Of a stretch of DNA of 64,000 nt, positions 1 through 64,000 are shown piece after piece. The stretch comes from Bdellovibrionota bacterium (GTDB lineage: Bacteria > Bdellovibrionota_C > UBA2361 > JBGSMV01), in contig JBIKWF010000002.1 in NCBI GenBank assembly GCA_044356455.1, forward strand, positions 67,202 to 131,201. The letters run 5' to 3'. Under the pieces are notes generated by a model. That model worked only from the letters and a program-made list of their open reading frames with translations. It was not told the origin of the DNA and did no database searches. The translations under genes were made by a program, and so were the position numbers. Positions within the stretch are counted from its first letter, which is position 1. The number at the start of each line of letters is the position of its first letter.

Positions 1-269
1 ACGGATCACTATCAGGTGCTACTCGATACCTGCATCCGTGAACTCGGCAGAGTCATGTATGATTTTGAGATACCCATCATCATGGAAGTGCTACCAGTCT
101 TTAAACTAGAAGATCTCATCGCTCGCACCAAAGGTGAAAACAACAAGGGCCTTGAAGCAGGACACGCGGCAATTGAAGCCATCGCCTGGCATAGGGACCT
201 AGATGCAGGCCGACTTGCGCCCGGGCACATGGCGCCGGGGTTTGGGAAGAGGGACTAGGAGAAGCAAAT

Positions 270-1331
270 CTACCCCAACTCAGGCCGAAGCGGCCGCGTC
301 ATAAGAAGCCGAACAAGCTCGGGTGCGTTTACTTCGCCCGCAAGTAGCCGTGCAACATTGTGAGTGATGGGCATTTCGACGTTGTGGCGCCGCGCCAGCT
401 CCACCACATGCGGAGTTGTTTCCACGCCTTCAGCTACTGACCCGAGCGCCCGCAAAATTTCGGGAAGCTTCTTGCCTCGCCCCAATTCAAGTCCAACAGT
501 GCGATTGCGACTCGCATCGCAGGTCGCCGTCATAACAAGATCTCCAAGCCCGGAAAGACCTGACAGCGTCCGCACATCTGCCCCCATGACCTGCGCAAGG
601 CGCATCATCTCGGCAAGTCCGCGCGTGATGAGTCCCGCACGCGCAGAGTCCCCTAGCTCAAGGCCGTCACACACCCCAACCGCAAGCGCGATGACGTTCT
701 TAACAATACCACCAAGCTCAACGCCCAAAGTGTCGCTGGAAGTGTAAACCTTCATCCATTCACAGGAGAACAAATCCGCCACGCGGCGCGCGGCCCTCTC
801 GTTTGACGAAGCAGCGACGAGCCCACACGGCCGAGCAACCGCCACATCTTTAGCGAAACTAGGACCCGAAAGTACCACAGCGCCGCTATACACAAGCCCC
901 GACTCGGCAAGACACTGCAAAGGGGTACGCAAGGTCTTTCCCTCGACCCCCTTTATGGCGCTCACGACTAGCGCCTCCGGAACAAAGGAAAGCTTGGGGA
1001 ACACCGCACTTATCGCAGCGGATGGAATCGCTATCACCACAAGCTCCCGCGTAAGCGCGGAAGCGAGATCGGTAGTTGCGGCGAAAGAATCGTGCAGCTT
1101 TACCTGGGAGAGAAATTTAGGATTCCGGTGCTCGGCATTTATTCCCGCAACTACGGGTTCTTCTATCGACCAGCCAAGGACATTAAATCCTTTAGCCGCA
1201 AGATGATTACCAAGCGCAGTCCCCCAATTACCAAGCCCAAGCACCGCCGCAAGCGGCAAATCTCGCGAGCCATTCTTCTCGCCACTAGCTTTCGAAGAAG
1301 GCGCAGATGGGGAATTGGTTTCCAATGGCAC
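270..1331 (-). CDS. gpsA: NAD(P)H-dependent glycerol-3-phosphate dehydrogenase
   Basis: N-terminal Rossmann motif GLGNWGTALGNHLAAKG and full-length resemblance to GpsA. GTG start overlaps the gyrA stop by 1 nt. Confidence 0.85.
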   Translation of the reverse strand: MPLETNSPSAPSSKASGEKNGSRDLPLAAVLGLGNWGTALGNHLAAKGFNVLGWSIEEPVVAGINAEHRNPKFLSQVKLHDSFAATTDLASALTRELVVIAIPSAAISAVFPKLSFVPEALVVSAIKGVEGKTLRTPLQCLAESGLVYSGAVVLSGPSFAKDVAVARPCGLVAASSNERAARRVADLFSCEWMKVYTSSDTLGVELGGIVKNVIALAVGVCDGLELGDSARAGLITRGLAEMMRLAQVMGADVRTLSGLSGLGDLVMTATCDASRNRTVGLELGRGKKLPEILRALGSVAEGVETTPHVVELARRHNVEMPITHNVARLLAGEVNAPELVRLLMTRPLRPELG

Positions 1332-3859
1332 TACTCCGGATCGGCTTCCATGAGGTGCGTTACGGCAACAACCTTTTCGCCCTCATCGAGATCGATAAGC
1401 TTAACGCCCTTCGTATTACGCCCAATTACGGACACGCCACTCGCCTTGATTCGGATAATTTTACCCGAAGTGGTGATGATCATAAGATCCGACTCGTTAT
1501 CAACCGCGCTCACGCCGACTACCGAGCCATTTCGCTCATCAGTCTTAATATCGATAACGCCCTTTCCGCCGCGGCTCTGTGAGCGGTAGTCCTCAATCAA
1601 GCTTCGCTTGCCGTATCCATTCTCGCATACGGACAGCAGAGTACCGTTTTTTCCAATTCTCGTCTCATCGGAAGCAACCGCAGCACCCTCAGGAGAACCT
1701 GCCTCAACGGATGCCGCGCCCACTGGAGGCGAGGCCTCAGTGGTCGCTACGACAGCCATTCCGACAACTTCGTCCCCTTCTTCAAGAGTCACTCCGCGCA
1801 CACCGCGCGCCCCGCGGCCCATGGCCCGAGCATCATCCTGAGAGAAGCGAATCGCCATTCCTGACTTAGTAGCAAGAATGATCTCGTCTCCCACAGAACA
1901 TATCGTTACCGCGATGAGGCTGTCGCCTTCATCAAGCGTGCAAGCGATAATCCCGCTCTTTCGCGCACGTGAGAACTCCATCAGGCCAACCTTCTTTACG
2001 ACACCTTTCTTGGTGACCATAAAGACAAAGCGGCTTTCATCAAATTTACGAATCGGCAAAATCGCGGTCGGAGTCTCATCAGACTTAAGCTGCACGAGAT
2101 TAATCAGAGCACGCCCACGCGCGGTGCGGCCGGCCTCCGGAACTTCATATACCTTGAGCCAATAGAGGCGACCCAAGCTAGTAAACACAAGAACATCAGA
2201 AAGAGTTGAGGCTACAAAGAGATGCTCAACAAAATCCTCATCCTTTGATGAGGCTCCGGTTATCCCCTTTCCGCCGCGGCGCTGCGCGCGATAGGTGGAA
2301 AGCGCCGTGCGCTTCAAGTAACCCTTACGGCTTACCGAAACGACCATCTCTTCATCTTCGATTAGATCCTCGACTTCAATGCTCTCCGAGCTATCAAGAA
2401 TCTCCGTCCGGCGATCATCTGCATAATCAGCTCGAATAGCCTTAAGTTCAGTGGTGATAATCGCGTCAACCTCACGTGGGTTGGCGAGAATGGAAAGAAG
2501 ACGCTGAATCTCTTTCCCAAGTTCCGCGTGCTCCTTCTCAATGGCAAGGCGCTCCATTCCGGTGAGCTTTTGCAAGCGCATTTCGAGGATCGCGTTCGCC
2601 TGAAGCTCACTGAGCTCATACTTCGCAATCAAACCAGAACGCGCGATCTCTACCGTCTCTGAAGACTTAATGAGCTGAATCACCTCATCGAGATTGAGCA
2701 GGACTATCCTGAATCCCTCAAGGAGATGCATGCGCTCTTTTGCCTTGCGCAAGTCGAACTGCGTACGCCGCGTTACCACGTCACGGCGGTGGTTGATGAA
2801 ATACTGAAGCAGCTTCGTGAGAGAGCAGACCACTGGCTTTCCATCAACGATGGCCAGATTGATCACACCAAAGCTCTCCTGCATGGGCGTAAGCTTAAAG
2901 AGCTGATTCAGGACGACTTCTGCGGTCGCATCACGCTTCACTTCAATCACGATGCGCATGCCGCTTCTATCAGACTCATCGCGCAGCCGTGCGATGCCGT
3001 CGATCAGTTTGTCATTAACCAGGTCCGCCATTTTCTCGATGAGGCGCGCCTTGTTAACTTGGAACGGAATCTCCGTAACAATTATCGCTTCCGCTTCACG
3101 AGAGCCGGTCTTAATGGTCTCAATGCTTGTGCGAGCGCGCACCTTGAGCACGCCCTTGCCGTGCGCATACGCACTTAAAATAGCACCTCGCCCATGAATG
3201 ACGCCGCCTGTGGGGAAGTCAGGGCCGGGGATCTTTTGCATCAGTTCTGCAAGAGAGATTGAAGGATTCTCAATCAGGGCTATCACACCATCGATCACCT
3301 CTCCCAAGTTATGGGGAGGGATGTGCGTGGCCATACCCACCGCGATACCGTCCGCGCCGTTTACCAGAAGATTGGGAATAGCCGCGGGGAGAACAAGTGG
3401 CTCAAGCGTGGTGTCGTCGAAGTTGGGGGTAAAATCAGTAGTGTCTTTCTCGATATCCTCGAGTAAGCGCTCAGAGAGCGCCGTCATGCGGCTTTCTGTA
3501 TATCGGTACGCCGCTGCCGGGTCACCGTCTATAGATCCAAAGTTGCCCTGCCCATCAACAAGCTGGTAGCGCATGTTCCAGGGCTGAGCCAAACGCACGA
3601 GCGCTTCATATACGGACGAATCACCGTGTGGATGGAATTTTTTTAAAACTTCACCGACAACACCCGCGCACTTTGAGTGCTTGCGATTAGAAAGCAGCCC
3701 CTCGCTGTGCATCGCATAAAGAATGCGGCGCTGAACGGGTTTTAAGCCGTCACGAACGTCGGGGAGCGCACGTCCAATGATAACGCTCATCGCGTAGTCC
3801 ATATAGGACTGGCGCATCTCGTCTTCGATGTTTACGGGGGTAATTGTTTCGGATTCCAT
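1331..3859 (-). CDS. gyrA: DNA gyrase subunit A
   Basis: 842 aa. N-terminus [13 protein letters not shown]...[17 protein letters not shown] is the QRDR region with the catalytic Tyr context. A C-terminal beta-pinwheel domain is present. Confidence 0.95.
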
Positions 3860-4042
3860 ACGGTAAGAACTCTAGCCGCTAAGGTGCCTCGAAACAAGGT
3901 TACAAAATACCTTTCTTTTCTGCACAACACATTGAAACAACATGTGTTTTACGACTGCGGAAGACCTTCCTAAGCAAGCCACGGAACGCACCGAAGTAGG
4001 CCCTAAAATCGGGCGAAAATACTCCTTATAGCCGAAGCTATC

Positions 4043-4849
4043 GTGAGCGTACGGCCTCTCCGAACGCTCGGCCTAGAACGTTATTTCAAAACACCAATTG
4101 CGCCCCTCGCTCTGACTACTTCATGGGCGGGTGTCCATTCCGGCCACAGCCGCCCCGCAACCCAAAAAGAACGAGGAAACGCATATGAGCAGCTCACCGC
4201 AGCAGCAGGGCAAGGTGTATCTACGAATGTCCCACCGGCAGGAACAGAGATTAGCACGAGAAACATCGAGCGCGCCCGCTGGGCTTCTAAATCAACCGCT
4301 CAATTTGTATCCGGCTCAGAATTTCAAGAGCTCAAGGAGCTACACGGCCTGCATGTGATTGGAGTCGTAGGGTTCTCTGGTCAGTGGTCAGATCAAAAAA
4401 TCGAAGCCGACCCGTCACTGCGCAGCGACGCCGAGGCAGGAGCTGCGGTGCTTCGAGAATTTCTTACTCAAGCAAAGCAGCGCCACGGTTCTCGTCTCGT
4501 GGTCTCAAGCGGAGCGACTATGGAAGGCGTGCCCAAGATTATCTACTCTCTGTGTGAGGAGCTTGGCATCGAAGCGATGGGCGTCACATCCGCCAAGGCT
4601 TATGACTATGCATTGGGGAAAATGCGCTATCTGATTGTCGAAGGAGAGGACTGGGGACAGGAGTCGGCTACGTTTCTGAGGACCTCAGATGAAATAATAA
4701 TGATGGGCGGCGGCGGCCAAGCAAAGCGCGAAGCAATTGCCGCAAGCACTGAGGGGAAACCAGTAACAATTTTTCAGGGATTCAAGGGTACCGCCGACCA
4801 GCTTACGCAAGAAGACGTAAAAGGCGCTACGTTCCTCGCTCGTCACTAA
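4043..4849 (+). CDS. LOG/DprA-like Rossmann-fold nucleotide-binding protein (SLOG superfamily), start uncertain
   Basis: C-terminal half shows the VIGVVGFSG...GGGGQAKREAIAA pattern, which resembles the LOG family PGGxGTxxE motif. The first ~100 aa may not be coding. Confidence 0.5.
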   Translation: MSVRPLRTLGLERYFKTPIAPLALTTSWAGVHSGHSRPATQKERGNAYEQLTAAAGQGVSTNVPPAGTEISTRNIERARWASKSTAQFVSGSEFQELKELHGLHVIGVVGFSGQWSDQKIEADPSLRSDAEAGAAVLREFLTQAKQRHGSRLVVSSGATMEGVPKIIYSLCEELGIEAMGVTSAKAYDYALGKMRYLIVEGEDWGQESATFLRTSDEIIMMGGGGQAKREAIAASTEGKPVTIFQGFKGTADQLTQEDVKGATFLARH

Positions 4850-4904
4850 ACTATGTCTCTCCCAGGGGGCCGTGAGGGCGCTTGGGAGAGCTGCGCTCGC
4901 GCAA

Positions 4905-5033
4905 GTAAGGAGTCTCTGAAAAACCGCCTTTCTTAATACACCTCTGTGTACCTCCGTATTCTCTGTGGTGAAATTTTCATGAAGAATTTCACCACGGAGG
5001 GCGCAGAGGTGAATCTTTCAGGGGCTCCCTAAG
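4905..5033. repeat. MITE-like element, copy 1
   Basis: TIRs GTAAGGAGTCTCTGAAAAA and TTTCAGGGGCTCCCTAAG, with internal palindromes (ttaatacacctctgtgtacctc; ccgtggtgaa/ttcaccacgg). Ends 1 nt before a stop codon. Confidence 0.7.
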
Positions 5034-5717
5034 TCACTTTCCCTCTCTAGGGCTCGCATCAGCCGGTGTCGCAGCAGGCTCCTCCCCTTTCCCTTCTAAT
5101 TCTGCGCGAGGTTCGCGTTCCTTGATTCCTGAACGCTTCTGCACGACGGCTTCAAGCCCTTTATCACCCTCAAGCATGCGAGCAGTGTCTTTGGCGTGTT
5201 CGCCAAACTTATCCTCGGCGATTTGCTTTAGGCGATAGGCTCCCCAGAGAATTCCTCCAAGCATCGCAAGAAGTATCGCAGCCGGAATCTTTATCTCTGC
5301 CCAGTCCCTGAGGCGCTCTCCCCATACTTCTATAGAATCCTGAAGTGCCTGAGCCCGCCCAATTCCGCTTCCACGTGCACCAACACGCTTGACGTCTTTT
5401 ACATACACAGCCCCGGCAACAACATCTGATGTTTCAAGCCGCTTAAAGAGTATGCCTTTCGAGGATACTTCTTGAACTACAAGGCCCCCCTTGCGCACAA
5501 GCTCCCTCAAGTCATGCGAATCTCGAAGAGCAAGGCGAAAGGAAGTTCGTGGAAGAGAAAGGGAGGCTGTTTCTCCCTCGGGAGTTTTCGTCGCTCGAAT
5601 ATTGCTTGCGAATTCATGTTCAAGGAACTCACTGACTGAAGGGTCCAGCGCCTTCTGCTGCCCCGCGGGTCTCAGCACGACCATGTTGTTCGTATGCCGC
5701 GGTACTCGCGCAAACAT
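5034..5717 (-). CDS. hypothetical protein with a C-terminal hydrophobic helix
   Basis: Long ORF with a predicted TM segment AAILLAMLGGILWGAY. No motif recognised. Confidence 0.4.
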   Translation of the reverse strand: MFARVPRHTNNMVVLRPAGQQKALDPSVSEFLEHEFASNIRATKTPEGETASLSLPRTSFRLALRDSHDLRELVRKGGLVVQEVSSKGILFKRLETSDVVAGAVYVKDVKRVGARGSGIGRAQALQDSIEVWGERLRDWAEIKIPAAILLAMLGGILWGAYRLKQIAEDKFGEHAKDTARMLEGDKGLEAVVQKRSGIKEREPRAELEGKGEEPAATPADASPREGK

Positions 5718-5724
5718 GACAATC

Positions 5725-5976
5725 TCACGGAATGGTTAAGATGGGAGACCCAGACCAGACAAGGGCCAGGCACTCAGCAATAGCTGGCGGCGGTTTGTCC
5801 CCCTCTCCAGTAAGAATGATTCGTCCAAAAGTAGAAAGTTCTACCGCACCCCTAAGACGCGCCCGCTGGAACTCATCTAGACGAGCACGACTAAGAGCAA
5901 GATAGACATAGGCTGGGTTCTGGTGCTCGTCCTCAACGGCGCAGAGCACTAAAACTTCAGGCTCTTCTTCCATCAA
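5725..5976 (-). CDS. small hypothetical protein
   Basis: 83-aa ORF located 7 nt upstream of the previous gene on the same strand. Confidence 0.3.
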   Translation of the reverse strand: MMEEEPEVLVLCAVEDEHQNPAYVYLALSRARLDEFQRARLRGAVELSTFGRIILTGEGDKPPPAIAECLALVWSGSPILTIP

Positions 5977-6015
5977 GAAACGCTAGCATCGAGTAGAATG
6001 GCAACCAAACTTTTC

Positions 6016-6411
6016 TTAGCGAACCTCTGAAAAAGTCCACTCGGTGAGCTCTGTGCCCTCTGTGGTTAATTTAAACTGTTGAAAAATCAGAGAGAGAGAG
6101 AGAGAGAGAGAAAAAACTCCACTCTTAATACACCGCCGTGAACTCCGTGTCCTCCGTGGTGAATTCCTTGATGAAAGTTTCACCACGGAGTGAGCTGCAG
6201 AAATCTAGACCTGATCTTCCAGTTAATGTAGGGGTGTTTCGAGAGGGAAGCTTAAAACGCGAAGGACGCGATGGACACGAAGGTATTGAATTCTCTTCCC
6301 TTCGTATCCATCGCGTCCTTCGCGTTACAATCGGTAGCTCACAAAACCTCGGACACTGGCTGTAAGATTAAGTCGCGCCTTTCGCAGGTGAGTTTCTCAG
6401 AGGTTCCCTAA
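6016..6411. repeat. composite or nested MITE-like element, copy 2, containing an (AG)n microsatellite
   Basis: TIRs TTAGCGAACCTCTGAAAAA and TTTCTCAGAGGTTCCCTAA. The interior shares segments with copies 1, 3 and 5, plus an extra hairpin cgcgaaggacgcgatgga.../...tccatcgcgtccttcgcg. Confidence 0.65.
6089..6110. repeat. (AG)11 microsatellite
   Basis: Perfect AG dinucleotide run. Confidence 0.9.
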
Positions 6412-6462
6412 CTTTTGGCTGCGCCCAGCCATCCGAAGCTTGGGTTGAGAAAGGACGAGAGG

Positions 6463-7983
6463 TCAAAGTTCAAGCAAGTAGCGTGCAAGCGTTCGCGCCG
6501 CAAAACCCGTACCACCTTTACGCACGGCTCCCTTGTCTCCATCACTCATGGCCGGCCCCGCAATATCAAGATGCGCCCACGGGGTCTTGAGGACAAATTC
6601 CTTAAGGAACAATGCTGCGGTTATAGCGCCGCCCACGGGGCCTCCGGTATTCTTGATATCTGCGATAGGACTCTTAATTAAGTCTTTGTATTCTGGAGCA
6701 AGAGGCATACGCCAGAAGCGCTCACCTTCGGTAGCGCCCGCTTCAATGAGACCCGTGGCTAACTTTTCATCAGTGGCGAAAAGTCCTGCGTAGTCATTAC
6801 CAAGAGCCACGACACAAGCACCCGTGAGAGTCGCAACGTCAATAATTTGGTCGGTCCCTTCTTGCTCAGCAAGTGTGAGAGCATCGCTAAGAATAAGCCG
6901 GCCCTCTGCATCGGTGTTCAGAATCTCCATGCTTTTTCCGCTTATTCCACGCACGACATCTCCCGGTCTCGTGGCCCTTCCGTTGATCATATTCTCGACG
7001 GTTGGAATATACGCGCGCACTTCGTGTGGGCAGCCAAGCTCTGCAATAATTCGCAGGGCGCCAAGCACGGCAGCGGCACCTGACATGTCTATTTTCATCG
7101 TCTCCATACCGCCAGCGGTCTTTATGGAAAGTCCTCCACTATCAAAAGTGACGCCCTTACCAACAAGGGTAATCACACGCTTGGTCCGTTTTTTAGGCTT
7201 GTAGGCAAGTTTAAGAAGATAAGGAGGCTCCTCGCTTCCCTGAGCAACCGCGAGAAGTGCATGCGCGCCCAGCTTTTCAAGTTGCTTCTTATCGAACGCC
7301 TTAAACGAAAGTCCCCAGCGACGCGCGAGATCGCGCGCACTTTTAAGAAGCACTCCCGGTGTACAGTCTCGCGCCGGGGTATTTACTAGGTCTCGCGCCA
7401 ATATCGTCCCGCTCGTAAAGGCGCTTGCTTCTAAGACCGCGTCTCGCGCTCTTGAACCATCTCCCGAGGTAACGAGGCTAAGCTGCGGCGCTTTGAAAGA
7501 GTTCTTAACTTCGCTTTCATTCTTATAGCGAAGGAAGCGGTACATTCCGAGCTCAACGCCTTGCGCTATGGCCTGCACAAAGGCGCCGTCTTTCGAGAAC
7601 TCTCCGAGGAGAACCGCGACGGTTCGAGCCTTCACTCGTCTTGCGTGATCACTGATAGTGGCGCCTAGTTTTCGCGCCAGCGAAAAGCGATCGAAAGTTT
7701 CCTTATCCGCTTTTCCTGTTCCAAGCAGAACCAACTCAAGAATTTTCTTCCTTCTGAGCAGGGGAACAGAAAGAACTGCTCCCTTAGCACCTTCGAATTT
7801 CTCACGAAGCACAAGCTCCTTAAGAAGCCCCCCAGATAGATGGGAGAGCTCCTTGAGGGCTTCCTCCGAGCGCGGAAGAGACTTGGTTGAAGTAAGTGCC
7901 TTGGCAAGATCGGGCGAAGCGAGAGCCACCACAAGTTCTGAACCAAGAACCGACGCGGAGAATGGAATTACCTTCATGTTCAT
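6463..7983 (-). CDS. pepA: leucyl aminopeptidase (M17 family)
   Basis: NTDAEGRL motif and M17 architecture. The ORF-track start at 8154 runs through a MITE. The likely real start is at MNMKVIPF (about 7983). Confidence 0.85.
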   Translation of the reverse strand: MNMKVIPFSASVLGSELVVALASPDLAKALTSTKSLPRSEEALKELSHLSGGLLKELVLREKFEGAKGAVLSVPLLRRKKILELVLLGTGKADKETFDRFSLARKLGATISDHARRVKARTVAVLLGEFSKDGAFVQAIAQGVELGMYRFLRYKNESEVKNSFKAPQLSLVTSGDGSRARDAVLEASAFTSGTILARDLVNTPARDCTPGVLLKSARDLARRWGLSFKAFDKKQLEKLGAHALLAVAQGSEEPPYLLKLAYKPKKRTKRVITLVGKGVTFDSGGLSIKTAGGMETMKIDMSGAAAVLGALRIIAELGCPHEVRAYIPTVENMINGRATRPGDVVRGISGKSMEILNTDAEGRLILSDALTLAEQEGTDQIIDVATLTGACVVALGNDYAGLFATDEKLATGLIEAGATEGERFWRMPLAPEYKDLIKSPIADIKNTGGPVGGAITAALFLKEFVLKTPWAHLDIAGPAMSDGDKGAVRKGGTGFAARTLARYLLEL

Positions 7984-8044
7984 GCGCGCATTGTAAAGAG
8001 CACGAACGAATTGCGCCACGGAGCAGAAATAGAAGTACCTATTA

Positions 8045-8184
8045 CTAAGGAGCTTCTCAAAGATTTCAATTCCTAATACACCTCTGTGTACCTCTGCGTC
8101 CTCTGCGGTGAACCTCTTAACTATAATTTCATCACTGAGGACACGGAGGTACACAGAGGTGAGTTTTTCATAGGTTCCTTAAGT
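8045..8184. repeat. MITE-like element, copy 3
   Basis: TIRs CTAAGGAGCTTCTCAAAGA and TTTTTCATAGGTTCCTTAAG, with interior palindrome ttaatacacctctgtgtacctc.../...gaggtacacagaggtg. Confidence 0.65.
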
Positions 8185-8369
8185 AATGTTCTATTGTGGT
8201 GAGCACGCGACCGGCAGGGGAATGCACCTGGCGCCCGGAGCGGGGGAAAGCACAGCGCGGCTGCAATAGCCTCCAAGGGAATGCCCAACACCGGCCTAAG
8301 AGGCTGAAATTACTAGAGAGACAAGCGAGCCAGGGCCTTCAGTAATTTTCCTAACTTGTCGATCTTCCT

Positions 8370-9932
8370 GTGGGGATTGATGGGTCAGGGCCAGCTATGA
8401 ACAATTTTAATATGAATCAACGGCCAGCAAGCGCCTCGCACGATATTCTGTTCATTGATAGGGGAGACCCCACCTCTGCAAAGGTGCGCGAATCGCTTCA
8501 GCGCAAGGGCTTTACCGTCAAGGGAGCAAAGTCCGCCGAGGATGCCGCATCAGTCCTTGAATCACTCGTGCGGCCTATTCTTGTAATCGATTGCGGCACT
8601 CGTCCCGGGGCCAAGGAGTACGTCGGTCCCTTCTGCAAGATGCCTGCACTGCAGCGTGCTCCCGTTATTGTACTTGGGAAAGATGTTGACGGTCTTGCCA
8701 GTGAGCTGAAAGAGATCTTTGCTCTCGCCTCGACTCTTCGAACGCCATGTAGTCAGCAAGACCTGCTTGAGACGATTAACTACATCTCAACCAACTATCC
8801 TGATCCGAACGCTGCCCCGCGCAGTTCTTCCGGGGCCATAGCCCGCGAAACTCCCGCAACGCCCCCCAAAGTTGCTCCTGTTCCCCCCAAACCTGCGACG
8901 GAAGACGAACCACAAGTCCCAAGTCACCGGCTTTACGACCAAGCGGCCTCAATCCCCAGTCTCTTTTTTGAGCAGCTTCAGCGCTTCAACATTGTCGACA
9001 GGGAACTTGGAGGCGCAGACTTTGTTGCGATGTCGCACCCCACGGAGAATCTGCCCTTGGGTGCCCTGCCTTCCGATCCTAAGCGCAAGCAGCTCATAGG
9101 CGGCATTCAAGAGATCGCCGGGAAATGGGGGCGTAATCATCTTCTGCGCGTCGCGACACTCACACAAAGAATGCTGGCCCCACTTGAAATCGACCCCAGC
9201 TTAAGAGAAGCGGCTCAGGCCGCCTCCTCGCTCTACGCGCTCTCGATATCTGAGACCAATCGCTCCATTTTTAGAAAAGAGTTCATAGGACGAGGCTCAC
9301 TTCTTCTAAGGAAGGAACTTTGCAGCCGCGTTAAAGACAGCGCGTACGCGCTGGCCACGACCCACCAACTCCCGCGGGAAGCAGAGATTGTATCCACGCT
9401 CGCTAAACTTATCGGAAGAGAAGACGCCATAGCGGACACCCCCGTGAGCCTGGTCGCATCCGCAATTATGGCAAGCGACCTTGCCGATCGACTCTGTTAC
9501 CAATCTGGGCACTGGAACCCTCGCGCCGCTCACAGCCTGATGCGCCGTATCGGTTCCGGAAAACTCAGAGATCTTCACCCAGCGGTCACCTGCTGCCTTG
9601 CGAAGTTTCTCTCGGAGGCGCTTGCCAAGAGTAATCCTGCGCACCTCATCCGCAAGGATATTCGCGAGAACGTGGACCTCATCGAAAAGGCTCGCACTAA
9701 CAGAGAGCAACCCGTAGCCGCAAATGAAACGAAGATTACTCTCGACCGACTCCTTCCCGGGATGAAACTCTCGCAGCCTTTGTTTGCATTTGATGGCAAG
9801 CAGCTTCTCGAAGAGGACCTTACTCTCGATCAAGATCTCATCTGGCGCATATGGCAGCTTTCAGCCCTTAGGCCAATTAACGCTCCGGTCATTGTGGTGC
9901 GAAAAAGCGCGCCGACTGGCGCTGATAAGTAA
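8370..9932 (+). CDS. signalling protein with an N-terminal receiver-like domain and a C-terminal HDOD-like domain
   Basis: N-terminus ILFIDRGD...ILVIDCG resembles a REC fold and is followed by a Pro-rich linker. The C-terminal ~280 aa resembles an HDOD domain, weakly. Confidence 0.45.
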   Translation: MGIDGSGPAMNNFNMNQRPASASHDILFIDRGDPTSAKVRESLQRKGFTVKGAKSAEDAASVLESLVRPILVIDCGTRPGAKEYVGPFCKMPALQRAPVIVLGKDVDGLASELKEIFALASTLRTPCSQQDLLETINYISTNYPDPNAAPRSSSGAIARETPATPPKVAPVPPKPATEDEPQVPSHRLYDQAASIPSLFFEQLQRFNIVDRELGGADFVAMSHPTENLPLGALPSDPKRKQLIGGIQEIAGKWGRNHLLRVATLTQRMLAPLEIDPSLREAAQAASSLYALSISETNRSIFRKEFIGRGSLLLRKELCSRVKDSAYALATTHQLPREAEIVSTLAKLIGREDAIADTPVSLVASAIMASDLADRLCYQSGHWNPRAAHSLMRRIGSGKLRDLHPAVTCCLAKFLSEALAKSNPAHLIRKDIRENVDLIEKARTNREQPVAANETKITLDRLLPGMKLSQPLFAFDGKQLLEEDLTLDQDLIWRIWQLSALRPINAPVIVVRKSAPTGADK

Positions 9933-10003
9933 ACACCGCATTCCGCGACTTTGAGGTCTTCTTTGGTTAAAAAAAACAGCCAATAAGAGCACGAAGGGGG
10001 ATA

Positions 10004-10195
10004 TTAGGGAACCTCTGAAAAACTAGCTCTCGGCATCCCCCCGACTCCGCCAAAGCTATGCCGCGGCCGCACTGAAGCCAGGATCGACGCAGGAGTAGGC
10101 GGCTCCGCGTTCATTGAAACGTATTGTATAGCGCCGAGGACGCGGGGTACGCGGAGAAAAAAAAACAATCTGGGGGTTTTTCAGAGGTTCTTTAG
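10004..10195. repeat. MITE-like element, copy 4
   Basis: Near-perfect TIR pair TTAGGGAACCTCTGAAAAA / TTTTTCAGAGGTTCTTTAG. The right TIR supplies the trxB stop codon. Confidence 0.75.
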
Positions 10196-11127
10196 CTACC
10201 CTGTGCCTCTAACCAGCGCTCAGCTTCAATCGCCGCCATGCACCCAGTCCCCGCCGCAGTAATTGCCTGACGGAACACGTGGTCCTGGACATCCCCACAG
10301 GCGAACACGCCCGGAATGTTGGTCGCTGCCGAGTTGGGCTTGGGAACTATGTAGCCATTCTCGTCCATCGTAATCTTGCCTGCGAACAGGCTTGAGTTCG
10401 GAGTGTGGCCAATCGCAACGAAAACGGCGTCGCAGGCTACTTGCTCTTCGGCCCCCGTATCCGAACGCTTCATGACCACATGCGTTATTCCCTTCTCCTT
10501 TGAGCCTTCAATCTTCTGCGGAATACGGTTGAGGACGAGCTCGATCTTCGGGTTCGCCCTGACGCGATCTTGCATGATCTTGGAGGCGCGCAACTGATCT
10601 CGGCGATGCACGAGCAGCACCTTACTTCCAAAACGAGTGAGGAAGTTTGCTTCTTCGCAAGCAGAGTCTCCTCCACCAATCACCATGATAACCTTGTTAC
10701 GGAAGAAAGCCCCGTCACAGGTCGCGCAGGTCGAAACTCCAAAGCCAAGAAGCTCTCGCTCCCCGGGGATCCCGATGTACTTTGGTGTTGCACCCGTCGC
10801 AATGATAAGCGTGTCGCAAGAGAGACTGACCTTGCCCGTCTTAAGCACAAAAGGCCTACGAGAAAGCTCAACTTCGGTCACCGTATCGACAAGAATGGTA
10901 GTTCCGAAGCGCTTTGCCTGCGCCTCCATATGCTGCATGAGGTCCGGGCCCATAACGCCCTCAGGAAAGCCAGGGAAGTTTTCAACCTCTGTGGTGGTAG
11001 TCAGCTGCCCACCAGGTAGAGGGCCATGTACGAGAAGCGGGCTTAAATTGGCTCGGCCCGTATAAATAGCCGCCGTAAGGCCCGCCGGACCCGAACCAAG
11101 AATGATGACTTTGTGGTGTTGTGTCAT
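10192..11127 (-). CDS. trxB: thioredoxin-disulfide reductase
   Basis: GSGPAG FAD motif, redox-active CATCDG, and an NADPH-binding segment. The start at [13 protein letters not shown] matches the E. coli TrxB N-terminus. Confidence 0.9.
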
Positions 11128-11283
11128 AGAAAGCCTTACAAACGGGTTCCTCCGGGAGCCTTCCCCCGCAACTCCTTGATCCAAGGGACGCTTCGTTCAA
11201 TTAGACTACACTTCCCTGGCGCCAAGGAGTAAACAAGGCATACCGCGAACATGCGGCACTTCCAAGATGAGGCTCCTTAACGC

Positions 11284-13155
11284 ATGAAGCAGCAACATAC
11301 TAGAATCAGTAAAGTTCTAATTGCAAACCGAGGCGAAATCGCCCTTCGCATCCAACGCGCCTGTCACAAACTTGGAATAAAAACGGTCTCGGTGGCCTCC
11401 GAAGCTGATAAGGAAAGCCTCTTTGCCCGAAGTGCGGATGAGCTTGTCATCATCGGCCCGGCCCCCGCCCGTGAATCCTATCTGAGAGCGGACAAACTTG
11501 TTGAAATTGCAAAAGAGCGCGGCTGTAACGCAGTACACCCCGGCTATGGATTTCTTTCCGAGAACGCTGAATTTGCCCAGCGAGTAGAGGATGCAGGCCT
11601 TATCTTCATAGGCCCAAGCCCCCAAAGTATCGCCGCGCTTGGAAGCAAGACTAAAGCTAAGGCCATCGCGGCCGCAGCCAAGGTGCCCTGTGCGCCAAGT
11701 AGTCCCGCCGGACTCTCAAATGAAGAGCTCCTTAACGCAGCCGATAAAATTGGCTACCCCGTTCTCGTAAAGGCTGTCGCGGGCGGCGGTGGGCGAGGCA
11801 TGCGAAACGCCTTTAATCGAGAGGAGCTTGCCGAGGCACTCCCAAGAGCACGCGGGGAGGCCCTTAAGTTTTTTGCCAATGAAGATATATACCTGGAAAA
11901 GCTCATCGACCGACCTAGGCACGTTGAAGTTCAGATCTTCGGAGACAAGCATGGCAATCTTGTTCATCTAGGAACTCGTGACTGCTCCACACAACGCAGG
12001 CACCAAAAACTCATCGAGGAGGCACCTGCCCCTCACTTATCCCCAGAGCTCCGCGCGAGAATTCACCAAGCGGCCTTAGCAGCAGCACGAGAATCTGGGT
12101 ACTACAATGCCGGCACCGTTGAGTTCTTAGTAAAAGACGGAGAATTCTTCTTTCTTGAAGTAAACACGAGAATCCAGGTCGAGCATCCCGTTACAGAAGC
12201 CATCACAGGGCTAGACCTGGTGGAGCTCCAGCTTAGAGTTGCTCAAGGAGAGAAGCTCCCCTTCACTCAGGATGAAGTTACGTTCACAGGGCATGCCATT
12301 GAATTTCGAATTTGCGCAGAAGACCCCGCCCAAGGGTTTAGGCCGGCGACAGGTAAAATTACCACGCTACGCTCCGCTAAATTCCCTTGGGTAAGGGAGG
12401 ACACGGGCTTCCTGGAAGGAGACAGCGTTTCATCACATTACGACTCCATGCTCTCCAAAGTAATCGTTCTTGGCGGCTCACGCGGCGACGCCATCGATAA
12501 AAGCCTAGAGTTTTTGAGTAGTTATATCATTCTAGGAGTGCCCTCCACAATTGCTTTGCATCTTTGGGCTCTATACAATGGGCTGTTCCGGTCTCGCCCC
12601 CTAGATATAGGCTACGTGGAGCGAGAATTTTCTGTTAAGAGTTTGTTAGGACTTCGCGCTGCTGAGGTTCGGGACCCGGAGTGGCGTCTGCCCTTAGGAA
12701 TATCCCTTGGAACAGCTTCCTGTGAAGCTGCTTCTCGTGAGTCTGATTCCCACAAGCCTTCCCAAAAGGAGGAGTGCTTACAAGGAACGACGAGAACCAA
12801 GGATTTGTTGCTTCCTAAGACGCAGAACCCGGGATCAGGTGAGCATCAGGCTGATAAGGCCTTAAATAGTCAGGGACCTTTAAGTCCCGGCTTATGTGAA
12901 CTCGATCCAATAGGAGCAACCGTGAAAGGAGCGAACGTGAAGAACGTATATCAATATCAGTCAGAGAAATTTAAGACTACTTATACCATTGAAATCCTTC
13001 ATAAGCGTGATGGATTCTTCGTGGCGGTCCCTGTTGATTCCTCCGGTCGCAGAGGAAAGAGCAACAACTGCCGCATGTCGAATGGACTTAATACGGTGAT
13101 GCATTCTCTTATCCACGACGTTCTTGAGAAGACGCCGCCTTCAGAAATATTCTAA
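11284..13155 (+). CDS. accC: biotin carboxylase (acetyl-CoA carboxylase subunit) with a ~170-aa non-canonical C-terminal extension
   Basis: ATP-grasp biotin carboxylase sequence through about residue 450 (KVLIANRGEIALRI..., EVNTRIQVEHPVTE). The remainder is low-complexity with no EAMKM biotinyl motif. Confidence 0.8.
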   Translation: MKQQHTRISKVLIANRGEIALRIQRACHKLGIKTVSVASEADKESLFARSADELVIIGPAPARESYLRADKLVEIAKERGCNAVHPGYGFLSENAEFAQRVEDAGLIFIGPSPQSIAALGSKTKAKAIAAAAKVPCAPSSPAGLSNEELLNAADKIGYPVLVKAVAGGGGRGMRNAFNREELAEALPRARGEALKFFANEDIYLEKLIDRPRHVEVQIFGDKHGNLVHLGTRDCSTQRRHQKLIEEAPAPHLSPELRARIHQAALAAARESGYYNAGTVEFLVKDGEFFFLEVNTRIQVEHPVTEAITGLDLVELQLRVAQGEKLPFTQDEVTFTGHAIEFRICAEDPAQGFRPATGKITTLRSAKFPWVREDTGFLEGDSVSSHYDSMLSKVIVLGGSRGDAIDKSLEFLSSYIILGVPSTIALHLWALYNGLFRSRPLDIGYVEREFSVKSLLGLRAAEVRDPEWRLPLGISLGTASCEAASRESDSHKPSQKEECLQGTTRTKDLLLPKTQNPGSGEHQADKALNSQGPLSPGLCELDPIGATVKGANVKNVYQYQSEKFKTTYTIEILHKRDGFFVAVPVDSSGRRGKSNNCRMSNGLNTVMHSLIHDVLEKTPPSEIF

Positions 13156-13236
13156 TCAGGAATATTCAAGCGAGTGTCGTTCTAACTCGCTAGAGCCTTC
13201 TTTAAGTGATGTAGCTCCTTGAATCAGAACTGTAAG

Positions 13237-13270
13237 AAAAAAAGGGCCCTTCGGGGTCCTTTTTTTTTAC
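13237..13270. terminator. rho-independent (bidirectional) terminator
   Basis: A7-AGGGCCC-TTCG-GGGTCCT-T9: a 7-bp GC-rich stem with a tetraloop, flanked by an A-tract and a T-tract, downstream of accC. Confidence 0.7.
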
Positions 13271-13455
13271 CTTTTGGCGGCACTGAAACAAGATCTTCCA
13301 GTTTCCTAGGACTTTATACGCTCAACTAGCAGAGTCCCAAACCCATAGGCCAATTAGCGAACAAGCGAGAACCGTCTCGCGATACCAAGTCTCTTTGCTC
13401 GGAGCGTCTCCCGGGAGGGGGAAAACGCTTTTTGCCGAGCATGTGAAGGCGGACT

Positions 13456-13980
13456 TTACTCGGCCTCAAAAACGACGAGATACTGAGCCCGAACAGCCGG
13501 CACGATGAGGCAGATCGGCTCTTCGAGGCTTAGGGGCTTGGACCCGCAGGCGTACTCGTGAACCAGCATCAAAGCATGGCCCTCATTGACGCCTAGAATC
13601 TCACCCATCACGCTCAGACACCCGATTTGCCCCTTGTAGGAAGGCAGCTCGGTCCAGTCCGGAAGCGCCGAATTGTCCCTGTCGAAGGGGAATGTGAAGG
13701 CAACATCGTCCATGACATCCCTCCCCTCCGGCAGGAGAACCTTGAGCGTTCCACGCTGTCGAATCATGTCGACCGCGAACTTCTCAGCCCCATCAAGAGG
13801 CTGAGCGTTCCCGCCGAGCACCTTCTGGCGCGCCTCTCCGAAGAGCGCCTCGAAAACGCATGCCATGTACGGCGCCATCTGCAAACCAGTTGTAGACTCC
13901 AAAGTGGATCCTTTCCGCTTACCAAAGTCAGCATCACCTAGAGCCGCAGCGCTGCGGCAAATAACCAGACTTGCTGACAT
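13456..13980 (-). CDS. hypothetical protein
   Basis: 174-aa ORF. No motif recognised. Confidence 0.4.
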   Translation of the reverse strand: MSASLVICRSAAALGDADFGKRKGSTLESTTGLQMAPYMACVFEALFGEARQKVLGGNAQPLDGAEKFAVDMIRQRGTLKVLLPEGRDVMDDVAFTFPFDRDNSALPDWTELPSYKGQIGCLSVMGEILGVNEGHALMLVHEYACGSKPLSLEEPICLIVPAVRAQYLVVFEAE

Positions 13981-14369
13981 TTCAGCGCCTCAGTAAGGCA
14001 CTCAAGTTGTCAGCAAGAAACCTTAAAACTCCCGGGAGTGCTCCGGGAGAGACACCTGTCTCTCCACAAGCCTCCAAGGCCCTGCTTCTACTCACAAATT
14101 TTTTTGAGGTCTCCGAAAGGCTCCCAAAAAGGAGCGCTTAAGGGACAATGGTTATGGGCAACTCTGCAAGTTGGTAGCTTTAGATTTTGCGATTCTTCCG
14201 TCTCTATTAGTCCCGTCTCTCTTAGTCTCAGAGAACTTGCGCGAAGAGTTGTAAAAAAGATGCCCGCAAAGCAGATAAGAAACCCAGCAATTCCAGAGGC
14301 CTAGAATATTATCTTGCGCTCGCACAGGCAAGCTCGGCTGCCCCTATTCGAACTTAAAAGACGAGTTCT

Positions 14370-15143
14370 TCACCGCCCCTTCCCAAGGTACGGAGCAAAG
14401 TAAGGTGGTGTCGGTGCTTCAAACGCGCCAACTCCGGCAATCTTCAAACTTGCCGCATGAAGAGCAAATGGCGGAATTCCCTCGCCCGGATTCAGCAAGT
14501 TTCCCTTGGAACCATAGAGAGCGTCTCCTAAAAGTGGGTGTCCCAAAGCTGCGGCATGGACGCGGACCTGATGCCGCCTGCCGGTTGAGGCTTCGACTTC
14601 GGCAAGAGTCCACGCGCCATGCGGGTCGCGAACCAAGGAGGTAAAATGAGATTCGGCCGGCTGGGCCCTCTCGCGTCCAGCCTGCTTCTTTCCAGCCACA
14701 TAGGCTCGCACCTTACTTGCTCTTCGGTAGGGGGAGCCTATGGGCGCATCAATTGAAATCTGTGATTCAAGGCGCCCTTCGAGGACAACAAGATACCTCT
14801 TCTCAGCAAGACCCTGCTTGAAGGCCTCGCGAATTCTGTTCCAAGTTTCCTTATTTTTTGCCCCTACCAGAACTCCACTTGTTTCAAAATCTAAGCGCTG
14901 CACCAGACCGGCATCCCCAGTCTGAGGAGCCACGCCGCCAAGCTCAGGCAATCCGGCAAGAAGCAATCCAGCAACGGACTTGGAGTCTGCTTCTCCGCCC
15001 TCGTCCTCGTCCTGCGCAACGTCTCCCAAACGAGGAAGCTCCACGCTATGAATCAATGCGGGCTTGATGATGGCAAAGAGGTTCGCATCTTCATGGAGCA
15101 CCACAAGTCCATGAATGGGAGCGGTTTCTTTGAGATTTTGCAT
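14370..15143 (-). CDS. RluA-family pseudouridine synthase
   Basis: Catalytic VQRLDFETSGVLVGAKN (RLD..TSG) motif and a C-terminal HQVRVH motif. Confidence 0.8.
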   Translation of the reverse strand: MQNLKETAPIHGLVVLHEDANLFAIIKPALIHSVELPRLGDVAQDEDEGGEADSKSVAGLLLAGLPELGGVAPQTGDAGLVQRLDFETSGVLVGAKNKETWNRIREAFKQGLAEKRYLVVLEGRLESQISIDAPIGSPYRRASKVRAYVAGKKQAGRERAQPAESHFTSLVRDPHGAWTLAEVEASTGRRHQVRVHAAALGHPLLGDALYGSKGNLLNPGEGIPPFALHAASLKIAGVGAFEAPTPPYFAPYLGKGR

Positions 15144-15752
15144 TTAGTGAATCGTAATTTCCGAGCCATCATTCACAGCGCGGCTTTGAGTTCGCAAGGC
15201 AACGAAAGTAATCTTGATCTGCGACTCCAGAGTTTTGCGATTAGTGGTCAGGCGGTCTGCAATTTCGAGCAGCTTCTTATCATACTCTTCAAAAGCCCAG
15301 CGCGGCACCTGACGCTTTCTAGATTTCTTTAGAGTCTCCCTCGCATTTGCGGCTTCGAAAAATGCACGCATCAGATCGCACCGTGATTCGACAAGATCCT
15401 CCAGTATCGCAGCGTTAGAAACTGACCTATCAAGACCTTCGGCAACCGAAAGAAGACGCGTGAGAACTGATAAGTTGTGCCCGAGAGACTTCTCGATTAA
15501 CTGCTCGTTGGTACGAACTTGTTCAAAGTAAAAAGCCCCCTCGAGCGCTGCAAGGGCCGAAGACCAATCCTTAAGCTCAAGGAGCTTATCGGCACTCCTT
15601 AGATCCTGCTCTTTGCGCCGAAAGCGCGCAGTCTCACCCCAGCCCCGTGTATTACCGGCAAGGGCGGTGAATAAAACCCAAATAAGATAGCCTACGATAG
15701 AGGCCCCAAGGGCCAAAAAAACAATCGCAGGGACAACAAGACTTAAATCCAT
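15144..15752 (-). CDS. membrane-anchored hypothetical protein
   Basis: N-terminal TM helix, then a predicted helical domain. Lies directly upstream of the rluA-family gene on the same strand. Confidence 0.45.
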   Translation of the reverse strand: MDLSLVVPAIVFLALGASIVGYLIWVLFTALAGNTRGWGETARFRRKEQDLRSADKLLELKDWSSALAALEGAFYFEQVRTNEQLIEKSLGHNLSVLTRLLSVAEGLDRSVSNAAILEDLVESRCDLMRAFFEAANARETLKKSRKRQVPRWAFEEYDKKLLEIADRLTTNRKTLESQIKITFVALRTQSRAVNDGSEITIH

Positions 15753-15860
15753 TACTATTATTGTACCTCGTGAAGCCGCTCTGTTCCAGGGGAGCTTCTA
15801 AATCTGTTATGAGATACCTGGTGCCAGGGGTGGTATTAGAGTCTCCGGGAGACATTTAAG

Positions 15861-16430
15861 ATGAAAAGCTCGATTCGAACGATTCTAGAGGAGGCCTCCA
15901 GAGTAAAAGCAGCGGCTTGCGCCGACGAGGCCCTGCTCGACGGGGTTGGCAAGGCCGCCTCGCTTTTCTGCAATACCGCCAGAAGCGGCAAGGCTATCTA
16001 CGCCTGTGGAAACGGTGGTTCGACCTGCGATGCGATGCACCTGGTTGAAGAGCTCGTCGCGCGCTTTAAGCGAGAGCGACCTGGCATCCGCGCTATGCAC
16101 TTTATGGACCCAGCCGTACTTACCTGCTGGTCAAACGACTATGACTTTGAGTCCGCCTTCGAACGCCAGGCTCGAACCTTTTGTCAGCCCGGAGACCTGC
16201 TCTTTGGATTTAGCACCTCCGGGAACTCCAAGAACGTCGTGCGCGCGCTCAAGGCTGGCCGAGAGCTCGGGGCAACAACAATTGCCCTTACAGGAGAGAG
16301 CGGGGGAACACTTAACGAAGTCGCCAATCTCTGCTTAAAGGTTCCGTCTAAAGTGACTGAGCGAATTCAAGAGGTGCATATCACGATTGTGCATGCACTC
16401 ATCGAGGCGGTAGAGGCTGAACTGTTTTAA
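15861..16430 (+). CDS. gmhA: SIS-domain sedoheptulose-7-phosphate isomerase (GmhA/DiaA family)
   Basis: SIS domain motifs (NGGSTCDAMH, GFSTSGNS) and about 190 aa, typical of GmhA. Confidence 0.75.
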   Translation: MKSSIRTILEEASRVKAAACADEALLDGVGKAASLFCNTARSGKAIYACGNGGSTCDAMHLVEELVARFKRERPGIRAMHFMDPAVLTCWSNDYDFESAFERQARTFCQPGDLLFGFSTSGNSKNVVRALKAGRELGATTIALTGESGGTLNEVANLCLKVPSKVTERIQEVHITIVHALIEAVEAELF

Positions 16431-16568
16431 GACGAGAACAGAATTGTGACCATTCCTGCGCGGTGCTCGACTTCGCACACGCATCGCCTATTGATTCGAA
16501 GAATGCATTGCCAAGCGAGAGAAAGAACCACATAAAGCAGCTATCGATTATTCGGAGAAATAAGCAGA

Positions 16569-17162
16569 ATGAGCGGGAGGATCCAGCACTTCGGGCTACC
16601 CCTGAAACACCCCCTGAATACTCACCAATCGCCAACTGGAGAAAGTTTTAAAGGTAACGGGGGAAACAAACCATCCTGTTTGGGACTTCTCGTCACAATG
16701 GTCCTACTAGTAACAATGTTGCCTACCTTACACGCGCTTCCAGTTGGAAGAAATAAGCCTATGAGCACAATTACGCTCGAGAACCTGCAAGCGCCCAAGG
16801 CGACTATACTTTTGGTAACTGAACTCATCGCTTTGGGACGCACGCGCCTGGGCCCAGAAGGCGCCGGGCCATTCTTGCCTGGCCAAGATTTCTTAAAAGC
16901 AAAGGACATAGTTCAGAACGCGAGTACCGAGCTGGTAGAGCAACTACTCCTTCTCGACAACCCCCACGCAAGAGCAAACATAGCTCGTGCAGTTGCAGCC
17001 ATCAGACCGCAGGAAATCCACCTCGTTAAAGTTCTCCTCGACGACAAAGCGATGATTCGAATTCAAGGCACTAACGACATTCCGCCCAACCCCGATCGAG
17101 AGATAGAACTCCGAGCGTTCGTGGAAGATCTACTGAAGAACCATGCGAGGAGCATGCCCTGA
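16569..17162 (+). CDS. hypothetical secreted protein
   Basis: ORF with an internal hydrophobic signal-like segment. Convergent with the CDPS gene. Confidence 0.35.
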   Translation: MSGRIQHFGLPLKHPLNTHQSPTGESFKGNGGNKPSCLGLLVTMVLLVTMLPTLHALPVGRNKPMSTITLENLQAPKATILLVTELIALGRTRLGPEGAGPFLPGQDFLKAKDIVQNASTELVEQLLLLDNPHARANIARAVAAIRPQEIHLVKVLLDDKAMIRIQGTNDIPPNPDREIELRAFVEDLLKNHARSMP

Positions 17163-17174
17163 CCCCTTCCCTAC

Positions 17175-17942
17175 TCACCCACCGGCAACGGCGGCAAGAA
17201 TAAACCCGACGTCTGCACGCCGCTGTCCGTCAAAGGCGCCCTCTATAAAATTCTCAAATACCGGCCATCGCCGGTGATACACATATGCTGCCCGGGGAAC
17301 TCTCAGAAGCTGCGGACAGGCCTCGAGAAACGCTAACTCTTCGAGCAAGTACTGAGCCCCTCTTTCAATTCCAGCCTCCGCAAGAGTGTTCCTCGGTAAA
17401 CGCCCCTCAAGAACGCCTCGAGTCGCCTCCTGAACAGACCTTTTAAACTCAGGACTTCGCTCGTAGAGCTCTGCAATTTTTTGCTGCGCCTCAGCATAAT
17501 CAGTCGCACTTATCACGTGAGTGTCCCATTCAACAAACTCAAGCTTCACCCCATGAGCCTGCGCTACACGCTCGCAGCGGTGACGCAAATTGTTGCCTTT
17601 AAGTCGCGCTTTTGCGGCGGCTTGTGCCTCGGAATAGCCAAGCGCCGCAAAAGTATGGCGAGCAGAGGCCGCAGGGATAAAAACGACTACCCGCGAAAAA
17701 TGCTCAGCACAGCCCTTGAGGAGCAGCGCAATCGTATCTTCTCTAAAATAGGTATTCCCTGGACTCATCCCAACAATACAAGTCCCTCGCTCAGAGATGA
17801 CTTGCCGCCCCGTGGCAAAGCAATGTTCGTGCCCCTCTGCCGAGAAAAAAACTCCACGAGGGGGCGTCAGAGGAAATTGAAGACCTTGCACCGCGCCTGA
17901 AAGCGACACTGCGGGATTAGGACTTTCAGGGACGGGTTCCAT
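17175..17942 (-). CDS. cyclodipeptide synthase (tRNA-dependent, AlbC-like)
   Basis: 255 aa. IVGMSPGNTYF matches the AlbC substrate-pocket motif (Gly35/Ser37 context). QYLLEE matches Y178/E182 and VYH matches Y202. Collinear similarity to AlbC as I recall its sequence. Confidence 0.75.
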   Translation of the reverse strand: MEPVPESPNPAVSLSGAVQGLQFPLTPPRGVFFSAEGHEHCFATGRQVISERGTCIVGMSPGNTYFREDTIALLLKGCAEHFSRVVVFIPAASARHTFAALGYSEAQAAAKARLKGNNLRHRCERVAQAHGVKLEFVEWDTHVISATDYAEAQQKIAELYERSPEFKRSVQEATRGVLEGRLPRNTLAEAGIERGAQYLLEELAFLEACPQLLRVPRAAYVYHRRWPVFENFIEGAFDGQRRADVGFILAAVAGG

Positions 17943-17979
17943 ACTGCCTCCACGGAAGGGATTTCATCTCCTCCGTAGT

Positions 17980-18016
17980 TGGCGATATGCTATAATCCTA
18001 AGCAAAATATACGCGT
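17980..18016 (+). promoter_or_regulatory. candidate extended -10 promoter (TGcTATAAT) plus 10-bp palindrome ATACGCGTAT upstream of the Lrp gene
   Basis: TGCTATAAT at about 17982-17990 and a perfect palindrome ATACGCGTAT at about 18005-18014, within the divergent CDPS/Lrp intergenic region. Confidence 0.35.
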
Positions 18017-18030
18017 ATTGATTATACTTT

Positions 18031-19074
18031 ATGACTTTTAATAATCACTTAGCGACTGTCGAGAAGAAGGATAAGCAGATACTCGAGATTCTTGCGCAGA
18101 ACTGCCGCATCCCGCACACCACGCTTGGCGCAGCCCTTGGCGTCTCAAAAGACACTATCGAATACCGCATCCAGCGGCTCGAGCGCGAAGAACTCCTCAA
18201 GCAATTCGTCCTCTTCATTGACGCCCGAAAGCTTGGGCTTACTCGCTACCATCTGCTTCTTTCTTTTGAAGCACCGGTAGGAGATCTCACCGTCGTTTGC
18301 AATCAATTCGCCGCCCATCCCTTTGTGATGTGGGTGAACAGTTTTATTGGACGGTATGATGTTCAAATAATTGTTGATGCGCGAAACGGCTTTCATCTCA
18401 ACGAAATCAAGAGTGAACTTTTTGCAAAAACTGCTCTTAAGATTCGAGACTACCGCATCTTAACCCACCTGTCGGACCTTGAGTTCACTCAACTTAATCC
18501 TATCCTTGATTTAAAGACTGCCTTTGAAAGAAAGGCCGATCACTCTTTCAGTGATATGCTCACGAACAAGCGCTTTCCTGTCTCTGAAACTTTTGAGCTC
18601 TGCCCACTCGCGAAGGGTGATTCGCAGATTCTCAAAGCCCTCGCTGATAATCCGCGCATGAGCATTTCCGATATTTCAGACGCTGCGGGACTCGACAGAG
18701 TTACGACGCGGCGCCACATTCTAAGCCTTATCAAGAAGGGAATAATCTTGAACTTTGGGGGCATACCCAATCTTTCTCGACTAGGATTTGTAACTTATTA
18801 CCTCCTGGTAAGAGTGTCTCAGGACACGCCTCTTAGGATACTCAAACGCCCCTTTGAGAAACTCCGGAACATCTTCTATGCAGGCCGCATGCTCGGGGAC
18901 TACGACATGATTCTGTACCTTAATGCGAGAACTCCCGAGGAACTCTACCAGAGCATCTCTCTCTACAAGAATGAGCTGAAGTCTCACATCGTTCACTATG
19001 ATCTTCTTATTCAGGACAAAGTGCACCACTGGAGGCAATTCACTCCGGGCATTTTCCAGAGTTTCGCGAGCTAA
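18031..19074 (+). CDS. tandem-duplicated Lrp/AsnC-family transcriptional regulator
   Basis: Two successive AsnC-type HTH segments (KQILEILAQNCRIPHTTLGAALGVS... and SQILKALADNPRMSISDISDAAGL...), each followed by a RAM-like domain. Confidence 0.75.
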   Translation: MTFNNHLATVEKKDKQILEILAQNCRIPHTTLGAALGVSKDTIEYRIQRLEREELLKQFVLFIDARKLGLTRYHLLLSFEAPVGDLTVVCNQFAAHPFVMWVNSFIGRYDVQIIVDARNGFHLNEIKSELFAKTALKIRDYRILTHLSDLEFTQLNPILDLKTAFERKADHSFSDMLTNKRFPVSETFELCPLAKGDSQILKALADNPRMSISDISDAAGLDRVTTRRHILSLIKKGIILNFGGIPNLSRLGFVTYYLLVRVSQDTPLRILKRPFEKLRNIFYAGRMLGDYDMILYLNARTPEELYQSISLYKNELKSHIVHYDLLIQDKVHHWRQFTPGIFQSFAS

Positions 19075-19207
19075 GAAAACTCTGAAAAAGTCTGCTCTGT
19101 GAACTCGGTGCCCTCTGTGGTTGATCTAACTTATTAAAAAACCACAGAGGACACAGAGATCACAGAGAGAAAGAATAAGATGACGAGGTCTTTGAGAGGT
19201 GCCTAAG
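19071..19207. repeat. MITE-like element, copy 5
   Basis: TIRs CTAAGAAAACTCTGAAAAA and TCTTTGAGAGGTGCCTAAG, with interior palindrome ccctctgtggtt.../...aaccacagaggaca. The left TIR supplies the TAA stop of the Lrp gene. Confidence 0.7.
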
Positions 19208-19246
19208 AACTTAGAAATCAGCGGAGCTGGCGCTCTTGGAGGCTCC

Positions 19247-19801
19247 TTAATCTTCCTCCGCAGGTGACGCGCGAAGCCCCCCAATCATGAGCCCAAATCC
19301 CACTACCGCAAATACGAGTCCAAAGATTAGGTATCCCGTAATCGCTCCCCAACGAATATCACGAAACACAACCGCATCTTTAGGATCCGAAGGATTCACA
19401 AACACCGGGAACATTGAGTCAGAGCGGATGAAGGGTTTTAATTCTTCAAGTTTACTAAGATGAAAATCTGACAGGCTGTCGGAGCCAAGATAAAAATGAA
19501 GTCGAGTGCTCTCAAACTGCCTTCCTTCATAATCATAACGGAACCGCCCCACGAGCCTATAAGTCGGTCCACTCTCACTATCCGAGGTCACTTCCACTGA
19601 GGCCTCTTGTATATGCGCGGGAATTTGAGTCCACGAAGTTGACTGCGCACTACGCAACAGCGGCCAGAGCCCGAGACCTATGATGCCTGTCCCGGCGAGT
19701 GCAAAGGGTAGGGCAAGAGCGAGAAGGCATCCTATACCAAGTCTGTTACTAGGCCTTACGGGTAAAGAAGCAGTGCCGGAGGGCTTTGATTTCTTGCTCA
19801 T
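19247..19801 (-). CDS. DUF3592-like membrane protein
   Basis: Two TM helices flanking a beta-rich extracytoplasmic domain. Confidence 0.45.
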   Translation of the reverse strand: MSKKSKPSGTASLPVRPSNRLGIGCLLALALPFALAGTGIIGLGLWPLLRSAQSTSWTQIPAHIQEASVEVTSDSESGPTYRLVGRFRYDYEGRQFESTRLHFYLGSDSLSDFHLSKLEELKPFIRSDSMFPVFVNPSDPKDAVVFRDIRWGAITGYLIFGLVFAVVGFGLMIGGLRASPAEED

Positions 19802-19940
19802 AGTTTCAAAACGTTACGACTCCAAGGGCTTCCTTACGAGATAAATTCTTGGGCTTAGCCTTCCTCGGCTTATACTTTTTCGTATAAGGTCGAACGCCCG
19901 GGGCGAAAGCCGAGTAATTACCGACGAGAGATCTGGATTT

Positions 19941-20753
19941 GTGACTCCCATCCATCAAACATTCTTGAATAACAAATCCGCGCTTGAACATGAGCTCGGG
20001 GAGGAAGTCTCTGTGAGTGGCCTCACAGGTCCCTTAAGGATATTTCAAAGATTAAAGGGACACAGGCACTCGATAGACGACACGACGACAGCCTGGTACG
20101 CGCTGAATAAAAGCCCAATCGCCCAGCGCGTACTGGACTTAGGCACAGGCATAGGCACCGTTGGACTCGTAGTCCTTTGGGGCTTAGGCGAAAGATCCGC
20201 TCTTACGTGCGTCGAGGCGCAAGAACTAAGCTTCAAGCTTCTTACTGCAAACATTGCTTGCAATGGTCTAAACTCACGAGTGCGGGCAATTCATGGAGAC
20301 CTACGAGATTTGTCCCTAGGCGAAAAATTTCCTCTCATCACGGGCAGCCCCCCTTACTTTCCGAAAGACGCAGGAGTACTTCCAGAAGACAGCCAAAAGG
20401 CCCACGCGCGCTTTGAGCTCCGCGGGGATGTCGGAGACTATGCGAGAGCTGCGAAGCGCCACCTTGAAGACGACGGAGTCTTTGTTTATTGCTTTCCTTG
20501 GCAGCAAAAGCAGCGCGGCATTACCTTAGTTGAGGAAGCAGGTCTCACCATTTGCACCATTCAAGATGTGATTCCCCGTCCTCATAAGCCGCCCCTCTTC
20601 TCTCTCTATTCGGCAAAGCTTCGCTCCGATAAGCCTCTGCAAGAAGAACCCCCTTTTCTTGTAGCAGACGCGGCAGGCCGCTACTCGGACCAAATGATTG
20701 CGATGCAGCGCAGCCGCGGCTTTGGGCCGGACGGAACGAATTTAATTGAGTAA
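19941..20753 (+). CDS. SAM-dependent methyltransferase, TrmN6/YfiC-like (N6-adenine type)
   Basis: SAM motif LDLGTGIGTVGL and an (N/D/S)PPY-type catalytic motif ITGSPPYFP. Confidence 0.65.
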   Translation: MTPIHQTFLNNKSALEHELGEEVSVSGLTGPLRIFQRLKGHRHSIDDTTTAWYALNKSPIAQRVLDLGTGIGTVGLVVLWGLGERSALTCVEAQELSFKLLTANIACNGLNSRVRAIHGDLRDLSLGEKFPLITGSPPYFPKDAGVLPEDSQKAHARFELRGDVGDYARAAKRHLEDDGVFVYCFPWQQKQRGITLVEEAGLTICTIQDVIPRPHKPPLFSLYSAKLRSDKPLQEEPPFLVADAAGRYSDQMIAMQRSRGFGPDGTNLIE

Positions 20754-20887
20754 CCTCGATACGAGGTTGGCTGTTAACGCCCGGCCGCCTTCGCCTATCG
20801 GCTACGGCGCGGAGACGAGATGGCCGATTTTCAACGGCAATCTCTCGGACCCGAAGCGGAGCGCAGGGATCCCGTGAGATATCACGG

Positions 20888-22021
20888 CTAGACAATCTGC
20901 TTTTTCCAGAGTTGCTCCAGAAACTCGGCCACGGGAACAATCTCAATGCCATTGTCGAGCGTGCGTTGGTTGGGCTCGTTGCAGACAAGTATGCGGCGAA
21001 GGTGAGGAATCTCTTCAGAGAGCGCAACGAGTCCCCGCATGTCGTCAGAGATGGCTCGGCGTGTGGTCTTTATTTCCACAGCAACCCTTTCGCCAATCAG
21101 CAAGTCAACTTCAATTCCCGAGGATGTACGCCAGAATGCAATCGGAAGATCGAGTTGATTGTAGGAAAGGTAAGTTCGCACCTCATTGAGCACGAGATGC
21201 TCGAGAGGAATTCCGTTCACTTGAGATTGCGATTCAAACTGATTTAGTATTCCGTTAACCACTCCCATATCGAAGATATAGAACTTGCTTGTCGCGCTCG
21301 CCTTTCTCGTTCTACTCCTCCTCCAGGCCGGAAGTTCAAACCCGAGTAAGGTATCAGTGAGGACCTCGAAATAGGACCTTACGGTATTAACCTTAACCTC
21401 GCTCAGCCTTGAAATTTTCGCAAAATTTACTTGGGTGCCGTGGGCAAGAGCTGCGATTGGCAGGAAGCGAGCGAACGCGCCGATCCCCCGAACGAGCCCC
21501 TCTGCCCGCACTTCTTCATCGAGATAGAGACTGACGTAGTTGCGAAGCTCCTCGCGATATCGTGGGCTGTCGATAATGCCAGGGAGAGATCCCTTTACGA
21601 GGCGCTCGTCAATTCGCGCCGTGCCCAGTTCCGCAGAGACAAGAGGGAAGAGTTCTCTGCGAAAAATTCGACCAGGTAACAGGTTCACTCCACGTCGCTT
21701 AAGCGCGCGAGCACTGCTTCCCGTAAGCACTACCCGTAGTTTAGGATTCCTATCAAGGAGCACCTGACACTCATTGAAGACATCAGGGACCCGCTGCGCC
21801 TCATCAATAATCAGGATAGAAGTGTTACTTCCCAGCCGCTCTCGCACTAGCTCTGGGCGGGCGCTTAGTTCGCGGAACGTATCCGACTCAGCCAGATTGT
21901 AATACTCGGCGTCAGGAAACGTGATTCTCAGAAGGGTGCTCTTGCCAGTTTGGCGGGGCCCGATTAGTAGCAGAGATTTTATGGCAGTGGCCTGCGCGAT
22001 ATCGATTGCCCGGGTATACAT
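20888..22021 (-). CDS. AAA+ ATPase (AAA_14 / DUF4143 family)
   Basis: Walker A GPRQTGKST and Walker B ILIIDEAQ, with the C-terminal DUF4143-like region. The likely start is at MYTRAID. Confidence 0.7.
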   Translation of the reverse strand: MYTRAIDIAQATAIKSLLLIGPRQTGKSTLLRITFPDAEYYNLAESDTFRELSARPELVRERLGSNTSILIIDEAQRVPDVFNECQVLLDRNPKLRVVLTGSSARALKRRGVNLLPGRIFRRELFPLVSAELGTARIDERLVKGSLPGIIDSPRYREELRNYVSLYLDEEVRAEGLVRGIGAFARFLPIAALAHGTQVNFAKISRLSEVKVNTVRSYFEVLTDTLLGFELPAWRRSRTRKASATSKFYIFDMGVVNGILNQFESQSQVNGIPLEHLVLNEVRTYLSYNQLDLPIAFWRTSSGIEVDLLIGERVAVEIKTTRRAISDDMRGLVALSEEIPHLRRILVCNEPNQRTLDNGIEIVPVAEFLEQLWKKQIV

Positions 22022-22060
22022 ATCGTCATTATAGATGTGGATTTTCGCGAAAATCCACAT

Positions 22061-22276
22061 CTATAATGTGCGCGCGCGTAAGAGACTAATATTTATGGAG
22101 AATTTACCTCCGAATTGAAGTTCGAAAATCTGGAAAGGTCTTACCCGTTCGTTTATTGCGTGATTCTCTGGTAACCACTCCCTAAGGCTCGGTGGCAGCA
22201 GTAACACTTGATCGGGATGATACGGGCGGAACGTTGTCGCTTTCCCTTTCGCTACCACTACATGCTGTGGTGGCAA
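22061..22276 (-). pseudogene. IS1182/IS5-type transposase N-terminal fragment (remnant)
   Basis: FRPYHPDQVLLLPPSLREWLPENH matches the conserved N-terminal motif of IS1182-family transposases. The ORF stops after ~70 aa. Confidence 0.6.
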
Positions 22277-22347
22277 CCGGGACAGCCCCCCCTACGGATT
22301 GTGTCCAAAATGAGGATTTATGTTTCTACGGGACACACTCCTAGCCC
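22265..22347. mobile_element. ~80-bp IS-end-like repeat, copy A
   Basis: About 85% identical to 41030-41112 (tggtggc..gggacagcccccctacgga...gatttatgtttcta.gggacacactcctagc). Contains an internal inverted repeat tgtgtcc/ggacaca. Confidence 0.6.
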
Positions 22348-22429
22348 CTAATGCTCATACGCCCTCCAAGGCTCCGAACTCCCTAGAGTGCTGCAAGTAG
22401 CCCTTTTCGCGATCCCCTCGAATAGGGGC

Positions 22430-22744
22430 TCAGCTCGCCTCTTCTTCTGCCGGGCGTGGTGCCGCAACTTCCTGCTCCTCGAACCCCAAGATGTCGACAT
22501 AAGAAACACCCTCGGCCAAAAAAGAGGAAGGCACTGCCGACTGCCCCTTAAGCTGTATCCGCCGAGTCTTGAAGAGCTCCTTAAATGACTTACGTGAGAT
22601 CACTTTGAGCTGAGAATTTCTATCCTGAGCTCTAAGCTCAGCTAGCAGCACCGCATCTAAGCGCTGAGCAGTCGCAAGGTTGAGAATGACGCGGAAGGAG
22701 TTTTTAGGCTGAGGGGGAGCCTGTATATTTAAAGGCTGTTTCAT
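22430..22744 (-). CDS. S4-domain RNA-binding protein
   Basis: RLDAVLLAEL...SRKSFKELFKTRRIQLKGQ resembles the S4 alpha-L motif. Confidence 0.55.
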   Translation of the reverse strand: MKQPLNIQAPPQPKNSFRVILNLATAQRLDAVLLAELRAQDRNSQLKVISRKSFKELFKTRRIQLKGQSAVPSSFLAEGVSYVDILGFEEQEVAAPRPAEEEAS

Positions 22745-22854
22745 AGAAGCTCGGGATCTTAATTGACGCCGAGGACCCTACAACGTATTCCCCTTAAGAA
22801 GAATGGCCTAGAAGTGTTTTTGCCCTTGAGGCCGCCTCATAAAAGAAAGATCCC

Positions 22855-23405
22855 ATGAATTTAAGCAGTGTTACCTTTCGTGAGAATCTTCTCCCAGGTG
22901 ATTTAGGCCGCATTATTGGCATGCATGGCACCATCTATTCGGCCGAATACGGCTGGAACTGCGCTTTTGAGGCCTATGTGGCTGGGCCTCTTTCTGAATT
23001 TGCCAAGGCTCCGGGAAAACGCCAGCGTCTCTGGATCGCAGAGGCCGACGGAAAATTGTAGGCACGATTGCTATGGTGGAGACGACAAAAACAACAGCTC
23101 AGCTGCGTTGGTTTCTCGTCAGCCCCGAGGCTAGGGGCATTGGCCTAGGCCGAGAGCTCATTCAGAAAGCTCTCGCTTTCGCAAAAGAGCAAGAATTTCG
23201 CTCAGTGTTTTTGTGGACGGTACATTCGTTAAGCAGAGCAGGAGAGCTTTACGCGAAGAATGGTTTCCAAATCACCGCGCGCGAAAAGCACACTCTTTGG
23301 GGGAGCGAGGTAACAGAGGAACGCTATGAACTGGCGCTTGCGCGGCCGCTTCTTAAGCACAGGTTAGCCCTGAGGCTCAGCGCCGCAGAAGCAAGGAATG
23401 AGTGA
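22855..23405 (+). pseudogene. GNAT family N-acetyltransferase interrupted by a frameshift
   Basis: Two ORFs in different frames (22855-23061 and 23073-23405). A +1 shift near 23045-23060 would join ...WIAEADGK to IVGTIAMVE..., giving a typical GNAT core (RGIGLGRELIQKAL). Confidence 0.65.
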
Positions 23406-23427
23406 CGCTTCCGTATGGAATTCCCTA

Positions 23428-23510
23428 CCTAAGGGACCTCTGAAAAACTTCCCCTTAGTGATCTTGGTATTCTTAGTGGTTGTTTTTATAAGCCACTAAA
23501 GACCAAGACA
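23428..23510. repeat. MITE-like element, copy 6 (partial: left TIR and palindrome only)
   Basis: CCTAAGGGACCTCTGAAAAA followed by the palindrome cttggtattcttagtgg.../...ccactaaagaccaag. No right TIR found. Confidence 0.45.
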
Positions 23511-24398
23511 GCCTCGCGTCTCATCAACAAGCTGCTGCTCAACCTTGTAATAAATATCACCGTGCATTGCTCTGTCTGAGGTTAAAACTCGCAGAGTCGA
23601 ACTCGAAGGAACTGCAGATGATATTCCTGCAAGGTGCGAGAATGGGATGATTTCGTCTTTTTCGCCGTGCGCTAGAATCACACACTGAGATGTTAACTTT
23701 CTTAAGTAATCGCGCACCGGAAAGCGATATCGTAGTCCAAATCGAAGCAAACTATAGGGGGGCTTCTCGGCGACGAGCTCCGCAAAATCTTGATAGCCCG
23801 CAACGATAATCAGTGCGCGTGGCTGAATTTTACTTGCGAGATATGCCGCTGGTCCACTTCCGATGGAATTCCCAAGTAACACAAATTTCGAGAAAGGTAG
23901 GCCTGTAAGATTCTGCACCATCGCCGCTGCAGCTTCGGCATCCTTATAGATCCCTTCCTCCGATGGCCAGCCTGTTGAATGTCCATAGCCTCGGTAGTCA
24001 AACGTAAGAGCTGGTATCCCAACTTTTTTAAAGAAGGGAATAAAATTCTGTTGCTCCGCTGTCTCTCCGTTCCCATGAAAAATAACCGCAACGAATGGTG
24101 GCTCCTCCCCTTCGGAGAGCGTCGTGAAAGCCTGAAGAGTTTCTCCGTCACTTGTCGAAAGTTTTAATTCGCGCACACCAGGAAGCAAAACAAATGGCGC
24201 GCTGCTCTTGGGGAAAGTAACGCCTGGGAAAATGAAAAGTTCCTGCTGCCAAAGCACGTAGCCGGAGAGCACGAGCACTGGAATGAGCAAAAGGATAATA
24301 GCTTTGAGTAGACGCTCGACTACCTTTTTGACCCTCATCACCGTCATATCGTCCAATTCAAGAAACCTCAAAAGCCAGAGTCTCGGGTTACAAATCAC
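23496..24398 (-). CDS. alpha/beta hydrolase with an N-terminal membrane anchor
   Basis: HGNGE oxyanion region and a GNSIG nucleophile elbow (GxSxG). Confidence 0.7.
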   Translation of the reverse strand: MICNPRLWLLRFLELDDMTVMRVKKVVERLLKAIILLLIPVLVLSGYVLWQQELFIFPGVTFPKSSAPFVLLPGVRELKLSTSDGETLQAFTTLSEGEEPPFVAVIFHGNGETAEQQNFIPFFKKVGIPALTFDYRGYGHSTGWPSEEGIYKDAEAAAAMVQNLTGLPFSKFVLLGNSIGSGPAAYLASKIQPRALIIVAGYQDFAELVAEKPPYSLLRFGLRYRFPVRDYLRKLTSQCVILAHGEKDEIIPFSHLAGISSAVPSSSTLRVLTSDRAMHGDIYYKVEQQLVDETRGCLGL

Positions 24399-24533
24399 AG
24401 GTCTTCACCGGCAAATGCCCCGCAGACTCTGCGCCCTTGTCGCAAATTATGCGGCAAGGCAATTAACTACCTCATATTACTGGAATTCTAGTGCGCAAAT
24501 AGTTCAAATCGAGCCCCTACCCCTACGCATCAA

Positions 24534-25991
24534 ATGGACATGAGCATAGACGAAACGCCTCAGCTCTCCATTCTGATTGTCGAAGACGACGCGTCTCTCT
24601 CAGACGCACTAAAAACCTCGGTTGAAGGCGCGGGGTATCATGCTCAGACGGCCCCCTCTCTGCAAGCAGGAGTCGCAAGCATACGGTCTCAGCCTTTTGA
24701 CATCGTGCTCTGTGATTTACGCCTGCCCGATGGGGACGGGCTGGGCTTCATAAAGACTGCGAGGGAATCAGCACCCAATTGCTCTACTGTTCTCATGACC
24801 GCTTTTGGCAGCCACGACCTCGCCTTACAGGCACTGCGGGAAGGCGCCTACGACTACGTCGCTAAGCCTTTTGACATGGAAGAGCTTCTCTTCCTGCTCA
24901 GAAAAATTGAAGAGAAGAAAAAATTAGAGCTTGAAAACGCCTCACTTCGCTCTGCAATTACTCAGCGCTTTTCATTCGCAAACATCGTCGCCAAAAGTGA
25001 TTCGATGCGAAGCATTTTTTCGACGGTGAAACGCCTCGCGGCGTTCAGCACCACCGTACTTATCACGGGAGAATCTGGAACGGGAAAGGAGCTTCTCGCG
25101 CAAGCGCTCCATTACAACTCACCGCGGCGAGGAAAGCCATTCGTTGCAATAAACTGCGGAGCCATTCCGGAGTCACTTATTGAATCTGAGCTTTTTGGCC
25201 ATAAAAAAGGCTCATTTACTGATGCCACTCGCGACAAGCGCGGGCTTCTTGAGGAAGCAAGCGGAGGCACTATTTTCTTAGACGAAATAGGCGAGATGCC
25301 ACTCCATCTGCAAGTAAAACTGCTTCGCGCACTGCAAGAGCAGCAAATTCGGCGGGTAGGAGATGAGCAGCTCATTAGTGTTGATATTCGGGTAATCGCC
25401 GCGACGCTGCGCGACCTTGAGGAAGATATTAAAAAGGGCCGCTTTAGAGACGACCTCTTTTATCGCCTCAATGTAGTGTCGATTCACATACCACCTCTTC
25501 GCGATCGGCCGGAAGATATTCCTCTCCTGGTCGAACACTTTATGACTAAACATGCCAAGCGCCTTGGACTGCCGACGCGCGTTTTCTCTCCCGAGGCAAT
25601 GCAAGTTCTCATGAGCTACTCATGGAAGGGCAATGTACGCGAACTCGAAAATTGTGTTGAACGAGCCCTCGTCCTCAGCGACACCGACGCTATCGATCCG
25701 TCGGTGTTCCCTGAACACGTCCGAGGGAAAACTCAACCGGCGCTTAAGCCACAACCCGAGGGAATTGGCAGCGACGTGCTTTCAATCAAGCAACAAACGA
25801 AAGCTCTTGAAATTGATCTCATTCAGCGCGCTCTCACTCGAACTGGGGGCAATCGTACTCGCGCTGCGAAAGTGCTTGAAATTAGTCACCGCGCGCTACT
25901 CTACAAGCTCAAAGAGTACGGCCTAGGCGGACCGCATGGAGCCGAGACTGCCCCCGCCGCTGCAGACCACGACGAAGAAGAGGTGGCCTAA
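24534..25991 (+). CDS. sigma-54-dependent response regulator (NtrC family)
   Basis: Receiver domain (phospho-acceptor Asp in LCDLRLPDGDG), AAA+ sigma-54 activator domain (GESGTGKE, a GAFTGA-like GSFTDA, ESELFGH), and a C-terminal Fis-type HTH. Confidence 0.9.
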   Translation: MDMSIDETPQLSILIVEDDASLSDALKTSVEGAGYHAQTAPSLQAGVASIRSQPFDIVLCDLRLPDGDGLGFIKTARESAPNCSTVLMTAFGSHDLALQALREGAYDYVAKPFDMEELLFLLRKIEEKKKLELENASLRSAITQRFSFANIVAKSDSMRSIFSTVKRLAAFSTTVLITGESGTGKELLAQALHYNSPRRGKPFVAINCGAIPESLIESELFGHKKGSFTDATRDKRGLLEEASGGTIFLDEIGEMPLHLQVKLLRALQEQQIRRVGDEQLISVDIRVIAATLRDLEEDIKKGRFRDDLFYRLNVVSIHIPPLRDRPEDIPLLVEHFMTKHAKRLGLPTRVFSPEAMQVLMSYSWKGNVRELENCVERALVLSDTDAIDPSVFPEHVRGKTQPALKPQPEGIGSDVLSIKQQTKALEIDLIQRALTRTGGNRTRAAKVLEISHRALLYKLKEYGLGGPHGAETAPAAADHDEEEVA

Positions 25992-26137
25992 GCCATTAAT
26001 CTTACTAAACAAAACTACCTCTGAAAATAGCGGGCCCCGCGTACCGAAACACCCCCTCTGCGCATCTAAAATGATGGGTAGCCATACTTACGTCCCTCTT
26101 GGGCAGGATCTACGGCCGCCGTTTTAAAAGGTTTTCC

Positions 26138-27289
26138 ATGAGTACTCGCTCCTCAAAACCGGCCCCCTCTAAGGAACTAACTGGGATCTCCCTGTGGAAC
26201 AATCGCCGCGTACTTATTACGGGCCACACTGGTTTCAAGGGCAGTTGGCTCTCCCTTTGGCTGAGAAGCTACGGAGCTCTTGTCACAGGCTACGCTCTTC
26301 GTCCGCCTACTTCTCCAAGCATGTTTGAAGCATGCAATCTCAAGGACCACGTCGCCTCCATTGAGGCTGACATTCGCGACTACCCTCGACTTGAGGAGGT
26401 CATGCGGGCGGCGAAACCAGAGATAATCTTTCACCTCGCCGCACAACCACTGGTGCGAGAATCCTACCGAACTCCCAGAGAAACCTTTGAAGTAAACACC
26501 ATGGGAACGGTGAACGTACTCGAAGCCATGCGAACCGTTGGCGGAGTACGCGCACTCGTGACCGTCACCACTGATAAATGTTACGAGAATAAGGAATGGG
26601 TCTGGGGCTATAGGGAGACCGACCGACTTGGCGGACGAGATCCTTACGCCAGCAGCAAGGCCTGCACGGAGCTCGCTGCCGATGCCTACCGACGCTCCTT
26701 CTTTCCTGTCGATGCCTTAGATGACCATGGCGTCGGAATAGCCACGGCGCGCGCGGGAAACGTCATTGGGGGAGGAGACTGGGCTGCGGAGCGGTTAGTG
26801 CCAGATTTGATGCGATGTTTTTCAGAAGGCCGCAAAGCGACACTGAGAAATCCCGCTGCGGTGAGACCGTGGCAACATGTGATTGAACCTCTCTTCGGCT
26901 ATATAAGTCTAGCTGAACATCTCTTTAACGGAAGTCCTTGGGCATGTGATGCGTGGAATTTTGGGCCTGACAATGCCGGAATTGAAACGGTCGGCGAACT
27001 TGCCGAACTCGTTTCAAAGGCGTGGGGCAAAGGATCGGCGCTCGAAGTTCAAGCTCCGGATCCCGCTCTCTATGAAAGCACTCTCCTCTCTCTGGATAGC
27101 ACGAGAGCTCAGCAGCTCCTCGACTGGCACCCACGATTTAGCGTTGCTCAGGCAGCCGAAATGACAGTGAAATGGTATAAGCTGTTCTACTCAAAAGCTC
27201 CCGCGCAGGAGCTTCGAGATCTTGCACTTGAGCAGATTGCGAGCTACGGCAATCAAGGCTCACGCAAGGATTTTGAGGCGCGTGCGTAG
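26138..27289 (+). CDS. ddhB: CDP-glucose 4,6-dehydratase
   Basis: RVLITGHTGFKGSWLSLWL is nearly identical to the RfbG/DdhB N-terminus. Extended SDR fold. Confidence 0.85.
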   Translation: MSTRSSKPAPSKELTGISLWNNRRVLITGHTGFKGSWLSLWLRSYGALVTGYALRPPTSPSMFEACNLKDHVASIEADIRDYPRLEEVMRAAKPEIIFHLAAQPLVRESYRTPRETFEVNTMGTVNVLEAMRTVGGVRALVTVTTDKCYENKEWVWGYRETDRLGGRDPYASSKACTELAADAYRRSFFPVDALDDHGVGIATARAGNVIGGGDWAAERLVPDLMRCFSEGRKATLRNPAAVRPWQHVIEPLFGYISLAEHLFNGSPWACDAWNFGPDNAGIETVGELAELVSKAWGKGSALEVQAPDPALYESTLLSLDSTRAQQLLDWHPRFSVAQAAEMTVKWYKLFYSKAPAQELRDLALEQIASYGNQGSRKDFEARA

Positions 27290-27330
27290 GGTTGAGATAA
27301 TTAGAACGGAAAGCGGTACAAGGAAAGACC

Positions 27331-28236
27331 GTGCAATTCAAGGGAAAGAACATTCTTTTAACGGGCGCCACCGGCTTTATCGGTAGCCACGTTGCGCACT
27401 TGCTCGTTGAACACGGCTATCACGTCACGGCACTCACTTCTGGCATCACCCCACCTCATCGACTTTCAAACATTCGGCACAAACTCGCATGGCTCTCTCT
27501 TGCTGATTACCCGTCTCTTCCTGCCGCGCTTTCAAAGGCGGGAAGTATAGAAGGAATCATAAGCACTGCTGTTAGCTACGGCCGTACCGGAGAATCCCAG
27601 ACCGACCTGCTCCGTGCCAACGTCATTCAGCCGCTCGAACTCATCGAACACTTTGCGGATCACGGGCTCGAAGTTTTTATCAACGCGGACACTTTTTATC
27701 CGCCCACGCGTGACAGCTATAGTCTCTCCAAACGACAGCTTTCTGATTGGCTCCCTACTATTGCTTGCACGAAGAGAATTGCTATCGTGAACCTCGCCTT
27801 GCAACATGCCTATGGCATAAATGATGGCGTCAAAAAATTTATCCCTTCAATAATTCGAGCCTGCCTTCGAAATGATGAGGGAATCGATCTTACCCGAGGC
27901 GAACAGACACGAGACTTTGTTTTCGCCAGTGACGTCGCTGAGGCATTTCTCGCAGCCCTTCAAAGTCCACGGCTTGAAAAAGGCAAATGTATTCAGACTG
28001 AAATAGGCTCGGGGAACGCCATCTCCCTACGACAGGCAGTAGAACTAATTAAAACAAGAACTAATTCTTCAACTAAACTACGCTTCGGGGCGCTGGAGTA
28101 TGCTCCACACGAAATTATGCACGCCTGCGCCAATTTACAATCCGCTCGTGCCTTAGGCTGGGCACCAAGAACTTCGCTGGACGAGGGAATGGTGCGCACG
28201 ATCGCTTGGCATCGCGAGCAGAAGGAGCAGCAATGA
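27331..28236 (+). CDS. NAD(P)-dependent sugar-nucleotide epimerase/reductase (SDR). Possibly the CDP-abequose/paratose synthase step
   Basis: TGATGFIGSHV Rossmann motif, about 300 aa, and its position within the ddh cluster. Confidence 0.65.
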   Translation: MQFKGKNILLTGATGFIGSHVAHLLVEHGYHVTALTSGITPPHRLSNIRHKLAWLSLADYPSLPAALSKAGSIEGIISTAVSYGRTGESQTDLLRANVIQPLELIEHFADHGLEVFINADTFYPPTRDSYSLSKRQLSDWLPTIACTKRIAIVNLALQHAYGINDGVKKFIPSIIRACLRNDEGIDLTRGEQTRDFVFASDVAEAFLAALQSPRLEKGKCIQTEIGSGNAISLRQAVELIKTRTNSSTKLRFGALEYAPHEIMHACANLQSARALGWAPRTSLDEGMVRTIAWHREQKEQQ

Positions 28237-29618
28237 CGCTTCAGTCTGAACCTTCCACGAGGGAAGAGCTCATTGCATCAGGGCAGAACCTCTTGCAACA
28301 GAACCAGTTTCTTCTCGCGCTCACCGCGTTTGAGCGTGCTGTCGAGATGGGTCCTCCGCTGGAGAATCTGCAGCTCCTGATGGCCTTCTCTGCTGCACAC
28401 GCTGGCGTATTTGAAAAAGTCCTTCCGGCTCTTCAGAAGGAGCAAGCAACGTTTCCTCAGTCTCAGGCTGCTCATTCTTTCCTTTCTGACATCGAATCGG
28501 ATTGCTCGCGAAATGCCTGCTTCAAATCTGGGTTTCAGCAGGGAGGAAGATATCTTCTCGCCGGGCTCTCCCCTGATAGTTCCGGAACGGGAAGATTTCT
28601 GGAAGCGCTGCTACCTATTGCAGAGGCGCGTGGATACCGAAAAATCCACCCAAACATGGGAGGGCGCTTTGGCCTCGCGGAACGTATTCGACTTAGTGGA
28701 ATCTCAGACTCCTCGCTTCTCCTGCTTCATCCACAAACTATCGGCTGGCCTCTCGTCCGAACGCTTCTAAGAAACAGAAATCGAATCGGCATGTATGTGC
28801 TCGATAACAGCTTTTTTTGTGTGCGTTCATACAATTACCGCGAAGGAAAACTTGGCGAATGTCTCGACTGTGTGGGAAACCTCAGTCGATGCCATGCCAG
28901 TTGCGAGCCGTTTCCATCCGGTGCCGCGAAGCAAGAAACTCTCGGATCTATGCAATCCCTCCTTGAATATTTGCCGCACCTCACGTTTTTTTGCCAAAGC
29001 GAGGCACAAAAGAAATTGATTCTCGGTCACTTCGGCGCACAGACGGAAGCTCATGTGGTTGGAATGAAAACTGCAGAACTTGTTTCACTTGTTGGAACAC
29101 CCCCCTTCGATGTGGTGTACCACGCCGAGGAACATCCCGCGAAAGGCTTCTGGTACACCATTGAGCTTGCACGACGACTTCCCGAACTTCGCTTCTTGGT
29201 ACCGTCTGCTCGCGAAGATCTCGAGAAGCGCCTCGGTCGCCAGGACTGGCCTTCAAACATTACTTTTAAAGCGCTGCGCTGGGAAAGCGGGCTCGATAAA
29301 GAGGTAAGACGTGCACGCATGGTGCTTTGTCCAAGCCTCTGGTCAGCAGCAATTGAGGGCGCGGTGCTAAAATCACTGCACGAGAATGGCAACGTCGCGC
29401 TTGTGAGAAGCGAATTTGGGTTCTCTTCGGAGCTCCCCTCAGACCTCGTTCTTCAATTAGCAGCGGAGTCCGAACACGGAGCCGCACAACTTCGCGAGGC
29501 TCTCGCTCTCCCGAGCCGCTCTGCAAAGGCAAAAAGCTGGGGCGCGCAGTATCTTTCATCGGTTCGCCTTGAGTATATTTTTGATATCCTCGATTCAAAA
29601 CAAAGGGCACGCGCATGA
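28233..29618 (+). CDS. glycosyltransferase-like protein (GT-B C-terminal half) with an N-terminal TPR-like region and a Cys cluster
   Basis: The C-terminus resembles a GT1/GT4 nucleotide-sugar-binding domain. It carries a CLDCVGNLSRCHASC Cys cluster. Its ATGA start/stop overlap with the neighbouring genes suggests co-translation. Confidence 0.45.
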   Translation: MTLQSEPSTREELIASGQNLLQQNQFLLALTAFERAVEMGPPLENLQLLMAFSAAHAGVFEKVLPALQKEQATFPQSQAAHSFLSDIESDCSRNACFKSGFQQGGRYLLAGLSPDSSGTGRFLEALLPIAEARGYRKIHPNMGGRFGLAERIRLSGISDSSLLLLHPQTIGWPLVRTLLRNRNRIGMYVLDNSFFCVRSYNYREGKLGECLDCVGNLSRCHASCEPFPSGAAKQETLGSMQSLLEYLPHLTFFCQSEAQKKLILGHFGAQTEAHVVGMKTAELVSLVGTPPFDVVYHAEEHPAKGFWYTIELARRLPELRFLVPSAREDLEKRLGRQDWPSNITFKALRWESGLDKEVRRARMVLCPSLWSAAIEGAVLKSLHENGNVALVRSEFGFSSELPSDLVLQLAAESEHGAAQLREALALPSRSAKAKSWGAQYLSSVRLEYIFDILDSKQRARA

Positions 29619-30385
29619 AGGTTATTATTCTTGCAGGTGGACTCGGCACACGCCTTGGGGGAATCACCGAGGTGATCCCTAAGCCCATGGTGCGTATTGG
29701 TGACCGCCCTATTCTCTGGCACATCATGAAGCGCTACGCTGCGTATGGCTTCAAGGATTTTGTGCTTAGTCTTGGATACCGAAGCGAGGTGATAAAGGAT
29801 TATTTTCTGCGCTATGAAGCGTACAGCGGAGACGTGCAGGTTTCCTTAGGCACAGGAGCAGTAAACCCGCTAAGCAAAAACGATGAGGCAGACTGGAACG
29901 TGACCCTCGCGTATACTGGCCTCAAAGCTCTCAAGGGCGCACGCGTAAAGCGCATTCAGAAGTATCTCGATGAGGTGAACATGCTCACGTACGGCGACGG
30001 AGTTGCTGATATCGACCTAGGCGCCCTACTCGAGTTCCACAAGTCACATGGCCGTATGGTGACAATTACGGGAGTGTACCCCCCTGCGCGTTTCGGAGAG
30101 ATTCTTGAGCAAGATGGCAGACTCATTTCGTTCGAGGAGAAGCCACAGGCTTCAGTGGGATTGATTAACGGCGGATTTATGGTTTTTAACCGCGAGCTTC
30201 TCTCATATCTCACCGAAGACGAGCGCTGCGACCTTGAAATAGGAGCCTTTCCTAAACTTGCCAGCGAAGGGCAGGTTGCGGTCTACCGCCATCTTGGCAA
30301 ATGGGAGTGTGTTGATAACGAACGAGATCTCATTCATTTAAATAAACTTTGGGATGACGGCGAAGCATTTTGGAAGAAATGGTAG
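29615..30385 (+). CDS. ddhA: glucose-1-phosphate cytidylyltransferase
   Basis: MKVIILAGGLGTRL...IPKPMV N-terminus typical of RfbF/DdhA. The ATGA overlap with the upstream gene supports the start. Confidence 0.85.
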   Translation: MKVIILAGGLGTRLGGITEVIPKPMVRIGDRPILWHIMKRYAAYGFKDFVLSLGYRSEVIKDYFLRYEAYSGDVQVSLGTGAVNPLSKNDEADWNVTLAYTGLKALKGARVKRIQKYLDEVNMLTYGDGVADIDLGALLEFHKSHGRMVTITGVYPPARFGEILEQDGRLISFEEKPQASVGLINGGFMVFNRELLSYLTEDERCDLEIGAFPKLASEGQVAVYRHLGKWECVDNERDLIHLNKLWDDGEAFWKKW

Positions 30386-30407
30386 CGTCATCTCCTAGGC
30401 AATACTT

Positions 30408-32039
30408 GTGAAACAACTTGAGTGCGGCACGATAATAACAGCAAAAGGCCACGTGGCGGAGCCTCCTGCGCCATGGCTTGTGCTTGAACGACTGGACAAT
30501 TCCTCGTTAGAAGTCCTTGCACTCTCTGCGCAGCAGAAGACCAAACATAGTCCGGCAATCGCAACGCTTGGCCCTTCGGCAGACCCAGCGTTTCCCATCA
30601 CTCCCCTCTTTTGCGACGTTTCCCGCAGATTCCAAATCTCGCTCTCAGGCGAGGAGAAGATCCTTGGAACGGTCTCCTCTTCGTGCAAAGAGGAGATTCT
30701 CCGTGGCTTAGTCAAAAACGAGGCTGAGCGCTTCTACTCCGCATTCCATGCCCCCAAGCTTTCTAAAGCATTCGCGCCAGGCGATCGCATCCCCTATGCC
30801 GGCCGCGTTTACGATTTTGAGGACATGGCCTCCCTGCTCGATTCATCACTTGATTTCTGGCTCACGACCGGAAGATTCTCCGAAGAATTCGAGCGTGCCT
30901 TTGCAAAGTTTTTGGGCCTTAGATTCTCATGCCTGGTTAATTCGGGTTCGTCGGCAAACTTGATTGCTTTTGCAGCGCTCACCTCCCCCCTCCTCAAAGA
31001 TCGCCAGATACAACCAGGAGATGAAGTAATCACCGTAGCCGCGGGCTTTCCGACTACGGCTTCGCCTATTATTCAGTACGGTTGTATCCCCGTCTTCTGT
31101 GACATCTCGGTAATGGATGGCACCTATAATATTGACGTGTCTGCTCTCGAGTCGGCGCGCAGTGAGCGCACCAAGGCAGTCATGCTTGCCCATACTCTCG
31201 GCAATCCGTTTAACCTTAAGGTAGTCACCGAATTTTGCCAGCGCCATAATCTGTGGCTTGTGGAGGACAACTGCGACGCACTTGGCTCTCGCTACCAAGG
31301 ACAGCTCACAGGCACTTTTGGCGATGTGGCGACAAGCAGCTTTTATCCACCGCATCACATGACCATGGGCGAAGGCGGCGCCGTTTACTCCAAACACTTA
31401 AAGCTGAAGCGAATAATCGAGTCATTTCGAGACTGGGGGCGGGACTGCTGGTGCGCTGCCGGAAAAGATAACACCTGCGGAATTCGCTTCGATCAGCAGC
31501 TAGGCACGCTGCCCCGAGGCTATGACCACAAGTATATCTACAGCCATTTTGGCTATAATCTTAAAGCTACCGACATGCAGGCAGCGATTGGCTGCACTCA
31601 ACTCAAGAAACTTCCAGATTTCATTAAGAAGCGTCAGCAGAACTGGAAGTTTTTACGTGAGGCTCTTACGGGCCTTAGCGATATTTTTGTGCTGCCAGAG
31701 GCTACTGCGAATTCAGAGCCGAGTTGGTTTGGATTCTTGCTCACCATCAGACCTGAGGTTTCCTCAAGCGCCCAGGCTCCGACCCGTGATTCCTTTGTGC
31801 GCCTATTGGAATCTCTTAACATTCAGACTCGCATGCTGTTCGCAGGTAATCTTTTAAGGCAGCCCTGCTTCGATGAGATAAGAAAGGACCCTAAAAGGTA
31901 TCGGGTAGTCGGCAAACTTGAACAAAGTGATCTTGTACTCACCAATACGTTTTGGCTTGGTGTTTATCCGGGGCTCACGGAGGATATGCTTTCCGCCATG
32001 GTGCGTGGAATCTATCAAGCCGTTGGCAGAAAGTCCTAA
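30408..32039 (+). CDS. ddhC: CDP-6-deoxy-D-xylo-4-hexulose-3-dehydrase-like (DegT/DnrJ/EryC1 family), start uncertain
   Basis: LDFWLTTGRFSEEFERAF...SGSSANL matches the RfbH/DdhC N-terminal region. The ORF is about 95 aa longer at the N-terminus than a typical ~440-aa DdhC. Confidence 0.75.
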   Translation: MKQLECGTIITAKGHVAEPPAPWLVLERLDNSSLEVLALSAQQKTKHSPAIATLGPSADPAFPITPLFCDVSRRFQISLSGEEKILGTVSSSCKEEILRGLVKNEAERFYSAFHAPKLSKAFAPGDRIPYAGRVYDFEDMASLLDSSLDFWLTTGRFSEEFERAFAKFLGLRFSCLVNSGSSANLIAFAALTSPLLKDRQIQPGDEVITVAAGFPTTASPIIQYGCIPVFCDISVMDGTYNIDVSALESARSERTKAVMLAHTLGNPFNLKVVTEFCQRHNLWLVEDNCDALGSRYQGQLTGTFGDVATSSFYPPHHMTMGEGGAVYSKHLKLKRIIESFRDWGRDCWCAAGKDNTCGIRFDQQLGTLPRGYDHKYIYSHFGYNLKATDMQAAIGCTQLKKLPDFIKKRQQNWKFLREALTGLSDIFVLPEATANSEPSWFGFLLTIRPEVSSSAQAPTRDSFVRLLESLNIQTRMLFAGNLLRQPCFDEIRKDPKRYRVVGKLEQSDLVLTNTFWLGVYPGLTEDMLSAMVRGIYQAVGRKS

Positions 32040-32061
32040 CCGCTTCATCTCAACGGTTACT

Positions 32062-32197
32062 CAGGAGCCCCTGAAAAACCTCGATATTTTATTCTTTCTC
32101 TCAGTGTCCTCTGTGTGCTCTGTGGTTTTTCAACGATTTAAATCAACCACAGAGGACACAGAGATCTCAGAGTGGACTATTAAAGAGGTTACCTAAG
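32062..32197. repeat. MITE-like element, copy 7
   Basis: TIRs CAGGAGCCCCTGAAAAA and TTAAAGAGGTTACCTAAG, with interior palindrome cctctgtgtgctctgtggtt.../...aaccacagaggacacagag. Confidence 0.7.
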
Positions 32198-32423
32198 TCA
32201 CCATTAAACCTCATGGGATCCCTGTGTACGAGTGCCCATGAAGCCGATACCAAAGGGACACACAAATTTTCGACCTCAACGCCCCGCAAAACTACGTTTC
32301 ACAAAAGCTCGTATTATCGTATGAGCAACCAAGCGCCCCACCTCTGCATCGATCCATATAGGATTGCTGTAGGTAGTGAGAGCGGGGATACTCAAACTAT
32401 CGTTTTGCTTGAGCTTTTTTCGA

Positions 32424-33944
32424 ATGACCCAACCTAGCAAAATTTACTCGCTCGACGAGCTCGAGAAAATTCTCGAAGGTAAGCGAAAACTTACTATTGG
32501 GCACTGCCATGGAGTCTTCGATCTCCTGCATGTGGGTCATCTCAGGCACTTCAAAGAGGCGAAGCATCAATCCGACATTCTTGTGGTCACCCTCACCGCA
32601 GACGAATTCGTAAACAAAGGCCCACATCGGCCGGCATTTAATCAGGATCTCAGGGCAGAAAGCATCGCTGCACTTGAGTGCGTCGATTTCGTTGCCGTGA
32701 ACCCTTCTCCCTCCGCAGAGACCGCAATCCAGAAGATTCGCCCCTCTCTTTTTTTCAAGGGCAGTGATTACAAAACCCGAGAGACTCCTCCAGATTCGAA
32801 ACTGAGTACCGAGCTTGCTCTCGTTGAAAAACTTGGGGGCAAAGTTGTATTCACGGACGACATTCAATTTAGCTCTTCCTCTCTGATAAATTCGTTTCTC
32901 TCTCCATTTACCGAGGAAGTAAGTCGCTATCTTGCCGACTTCAGAACACGGCACACCGCAAAATCAATCAATCAGCTCTTAACGAAAGTTCACGATCTAA
33001 AAGTACTCGTCCTTGGCGAAACCGTAATTGACGAATATCACTACTGCGACGCCATCGGGAAAGCAGGTAAAGAACCAGTACTTGTTACTCGCTTTATTTC
33101 GGGCGAGCAGTTTATCGGAGGAGTTCTTGCCATTGCGAACCATGTGGCAGGAATTTGTGCAAAGGTTGACGTCTTAAGCTGCCTTGGGACAAAGAATTCG
33201 TTTGAGTCCTTCATTCGAGAGCGCCTTAGGCCAAACGTCACGCCTCATTTTGTTTTTAATGAGGGGCGGCCGACAATTGTAAAGCTCCGTTACGTAGAGA
33301 ACTACCTGCTCCAGAAGCTCTTCGAAGTGTACACGATGGACGACACTCCTGTGCCATCATCTGAAGAAGAAGCGCTTTGTGAAAAACTACGCGCCATTCT
33401 TCCGAATTACGATGTCGTCATAGTCGCGGATTACGGCCACGGAATGATTTCCGAGCGGGCGCGAGCTTTGATTTGCAAGCACTCAAAATTTCTTGCGGTG
33501 AATACCCAGGCAAACGCGGGAAACAGGGGATTTCACACTATCTCTGCTTACCCGCGCGCAGACTACATTTCATTGTCTTCCATGGAACTTGGTCTCGATC
33601 GGCGTACTCGCGAGGGCGACGTACGAAAGATGATACTAGGTCTACTGGAAACTACTCATTGCAAGACCATCACGGTCACGAGAGGAAAACACGGCATTCT
33701 CACCTATAGCCCTGAGCACGGCTTCGCTGAGGGGCCAGGACTTGCCACAAAAGTAGTCGATCGTATCGGATCAGGCGACGCGGTTCTTGCCATTACGTCC
33801 CCCTTCGCTTCTCTTAACTGCCCGCCAGAGCTTATTGCTTTCCTTGGAAACATCGCGGGATCGGAAGCGGTACGAATCCTAGGCCACAGTTCATTCATCG
33901 ACCGCTCCGTTATTCGAAAGGGCGTCGAGTCACTCCTGAAGTAG
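32424..33944 (+). CDS. bifunctional HldE-like heptose-7-P kinase / heptose-1-P nucleotidyltransferase with permuted domain order
   Basis: The N-terminus GHCHGVFDLLHVGH...FKGSDYK resembles RfaE domain II (HxGH cytidylyl/adenylyltransferase). The C-terminus VLVLGETVIDEYHYC...GGVLAIANHVAG...RIGSGDAV resembles RfaE domain I (PfkB kinase). Confidence 0.7.
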   Translation: MTQPSKIYSLDELEKILEGKRKLTIGHCHGVFDLLHVGHLRHFKEAKHQSDILVVTLTADEFVNKGPHRPAFNQDLRAESIAALECVDFVAVNPSPSAETAIQKIRPSLFFKGSDYKTRETPPDSKLSTELALVEKLGGKVVFTDDIQFSSSSLINSFLSPFTEEVSRYLADFRTRHTAKSINQLLTKVHDLKVLVLGETVIDEYHYCDAIGKAGKEPVLVTRFISGEQFIGGVLAIANHVAGICAKVDVLSCLGTKNSFESFIRERLRPNVTPHFVFNEGRPTIVKLRYVENYLLQKLFEVYTMDDTPVPSSEEEALCEKLRAILPNYDVVIVADYGHGMISERARALICKHSKFLAVNTQANAGNRGFHTISAYPRADYISLSSMELGLDRRTREGDVRKMILGLLETTHCKTITVTRGKHGILTYSPEHGFAEGPGLATKVVDRIGSGDAVLAITSPFASLNCPPELIAFLGNIAGSEAVRILGHSSFIDRSVIRKGVESLLK

Positions 33945-33962
33945 GCTCACTGGAAGCTCACC

Positions 33963-34526
33963 TCAGGCATCAGGATACATTTGGGGTAGAATCTCACAGA
34001 GCTTCTTGGCCGCATCAACTAAAGTAAAAATCCCGACAAGCTTTCCGCTCCTCAGCACCAGGGCCGAGCCAATGTGCAGGTCACCCATAGTTTTGAGAAC
34101 TTGATCAAGGCGAGCTGAGTGCTCAACCGAGTAAGGCTCATCGAGACAAACATCCTCAACTTTAACATTATCGGCGTCTGCCACTCCCGCCCCTACCGCG
34201 AGAGCAAACTTCATATCTCGGTCGGTAAGTAGCCCCACGAGTCTCCCTACGGCCGTAACTGGCAAGTGCCGAATTCCGTGACTCGCCATTATCGCGCGCG
34301 CCTGCTTCAAGCTGCTCCCGACTTCAATGGTCAGGGGAGCAGGCGTCATAACATCTAGCATCGTTGGCATTTTCTCCATCATGTCCTCTCCATGAATGCG
34401 GCTGCGTTCAAATCTCGCACGCATTTTACCGCAGTAAGGCTCGAATGGGGTAGTAATTTTACGTTGTTCGCCATGGCGCATGTAATGGCATATGCATGGC
34501 GTTAGTCGTATGATTGCATTGCGCAC
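33963..34526 (-). CDS. CBS-domain pair protein
   Basis: Two CBS motifs (GIRHLPV..GRLVGLLTDRD and GSALVLRSGKLVGIFTLVD). Confidence 0.7.
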   Translation of the reverse strand: MRNAIIRLTPCICHYMRHGEQRKITTPFEPYCGKMRARFERSRIHGEDMMEKMPTMLDVMTPAPLTIEVGSSLKQARAIMASHGIRHLPVTAVGRLVGLLTDRDMKFALAVGAGVADADNVKVEDVCLDEPYSVEHSARLDQVLKTMGDLHIGSALVLRSGKLVGIFTLVDAAKKLCEILPQMYPDA

Positions 34527-34543
34527 TCAAGTATAGTGACGCT

Positions 34544-34963
34544 ATGAAATTCGAATCGGAAGACCCAGGCCTACCACCTCTCATCCTCTTTGATGGAGTG
34601 TGCAATCTTTGCGCCTGGACGGTGGGCTTTGTACTTGCGCGCGAGAGGACCGAGACGTTTCAATTTGCCTCATTGCAATCTGAGCATGCGAGGAAATTAA
34701 AAGAAGCCGGGATCATCGACGATTCACTTAAGAGCCTGGTGCTGATCCAAAATGGCTCGGTTTATTTTGAAAGCGAAGCAGCCTTACGCGTCGCCCTAGA
34801 ACTGCGGGGCTTGGGAATTCTTGCACGAGCAGGACTTCTAATCCCTCGCCATTTGCGAGATTGGCTGTACCGAGTTATTGCAAGAAATCGCTATCGGTGG
34901 TTTGGAAGGAGAGGGACGTGTTTAGTTCCCTCTCCCGAGCTTCGACGCAGATTCTTGGACTAG
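34544..34963 (+). CDS. DCC-family thiol-disulfide oxidoreductase (DUF393)
   Basis: ILFDGVCNLCAWTVGF matches the DCC1-like CxxC signature. Confidence 0.65.
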   Translation: MKFESEDPGLPPLILFDGVCNLCAWTVGFVLARERTETFQFASLQSEHARKLKEAGIIDDSLKSLVLIQNGSVYFESEAALRVALELRGLGILARAGLLIPRHLRDWLYRVIARNRYRWFGRRGTCLVPSPELRRRFLD

Positions 34964-34972
34964 GAAGCCCGC

Positions 34973-37231
34973 ATGGAGAAGAATGCTCCTTCTAAAAAAG
35001 ATGCGCAACAAGAGCTCAGCATTCGCGGAATGACGTGCGCCTCCTGTGTGCGCCGCGTTGAGGGCACACTTCGGAACGTTGAGGGAGTAAGGGACGTCTC
35101 AGTTAATCTTGCGACCCATCGCGCGCAAATCTTCTACCTGCGAGGAGAAACAGATATACGAAAGCTCATTGAGGCAGTCAGCGCCGCAGGCTACGAAGCA
35201 AAAATCCTGGAGAACGGCGCCACAACGAACTTCGCCGACGAAGCACTAGAGAGCCTTCGCCACTCACTTAAGCGAAAAATCCTTCTTAGCGCTCCAATCG
35301 CTATTCTTTTGGTATGGGCGACTTTTCCTGGCATCATGCACAGCGCGCCGGACTTTCTTCATCTTGGCTGGGTGCAGCTTCTTCTCGCTGCTCCGGTGCA
35401 ATTTTGGGCTGGAGCTGATTTCTACCGCAATGCATTCCGGGCCCTCAAACACCGCCTCGCTACCATGGATACGCTTGTCGTGCTCGGAACTTCCGTTGCC
35501 TTTTTCTATTCGAGCTTTGTGGCGTTCTTCCCCTCGGTAGTTGCAGCAGCGGAAGTTTCCCCCATGCCATATTTTGATGCCTCGGTCGTTATCATTCTCT
35601 TTGTGTTGATTGGACGATTTCTTGAGGATCGCGCGAAGGAGCGAACTTCCTCTGCAATCCGCCGTCTCCTCAGCCTTGAGGCCAAAACTGCGCGCAGAGT
35701 TCAAGGAGCCGAAGAAGTAGACGTTCCAATCGAAACCATTGCTCTTGGGGACATACTTCGTGTACGCCCCGGCGAAAAAATTCCCGTTGACGGCGAAGTT
35801 ACCGACGGCGCCTCGGCCATCAACGAAGCTATGGTAACCGGAGAAAGCATACCGGTTGAGAAAGGAGTTGACAGCGAGGTTATAGGCGGCACGCTCAATA
35901 CCACGGGAACTTTCTTGTATCGCGCCACGCGTATTGGAAAGGACTCAACACTCGCTCGTATCGTGAAACTTGTTGAGCAAGCTCAAGGCAGCAAAGCAGA
36001 GATTCAGCGCCTGGCGGACTCAGTTGCTTCATATTTTGTCCCCACGGTCCTAATCCTCTCCGCCATTACTTTCGTTCTCTGGGCGCTTTTTGGTCCCGAG
36101 CCAGCCCTCACGCGGGCCACCATAAACGCAGTAGCGGTACTCATTGTGGCGTGCCCGTGCGCCATGGGGCTTGCAACACCAACTGCGATAATGGTGGCGG
36201 CAGGACGAGGCGCAGATAGTGGGATTCTGGTAAAAAATGCGCCGTCTCTCGAGCGACTGCATAGCATTGACACCGTGGTGTTTGACAAAACCGGCACGCT
36301 CACCGAAGGAAATCTCGAAGTTACTGACATCATCCCTTTCGGCGAGATGTCAGAAAACGACATCCTGAGCATCGCATCGACCTTAGAAAAAGGCTCTGAG
36401 CACCCACTTGCCGAAGCGATTCTTAAGCAGGCTGAACTACGTAAAATCCTCCTCGACCAGGCGACAGAGTTCTCAGCAATCCCAGGAAAGGGAGTTCGCG
36501 GCCTGATACATGGAATTCCCTATCAGCTAGGCAATAGAGGATTGCTACAAATGCCGATGGGAACTCAGAAAAAGCAGAAGCTCGAATCCCTCGCGGCAGA
36601 GGGGAAAACGGTAGTCCTCTTAGCTAAGGAAAGTTCTCTTGTCGGAATGATCGCAGCCAAAGATAAGGTCAGAACGTCGGCGCGCAGCACTATCGAGTGG
36701 CTACGCGAGCTTGGCATATCAAGCGTTCTGCTCACCGGGGATAACGAAAGCACCGCGAAGCGGGTAGCAGAAGAAATCGGCATCAAAGAAGTGTATGCTC
36801 AGACGTTGCCCCACGAAAAAGCTGCGCGTATTCAGCTGCTCAGAACCGACGGCAAGAAAGTGGCTATGGTAGGAGACGGCGTTAACGATGCGCCCGCACT
36901 TGCAGCAGCTGACGTGGGCATAGCCCTGAGCTCAGGCACCGATGTCGCAATGGACGCTGCCGATATTACCCTCCTCCATCGCGACTTAACCCTGGTTCCC
37001 CAGGCTATACTTCTTGCGCGAGCGACTATTCGAACAATTCGAATGAATCTCCTCTGGGCCTTCGGATACAATGCACTGCTCATCCCGCTTGCGATGGGAG
37101 CGCTCTATCCGATGTGGGGCTTACTCCTCGATCCCATGCTCGCTTCGGCTGCCATGGCACTAAGCTCTGTGTTTGTCGTGGGTAACTCTCTAAGGCTTCG
37201 AACCGCGGAACTACTGACCAAGTGTGTTTGA
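34973..37231 (+). CDS. copA: copper-translocating P1B-type ATPase
   Basis: N-terminal HMA domain with MTCASCVRRVE, transmembrane CPC motif, DKTGTLT phosphorylation site and GDGVNDAPAL hinge. Confidence 0.95.
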   Translation: MEKNAPSKKDAQQELSIRGMTCASCVRRVEGTLRNVEGVRDVSVNLATHRAQIFYLRGETDIRKLIEAVSAAGYEAKILENGATTNFADEALESLRHSLKRKILLSAPIAILLVWATFPGIMHSAPDFLHLGWVQLLLAAPVQFWAGADFYRNAFRALKHRLATMDTLVVLGTSVAFFYSSFVAFFPSVVAAAEVSPMPYFDASVVIILFVLIGRFLEDRAKERTSSAIRRLLSLEAKTARRVQGAEEVDVPIETIALGDILRVRPGEKIPVDGEVTDGASAINEAMVTGESIPVEKGVDSEVIGGTLNTTGTFLYRATRIGKDSTLARIVKLVEQAQGSKAEIQRLADSVASYFVPTVLILSAITFVLWALFGPEPALTRATINAVAVLIVACPCAMGLATPTAIMVAAGRGADSGILVKNAPSLERLHSIDTVVFDKTGTLTEGNLEVTDIIPFGEMSENDILSIASTLEKGSEHPLAEAILKQAELRKILLDQATEFSAIPGKGVRGLIHGIPYQLGNRGLLQMPMGTQKKQKLESLAAEGKTVVLLAKESSLVGMIAAKDKVRTSARSTIEWLRELGISSVLLTGDNESTAKRVAEEIGIKEVYAQTLPHEKAARIQLLRTDGKKVAMVGDGVNDAPALAAADVGIALSSGTDVAMDAADITLLHRDLTLVPQAILLARATIRTIRMNLLWAFGYNALLIPLAMGALYPMWGLLLDPMLASAAMALSSVFVVGNSLRLRTAELLTKCV

Positions 37232-37356
37232 TCGGGTTCGAATCCACTATAGCGATGGCACTCACCGGCCTATAGGAAACTTTCCCGCACAATTTCCGAT
37301 AAGAACGGCGGCTCTACGGCACCGCGATTGCGGGCCCTAAAAGAAGGAGACTCGTT

Positions 37357-37803
37357 ATGTTTACTAATGGCAGTAGCGGAACTCGCACCATCACAATTCC
37401 CGCTTCCGTATCCAACCCTGTGGAACTTAATGCGAACCGTCCCGTAGTAATTACCCCCGATATTCAACGCTTCGCTTCACCTCAGACGGCTCGAAGGGAA
37501 GATGTTACTGTTCCGCTCGCTCAGATCAAAATGTCACGACAAGCAACTATGCCCGTTGATCCAGAGAGACTGGCAGAAGCAGGGAAAGCCGCAGTGGAGC
37601 TCAGCATGATTTCCCAAATGCCCCTCAAGGATCGTTCTCCGAGTCTCAATGAACGCGTGGCAGGACTTCAGGCGCTTCTTCGAATCACACCTTTTGCAAG
37701 CCGCGAGGAGTTTCTTCAATATCAGTTGATAGCTCAGAACAACTTTACCTCATTACGCCCAGAGCCTCCGGGTGCAGCTATTTCAAGAGCAATTCGAGGA
37801 TAG
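37357..37803 (+). CDS. hypothetical protein
   Basis: ORF preceded by an AAGGAG RBS. Confidence 0.35.
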   Translation: MFTNGSSGTRTITIPASVSNPVELNANRPVVITPDIQRFASPQTARREDVTVPLAQIKMSRQATMPVDPERLAEAGKAAVELSMISQMPLKDRSPSLNERVAGLQALLRITPFASREEFLQYQLIAQNNFTSLRPEPPGAAISRAIRG

Positions 37804-38025
37804 CCTAACATTTAAGCATAAATTGGCTTGGATGGGGGATTCGGAGAGCAGTGTCTACGAGAATGTGGCAGTGCAGTAGGAGTGCCCATCGAAGTGGAGC
37901 TGGGCTGGCGCCGGTAAAAGTGTGAAGAGAAGATCCTTACCGATAACCGGCGCGCAATCCCTGACGAGATATCCTCCGAAACGAACAGCCGACGTAGAGA
38001 CTTCCTCTGAACGACGCCGAGGGCA

Positions 38026-48263: not shown

Positions 48264-49259
48264 CTAGTCTCTGACCACATAATCATGCGGCAACTTAGCA
48301 ATCTCTTCCCACCCCCCATGGATCCAAGAAATCATCTCCCCCACTCCCTCTTCAAGAGAAACAGTAGGCATCCATCCAAGCTCCTTTTTGGCCTTAGCCC
48401 AATCAAGAATATAAGCCTGGTCCTGCCCCGTTCTTTCACCCACCGTCTTGGTGGAAGCATCGAAGCTCTCTCCGAGCGCTGAGCACACCATACGCACCAG
48501 ATCGCGAATGCTAATGCCGTCACCTTCTGGCCCGAAGTGGTACAAACCACCGACCGTGCCCTTTGTCATCGCCAAATAAATCCCGTGGCAAACATCTCGA
48601 ATATGAAGATACGACTTAACCGCCTGACCGCCGCCGTGAAGCTCGATAATCTTCCCTAACTTCCGATAAATAACCGTGCGCGGAATGATTCTATAAAGCT
48701 GCTGATGCGCTCCGTAGACGTTCGTCGAACGAATCGTTACCGAGGGGAAGCCCTTCACTTTGTGCAGGCAAGTACAGAAGAGATCGGCCGACCCTTTTGA
48801 GGCGGCGTAGGGAGAACTTGGGTTAAACAGAGTGGGGTCCTCTTTCTGGTGATTACAGGAGCCGTACACCTCTGGAGTTGAAATCTGGACAAAGCGCTCC
48901 AAGTAATCACGTTTCGAGAGTGCGTCCATTAGTCCCACGACGCCAACGGCATTCGTTTGGAACCACTTCACCGGGAAATTCCAGCTTTGCGCAACTTCGC
49001 CTTGAGCCGCGAAATTAATTACAAAGCGCGGCTTCTCTTTATCAAGTACCTGCATAATCTCAGGAAGCTTGGTATTGATGTCGAGCTGGTAGAAGGAAAA
49101 TCTTCCGGGTCTCTCTTTCTTGTGCAGATACGGCAGCATTACTGCGGGATACTCGGGCGAACGGTTGAAACCTAGAATCTTATCTTCCGTTGCCGAGAGC
49201 AGGTACTGCACGAGGGCGGAGCCCGAGAAGGAATTACTCGCAATAATCGCAATTGTCAT
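48264..49259 (-). CDS. NAD-dependent sugar-nucleotide dehydratase/epimerase (extended SDR)
   Basis: YAASK catalytic Yxxx K and the overall extended-SDR architecture. Confidence 0.75.
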   Translation of the reverse strand: MTIAIIASNSFSGSALVQYLLSATEDKILGFNRSPEYPAVMLPYLHKKERPGRFSFYQLDINTKLPEIMQVLDKEKPRFVINFAAQGEVAQSWNFPVKWFQTNAVGVVGLMDALSKRDYLERFVQISTPEVYGSCNHQKEDPTLFNPSSPYAASKGSADLFCTCLHKVKGFPSVTIRSTNVYGAHQQLYRIIPRTVIYRKLGKIIELHGGGQAVKSYLHIRDVCHGIYLAMTKGTVGGLYHFGPEGDGISIRDLVRMVCSALGESFDASTKTVGERTGQDQAYILDWAKAKKELGWMPTVSLEEGVGEMISWIHGGWEEIAKLPHDYVVRD

Positions 49260-49262
49260 ACG

Positions 49263-50369
49263 CTACGCGCCAAAGAATTTCTTTACTTCTTGAATTACGG
49301 TCGCAATTTGCTGATCCGTTAATTCTGGATAAATCGGCAAGCTGAGAATTCTCCCTGACTGCCTTTCCGTGACAGGAAAATCGCCGCGCTTGTAGCCAAG
49401 GTCTCGGGCGCACTCTTGGAGGTGAATCGGGATTGGATAGTGAATCTTTGTTTCAATACCCTTTGCCAATAAGTGATCACGCAGTTCATTGCGGCGGTCG
49501 GTCTGGATAATAAACGTGTGATAGACCGCGTACTCGTAGTCCTTGTCGGTAGGGACCTGGACGTAGGGAGCGAGCGCCGCTTGGTAGACGCCAGCAATCT
49601 CACGAAGCCTCGTGGTCCAGGCTTCAATGTGATTCATCTTTACGTTCAGGATCGCGGCTTGGACGGTATCAAGTCTTGAATTAAAGCCCCATACTTCACA
49701 CTCATCGCGGTTCTTTAGACCGTGATTTCTCAGCTTAAGAAGAAGCTTGTAGTATTCTTCGTTATCCGTGGTCATCACGCCCGCGTCGCCTGCGGCGTTT
49801 AAGTTCTTCAGCGGATGTAATGAGAAGCAGCCGATATCGCCAAGAGCCCCGACTCCTTTACCACGGTAACGCGCAGCTACCGCCTGAGCAGCATCTTCGA
49901 CTACCTTAAGCCCCTTCCGCTTAGCGATGTCCATGATAGGCGCCATATCTGCGGAGCGCCCCGTCAGATGAACGGGCATGATTGCCTTCGTGCGCGGAGT
50001 AATAGCCTTTTCGATTTTTTCTGGGTCAATGTTGAAATCATCTCGCACGTCGGCAAAAACTGGGCGGGCGCCGGCGGCGACAATAGTCCATGCGCTTGCA
50101 AGAAATGAATTGGGCGCTGTGATAACTTCGTCGCCCGGGCCTACGCCAAAAACTTTAAGTGCAAGAAATAATGCATCACTTCCGTCTGCTACACCTAAGG
50201 CGTAGCGGCTTCCGTGCAGCTTTGCGAAGCGTTCCTCAAATTCGGGAACAGCAGGACCTAGAATGTAATTTCCCGACGACAGAACTTCTTCGACTTTGGG
50301 CATGATTTCTGCCCGGAGCCTTGAGAACTGAAGTGGGATATCAATGTATTTAACTTTTATCTCGCTCAT
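49263..50369 (-). CDS. DegT/DnrJ/EryC1/StrS-family sugar aminotransferase
   Basis: PLP-fold AAT motifs. Its ATG overlaps the upstream stop (ATGA), indicating translational coupling. Confidence 0.85.
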   Translation of the reverse strand: MSEIKVKYIDIPLQFSRLRAEIMPKVEEVLSSGNYILGPAVPEFEERFAKLHGSRYALGVADGSDALFLALKVFGVGPGDEVITAPNSFLASAWTIVAAGARPVFADVRDDFNIDPEKIEKAITPRTKAIMPVHLTGRSADMAPIMDIAKRKGLKVVEDAAQAVAARYRGKGVGALGDIGCFSLHPLKNLNAAGDAGVMTTDNEEYYKLLLKLRNHGLKNRDECEVWGFNSRLDTVQAAILNVKMNHIEAWTTRLREIAGVYQAALAPYVQVPTDKDYEYAVYHTFIIQTDRRNELRDHLLAKGIETKIHYPIPIHLQECARDLGYKRGDFPVTERQSGRILSLPIYPELTDQQIATVIQEVKKFFGA

Positions 50370-51469
50370 CGGTAGAAGCTCCGAATACAATCGACTACAT
50401 AACCGAGTTCATCGTGAGTTAAATGCTGATGCACAGGCAGAGAAAGCATTATTTCCGCATGCCTCTCTGCGACCGGGAAATCTCCGCGCTTATAGCCTAG
50501 ATATTCGCAAGCTTTTTGAAGGTGCAGCGGAATAGGATAATGCACTTTTGCTTCAATTCCTTGCTTCAATAGGAAGGCAAGCAGGTCGTCGCGCTTCTTG
50601 TCTACGTACACCACGTAATTATGGTGCACCCAGCGCATGTTGGGGTCGCGAGGCGCAACGCGGAGCTGGGGGATCTTCGCGAACTCTTGGTCGTAGAAGT
50701 CGGCGTGTTTTCGGCGCTCTCCAATAATCCAATCGAACGTTTCTACTATGTGTAGTCCCACAACGGCGTGAAGGGTATCGAGGCGGCAGTTGTAGCCAAA
50801 GAAATCACAGTGGTCACGGTCGCGCAGACCATGGTTGCGAAGTTTCTGGAGTTTCTCCGCCATCTCCTTAGAGCTTGTCGTGATAACTCCGCCATCACCC
50901 CAGACATTTAGGTTCTTGAGAGGATGAAGACTAAAGGCACCGGTGAGACCGTAAGAGCCAGAGCGCTTGCCGTGGAGTTCTGCGCCCATCCCTTGGCACG
51001 CATCTTCAATCACCTCGAGGCCGTGCTTCTTTGCGATTTCTAGAATGCGCGGCATGTCGGACATCGCGCCCATCAGGTGCACGGGAACGATTGCTTTTGT
51101 CTTGGGAGTAATCGCTCGCTCGATTTGAGTGACGTCGATACAAAAGTCATCTCGGCAATCAACAAAAACAGGGCGCGCTCCTGTCGTCGCAATCGCTCCT
51201 CCTGTGGCATAAAAGGTGTTCGCCGCGGTGATGACTTCATCGCCAGGTCCAATGCCGAGAGCGACAAGAGAAAGCCGGATTGCATCGGTGCCGGTTCCTA
51301 CGCTGACTGCGTAAGGAGTCTTGCTCACGATTCTCGCAAATTTTTCTTCTAATTCTGCTACCTGCTTTCCTAAGGTGAAGTCGCCGCTTTTTAAGAGCGC
51401 CCTAAGGCTATCGAAAATTGGTTCTGGATTGGCGAACTGTCCAGGGAGGTGAGAGTAGCTGACCTTCAT
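50366..51469 (-). CDS. DegT/DnrJ/EryC1/StrS-family sugar aminotransferase (paralog)
   Basis: About 50% similar to the downstream paralog (VPVHLMGAMSDM... against MPVHLTGRSADM...). The likely start is at MKVSYSHL. Confidence 0.85.
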   Translation of the reverse strand: MKVSYSHLPGQFANPEPIFDSLRALLKSGDFTLGKQVAELEEKFARIVSKTPYAVSVGTGTDAIRLSLVALGIGPGDEVITAANTFYATGGAIATTGARPVFVDCRDDFCIDVTQIERAITPKTKAIVPVHLMGAMSDMPRILEIAKKHGLEVIEDACQGMGAELHGKRSGSYGLTGAFSLHPLKNLNVWGDGGVITTSSKEMAEKLQKLRNHGLRDRDHCDFFGYNCRLDTLHAVVGLHIVETFDWIIGERRKHADFYDQEFAKIPQLRVAPRDPNMRWVHHNYVVYVDKKRDDLLAFLLKQGIEAKVHYPIPLHLQKACEYLGYKRGDFPVAERHAEIMLSLPVHQHLTHDELGYVVDCIRSFYR

Positions 51470-51683
51470 GATGGGACCCTTCTCAAAAAATACAGATGCG
51501 AGCGCCCGCCGAAGCCTGCCTTTGACAGGAACTCCCACGCGCGAAACACCCTTAAGAGAACCGAGCCGCAAAAGACGCCCCCTGCCCTCTTCGCTCCCCA
51601 TGGTAGCGAGAAAAGGCAGAGCCCCATAGCCACATCCTTTTGGCCTCTCTTTCTGTTGGGATGTCTGCCGAGGCCAACCGGTT

Positions 51684-51826
51684 CTTAGGGAGTCACCCGA
51701 AGGACCCTAAGATGGGCAAATTTTCCCTTCCCTTTGTGAACTCTGTGGTCTTAGTGGTTTATGAAAACAACCACTAAGACCACAGAGACCACTAAGGGGA
51801 ATTTTTTAGAGATCCCTGAGGCTAAA
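51684..51826. repeat. MITE-like element, copy 9 (diverged)
   Basis: TTAGGGAGTC... at the left and TTTTTTAGAGATCCCTGAGGCTAA at the right, with interior palindrome ctctgtggtcttagtggtt.../...aaccactaagaccacagag. Confidence 0.5.
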
Positions 51827-51889
51827 TGTTCCTTTGGCGAAGCGGTGTAATCTGCTAAAAATAAGAGACAATTCTATTGGTGAGCTCTC

Positions 51890-52894
51890 ATGCGAACTCT
51901 TGTTACTGGCGGCGCTGGATTCATTGGAAGCAATCTCGTTGATAGGCTTATCGCCGACGGCCATTCAGTCACCGTAATCGACAATCTCTCTACCGGTAGA
52001 CTCTCAAATCTTGCCCATCTTGAGGGCCACAAGCAGCTCAGCGTTTGTCAGGCTGACATCGCTGACCTCGCGAAGATTTCGCCGCTTTTTAAGGGAATTG
52101 ACTGGGTTTTCCACATGGCAGCCCTGGCGGATATTGTTCCGTCGATTCAAGAGCCGGTGAAGTATTACCACTCAAATGTAACGGGAACTGTCTCAGTTCT
52201 TGAAGCAGCCCGAGCCGCCGGGGTAAAGCGCTTCCTTTATACGGCTTCTTCTAGCTGCTATGGGCTTGCCGATATTGTTCCTACGCCTGAAACAGCTCCC
52301 ATTAAGCCGATGTACCCCTACGCACTCACCAAGTACCTTGGGGAATCCTGTGTGATGCACTGGAGCCAGGTCTACGGTATCCCAGCAGTGTCCCTGAGGC
52401 TTTTTAATGTCTATGGCCCTCGCGCCAGAACTTCTGGAACGTATGGCGCCGTTTTTGGAGTCTTCCTCGCTCAAAAATTACATGGGAAGCCTTTTACGGT
52501 GGTCGGAGACGGAACCCAGACCAGAGACTTTACCTTTGTCACTGACGTGGCAGATGCCTTTGTAAGAGCTGCGGAGTCTTCGGTCGTTGGAGAAATCTTC
52601 AACGTGGGAAGCAGCAACACCTACAGTATAAATGAACTTGTTCAGCGCCTAGGCGGGCCAATAACCTACGTGCCCAAAAGACCGGGAGAGCCCGACTGCA
52701 CGTTTGCCGATATTTCGAAGATAAATCAAGCACTTAACTGGAAAGCCCAGGTCAGTTTTGCAGACGGCGTCAAACGCATGCTGGCCGGAATTGAGCACTG
52801 GAGAGAGGCTCCCGTTTGGAACGAAAATAGTATCGCCCAGGCGACCAAAGAATGGCATCAATACTTAGGAAGTGGGAGCAGCAGCTCCAAGTAA
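51890..52894 (+). CDS. NAD-dependent epimerase/dehydratase (GalE/UXS-like SDR)
   Basis: TGGAGFIGSNLV Rossmann motif and YALTK catalytic motif. Confidence 0.8.
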   Translation: MRTLVTGGAGFIGSNLVDRLIADGHSVTVIDNLSTGRLSNLAHLEGHKQLSVCQADIADLAKISPLFKGIDWVFHMAALADIVPSIQEPVKYYHSNVTGTVSVLEAARAAGVKRFLYTASSSCYGLADIVPTPETAPIKPMYPYALTKYLGESCVMHWSQVYGIPAVSLRLFNVYGPRARTSGTYGAVFGVFLAQKLHGKPFTVVGDGTQTRDFTFVTDVADAFVRAAESSVVGEIFNVGSSNTYSINELVQRLGGPITYVPKRPGEPDCTFADISKINQALNWKAQVSFADGVKRMLAGIEHWREAPVWNENSIAQATKEWHQYLGSGSSSSK

Positions 52895-52925
52895 CGACGT
52901 TCTACGGAAATCACGGAGGATTCAC

Positions 52926-53924
52926 GTGACAGATCTAAAACAGGTTCTCATCACTGGCGGCGCTGGCTATGTCGGCTCCGTACTCGTCCCGAAACTTCTG
53001 AAAGAGGGATTTCGAGTTAAGGTGCTCGACCTGTTCATGTACGGAGAAGATGTCCTGGACTCCGTAAAGGGGAATCCAAATCTTGAACTTATCAAGGGCG
53101 ATATCCGTGATGCCAAGTTGCTAGAGCGCTCACTGCCAGGTTGCGACGCGGTCATCCACCTCGCCTGCATTTCGAATGACCCAAGTTTTGAACTAGACCC
53201 GGGCCTTGGGAAATCAATTAACTTTGATTGCTTCGCCCCCCTTGTCCAGATTTCTAAAAAATCAGGCGTGAAGCGTTTCATATACGCTTCCTCTTCAAGC
53301 GTGTATGGCGTCAAAGATGTCTCCAACGTGACAGAAGACCTCTCCCTTGAGCCTCTTACGGACTACTCAAAGTTTAAGGCCATGTGCGAAGACGTACTCC
53401 AGAAGGAGCGCGCTCCCGGCTTCACTACGGTCACTATTCGACCGGCCACCGTGTGCGGTTATAGCCCAAGACTAAGGCTCGACTTGGCAGTAAACATCCT
53501 GACGAATCTCGCCCAGAATAAACGTGAGATTACTGTTCTTGGGGGCTCACAAATGCGCCCCAATATTCACATAGAGGACATGACCGACCTCTATGTACTG
53601 CTACTAAGGCTCCCGTCCGAGAAGATAGACGGAAAAATATTCAATGCGGGGTACGAGAATCACACCGTCGCGGATATCGCCACTAAAGTGCGCTCAATCG
53701 TTGGCGACGACGTTAAGGTAGTCACCAAGCCCACGGACGATAATCGCTCATACCATATCTCAAGCGAAAAAATTCAGCGCGAGATTGGGTTCACCGCTAA
53801 GCACTCAGTGGGAGAGGCGATTCAAGATCTTGTGGCGGCGTTCAAGGAAGGGAAAGTCCCCAATCCTCTTTCAGATATCCGGTACTTCAACATCAAGACC
53901 ATGCAAAGCATAAAGCTTAAATAA
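52926..53924 (+). CDS. NAD-dependent epimerase/dehydratase (SDR)
   Basis: GTG start 6 nt after a GGAGGA RBS. TGGAGYVGSVLV Rossmann motif. Confidence 0.8.
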   Translation: MTDLKQVLITGGAGYVGSVLVPKLLKEGFRVKVLDLFMYGEDVLDSVKGNPNLELIKGDIRDAKLLERSLPGCDAVIHLACISNDPSFELDPGLGKSINFDCFAPLVQISKKSGVKRFIYASSSSVYGVKDVSNVTEDLSLEPLTDYSKFKAMCEDVLQKERAPGFTTVTIRPATVCGYSPRLRLDLAVNILTNLAQNKREITVLGGSQMRPNIHIEDMTDLYVLLLRLPSEKIDGKIFNAGYENHTVADIATKVRSIVGDDVKVVTKPTDDNRSYHISSEKIQREIGFTAKHSVGEAIQDLVAAFKEGKVPNPLSDIRYFNIKTMQSIKLK

Positions 53925-53932
53925 GGCTAATC

Positions 53933-54775
53933 ATGAGCGCTTCTCTTGACCTCTCGCCTCAGCGGATCACAGAGCTCAGCAGCCTCTCGCGAAAAATTCG
54001 CGGTGAAGTGCTTAAGATGTCTTTTAATGCTCAGACGCCGCATCTTGCCTCGTCGCTATCTCCTGTCGACATTCTTGTTGCGGCGTACTTTGAAGCCTTA
54101 AAAATCGATCCCCAAAAGCCCCTCGACCAAGGGCGAGATCGTTTCATTTTCAGTAAAGGGCATGCCGTTCCCGCCCTCTATGCCACCCTCGCGATGAAGG
54201 GCTTTTTCCCAGAATCCGACTTAGCAACGTTCTGCAAAGAAGGCGGGCACCTGCCTGAGCAGCCAAGCCCGCGCTGCGCTCCCGGAGTAGAGCTTGCTAC
54301 GGGCTCGCTTGGGCATGGCCTTTCCGTGGGATTAGGCATGGCGCTTGCCGGCCGCATCGCGAATCTCCCCTACCGCGTCTACGCCCTGCTTAGTGATGGC
54401 GAGTGCAACGAAGGCTCGGTGTGGGAGGCCGCCATGTTCGCGGGTGGCCAGAAACTTGACCAAGTCTGCGTCGTCGTCGATTTTAATAAATGGCAAGCGA
54501 CTGACAGGAGCGAAGAAGTCATGGCGCTCCAGCCCTTCAGAAAGAAATGGGAAACCTTCGGCTGGACCGCTCATGAAGTCGATGGTCATGATATTGGTAC
54601 GCTTGCAAAAATTCTGAAGAATGTTCCGGATGGCTCCGGAAAGCCCGTGGCGATAATCGCCAATACCGTGAAGGGCAAAGGCGTGTCGTTCATGGAAGAC
54701 GACAACAACTGGCATTATCAAATCCCCAAGAAAGAGCACCTTGAAAAGGGTCTTAAGGAGTTAGGACTCACATGA
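53933..54775 (+). CDS. transketolase, N-terminal (TPP-binding) subunit
   Basis: GHAVPALYATL...LGHGLSVGLGMA TPP-binding motifs. About 280 aa, the split-transketolase type. Confidence 0.85.
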   Translation: MSASLDLSPQRITELSSLSRKIRGEVLKMSFNAQTPHLASSLSPVDILVAAYFEALKIDPQKPLDQGRDRFIFSKGHAVPALYATLAMKGFFPESDLATFCKEGGHLPEQPSPRCAPGVELATGSLGHGLSVGLGMALAGRIANLPYRVYALLSDGECNEGSVWEAAMFAGGQKLDQVCVVVDFNKWQATDRSEEVMALQPFRKKWETFGWTAHEVDGHDIGTLAKILKNVPDGSGKPVAIIANTVKGKGVSFMEDDNNWHYQIPKKEHLEKGLKELGLT

Positions 54776-55707
54776 GAAACGCATTTGCTGCTGAACTCAC
54801 CGCTCTCGCCAAAGAGGATCCACGTGTCGTGATGTTATCAGGCGACATCGGGAATCGTCTCTTTGATGAGTATAAATCCGTAGCTCGCTCACGCTTTTTT
54901 AACTGCGGAGTCGCCGAAGCAAATCTTATCAGCATGGGCGCTGGGCTCGCGATGTCGGGCTTTAGACCAATTGCCTATACGATAGCTCCCTTTATTACTA
55001 CGCGCTGCTACGAGCAGATTCGCGTCGATGTCTGCTATCATGAATCCCCGGTAGTTATCGTCGGTGTTGGCGCTGGGCTCTCATACGCTTCACTAGGAGC
55101 GACGCACCACTCCTGCGAGGATATTGCCATCATGCGTGCACTTCCTCACATGACAGTGATGTGCCCAGGCGATGAGAAGGAAGTGCGTGCAGCCCTGCGA
55201 GCCGCGATTGCTCACAACGGTCCCTCCTATATCCGCATCGGCAAAAAGGGAGAGCCAGTTGTTCACAAGACTCCTCCCGCATTCACCATCGGGAAAGGAA
55301 TCGAACTTAAAACGGGGACTGATGTCTGCTTGCTTTCAACGGGAACTCTCTTACCCGAGGTTATTGCGGCGGCAGAATTACTAGAGAAAGAAAAGCTCTC
55401 AGTACGCGTGGTAAGTCTCCATACGGTGAAGCCTCTTGATGAAGCGCTCATTTTTGATGCCTTCAAGCGATATCAACTCGTGGCGACAATTGAAGAGCAT
55501 TCCGTAATTGGAGGACTTGGCGGCGCAGTTTCTGAACTCATTGCGGAAACCTCTCCCGCCCAAAGACGAGCCCAGTTTGTGCGCATCGGCACACCTGATG
55601 TGTTCCTGCATGAGCCAGGCGAACAAGAATTCGCACGTGAACACTTCGGACTCAATGCCAAAGGCATTGCGGCAAAGATACGCAGCTCTCTTCGTAATGC
55701 AGAGTAA
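54772..55707 (+). CDS. transketolase, C-terminal (pyrimidine-binding) subunit
   Basis: GVAEANLISMGAGLA motif. ATGA overlap with the N-terminal subunit gene. Confidence 0.85.
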   Translation: MRNAFAAELTALAKEDPRVVMLSGDIGNRLFDEYKSVARSRFFNCGVAEANLISMGAGLAMSGFRPIAYTIAPFITTRCYEQIRVDVCYHESPVVIVGVGAGLSYASLGATHHSCEDIAIMRALPHMTVMCPGDEKEVRAALRAAIAHNGPSYIRIGKKGEPVVHKTPPAFTIGKGIELKTGTDVCLLSTGTLLPEVIAAAELLEKEKLSVRVVSLHTVKPLDEALIFDAFKRYQLVATIEEHSVIGGLGGAVSELIAETSPAQRRAQFVRIGTPDVFLHEPGEQEFAREHFGLNAKGIAAKIRSSLRNAE

Positions 55708-55754
55708 AGTAGTCGCCTGCAGCTTTCCCGCCAGGCAGTCAGCGTGGACAACGA

Positions 55755-56369
55755 ATGAAAATTGGAATTGACTTCGACAACACGGTGGTCTGCTACGACG
55801 GAGTTTTCGAAGCCCTGGCAAGAGAGGAGGGCATTCTTGCGCCGTCCGTTAAGGCAACCAAAGGGGCGGTAAGAGACGAGCTTCGCAAACAAGGCAAAGA
55901 GGAGCGCTGGATTGAAATTCAAGGGCTCGTGTACGGCGAACGCATGAAAGATGCTGCACCCTTTGCTGGAATCAAAGAGTTCCTGGCAAAGGCAAAGGCT
56001 CAAGGAGCAGAAACCTTCATCGTAAGCCACAAAACCCGCTACCCCTTTCGTGGCCCGCAGTTTGATTTACACGAATCCGCCTACGAGTGGCTACAAGCGC
56101 AGGCGATATACGACCGAAAGCATCCAAATTCCTTTCCTCGGGTGTACCTTGAGCTCACCAAGGAAGCCAAGCTCGCGCGGATTGCTGAGCTTGGATGTGA
56201 AGTCTTTATAGACGATCTGCCCGAGTTTTTAAGCGAACAAGCCTTTCCCACGCGAGCAAGCAGAATACTTTTCGATCCCAACAGCGACCACGGCGAGACC
56301 CCCTGCTATTCCAGGGCCTCATCGTGGAACGAAATTTCTGCTCGCTTACTCTCACCCAAAGGGAGGTGA
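55755..56369 (+). CDS. HAD-superfamily hydrolase
   Basis: N-terminal IGIDFDNTV (DxDxT) motif. Confidence 0.6.
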   Translation: MKIGIDFDNTVVCYDGVFEALAREEGILAPSVKATKGAVRDELRKQGKEERWIEIQGLVYGERMKDAAPFAGIKEFLAKAKAQGAETFIVSHKTRYPFRGPQFDLHESAYEWLQAQAIYDRKHPNSFPRVYLELTKEAKLARIAELGCEVFIDDLPEFLSEQAFPTRASRILFDPNSDHGETPCYSRASSWNEISARLLSPKGR

Positions 56370-56372
56370 TGG

Positions 56373-57398
56373 ATGAGCTCCCAACCCTTCAGCACGGCGC
56401 TTGCGGCACTTGTCGCAAAAGCTGGAATGCCTGCCTCATACGAAGTGCGGGAGATGCCTGGAACTGGCAACAATCGAGCGTTTGAAGTTTGCGGAGGTGA
56501 AAAGTGCTACCTTTTAAAGGAATATTTTTCTCACCCGCGAGACCCTCGGGACCGCCTCGGCACCGAGTTTAACTTCAGTCAACTTCTTTGGGATAACGGC
56601 ATCAGGTCGATTCCTCAACCTATCGCGGCAGATCCGGCCCACAGGCTAGCTCTCTATCAGTTTATCGAAGGGCGTGCCTGCACCCCCGAGGACGTTACCG
56701 AAACGAGAGTACAAGAATTTTTAGCATTTCTCATTGCGATAAGCCGCTGTGCAAAAAGCGGCGCAGCCAAAGATTTCCCGCTCGGCTCTGAGCCGTGCTT
56801 TAGCGTTGATGAGCATCTAAGCTGCGTCGCGCGGCGACTTGAACGACTTTCTGAAATTGACTCTACCACCCCTCAAGGAGCTGAGGCGCGTGGCTTTGTT
56901 AACGAGGCGCTCTTGCCTCTCTGGGACAAAGTCAGTGACCGAATTTCTTCCCGCGCCCGCAAAGAGGGCTTCTCGACTTCACACCTCCTGGCTCCTGAAG
57001 AGCGCATCCTTTCGCCCTCTGATTTTGGTTTCCACAATGCCCTTATTACAAGCCAAGGAGCGCTTGTGTTTCTCGATTTTGAGTACGCGGGATGGGATGA
57101 CCCGGCGCGGACTACGAGTGATTTCTTTTGTCAGCCCCGTATTCCCGTCCCCCATACCTTTCGCCCCCTTTTCCGAAACGCCCTAAAAGGCATTCTTTCA
57201 GTACCTGAACGCTACACTCTGCATTCAGATCTCATTTTTCCCGTGTATCAAATGAAATGGTGCTGCATAATGCTTGCGGAATTCCTACCCGTCGCCTCCG
57301 AGCGAAGAAGCTTTGCACAAGGGAAGGAACCTCTCGAAGCGCGCCGAGCACGGCAAATGGCGAAAGTGAGAGCTCTCGCGCACATGATAGAGATTTAA
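56373..57398 (+). CDS. APH/choline-kinase-family phosphotransferase
   Basis: Brenner-like catalytic region FGFHNALI...VFLDFEYAGWDDP. GGGAGG RBS upstream. Confidence 0.6.
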   Translation: MSSQPFSTALAALVAKAGMPASYEVREMPGTGNNRAFEVCGGEKCYLLKEYFSHPRDPRDRLGTEFNFSQLLWDNGIRSIPQPIAADPAHRLALYQFIEGRACTPEDVTETRVQEFLAFLIAISRCAKSGAAKDFPLGSEPCFSVDEHLSCVARRLERLSEIDSTTPQGAEARGFVNEALLPLWDKVSDRISSRARKEGFSTSHLLAPEERILSPSDFGFHNALITSQGALVFLDFEYAGWDDPARTTSDFFCQPRIPVPHTFRPLFRNALKGILSVPERYTLHSDLIFPVYQMKWCCIMLAEFLPVASERRSFAQGKEPLEARRARQMAKVRALAHMIEI

Positions 57399-57421
57399 TT
57401 CAGTTCACAAGGAGTACCCAC

Positions 57422-58084
57422 GTGGCATACATCGACTTCATCACCAAAATTCATACTTCAACCAAGAGAGATTACCGTCAGCGCGTTCTTGATTACGACA
57501 AAGCCGAGTGCGCGGAAGTCGCGATTAAATTCGGCAAAGATTACTGGGACGGAGACCGTCGCCACGGCTATGGCGGATTTCGTTACGATGGACGCTGGCG
57601 CGCTGTCGCCGAAGCCCTTGCCTCTCACTATAAACTTAAAGCCGGTGACTCCGTACTCGATGTCGGATGCGGCAAGGGATTTCTTCTTTATGAACTCACC
57701 CAGGTTGTCCCAGGACTTAAGGTTACTGGCCTTGATATTTCCGAATACGCGATTGAGAACGCCAAAGAAGAAGTGAAGCCGTTCCTTCGGGTAGGCGACG
57801 CGAAGGAACTTCCTTTTGCGGACAAATCCTTCGATTTGGTGATCTCCATTATCACCATTCACAACCTTTACATTTATGACCTCTGGAAGGCGCTTAAGGA
57901 AATTGAGCGTGTCGGGAAGGGCGGCAAGTATATTTGCACCGAAGGATATCGCAACGAACGTGAGAAAGTGAATTTGATGTATTGGCAGCTTACGTGCCGC
58001 GCCTTCCACACTCCGGCCGAATGGGAATGGATATTTCAGCAAACAGGATACACGGGGGACTACAGTCTTATCTATTTCGAATAA
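57422..58084 (+). CDS. class I SAM-dependent methyltransferase
   Basis: VLDVGCGKGFLL motif I. GTG start after an AAGGAG RBS. Confidence 0.7.
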   Translation: MAYIDFITKIHTSTKRDYRQRVLDYDKAECAEVAIKFGKDYWDGDRRHGYGGFRYDGRWRAVAEALASHYKLKAGDSVLDVGCGKGFLLYELTQVVPGLKVTGLDISEYAIENAKEEVKPFLRVGDAKELPFADKSFDLVISIITIHNLYIYDLWKALKEIERVGKGGKYICTEGYRNEREKVNLMYWQLTCRAFHTPAEWEWIFQQTGYTGDYSLIYFE

Positions 58085-58149
58085 CGAATCTTGAAGTATC
58101 GTCTCTGCTCGCATGGACGCACACTGAACCCAGCTTCTGAGCTCTTGCT

Positions 58150-58770
58150 ATGAAAGTACTTGTTCTTGGACCACATACCGACGACGCCGAATTCGGCTGC
58201 GGCGCCACGATGGCGAAGTATCTAGAGCAGGGAGCTGAGGTTTTTGTCCACGTATTTTCAGCCTGCGAGCAGTCCGTACCAGCGCCATTTCCGACTGATG
58301 CTCTCGTAAAGGAGTGCCGCGCATCGATGAATCTCCTTGGGATTCCAAGTTCGCATGTGATCATCGATAAATTCCCCGTGAGAAAATTCGGAGAACATCG
58401 GCAGGACATTCTCGAAAAGATGGTCAAGACTCGAAAGGAACTTGCGCCGGATCTTGTCTTCGCGCCCTCCCTCAATGACACGCATCAAGATCACCAAGTC
58501 ATCGCGCAAGAAACGTTTCGAGCATTTAAGTCTGCAAGCGTTTATGGCTATGAGATGCCGTGGAATATGATTACGTTTTCTAACACCACGTTCTCAGCTC
58601 TCGAAGAGAGGCATCTCAACGTAAAGATTGGGTGCCTGAAGTGCTATGAGACCCAAACCTTTCGTGACTATGCGAGCCCCGAAATGGTGAGAAGCCTTGC
58701 GACCGTGCGCGGCGTGCAAGGGTGCCGCAAACTTGCAGAGGCTTTTGAAACGTATCGTTCTTTTCTTTAG
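58150..58770 (+). CDS. PIG-L/LmbE-family N-acetylglucosaminyl deacetylase
   Basis: VLVLGPHTDDAEFGCG matches the (A)HPDDE zinc-binding signature. Confidence 0.75.
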   Translation: MKVLVLGPHTDDAEFGCGATMAKYLEQGAEVFVHVFSACEQSVPAPFPTDALVKECRASMNLLGIPSSHVIIDKFPVRKFGEHRQDILEKMVKTRKELAPDLVFAPSLNDTHQDHQVIAQETFRAFKSASVYGYEMPWNMITFSNTTFSALEERHLNVKIGCLKCYETQTFRDYASPEMVRSLATVRGVQGCRKLAEAFETYRSFL

Positions 58771-59016
58771 CGAAAGTGACTCAAAGCCTGCCTGTGTTGC
58801 TAATCAACTGGAATTCTTAACTACAAATCCGCGTGGGCGCAGCTTTCAGAGGAAATCGAGGGTGTCCCTTGGCAGGCGCGATCAGCCCCTTAGTCGACTA
58901 TTTTCAACCTTCTGAATTACCGAATTAGAGCCAGGACTAAGTAGCTTGAGTTAGAATCGCATTTTAGTGAGACTTGGAGCACTGACGGGTAATACTCACC
59001 TCGGAGCACTGCACCT

Positions 59017-60354
59017 ATGCGAATGTTCAACTTGGCACTCTGCTTCTTATTCTGTCTGCTTTTCGGTGCGTTCGAGGGCATGGCCTTCGGCCAGGAGGGG
59101 GTGGTAGTCGGAAAGACGAAATCAGTGCCTGGATTTCGAGCGGGGAACATTCGCGCATACCAATTGGATAAGCCTACGCCCATGGTTGCTGGCTCTATCA
59201 GCCGCAGCGGGAAGTACTCGCTTGAATTGCCGCCTGGCAAGTTTGCGCTCATCACCTCCATGTTTGGAAAGCGCGGGCCCGTGACCAAGATTGCTTTTGC
59301 TTCAGTGAAGAAGGGAAAGCGAGTCACGCCACGAAGCCCTCAAGCGGCAGCGGCGCTTAGTGCCACGGCAGAAACTCGTATCAGCGTTGGAAATGTTTTG
59401 GCTCGCGGCCCCCAAGGGCAAACCTATCGAAATCCAGAGGGACGTCCGATCACCTTCGATGACATTCTGATTACGGATTTAGTTCTGGCTCCCAAATCCT
59501 GCTCTGTGGCAGTAGTCGAGGATCGAAAGTTTGGGCGCTTTCAGGATGTCCTTAAAGAGCTTCGACGACAATCTTCTGCTCTCTTCTCGGAGCCTATTGA
59601 TCTTAAGGCAGCAACCAAAGTCCTGAACGCCAATGCGCCTCAGTTTCGTATTACGGGGTCAGTCGGAGTGCTCAATGACACGCTCGAGTCTGATGGCACT
59701 GCTTCTATGCAGATTGTGGATCTTAAATCGGGAAGAGTTGTTGCAAGCCAAGAACTAAGCGGTCTTCCGACGAGCCTTGAGACGCTTTTCGAGGCGATAG
59801 CTCAGCGTATGCTTAGTCAGCTTTGTATCCCTCAGCGTATACAGGGGACTTTTGCCGGAATCGATCGCATCAGGCTACCTGACGCCACCGTGGATTATGA
59901 ATGGCAAGGCTCGGCAACTTTGGCGCTGCAATCGATTCTTCCGCCTGACCCTAACAATCCAAGTGCAGGCAATATCGCTTTTTATGCGCTTGAGACGGCG
60001 AACATCGACTCGTATCGCAAGACAGGCACTTTGGGAGGTTGTCAGGCCTCGGTTGACGTTTCACAGGTGAGTCCGCAGCCGCCGTCAACAGGTGCGATGC
60101 TACTTTATCTCTCACCCGTCGCAGGCCTTGGGTTTCAGTACGACCTTTCGGTAGCTCTTCTAAATTTCAGCGCAGGGATTGAAACCAGGATCTGCCCAAA
60201 TGGGACCGAGCAAAGCCCGCAGGAGGTAACTGCCGAACTCTCGGTAACCTCTGACGCAGTACCCGTGCGTTATGCCCCTTCATTTGCTCGTTTCACGGGT
60301 TCCCAAATTATTGGCACGGTGACTATGCAGTGGGACTTCGCTCCACTGCCCTAG
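59017..60354 (+). CDS. secreted hypothetical protein
   Basis: Signal peptide MRMFNLALCFLFCLLFGAFEGMAFG. Confidence 0.45.
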   Translation: MRMFNLALCFLFCLLFGAFEGMAFGQEGVVVGKTKSVPGFRAGNIRAYQLDKPTPMVAGSISRSGKYSLELPPGKFALITSMFGKRGPVTKIAFASVKKGKRVTPRSPQAAAALSATAETRISVGNVLARGPQGQTYRNPEGRPITFDDILITDLVLAPKSCSVAVVEDRKFGRFQDVLKELRRQSSALFSEPIDLKAATKVLNANAPQFRITGSVGVLNDTLESDGTASMQIVDLKSGRVVASQELSGLPTSLETLFEAIAQRMLSQLCIPQRIQGTFAGIDRIRLPDATVDYEWQGSATLALQSILPPDPNNPSAGNIAFYALETANIDSYRKTGTLGGCQASVDVSQVSPQPPSTGAMLLYLSPVAGLGFQYDLSVALLNFSAGIETRICPNGTEQSPQEVTAELSVTSDAVPVRYAPSFARFTGSQIIGTVTMQWDFAPLP

Positions 60355-60577
60355 TCGAAAGTTCTAGCTTTAACTAATCCCGCCAGGAGCGTGCCCTTGG
60401 GACGCCGACCTACTGCTGCCACGGAAGCAGAAGGGGAGACCGTCATCGCTGCTAAACAGATATAATCATTGATACAAGTCCACCCAAAGAGAGGACGCAT
60501 CGGGGGAGGGGCCCCGGAGATTTAAAATGGCACAAAGGAACTCCAAGAGAGCATAACGCATATGCCCGCTTCAAGAT

Positions 60578-62299
60578 TTGTGTATGCGACTCATTCAACC
60601 AAAAGACCGAATTCCAAAGATAGTTCACCCCGCGCTCATTCCTCCTGAAAGTGACCTCTCTTTAGAAGAACCGGGCGGACAAGGTACTGCTGCCTTGATG
60701 GACTGCTCCCTGCCCTGGGACCCAGAAACTAAGACGGTAATTCTGCGCAGAAATAGGCAGCCAAGTGGCGATGAGCTGGTTAGTACCAATGTCACTTGGC
60801 GAACGATTCTCGGTTCTCCCGGAGGGTGGAACTGGGGCTACCGTGGTTCAGGAGCGCAGGATCTTGCGATAAATATTCTCACACAGTTTATCCCAGCCGG
60901 AACGGACGGCTTCGAACCGATAGTTGGTCAGCGTGGACATTGTTCACGAACGGCCCACGAATTAGGGCCAAAGTTCGTCGCGCAATTTTTAGTAGGTCTA
61001 CCTCATAGAGGAGGTGAGATCCTTGGCTCCGATATAGAATCATGGATTCAGAAGGAACGCGGAGTGAAAGTTAACTCGCCTTCACTCCCACGCTTGGCAG
61101 CGTTCACCTTGGAGCCAACTGCATCAGGATTTGAGAGAGGGCGAATCCGAGATGAGCCGAAACGTACCGTTGCTACCTTAGGCTTTCAGATACTCGACCT
61201 CACGAAAGAGTTCGAGAATAATTCGAAAGAATTTGAAAAACGCCTCACCGAGGTTCAACGCGATGCGCTGGCTGCCACCAAGCAATCCATGAGGGGCGTT
61301 TCTAATCGCAGGCAAATCAGAGCAGCTCCTTACCGAAGCCTCTTCGCACTCGCACATTCGCTCCATGCTCTCGATGTAGAGTACTTTAGGAGTGAAATAG
61401 AGGGACGCGATCCAAATACCGCGCCTCTTATTCGGACCCTTCCCGCAAAACTCCAGCAAGTCGTCGAGGAGCGAGTTCGGCTGCATGAACAAAAGGCCCG
61501 GAACACGGCCGATATAGTGACAAATATTCCGCACGATGAAATCGTCAGAGCAGCTGCAAAACAAGACCTTCAGGGCCTAACGGTAAGTGCGTTGGGTTCC
61601 ACTCTCGTGCTGTCAGGTGAGCTTTTCGATATCCAGGACGCCGCTCGCGGAATATTCGATCCGACGGACAGCTTTGTCCGCATCCATCAGGTGGGAGGCC
61701 TAGCGACAACAGTTAACATAAGAGGAACGCCAGTCGATTTGTTGCTTCTGCCGCTGGAGCGAAGAGACTTCGATCTTAAAACGATCCTTGAAGAGCGCCA
61801 GGTCATTATTCATGAGAGGCAGCATAGACTTTGGGCTCGTGGTTCAGCTCCAAATACCGAGATTGTTCCGACTAACCCAGATCAGAAATTGCGGTATCAT
61901 GCCAAGGAATGCGCACAGATTCTTTACAGCTCATTCATGGATGAATTCACCGCGATGGTCTACGACGGGAATCTAAGCAACCTGAGGTACCTCAATTTAA
62001 GAGGAAGCAACTATGATTACGTTCGCTCACAGAGAGAACATCTGATCGAAGATCTGCGCACCAAGAATCCTGGCCGCACGGAAGGAAACCTACAGTCCAC
62101 CTACGATAAAGTTGCAGCCTCGTTCCTCGATGCAACGAGAAAATTCACTGACGTCTTTCATTCCTTCGACCAGCCCTCACAAATAGTTGTAATGCGAGCA
62201 CTCGAACTCTGCCCTCCGCATGAGGCTTATAAGCACATAGTTCGCATGCGAGATTTGGCTCCCGAGCTTGGGCTCACGCTAAAAGCATCAACTCGGTAG
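60578..62299 (+). CDS. large hypothetical protein with an HExxH motif
   Basis: 573-aa ORF. Contains IIHERQHRLW and an N-terminal WNWGYRGSGAQDLAINIL segment. No family recognised. Confidence 0.4.
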   Translation: MCMRLIQPKDRIPKIVHPALIPPESDLSLEEPGGQGTAALMDCSLPWDPETKTVILRRNRQPSGDELVSTNVTWRTILGSPGGWNWGYRGSGAQDLAINILTQFIPAGTDGFEPIVGQRGHCSRTAHELGPKFVAQFLVGLPHRGGEILGSDIESWIQKERGVKVNSPSLPRLAAFTLEPTASGFERGRIRDEPKRTVATLGFQILDLTKEFENNSKEFEKRLTEVQRDALAATKQSMRGVSNRRQIRAAPYRSLFALAHSLHALDVEYFRSEIEGRDPNTAPLIRTLPAKLQQVVEERVRLHEQKARNTADIVTNIPHDEIVRAAAKQDLQGLTVSALGSTLVLSGELFDIQDAARGIFDPTDSFVRIHQVGGLATTVNIRGTPVDLLLLPLERRDFDLKTILEERQVIIHERQHRLWARGSAPNTEIVPTNPDQKLRYHAKECAQILYSSFMDEFTAMVYDGNLSNLRYLNLRGSNYDYVRSQREHLIEDLRTKNPGRTEGNLQSTYDKVAASFLDATRKFTDVFHSFDQPSQIVVMRALELCPPHEAYKHIVRMRDLAPELGLTLKASTR

Positions 62300-62503
62300 C
62301 ATTGTCCCCTCGGGACACCCACTCTCATGCATAACGGGCAAACCCTCAGAGCCCAACACGCCGCTAACTAGCTAGAATCATTGCCCACAGGTCCGCAAGG
62401 GCAAGGATTACAGCAGGAGGAAGAGATTCTCTACGAAAGCGGCACATGACTACCTCTCCTCCCCATAACCCTAGCAGGCTGCCGTTTTTTTCTATCGGTT
62501 CAA

Positions 62504-63796
62504 ATGTCTCTTACTACCACCCATACCCGCCTTCCCGGGCGAGAAGAGTTGCTCCGCGTCGCAACAGACTCAGAGAGAGATCCTATCGCTGGCAATCTAC
62601 TTCGACATTTTGCTGCCGCACGAGAGTCCTTCGGCCAAAGACTTCCCGAGGACTGGGAAGACCCAGCTCTTAGAGCAGTGATAGACCCGCTGCTCGACGC
62701 AACAAGAGCAGTGGTGACCGCGAGGAAGCTTTCCATTGACGAGGTGGTTTCTCCTCAAGTCCCCGAGCACTCTTTTGCGGTCTTCAGATTTCGGCAGGAC
62801 GAAAGCCCCCTGGGGAGTGTCGCTCGTAGATACAACGAGCGATTCGGGGGAAAGCTGGGATTCGATCCAGCAACACTCGCATTGTCTCATGCGGAAACGA
62901 TTCACTCACATTCAGGCTTCGTATCCGTGTCGTGTGACGAACTCCTTCTTGGTCGGCCACTCAGCTCTACCCACCATGAACTTTACCATGCCGCGTCTGA
63001 CCACCACCTTAGCCTAGGCCACACGAGTCCAGACGCCTTCTCTTTTCGCGCTCGCAGTGAAAACACCCTTTTCTCTGCATTCGGTCAACTACCGGGATCC
63101 GAAGTGTTTGCTCCGCTATACGGGGGTATTAAGGCTCTTGAGGAATTAAGAAGCTGCGAGGATCCTCACCTTTCGCGTTTTATCCTCCGCGATGCGGGAG
63201 CTTCATTCGGTGAGGCGATAAGCTGCAGCGCGGCAATGAAAGCAGGGGTGAAGAACGGTATTCTGGGAACTGTGAGCGAGCTCCACGCCGCGGCAGCCGC
63301 AGGACTGCTCGTCGTTGATAGATCTGAATTTGAAACGGAGGGCAAGATAACTCTTAGGGTTCCCTTCCGCTGGGGAAGCCAAACCGAAACAGGTGCGCCC
63401 GAAATCACTCTATTCACCAAAGCCTCAGAGGAAGAGCCCAATATTAGGATTGTCCGGCTTAAAGGAAACGATCAATCCTGGAGCATTGTTTGCTCGATGC
63501 CCGCGGCAACAGTAAGCGACAACCTAACCGCCCTCGCTCAGGAGATAAAAGTTAACGAGAATATCAACGCTTCCGAGGTGCTTCAGACAAAGGCCATTCA
63601 AGGGGTTATTCAAACGATAAAAGATGACGCGCGCGCATTCTTAAGGACCTTGATTGAGGCCGAAAGTCTCGCGAATGACCTTAGAGATATCACACTGAAA
63701 GCACTTAGCGGCACCGCTCCTAACCAAAGAGAGCTTGACGAAATCATGCAAGACGCGAGGAGTCTGTTCCCCGCAGTCCAACAGGCGCTCCAGTAA
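62504..63796 (+). CDS. hypothetical protein with an HExxH motif
   Basis: 430-aa ORF. Contains STHHELYHAASDHH. Confidence 0.4.
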   Translation: MSLTTTHTRLPGREELLRVATDSERDPIAGNLLRHFAAARESFGQRLPEDWEDPALRAVIDPLLDATRAVVTARKLSIDEVVSPQVPEHSFAVFRFRQDESPLGSVARRYNERFGGKLGFDPATLALSHAETIHSHSGFVSVSCDELLLGRPLSSTHHELYHAASDHHLSLGHTSPDAFSFRARSENTLFSAFGQLPGSEVFAPLYGGIKALEELRSCEDPHLSRFILRDAGASFGEAISCSAAMKAGVKNGILGTVSELHAAAAAGLLVVDRSEFETEGKITLRVPFRWGSQTETGAPEITLFTKASEEEPNIRIVRLKGNDQSWSIVCSMPAATVSDNLTALAQEIKVNENINASEVLQTKAIQGVIQTIKDDARAFLRTLIEAESLANDLRDITLKALSGTAPNQRELDEIMQDARSLFPAVQQALQ

Positions 63797-63833
63797 ACGG
63801 TTCGAGGCCTCACTGCCAGCGAGAAGAACAGAC

Positions 63834-64000
63834 TACGACTTGCCGACAAGATTCTTCATGGCTTTTAGGAGCGCCTTATATTCCCCGCTCTCTCTTGCAG
63901 GCGAGCCCATAACGGTTGCGCCTTCTGCCACATCTGAAACTACCACCGCACCAAGGCCGATAAGGCTATGCGCTCCAATTTTTATGCTCTCACGCACCGC
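63834..64000 (-). CDS. hexapeptide-repeat sugar acyltransferase (NeuD/PglD-like), C-terminal part. The gene continues beyond the window
   Basis: The minus-strand translation ...IGAHSLIGLGAVVVSDVAEGATVMGSPAR... is a left-handed beta-helix hexapeptide signature. The stop is at 63834-63836. Confidence 0.6.

Follow-up and report, generated by a model that had tools for sequence, protein, structure and literature searches.

Why should a family of palindromic repeats sit so often at the 3' ends of genes, in some cases with the stop codon of the gene within the repeat? The window, by which we mean the whole 64-kb stretch of DNA analysed here, comes from the genome of an uncultured Bdellovibrionota-like bacterium, and a preliminary description of it listed nine such repeats and a further fragment, favoured a Tc1/IS630-like origin with a TA target, and proposed that their insertion may have re-defined protein C-termini. 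We find that the repeats are very probably IS5-type MITEs with a YTAR target, and that an insertion at a stop codon duplicates the stop and leaves the protein unchanged, so that copies accumulate there.

The observation that started the analysis, dispersed MITE-like palindromes at gene 3' ends, some of them holding a stop codon, is supported, and the repeats are in this part confirmed as a genuine dispersed family enriched at such ends. The window holds nine elements, here called A to I, and one weak fragment; the elements are non-coding foldback sequences of 60-400 bp in multiple dispersed copies. The terminal inverted repeat of the family is 15 nt long, GGAACCTCTGAAAAA. A scan of the window with the 19-mer TTAGGGAACCTCTGAAAAA gave eight matches at up to three mismatches where 0.01 were expected, and a scan with the 15-nt core recognised GGAACCTCTGAAAAA at both ends of A, B, C, D, E and G and at one end of F (23433-23447), H (44452-44466) and I (51802-51816), which bears out a nine-copy family with common ends. 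The count also agrees with the described density of about one copy per 7 kb, every copy lying inside the first 52 kb. The interiors are as rich in hairpins as had been described, with folding energies of -28 to -65 kcal/mol and z-scores of -4.5 to -9.4 against shuffles, truncated H excepted (z -2.6). There are four subfamilies (A, C and the middle of B; E, G and the left part of B; D and H; F and I), and the kinship of the copies extends beyond the inverted repeat: A, C, B, E, G, I, F and two copies from relatives can be aligned through their hairpin arms. A scan of the whole window at Rfam gathering thresholds gave no match, and a relaxed Rfam scan of 22060-22440 returned a chance-level match only.

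The placement of the copies was described less accurately. Seven of the nine do lie within 0-60 bp of a stop codon, but C and I are found in divergent promoter regions. The copies had also been said to follow the orientation of the gene that they adjoin; because they are near-palindromes and four of them are positioned between convergent genes, orientation is undefinable, and we assign no strand to any of A to I.

The kind of transposon behind the family is indicated by its ends. A one-genome-per-species scan with TTAGGGARCCTCTGAAAAA as the query found at least 111 contigs, and hosts among the matches listed include Pseudomonas, Alcanivorax, Nitrosomonas, Rickettsiales, Acidobacteria and Chloroflexi as well as CPR groups, Chlamydiae, Cyanobacteria and Bdellovibrionota. 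Many matches stand at contig ends, as expected of a multi-copy repeat, and at several loci an ORF starting MSQLTFAE begins ~45 nt after the motif. The 19-mer end sequence bounds ~1.15-kb elements in Pseudohongiella L042, Vreelandella L009, L035 and others, and in L042, L009, L035 and L012 the 15-19-nt ends bound elements of 1.05-1.17 kb with ORFs matching the L042 transposase. The L042 element is 1156 bp long, with the motif inverted at its far end and CTAA on both sides, and the L009 element is 1165 bp long with TTAG on both sides. The 316-aa ORF of L042 scores 309.5 bits against the NCBIfam model NF033581, 'IS5 family transposase' (cut-off 140), contains Pfam DDE_Tnp_1 and DUF772, and shares 57% identity with plasmid ORFs whose annotation is IS5-like ISPre1/IS1384-family transposase.

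The same collection settles where the inverted repeat stops. When, among the matches listed, the four bases outside GGAACC...GGTTCC were scored for 79 pairs of ends (~60 contigs, many phyla), the flanks were TTAG/TTAG in 22 cases, CTAA/CTAA in 16 and inverted in 2. Because they are direct far more often than inverted, TTAG/CTAA is a target-site duplication and lies outside the inverted repeat. In another metagenome a second group of MITEs has this inverted repeat between direct 4-bp flanks that are not YTAR (CTCC, TAAT, AGAA, AACT), which establishes independently where the repeat ends and that the duplication is 4 bp long. In relatives, young and near-identical copies of 127-128 bp, collected by a metagenome scan with the inverted repeat and the hairpin unit, have perfect YTAR duplications. 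The target duplication of IS5 is likewise 4 bp, 5'-YTAR-3' (PMC5009759; PMC5493358). On the strength of the common inverted repeat, the YTAR duplication and the IS5-family transposase in full-length elements, the window elements are, as far as sequence can tell, IS5-group MITEs that duplicate (C/T)TA(A/G). Matching ends, a YTAR duplication, small and dispersed transposase-free copies and mobility, which are the marks of an IS5-type MITE, are all found in the family. The transposase itself gave no tblastn match within the 64-kb window and was found in none of 17 related loci (L112-L128) either, so the trans-mobilising partner in this genome is unobserved; we infer that the source genome encodes, or once encoded, a cognate transposase.

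With the boundaries set in this way, the focal and best-preserved copy, D (10004-10195), consists of the duplication TTAG (10004-10007), a left inverted repeat GGAACCTCTGAAAAA without mismatch (10008-10022), an interior (10023-10176), a right inverted repeat with one mismatch (10177-10191) and a second TTAG (10192-10195), which holds the TAA stop of trxB on the minus strand (10192-10194). An identical D is present on an independent metagenome contig of the same organism (L116). In E (19071-19207) the left duplication, CTAA (19071-19074), holds the TAA stop (19072-19074) of a fused Lrp/AsnC-type gene (18031-19074); the left inverted repeat (19075-19089), the hairpin (19095-19167) and the right inverted repeat (19189-19203) follow, the right flank reads TAAG, or CTAA supposing that the right repeat is one base short, and the stop of gene 19247-19801 (minus) is 40 nt away. 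For both copies the preliminary description had placed the stop codon in the terminal inverted repeat. It does lie in the terminal tetranucleotide, but that tetranucleotide is the target-site duplication. The third copy on a stop codon, F (23429-23498), is truncated on its gene side. It has a left CTAA (23429-23432), a left inverted repeat (23433-23447), one hairpin arm and a loop, and a right CTAA (23495-23498), which is TTAG on the minus strand and holds the TAG stop of a hydrolase gene (23496-24347, minus). Its gene-side inverted repeat is missing or degenerate, the second hairpin arm is supplied by the hydrolase gene's own 3' end, and the same structure recurs in L131-L133, from other samples of the same organism.

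Perfect duplications within the window are confined to D (TTAG/TTAG) and F (CTAA/CTAA), and the flanks of A, C and G agree at three of four positions. All window copies other than D and F are decayed, with B a nest and H a solo end. A (4905-5032; flanks GTAA and CTAA) has inverted repeats at 4909-4923 (two mismatches) and 5014-5028 (three mismatches) around a hairpin at ~4939-5010 (-59 kcal/mol, z -7.3), and lies between the convergent genes 4043-4849 (plus) and 5034-5717 (minus), the TGA stop of the latter being 1 nt from its right flank. C (8045-8182; flanks CTAA and TTAA) has inverted repeats at 8049-8063 (four mismatches) and 8164-8178 (one mismatch) and a hairpin with 34-nt arms at 8079-8161 (-64.9 kcal/mol, z -9.4). 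It is placed in the divergent promoter region between pepA (minus) and a plus-strand gene at 8370 on the basis of the most likely pepA start, ~7986, which C precedes by 59 nt. G (32060-32196; flanks CTCA and CTAA) is separated by 20 nt from the stop of the DegT-type aminotransferase gene upstream of it (30408-32039, plus), with a left inverted repeat at 32064-32078, a hairpin at 32088-32184 and a degenerate right inverted repeat at 32178-32192, and is 78% complementary to E.

B (6016-6411), 48 nt downstream of the pepA stop, is a composite of at least 2-3 elements. TTAG, a left inverted repeat (6020-6034) and the left half of an E/G-type hairpin are followed by an (AG)n run (~6086-6108), by an A/C-type interior without its own inverted repeat (6110-6195), by a hairpin with 28-bp arms of CGCGAAGG-type units (6256-6326), and by a right inverted repeat (6393-6407) with CTAA. 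Its inverted flanks (TTAG/CTAA) show that it is not a single insertion and, together with the pieces of at least two subfamilies and the (AG)n run, identify it as a nest. H (44371-44470) is the right half of a D-type element and lacks a left inverted repeat. Its interior matches that of D (44363-44415 against 10092-10144, 75%), it ends with a right inverted repeat (44452-44466) and CTAA (44467-44470), and it follows the stop of a gene for a 913-aa repeat protein (44509-47250, minus) at a distance of 38 nt. I (51684-51820) has a degenerate left end, a hairpin with perfect 30-nt arms (51730-51798; -63.5 kcal/mol, z -7.4) and a right inverted repeat with three mismatches (51802-51816) and the flank TGAG, and stands in the divergent promoter region between genes 50366-51601 (minus) and 51890-52894 (plus). 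The further fragment that had been noticed near 26020, ACTACCTCTGAAAAT (26014-26028, plus), between genes 24534-25991 and 26099-27289, is a doubtful solo inverted repeat: it has 4 of 15 mismatches, and shuffled windows give 13.6 matches each at up to four mismatches, which puts it at chance level, no better than the shuffled background. An exact-protein look-up of the carboxylase encoded at 11284-13155 gave no match.

What does an insertion do to the protein when it strikes a stop codon? Every (C/T)TA(A/G) target includes TAA or TAG, so a stop codon with a pyrimidine before it is itself a target. Insertion there duplicates the stop, and the reading frame still closes at its ancestral position. 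The gene-proximal copy of the duplication and everything upstream of it are ancestral, so the in-frame TAA or TAG was already the stop and the C-terminus was not re-defined by the insertion; the protein is unchanged because its stop codon is duplicated with the target. In a compact genome, stop codons would then be the least harmful landing sites, where copies could be expected to accumulate.

Comparison with orthologs agrees with this for two of the three proteins, against the proposal that insertion had re-defined C-termini. The trxB gene (minus) ends ...GGT AGC TAA, where CTAA is the duplication beside D, and a relative with 92%-identical TrxB and no element ends ...GGG AGC TAA, with the same AQGS* C-terminus; an 88% TrxB relative ends AQGN*. 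The hydrolase gene ends TGT CTT GGT CTT TAG in the window (CLGL*), where TTAG is the duplication of F, and the CLGL* end is also found in its closest homolog and in L134, which carries another element. The C-termini of TrxB and of the hydrolase are thus shown to be unchanged. The Lrp-like case is less clean: the gene ends ...GCG AGC TAA, CTAA being the left duplication of E, and keeps the conserved WRQFTPGI(F/Y) block, but its final residues are FAS* as against FSNFSN* in the 82%-identical, element-free L117. The tails of Lrp-like proteins vary across all homologs, and here the statement that the protein is unchanged rests on the logic of target duplication and not on a matching ortholog. Two other possible effects on C-termini were considered and rejected. 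The IR-like sequence TTTTCCAGAGTTTCG at 19052-19066, within the Lrp-like gene, is not the relic of an older MITE that encodes the C-terminus, because it is a conserved coding stretch in L117 and WRQFTPGI(F/Y) is conserved in all homologs. Nor has F truncated the hydrolase by ~14 residues, as the longer L114 ortholog might suggest, since CLG plus 0-3 residues is the normal end in nine homologs and L114 is an outlier.

Stop codons are hit more often than the supply of targets predicts. In this lineage half of the insertions, 7 of 14, are on a stop codon (D, E, F, L134, L119, L122 and L127) and the other seven are off it (A, B, C, G, H, I and L126). The window offers 126 available non-coding YTAR sites, 20 of which overlap stops (~16%; 106 others), and the excess is significant (7/14 vs 20/126, p = 0.003), within the small numbers and simple greedy ORF calls on which these statistics are based. 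Among the 127-128-bp copies of relatives, the duplication is the stop of the flanking ORF at three of four independent loci. Nor is the excess peculiar to this lineage: among the matches listed from other phyla, which were collected with a 19-mer that demanded TTAG at one end, 9 of 38 MITEs with perfect duplications lie on a stop codon against a background of 9.4% (p = 0.007). We infer that the excess reflects mainly survival rather than active targeting, since an insertion at a stop codon is protein-silent and leaves promoters untouched. A preference for easily melted 3' regions has been proposed for IS5 (PMC5493358), and an active preference of this kind may be an alternative.

Relatives show that the family has moved. 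The best named matches of TrxB are to uncultured Bdellovibrionota/Oligoflexia, and the closest species representative is Bdellovibrionota bacterium JTS-AC239 (GCA_041739995.1; 76% TrxB identity), which has at one locus (L058) a MITE of 145 bp that shares its inverted repeat and type of hairpin with the window family. Two further loci at 76% TrxB identity, L129 and L130, have 0-1 inverted-repeat matches in 21 kb each, so the high density is confined to the close lineage. No D follows trxB in the relatives L112, L114 and L115, and in L117 the ortholog of the Lrp-like gene has no E after it. In L134 the gene for the hydrolase (74% identical protein) ends ...CTC TAG and is followed directly by GGAACCTGAAAAA ... 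TTTTTCAGAGGCTCC CTAA, a 262-bp element of the D subfamily that is homologous to D beyond the inverted repeats. The same hydrolase stop codon has thus received different subfamily members in two relatives, F in the window and a D-type element in L134; the trxB gene of L134's sample has no D, so D-type elements sit at different stop codons in two genomes. This placement is direct evidence that the elements move and that they land on stop codons repeatedly. Among the relatives compared we obtained no empty site matching on both flanks, because synteny breaks at the insertion points, and related copies sit on separate contigs of the relatives.

The interiors have a structure of their own. Each hairpin arm, ~28 nt long, is a tandem array of three 9-nt units in which CTCTGTGNN pairs with NNCACAGAG and whose variants include CTCCGTG, CTTAGTG and CCTTCGCGT, and the autocorrelation at lag 9 is 0.6-0.8 against ~0.2 at other lags. 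One 9-nt unit is unpaired in A, which suggests slippage between units. In the family alignment the pairing holds in 86.7% of cells, compared with 82.5% for shuffles and 40-52% for slid partners, and both partners have changed in 9 of 30 pairs, a count that 25 of 500 shuffles also attained. The hairpin is therefore a conserved feature of the family with some compensatory change, although the signal is modest and the copies are phylogenetically non-independent.

Such hairpins raise the question of transcription termination. A standard terminator scan left the elements unflagged because their loops exceed its 8-nt limit, and a custom scan for a hairpin followed by a T-run was used in its place. 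On the upstream gene's strand (pepA, trxB and a DUF3592 gene), it finds in B, D and E a hairpin of -30 to -48 kcal/mol with T5-T6 beginning 0-1 nt after it; in D and E the inverted repeat itself supplies this T-run at its inner end. In the young copies L119, L126 and L127 both strands have the arrangement, one with T7 and the other with T5. Ordinary short terminators are also present in the genome, for example at 13233-13270. A terminator-like layout is not a general property of MITEs with GGAACCTCTGAAAAA: in other phyla it was found in 9 of 38, against 27 of 114 interior-shuffled controls, and that idea was rejected.

A role as terminator or stabiliser is plausible for the hairpin-bearing subfamily, going by its predicted folds. 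Extending the MITE model, one may tentatively propose that this subfamily has been retained because it brings to stop codons a portable intrinsic terminator or 3'-end stabiliser that often works in both directions. Its U-tract would be either an internal T7 run or the AAAAA/TTTTT on the inner side of the inverted repeats. We think this proposal possible, but would not expect it to hold. It is favoured by the hairpins of L119, L126 and L127 (-35 to -41 kcal/mol, T5-T7 within 0-3 nt, both strands), by the same arrangement in B, D and E on the upstream gene's strand, by pairing that is kept across subfamilies, with nine doubly changed pairs, by the over-representation of stop-codon sites, and by the precedent of terminator-like SPRITE MITEs (review PMC10969869). 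It has to contend, however, with C and I, in which hairpin and T-run stand on one strand without an upstream gene on that strand, with A, G and L134, in which the arrangement is missing, with the lack of any excess in MITEs of other phyla, with covariation that is modest and phylogenetically non-independent, and with a short hairpin and T-run ~80 nt beyond D (9922-9909, trxB strand) that could be the original trxB terminator. Stated more boldly, this IS5-type MITE subfamily would be a self-delivering 3'-end module of the Bdellovibrionota lineage, terminating or stabilising transcripts in both directions, a proposal that we consider unlikely. Its YTAR target would place the element exactly on TAA and TAG stops, which insertion would regenerate; it would bring a ready-made strong hairpin between A- and T-runs; and its arms of three 9-nt units, varied yet paired, would be kept by selection on structure. 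If this were true, transposition would have installed part of the genome's terminator repertoire.

The repeats might instead be host-evolved REP-like palindromes or intrinsic terminators, arisen in place or spread by recombination or a RAYT-type (IS200/IS605-like) enzyme. Their intergenic, hairpin-rich character and frequent position at 3' ends would fit, as would the T-run after the hairpin in some copies and a half-hairpin without inverted repeats that follows trxB in L112. Host palindromes would hardly be expected, however, to have conserved 15-nt terminal inverted repeats with 4-bp target duplications and to share the inverted repeat with IS5-family insertion sequences across phyla; two copies are in promoter regions, and the genome has its ordinary short terminators (13233-13270) as well. 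The search for a RAYT gene took the form of a Pfam scan of ten element-flanking ORFs. We regard a REP-like origin as very improbable. Least credible of all, with next to no chance of being right, is the affiliation first favoured, to MITEs of an IS630/Tc1-mariner-type transposon with a TA target and TTAG/CTAA within the inverted repeat: TA does occur in the termini and short, palindromic, abundant elements do resemble Tc1/IS630-derived MITEs, but the duplication is 4 bp long, the flanking tetranucleotides are direct and not inverted (38 vs 2), another MITE group has TA-free 4-bp duplications (CTCC, AGAA, AACT) around the same inverted repeat, and full-length elements with GGAACCTCTGAAAAA ends encode an IS5-family DDE_Tnp_1/DUF772 transposase.

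The reading as IS5-type MITEs places the family among known systems. To our knowledge REPs are without terminal inverted repeats or target duplications, and they depend on a Y1 (IS200/IS605-like) enzyme. REP and BIME sequences are like the window family in being extragenic palindromes, often at 3' ends, for which mRNA stabilisation has been proposed; unlike REP/RAYT systems, the window elements have both inverted repeats and duplications. Correia elements of Neisseria and SPRITE of Streptococcus pneumoniae are similar in size (~100-150 bp), foldback structure and abundance near genes, but show no sequence relationship and no IS5-type ends. Correia elements have a TA duplication and 26-bp inverted repeats, and they affect transcripts. 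We take GGAACCTCTGAAAAA to differ from the inverted repeat of E. coli IS5. A search of published full texts for GGAACCTCTGAAAAA returned unrelated primer matches only, which is weak evidence of novelty, and a literature search on MITEs in Bdellovibrio gave nothing relevant. IS5, ISPre1 and IS1384 share the 4-bp YTAR duplication with the window elements (PMC5009759, PMC5493358), which differ from them in being 60-400 bp long and transposase-free.

IS5-family-derived MITEs are known from two other hosts: ATR of Neisseria meningitidis, with the parent ISNme1, and BrickBuilt/MITEPgRS of Porphyromonas gingivalis (PMC4596501). Like the window family they are non-autonomous, with inverted repeats that match the IS5 family, and are intergenic, multicopy and sometimes nested, with internal repeats; the ISNme1 terminal inverted repeat, GAGACCTTTGCAAAA, is identical to GGAACCTCTGAAAAA at 11 of 15 positions. 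They differ in host lineage and have unrelated interiors. BrickBuilt has irregular duplications and a 23-nt minisatellite interior, in contrast to the clean 4-bp YTAR duplications and the hairpin arms of three 9-nt units in the window family, and landing on stop codons, present in the window family, is absent from the BrickBuilt paper (PMC4596501). A review of MITEs discusses terminator-like examples such as SPRITE, and the phrase 'stop codon' is absent from it (PMC10969869). The window family is abundant in its lineage and of IS5 type, and IS5-derived MITEs as such are already known.

The analysis thus corrects the classification of these repeats from IS630/Tc1 to IS5 type and re-defines their boundaries. 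The coincidence of element and stop codon follows from the target sequence, the proteins that could be checked being unaltered, and annotators need not suspect altered C-termini, because the stop codons are the duplicated target. More generally, elements that target (C/T)TA(A/G) have a built-in safe harbour at TAA and TAG stops, one stop codon can be struck independently in related genomes, and the excess at stop codons extends to MITEs of other phyla with the same inverted repeat. Should the hairpin subfamily indeed terminate transcription, regulatory 3' ends would here have been put in place by transposition.

Some copies of the IS5-type MITE family in the window are altered, and a relative carries a possible remnant of one. 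Directly after the trxB stop of the related locus L112, which lacks the element that follows trxB in the window, lies a half-hairpin, AACCACTAAGACCACAGAGACCACTAAGGG (L112 4106-4144), with 97% identity to window 51760-51798, one arm of element I. It stands there without inverted repeat or partner arm, and may be the relic of an element lost from the trxB 3' site. The truncated element F has kept one hairpin arm, which forms base pairs with the final codons of the neighbouring hydrolase gene itself (window 23453-23507; TCTTGGT with ACCAAGA, plus CTTAGTGG with CCACTAA), and the unit of this arm deviates from the family consensus toward complementarity to the hydrolase coding sequence. This complementarity may be coincidental, or it may have arisen through a microhomology-mediated deletion or by templated correction. 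In the composite element B, about ten AG units form a microsatellite, (AG)n, in place of one hairpin arm (6086-6108); it appears to be derived by growth from CAGAG units.

Other intergenic sequences in the window are also repeated or conserved. A second repeat of about 115 nt is present in two copies (22233-22350 and 40999-41115) that share 86% identity over their best 58 nt, with the core CCCCCTACGG...GATTTATGTTTCTA(C/G)GGGACACACTCCTAGC. It is unrelated to the MITEs and has no IS5-type ends, and Rfam returned only a chance-level match. The window (13396-13429) and the relative L112 (718-751) share a 34-nt block, GCTCGGAGCGTCTCCCGGGAGGGGGAAAACGCT, with 100% identity in intergenic DNA that is otherwise diverged. 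Close by in the window, at 13233-13270, is a canonical bidirectional terminator.

Within coding sequence, a 913-aa ORF on the minus strand (44509-47250) consists mostly of 7-8 tandem 243-nt (81-aa) repeats with 66-80% identity, and collagen-like Gly-X-Y triplet repeats occur at 39438-39613 and 41940-42016, within the minus-strand ORFs 38779-39909 and 41668-42450, respectively. The gene at 18031-19074 encodes a fused double Lrp/AsnC-type protein of 347 aa, whose named homologs (55-63% identity) are all labelled Woesearchaeota or Nanoarchaeota except for two close matches. Such archaeal labels are odd for a Bdellovibrionota-like genome, and suggest transfer or mis-binning in public data.

The ends of the MITE family are also found elsewhere. 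A 191-bp MITE in metagenome Ga0197142 (L120, L123, L124, L125 and L128) has the inverted repeat GGAACCTCTGAA(A/T)AA, as in the window family. Because its 4-bp duplications are CTCC, TAAT, AGAA and AACT, none of which is (C/T)TA(A/G), target choice with the same ends is apparently relaxed or different in another organism. MITEs of 142-145 bp with ends as in the window family occur among contigs L001-L111 (for example L024, L044, L059, L096 and L105) and have a common interior, ...AAGGCAAAAA...GCGAAAAAGCGGAGTTTA.ACG...TAAATGAGCAT. Since they are found again in Pseudomonas, Cellvibrionaceae, Nitrosomonas and other Proteobacteria among the matches listed, these elements are a widely spread subfamily.

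Follow-up and report, generated by a model that had tools for sequence, protein, structure and literature searches.

A conserved divergent pair of an NYH-type cyclodipeptide synthase and a tandem Lrp/AsnC protein in a Bdellovibrionota-like bacterium, shared mainly with DPANN archaea

Two divergent genes separated by 88 bp lie between positions 17175 and 19074 of the window, the 64,000-nucleotide stretch of contig JBIKWF010000002.1 that was analysed. One encodes a cyclodipeptide synthase (CDPS) and the other a protein with two Lrp/AsnC units in a single chain. The features of the locus, with their basis in brackets, were as follows.

17175..17942, minus strand: cyclodipeptide synthase gene, NYH subfamily, 255 aa (PF16715, TIGR04539, PDB matches, model)
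17274..17351, minus strand: segment with Tyr198, Glu202, Tyr222 and His223, equivalent to AlbC Y178, E182, Y202 and H203 (alignment)
17754-17756, minus strand: codon of Asn63, equivalent to AlbC N40 (AlbC/YvmC alignment)
17763-17765, minus strand: codon of the catalytic Ser60, equivalent to AlbC Ser37, in GMSPGN (AlbC/YvmC alignment, sequence)
17943..18030, no strand: shared control region of 88 bp between the divergent genes (sequence)
17950..17978, minus strand: predicted stem-loop in the CDPS leader, its 9-bp stem abutting the GGAGG Shine-Dalgarno sequence at 17947-17951 (RNA fold)
17988..17996, plus strand: extended -10-like element TGCTATAAT, directed toward the Lrp gene (sequence; shared with loci L049 and L006)
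17999..18018, no strand: candidate operator block, TAAGCAAAAT followed by ATACGCGTAT (position weight matrix of the archaeal central block)
18031..19074, plus strand: FFRP-like protein of 347 aa, two Lrp/AsnC units in tandem in one chain (two HTH_AsnC matches, model)
18064..18489, plus strand: HTH 1 (aa 12-52) and RAM domain 1 (aa 56-153) with the loop GRYDVQIIVDA (model, columns of alignment A1)
18490..18618, plus strand: inter-repeat linker, aa 154-196, LNPxLDL...DHSFS...FPV (conserved A1 columns, model)
18619..19032, plus strand: HTH 2 (aa 197-235) and RAM domain 2 (aa 239-334) with the loop GDYDMILYLNA (HMM, A1, model)

Sequence profiles and a predicted structure confirmed the ORF at 17175-17942 on the minus strand as an NYH-type cyclodipeptide synthase, as the preliminary description of this DNA had proposed. 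The search with PF16715, suggested there as a check, scored far above the curated cut-off (E 3.3e-34; 119 bits against 27; model positions 10-213 of 220), and TIGR04539 matched with 143.1 bits (cut-off 45). The closest of the solved structures was YvmC (E 2.4e-17, about 23% identity), with AlbC at E 2.8e-10. Structural comparison, the second check suggested, placed the predicted model in the same Rossmann-like fold related to class-I aminoacyl-tRNA synthetases, with target-normalised TM values of 0.75 for YvmC, 0.72 for BtCDPS and 0.70 for AlbC; the model itself was only moderately confident overall (pLDDT 73.6), with about 88 for residues 50-230. Motif by motif, the alignment given in the preliminary description was also correct. 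IVGMSPGNTYF aligned with ALIGISAGNSYF of AlbC, so that G35, S37 and N40 correspond to G58, S60 and N63, QYLLEE supplied Y198 and E202 for Y178 and E182, and VYH supplied Y222 and H223 for Y202 and H203. The full Ser/Tyr/Glu/Tyr constellation is therefore present, and its four residues (Ser60, Tyr198, Glu202, Tyr222) occupied invariant columns in alignment A2, as did His223. The NYH signature consists here of N63, Y222 and H223. Equivalents of S37, N40, Y178, E182, Y202 and H203 were intact in the window CDPS and in nearly all CDPSs paired with a tandem Lrp at other loci. Residues 1-45 form an N-terminal extension that the archaeal relatives lack.

The database label of the window CDPS, cyclo(Tyr-Tyr) synthase (JGI), was without support and is corrected here: NF052540 scored 51 bits (cut-off 300), and the pocket motifs of cyclo(Tyr-Tyr) synthases (P1 VG[IV]TMLFN, P2 L..[..]QLP) were absent. 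The pocket motifs found instead, IGFPDFLY for P1 and AGVGRWP for P2, matched none of the published specificity groups. No tailoring enzyme was adjacent to the CDPS, as noted before, and none recurred across the 18 loci compared, where only the two cassette genes did so. A methyltransferase at 19941-20753 was considered and rejected, being TrmN/PrmC-like with scores far below the cut-offs, two genes away, and missing from the other loci compared. The CDPS matched none of the PADLOC defence models; membership of the pair in a defence system was likewise rejected, as the tandem Lrp met the Csa3/CasR models through its winged HTH alone.

The divergent partner was found to be internally duplicated, as previously described, with two HTH_AsnC domains and two RAM folds. 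PF13404 (HTH_AsnC) matched at E 2.3e-19 over two stretches (aa 13-51 and about 198-239), PF01037 (RAM) was borderline at 24.9 bits (cut-off 25), and the predicted model (pLDDT 94.5, pTM 0.91) contained two clear beta-alpha-beta-beta-alpha-beta RAM units. Aligned with one another, the two halves shared 25% identity (E 4e-10). They are joined by a 43-aa linker that was invariant or nearly so in A1 and was modelled with pLDDT above 90 without regular secondary structure. Each half matched PH0061, PH1519 and LrpA, with TM values of about 0.8 to PH0061, PH1519 (DNA complex included) and PH0140. When the family profile built from A1 was searched against the PDB, solely Lrp/AsnC transcription factors were recovered (PH1519 7.6e-14, LrpA 4.9e-12); none of the equivalog models was attained, LysM for example scoring 74.5 bits where 180 are required. 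Mean column identity of the family in A1 was 64%, and both recognition helices, with their basic and polar residues, and both G-x-[YF]-D loops were conserved. The protein is thus not the usual Lrp subunit of about 150 aa but a chain of 347 aa made of two non-identical units. The sole structural analogue of the full-length chain was NirDL, which is an enzyme, and a regulatory role should therefore not be presumed.

We further examined the control region at 17943-18030. The extended -10 element reported in the preliminary description was present as TGCTATAAT at 17988-17996, and it recurred in the closest sister locus, L049 (Lrp identity 82%), as well as in L006. A two-hexamer sigma70 scan found no canonical promoter for either gene and left TGCTATAAT uncalled; its single match overlapped the Lrp start codon, scored no better than shuffled sequences and was discarded. 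The reported palindrome, ATACGCGTAT, does exist at 18009-18018, but it could not be upheld as an operator. A perfect 10-bp palindrome has a probability of about 0.07 of occurring by chance within 88 bp, the window holds 76 of them against about 62 expected, and L049 retains the CGCG core only. Its symmetry was therefore rejected as an operator signal, although the sequence may still be part of a site. Since the two HTHs of the tandem Lrp differ, an asymmetric site is to be expected. TATGCTATAATCCTAA was identical in the window and L049. The CDPS leader was predicted to fold into the listed stem-loop (-19.1 kcal/mol, z -3.15), and a stem lay at the equivalent position in L049 with four of its nine pairs changed on both sides, a comparison of two sequences only.

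Loci of archaeal cassettes have in common a rigid bidirectional control region with TATA boxes: about 27 of 33 loci had TTTATATA at -31 and ATATAATAA at -74 relative to the start codon (ATG) of the Lrp gene, the two flanking a conserved block. The exact pattern TAAGMAWWAT was rejected as a shared box, being found in only 7 of the 33 loci, and a position weight matrix of the central block was used in its place. Its best match in the window region fell on the minus strand at 17999-18018 with p 0.007, a value drawn from a few related loci and statistically weak; matches in the same CGCG region had p 0.018 in L049 and p 0.002 in L006. To judge from these sequences, sigma70-type signals replace the archaeal TATA promoters in the window.

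The pairing proved to be a conserved two-gene cassette, mainly of the ultra-small DPANN archaea, which the preliminary description had missed. Among distinct loci with enough upstream sequence beside the tandem Lrp to be informative, the CDPS was directly upstream and divergent in 26 of 31. The intergenic distance, 88 bp in the window, ranged from 88 to 115 bp over the 14 paired loci measured. An all-against-all comparison of the neighbours at 18 loci found that the CDPS and tandem Lrp alone recurred, with no third conserved gene. Members numbered 117 Lrp clusters and 48 CDPS representatives at E <= 1e-30. Named carriers were almost all DPANN archaea, with a few bacterial copies besides that of the window, and among the papers searched none dealt with the pairing of a CDPS with a tandem Lrp. 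The two proteins diverged together, their pairwise identities being correlated (r = 0.80), with mean identities of 64% for the tandem Lrp and 41% for the CDPS and the Lrp higher in all 276 locus pairs. That the tandem Lrp, linker included, is more strongly conserved than the CDPS is unusual for a local regulator.

Exceptions to the pairing were seen on both sides. The tandem Lrp occurred without a CDPS at L013, L017, L021, L022 and L046, and the divergent layout with its control region persisted with another gene in the place of the CDPS at L013, L021, L022 and L051; in a gammaproteobacterial copy the gene opposite encodes an MFS transporter. Since loci with a replaced CDPS retain this layout, the Lrp and its promoter region form the constant part of the cassette. 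Conversely, the CDPS relatives L003 and L004 had no Lrp. Active-site changes in a partner CDPS were found at L019 (S37C/H203Y), and the CDPS of L031 was truncated.

The host of the window copy is a bacterium, Bdellovibrionota/Oligoflexia-like, as indicated by GyrA with its named relatives and a sigma54 activator. In GC3 neither cassette gene departed from the host (z -1.1 and +0.4), and recent acquisition by the host was rejected on these grounds. Overall GC of the Lrp gene was low (z -2.2), probably a matter of amino-acid composition given that GC3. The window CDPS has a strong Shine-Dalgarno sequence, and the pair is kept in the sister lineage. In a bootstrapped neighbour-joining tree the bacterial-type loci branched off deeply at several points, outside the crown of archaeal loci; bootstrap support for grouping them was 3-52% and gave no direction of transfer between the domains. 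The neighbours of L006, L031, L038 and L045 gave no decisive domain-of-life markers in Pfam searches.

Taken together, we consider it probable that the locus encodes a minimal, active CDPS controlled by a tandem Lrp that is dedicated to it and senses an effector, and that the two are inherited as a unit. The sequences establish what both proteins are, the catalytic residues, the pairing with its geometry and the conserved non-coding blocks; that the Lrp binds DNA, whether it activates or represses, what it senses and what the CDPS makes are inferred. The CDPS would take two aminoacyl-tRNAs, Ser60 being loaded with the first aminoacyl group and the second being added to give a dipeptidyl-enzyme, which Tyr198, Glu202 and Tyr222 would cyclise to release a 2,5-diketopiperazine with no dedicated tailoring enzyme downstream. 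The tandem Lrp would act as a 'pseudo-dimer' of two FFRP units in one chain, most likely binding an asymmetric site in the 88-bp control region and controlling both the CDPS promoter and its own through a small effector on the RAM domains. A free amino acid is the most likely effector and the cyclodipeptide itself the main alternative; the former is favoured by family precedent and by the retention of both canonical G-x-[YF]-D loops. By analogy with the family, coupling of the CDPS to amino-acid status, as first suggested, is plausible. The cassette is widespread in DPANN archaea and sporadic in bacteria.

The cyclodipeptide alternative amounts to a synthase-receptor loop, in which the tandem Lrp would sense the product of the CDPS in a cavity between the RAM domains and feed back on both promoters, much like a LuxI/LuxR pair, with CDPS-less copies as 'solo' receptors listening to neighbours. 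We regard this as unlikely, but several observations speak for it. CDPS and Lrp are inherited together and diverge in step (r = 0.80), loci without a CDPS retain the Lrp along with its promoter architecture, and the carriers, DPANN archaea and a Bdellovibrionota-like bacterium, are host-dependent. The highly conserved partner also has invariant polar residues with i+2 spacing on its RAM strands (R72/H74, W101/N103, D110/Q112/D116, R261, Q328), which suggests a polar pocket on one face of the sheet, and the inter-RAM cavity of NirDL can hold a ligand (PMC4835899). Against a cyclodipeptide ligand, pocket P2 of the CDPS varies among cassettes and the Lrp hardly does so, and both halves keep the canonical loops of amino-acid-binding Lrp proteins. 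In the Lrp family, free amino acids are bound at a site that includes the G-x-[YF]-D loops. The broader version, that such a circuit of a tRNA-dependent peptide synthase and a single-chain FFRP is a conserved signalling device of genome-reduced, host-dependent DPANN archaea which crossed into cell-associated bacteria, the Bdellovibrionota-like host of the window among them, and on which CDPS-less copies eavesdrop, is doubtful.

The tandem protein could alternatively serve the CDPS as an obligate partner or be an enzyme itself, derived from Lrp/AsnC as AhbAB and NirDL were and modifying, for example, the diketopiperazine within the inter-RAM barrel. Its conservation beyond that of the CDPS, linker included, would fit, as would the lack of any other tailoring gene at the compared loci and the invariant His74 on a RAM beta-strand, where siroheme decarboxylase also carries its substrate-binding His (PMC4835899). 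Nevertheless, identity to NirDL was only 11-12%, AhbA and AhbB scored 23.2 and 22.8 bits against cut-offs of 140 and 125, and the family profile, searched against the PDB at E <= 1e-3, found only transcription factors and neither AhbAB nor NirDL. Moreover, the gene was always divergent from the CDPS and never in a co-transcribed layout, both HTHs conserve basic and polar recognition-helix residues, and CDPS-less copies face unrelated genes with an unchanged promoter architecture, all of which makes an enzymatic role improbable. Still less credible is an incidental adjacency, with the Lrp as a general regulator, or an inactive CDPS relic. The five loci with an Lrp and no CDPS, the Lrp-less relatives L003 and L004, and the altered or truncated enzymes of L019 and L031 point that way, but 26 of 31 loci keep the pair in fixed orientation and spacing within unrelated neighbourhoods in two domains of life. 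The window CDPS, for its part, has all its catalytic residues, GC3 at host level, a strong Shine-Dalgarno sequence and a pair retained in the sister lineage.

The usual view of CDPSs is that they catalyse the first step of tailored, antibiotic-type pathways in Actinobacteria, Firmicutes and Proteobacteria. The CDPS described here is minimal and travels with one very conserved double Lrp through dozens of DPANN lineages and several bacteria. DPANN genomes are small and encode little biosynthesis, and retention of the pair by such reduced organisms suggests an important role for an unmodified cyclodipeptide, possibly in sensing nutrients or partners. Comprising two genes plus about 100 bp of control sequence, the cassette offers a compact system for the roles of cyclodipeptides in uncultivated symbionts, and the tandem Lrp is a naturally occurring single-chain Lrp/FFRP in which the recognition of asymmetric operators could be studied. 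It also presents a clean case of one cassette carrying archaeal TATA/BRE-type signals or a sigma70-type element according to domain.

Compared with known systems, the window CDPS shares family, catalytic residues, the N..YH signature and a Rossmann-like fold with AlbC of Streptomyces noursei and YvmC of Bacillus, which makes cyclo-Leu-Leu. It differs from them in having neither a P450 (CypX) nor an oxidase (AlbAB) as partner, in its clade, which is mainly of DPANN archaea, and in its 45-residue N-terminal extension. The 2018 overview of the CDPS family lists NYH enzymes mostly from Actinobacteria, Firmicutes and Proteobacteria, with archaea unmentioned. The tandem Lrp resembles FL11/PH1519, LrpA, PH0061, LysM and bacterial Lrp/AsnC proteins in combining HTH_AsnC and RAM domains with a G-x-[YF]-D loop, its halves being 19-25% identical to these proteins at TM of about 0.8. 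Archaeal FFRPs and bacterial Lrp/AsnC genes typically lie divergent beside the gene that they regulate, as in the cassette. Known members assemble subunits of about 150 aa into homodimers and octamers, whereas the cassette protein fuses two units with non-identical HTHs; the terms 'tandem', 'fused' and 'duplicat' are all absent from the text of a review on archaeal Lrp proteins (PMC2995911). NirDL likewise consists of two Lrp-like units forming one alpha+beta barrel, an arrangement also found in the tandem Lrp, but NirDL is an enzyme and the cassette protein retains regulator-like features. No heme or heme d1 genes lay next to the window copy, and no neighbour other than the CDPS recurred across loci. 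With LuxI/LuxR the cassette would share, as a hypothesis only, a small-molecule synthase beside a ligand-sensing regulator and solo receptors; the LuxI and LuxR families are unrelated to CDPS and Lrp, and signalling by the product is hypothetical in the cassette. The pulcherriminic acid locus of Bacillus (yvmC-cypX; PMC7731078) likewise combines a CDPS with a local, dedicated transcription factor. There the regulators are of the MarR type (YvmB/PchR), a P450 and a transporter are included, and the locus is not inter-domain, whereas the cassette described here carries a tandem Lrp and spans archaea and bacteria.

In the window, the cyclodipeptide synthase (CDPS) and the tandem Lrp, a double-unit Lrp/AsnC protein, were encoded divergently with 88 bp between them. 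The features of the pair and its control region were as follows.

17175-17942, minus strand: CDPS open reading frame, 255 aa (PF16715, TIGR04539)
17988-17996: extended -10-like sequence TGCTATAAT
18009-18018: palindrome ATACGCGTAT
18031-19074, plus strand: tandem Lrp open reading frame, 347 aa, with two AsnC-type HTH domains

The 255-aa protein matched PF16715 with E 3.3e-34 and 119 bits (curated cut-off 27) and TIGR04539 with 143 bits (curated cut-off 45), which upheld the preliminary description of this frame as a CDPS. Its best solved relatives were YvmC (E 2.4e-17) and AlbC (2.8e-10). The preliminary AlbC motif alignment was upheld: Ser60 and Asn63 of GMSPGN aligned with AlbC S37 and N40, Tyr198 and Glu202 of QYLLEE with Y178 and E182, and Tyr222 and His223 of VYH with Y202 and H203. 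Because these residues align with AlbC, the protein is assigned by sequence to the NYH subfamily. A shallow alignment gave an AlphaFold model with pLDDT 73.6 overall and ~88 for residues 50-230; target-normalised TM was 0.70-0.75 when the model was superposed on CDPS structures, YvmC and AlbC among them. The N-terminal extension (residues 1-45; 17808-17942, minus strand) was Pro/Gly-rich with pLDDT <50 and was missing from the ~225-aa archaeal CDPS relatives. A comparable coding stretch was seen by eye upstream in the CDPS of L049, the window's closest relative (Lrp 82% identical, CDPS cut at the contig end), and a different, longer extension was seen in another locus, L006. With pocket positions taken from Gondry et al. 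2018, P1 (IGFPDFLY) and P2 (AGVGRWP) matched none of the published motifs, and no product was predictable from the pockets. The JGI label for this gene (17175-17942), 'cyclo(L-tyrosyl-L-tyrosyl) synthase', was unsupported, since NF052540, the cYY equivalog, reached 51 bits where its cut-off is 300, and the pocket motifs differed. Taken alone, the CDPS adds one member to a known family and had already been annotated automatically.

Neither a P450 nor a cyclodipeptide oxidase nor any other tailoring enzyme lay next to the pair, in agreement with the preliminary description. The neighbours were housekeeping or unknown genes, including GmhA, an RluA-type pseudouridine synthase, a DUF3592 protein, a convergent 197-aa protein without a family, a TrmN/PrmC-like methyltransferase two genes off, and an AAA_14/DUF4143 ATPase. 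In PADLOC, the ATPase (20888-22060, minus strand) hit PDC-S01, a candidate defence family (E 8e-55). The Lrp and DUF3592 genes converge on an inverted repeat (19112-19150), whose 11-bp arms, CCTCTGTGGTT...AACCACAGAGG, pair perfectly around a loop of 17 nt; it may be a bidirectional terminator. The window is bacterial, because it encodes a GyrA that includes the C-terminal propeller, a sigma54 activator of the NtrC type, and a HAMP-adenylate cyclase; named relatives of the GyrA (67-71% identity) were labelled Oligoflexia, Bdellovibrionota, Bdellovibrionales, or 'Deltaproteobacteria'.

The earlier reading had both protein identities right but its context was incomplete, as it missed that the two genes form a conserved cassette. 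A word-based search returned only five CDPS relatives, and two distant ones (44% and 29% identity) were divergent from a ~350-aa tandem-AsnC gene in unrelated neighbourhoods. Relatives of the tandem Lrp numbered 117, at 42-82% identity except for a single fragment, identical at 100%, that derives from the window protein, and their organism names, where given, were all Woesearchaeota, Nanoarchaeota, Nanoarchaeia, or Nanoarchaeales. When the family alignment was used to scan reference genomes and metagenomes, 42 loci were recovered, the genome loci being 15 archaeal MAGs (two labelled Methanosarcinales) and one gammaproteobacterial chromosome. A CDPS partner was sought by HMM search over six-frame ORFs of all loci, and the count covered the 31 of 39 distinct loci in which 700 nt or more preceded the Lrp gene. 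We found a CDPS directly upstream on the opposite strand in 26 of these 31, and a truncated CDPS was visible in two shorter loci. The intergenic distance was 88-115 bp (14 paired loci measured), and the CDPS and tandem Lrp were the only recurrent neighbours in an all-against-all ORF comparison. Pairwise identities of the two proteins were correlated (r = 0.80), with Lrp more conserved in 276/276 locus pairs (mean 64% vs 41%).

Several loci departed from this arrangement. Where the CDPS was missing, the divergent gene encoded a small membrane protein in L013 (7521-7922, minus) and L022 (7564-7968, minus), which were mutually homologous, a lipoprotein-like protein in L021 (7447-7881, minus) and L051 (3-248, minus), and an MFS transporter in the gammaproteobacterial L017 (6722-7921, minus). 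Partner CDPSs carried active-site variants (AlbC numbering) in L019 (Ser37 to Cys and His203 to Tyr), L030 (His203 to Tyr), and L031 (Tyr178 to Phe, apparently truncated). In L044, a DDE transposase (DDE_Tnp_1; 845-1936, plus) lay directly 3' of a short, 239-aa tandem-Lrp frame, which may reflect a mobile context. Among the closest CDPS relatives (37-45% identity), P0273, P0280, P0301, and P0289 had a C-terminal SBP_bac_3 solute-binding fusion; this family includes amino-acid-binding proteins, and the fused domain fits the theme of amino-acid sensing set by the Lrp partner. P0367 and P0401 were P450-CDPS fusions. CDPS relatives of 36% identity in L003 and L004/L005 had no Lrp partner: the one in L003 lay among ankyrin-repeat proteins, adjoined by a methyltransferase and an aldo-keto reductase, and that in L004 adjoined a UCH ubiquitin-hydrolase-like protein. 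Such ankyrin-repeat and UCH contexts are typical of eukaryote-dwelling intracellular symbionts.

Counted from the Lrp start, the archaeal control regions carried TTTATATA at position -31 and ATATAATAA at position -74 (~27/33 distinct loci), the latter reading on the opposite strand as a TATA box toward the CDPS. A conserved block (consensus ..TaAGAa.aATG.g.AA.) lay between them, and an aacaTta.tct.A element preceded the Lrp ATG. The same layout was retained in the archaeal loci L013, L021, L022, and L051, which have a small membrane or secreted protein in place of the CDPS. The TATA boxes were absent from the window, L049, L006, L031, L038, and L045. The extended -10 and palindrome of the preliminary description were both present in the window, and L006 also carried TGCTATAAT, but the 10-bp palindrome was absent from L049 and had a chance of ~0.07 in 88 bp, with 76 such palindromes across the window. 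The window and L049 shared TATGCTATAATCCTAA.CAAAAT and a CGCG core. The archaeal central-block PWM matched best over the CGCG region, in minus-strand orientation (p 0.007 in the window, 0.018 in L049, 0.002 in L006), which is suggestive of a candidate counterpart of the archaeal block, the window and L049 not being independent. An asymmetric operator is expected for the tandem Lrp, because its two HTHs differ. The archaeal TATA box toward the CDPS (CAATATAATAAAC, ~-77 to -64 relative to the Lrp ATG) contains TATAAT on the Lrp-gene strand, and the corresponding left part of the window control region (17985-17998) has TGCTATAAT; a bacterial -10 element may thus have arisen by reuse of an archaeal TATA box. 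Directly ahead of the GGAGG Shine-Dalgarno, the CDPS leader contained a stem-loop (17950-17978, minus; dG -19.1 kcal/mol, z -3.15). L049 had a 9-bp stem in the same place (~198-226, minus) with 4/9 pairs changed on both sides, and on this comparison of two sequences the stem could be either a DNA dyad or an RNA element with an effect on translation or stability.

The internal duplication proposed for the Lrp/AsnC protein was confirmed: the protein has a pair of AsnC-type HTH domains (E 2.3e-19), and its two RAM-like halves share 25% identity. The model (pLDDT 94.5, pTM 0.91) had the layout HTH-RAM-linker-HTH-RAM, and the 45 invariant columns of the family alignment were distributed across each HTH and each RAM domain as well as the 43-residue linker. 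Each half superposed on archaeal FFRPs with TM ~0.8, the PH1519-DNA complex included. Searched against PDB, the family profile retrieved only Lrp/AsnC transcription factors (PH1519 7.6e-14, LrpA 4.9e-12) and neither of the siroheme decarboxylases AhbAB and NirDL, and the AhbA and AhbB equivalogs gave 23 bits (cut-offs 140 and 125). The protein is thus regulator-like in sequence. A regulator is favoured because the gene invariably points away from the CDPS and is never co-directional with it, because the promoter architecture accompanies Lrp even without a CDPS, because conservation extends to the two recognition helices and the two canonical G-x-[YF]-D loops, and because no sequence-level link to these decarboxylases was found.

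Taking as established both protein identities, the catalytic residues, the pairing and its geometry, and the conserved non-coding blocks, we infer that the CDPS would convert two aa-tRNAs into an unmodified cyclodipeptide. The tandem Lrp would act as a single-chain pseudo-dimer, binding the shared control region and tuning both promoters in response to an effector, most likely a free amino acid, with the product cyclodipeptide ranked second.

GC3 of both genes was at the host average and the pair was kept by the sister lineage, which indicates that the cassette was no recent arrival in the window. An NJ tree grouped the window with L049 at 100% and placed the bacterial-type loci as several deep branches outside the archaeal crown clade, with weak mutual grouping (3-52%); L036 and L017 were judged bacterial from neighbouring genes or record title.

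Our search of literature available without a subscription returned no paper joining 'cyclodipeptide synthase' with 'AsnC' or 'CDPS' with 'Woesearchaeota', and the two papers naming both 'cyclodipeptide' and 'DPANN' drew no connection between them. Archaea are unmentioned in the 2018 CDPS family overview. The 2010 study of CDPS neighbourhoods lists oxidoreductases, dioxygenases, methyltransferases, and acyl-CoA ligases, with 'Lrp', 'HTH', and 'transcription' absent, and the words 'tandem', 'fused', and 'duplicat' are absent from a review of archaeal Lrp regulators (PMC2995911). Against this literature, the new elements are the conserved pairing of CDPS and tandem Lrp in one cassette, a distribution centred on DPANN archaea, and the bacterial-type control region in the window.
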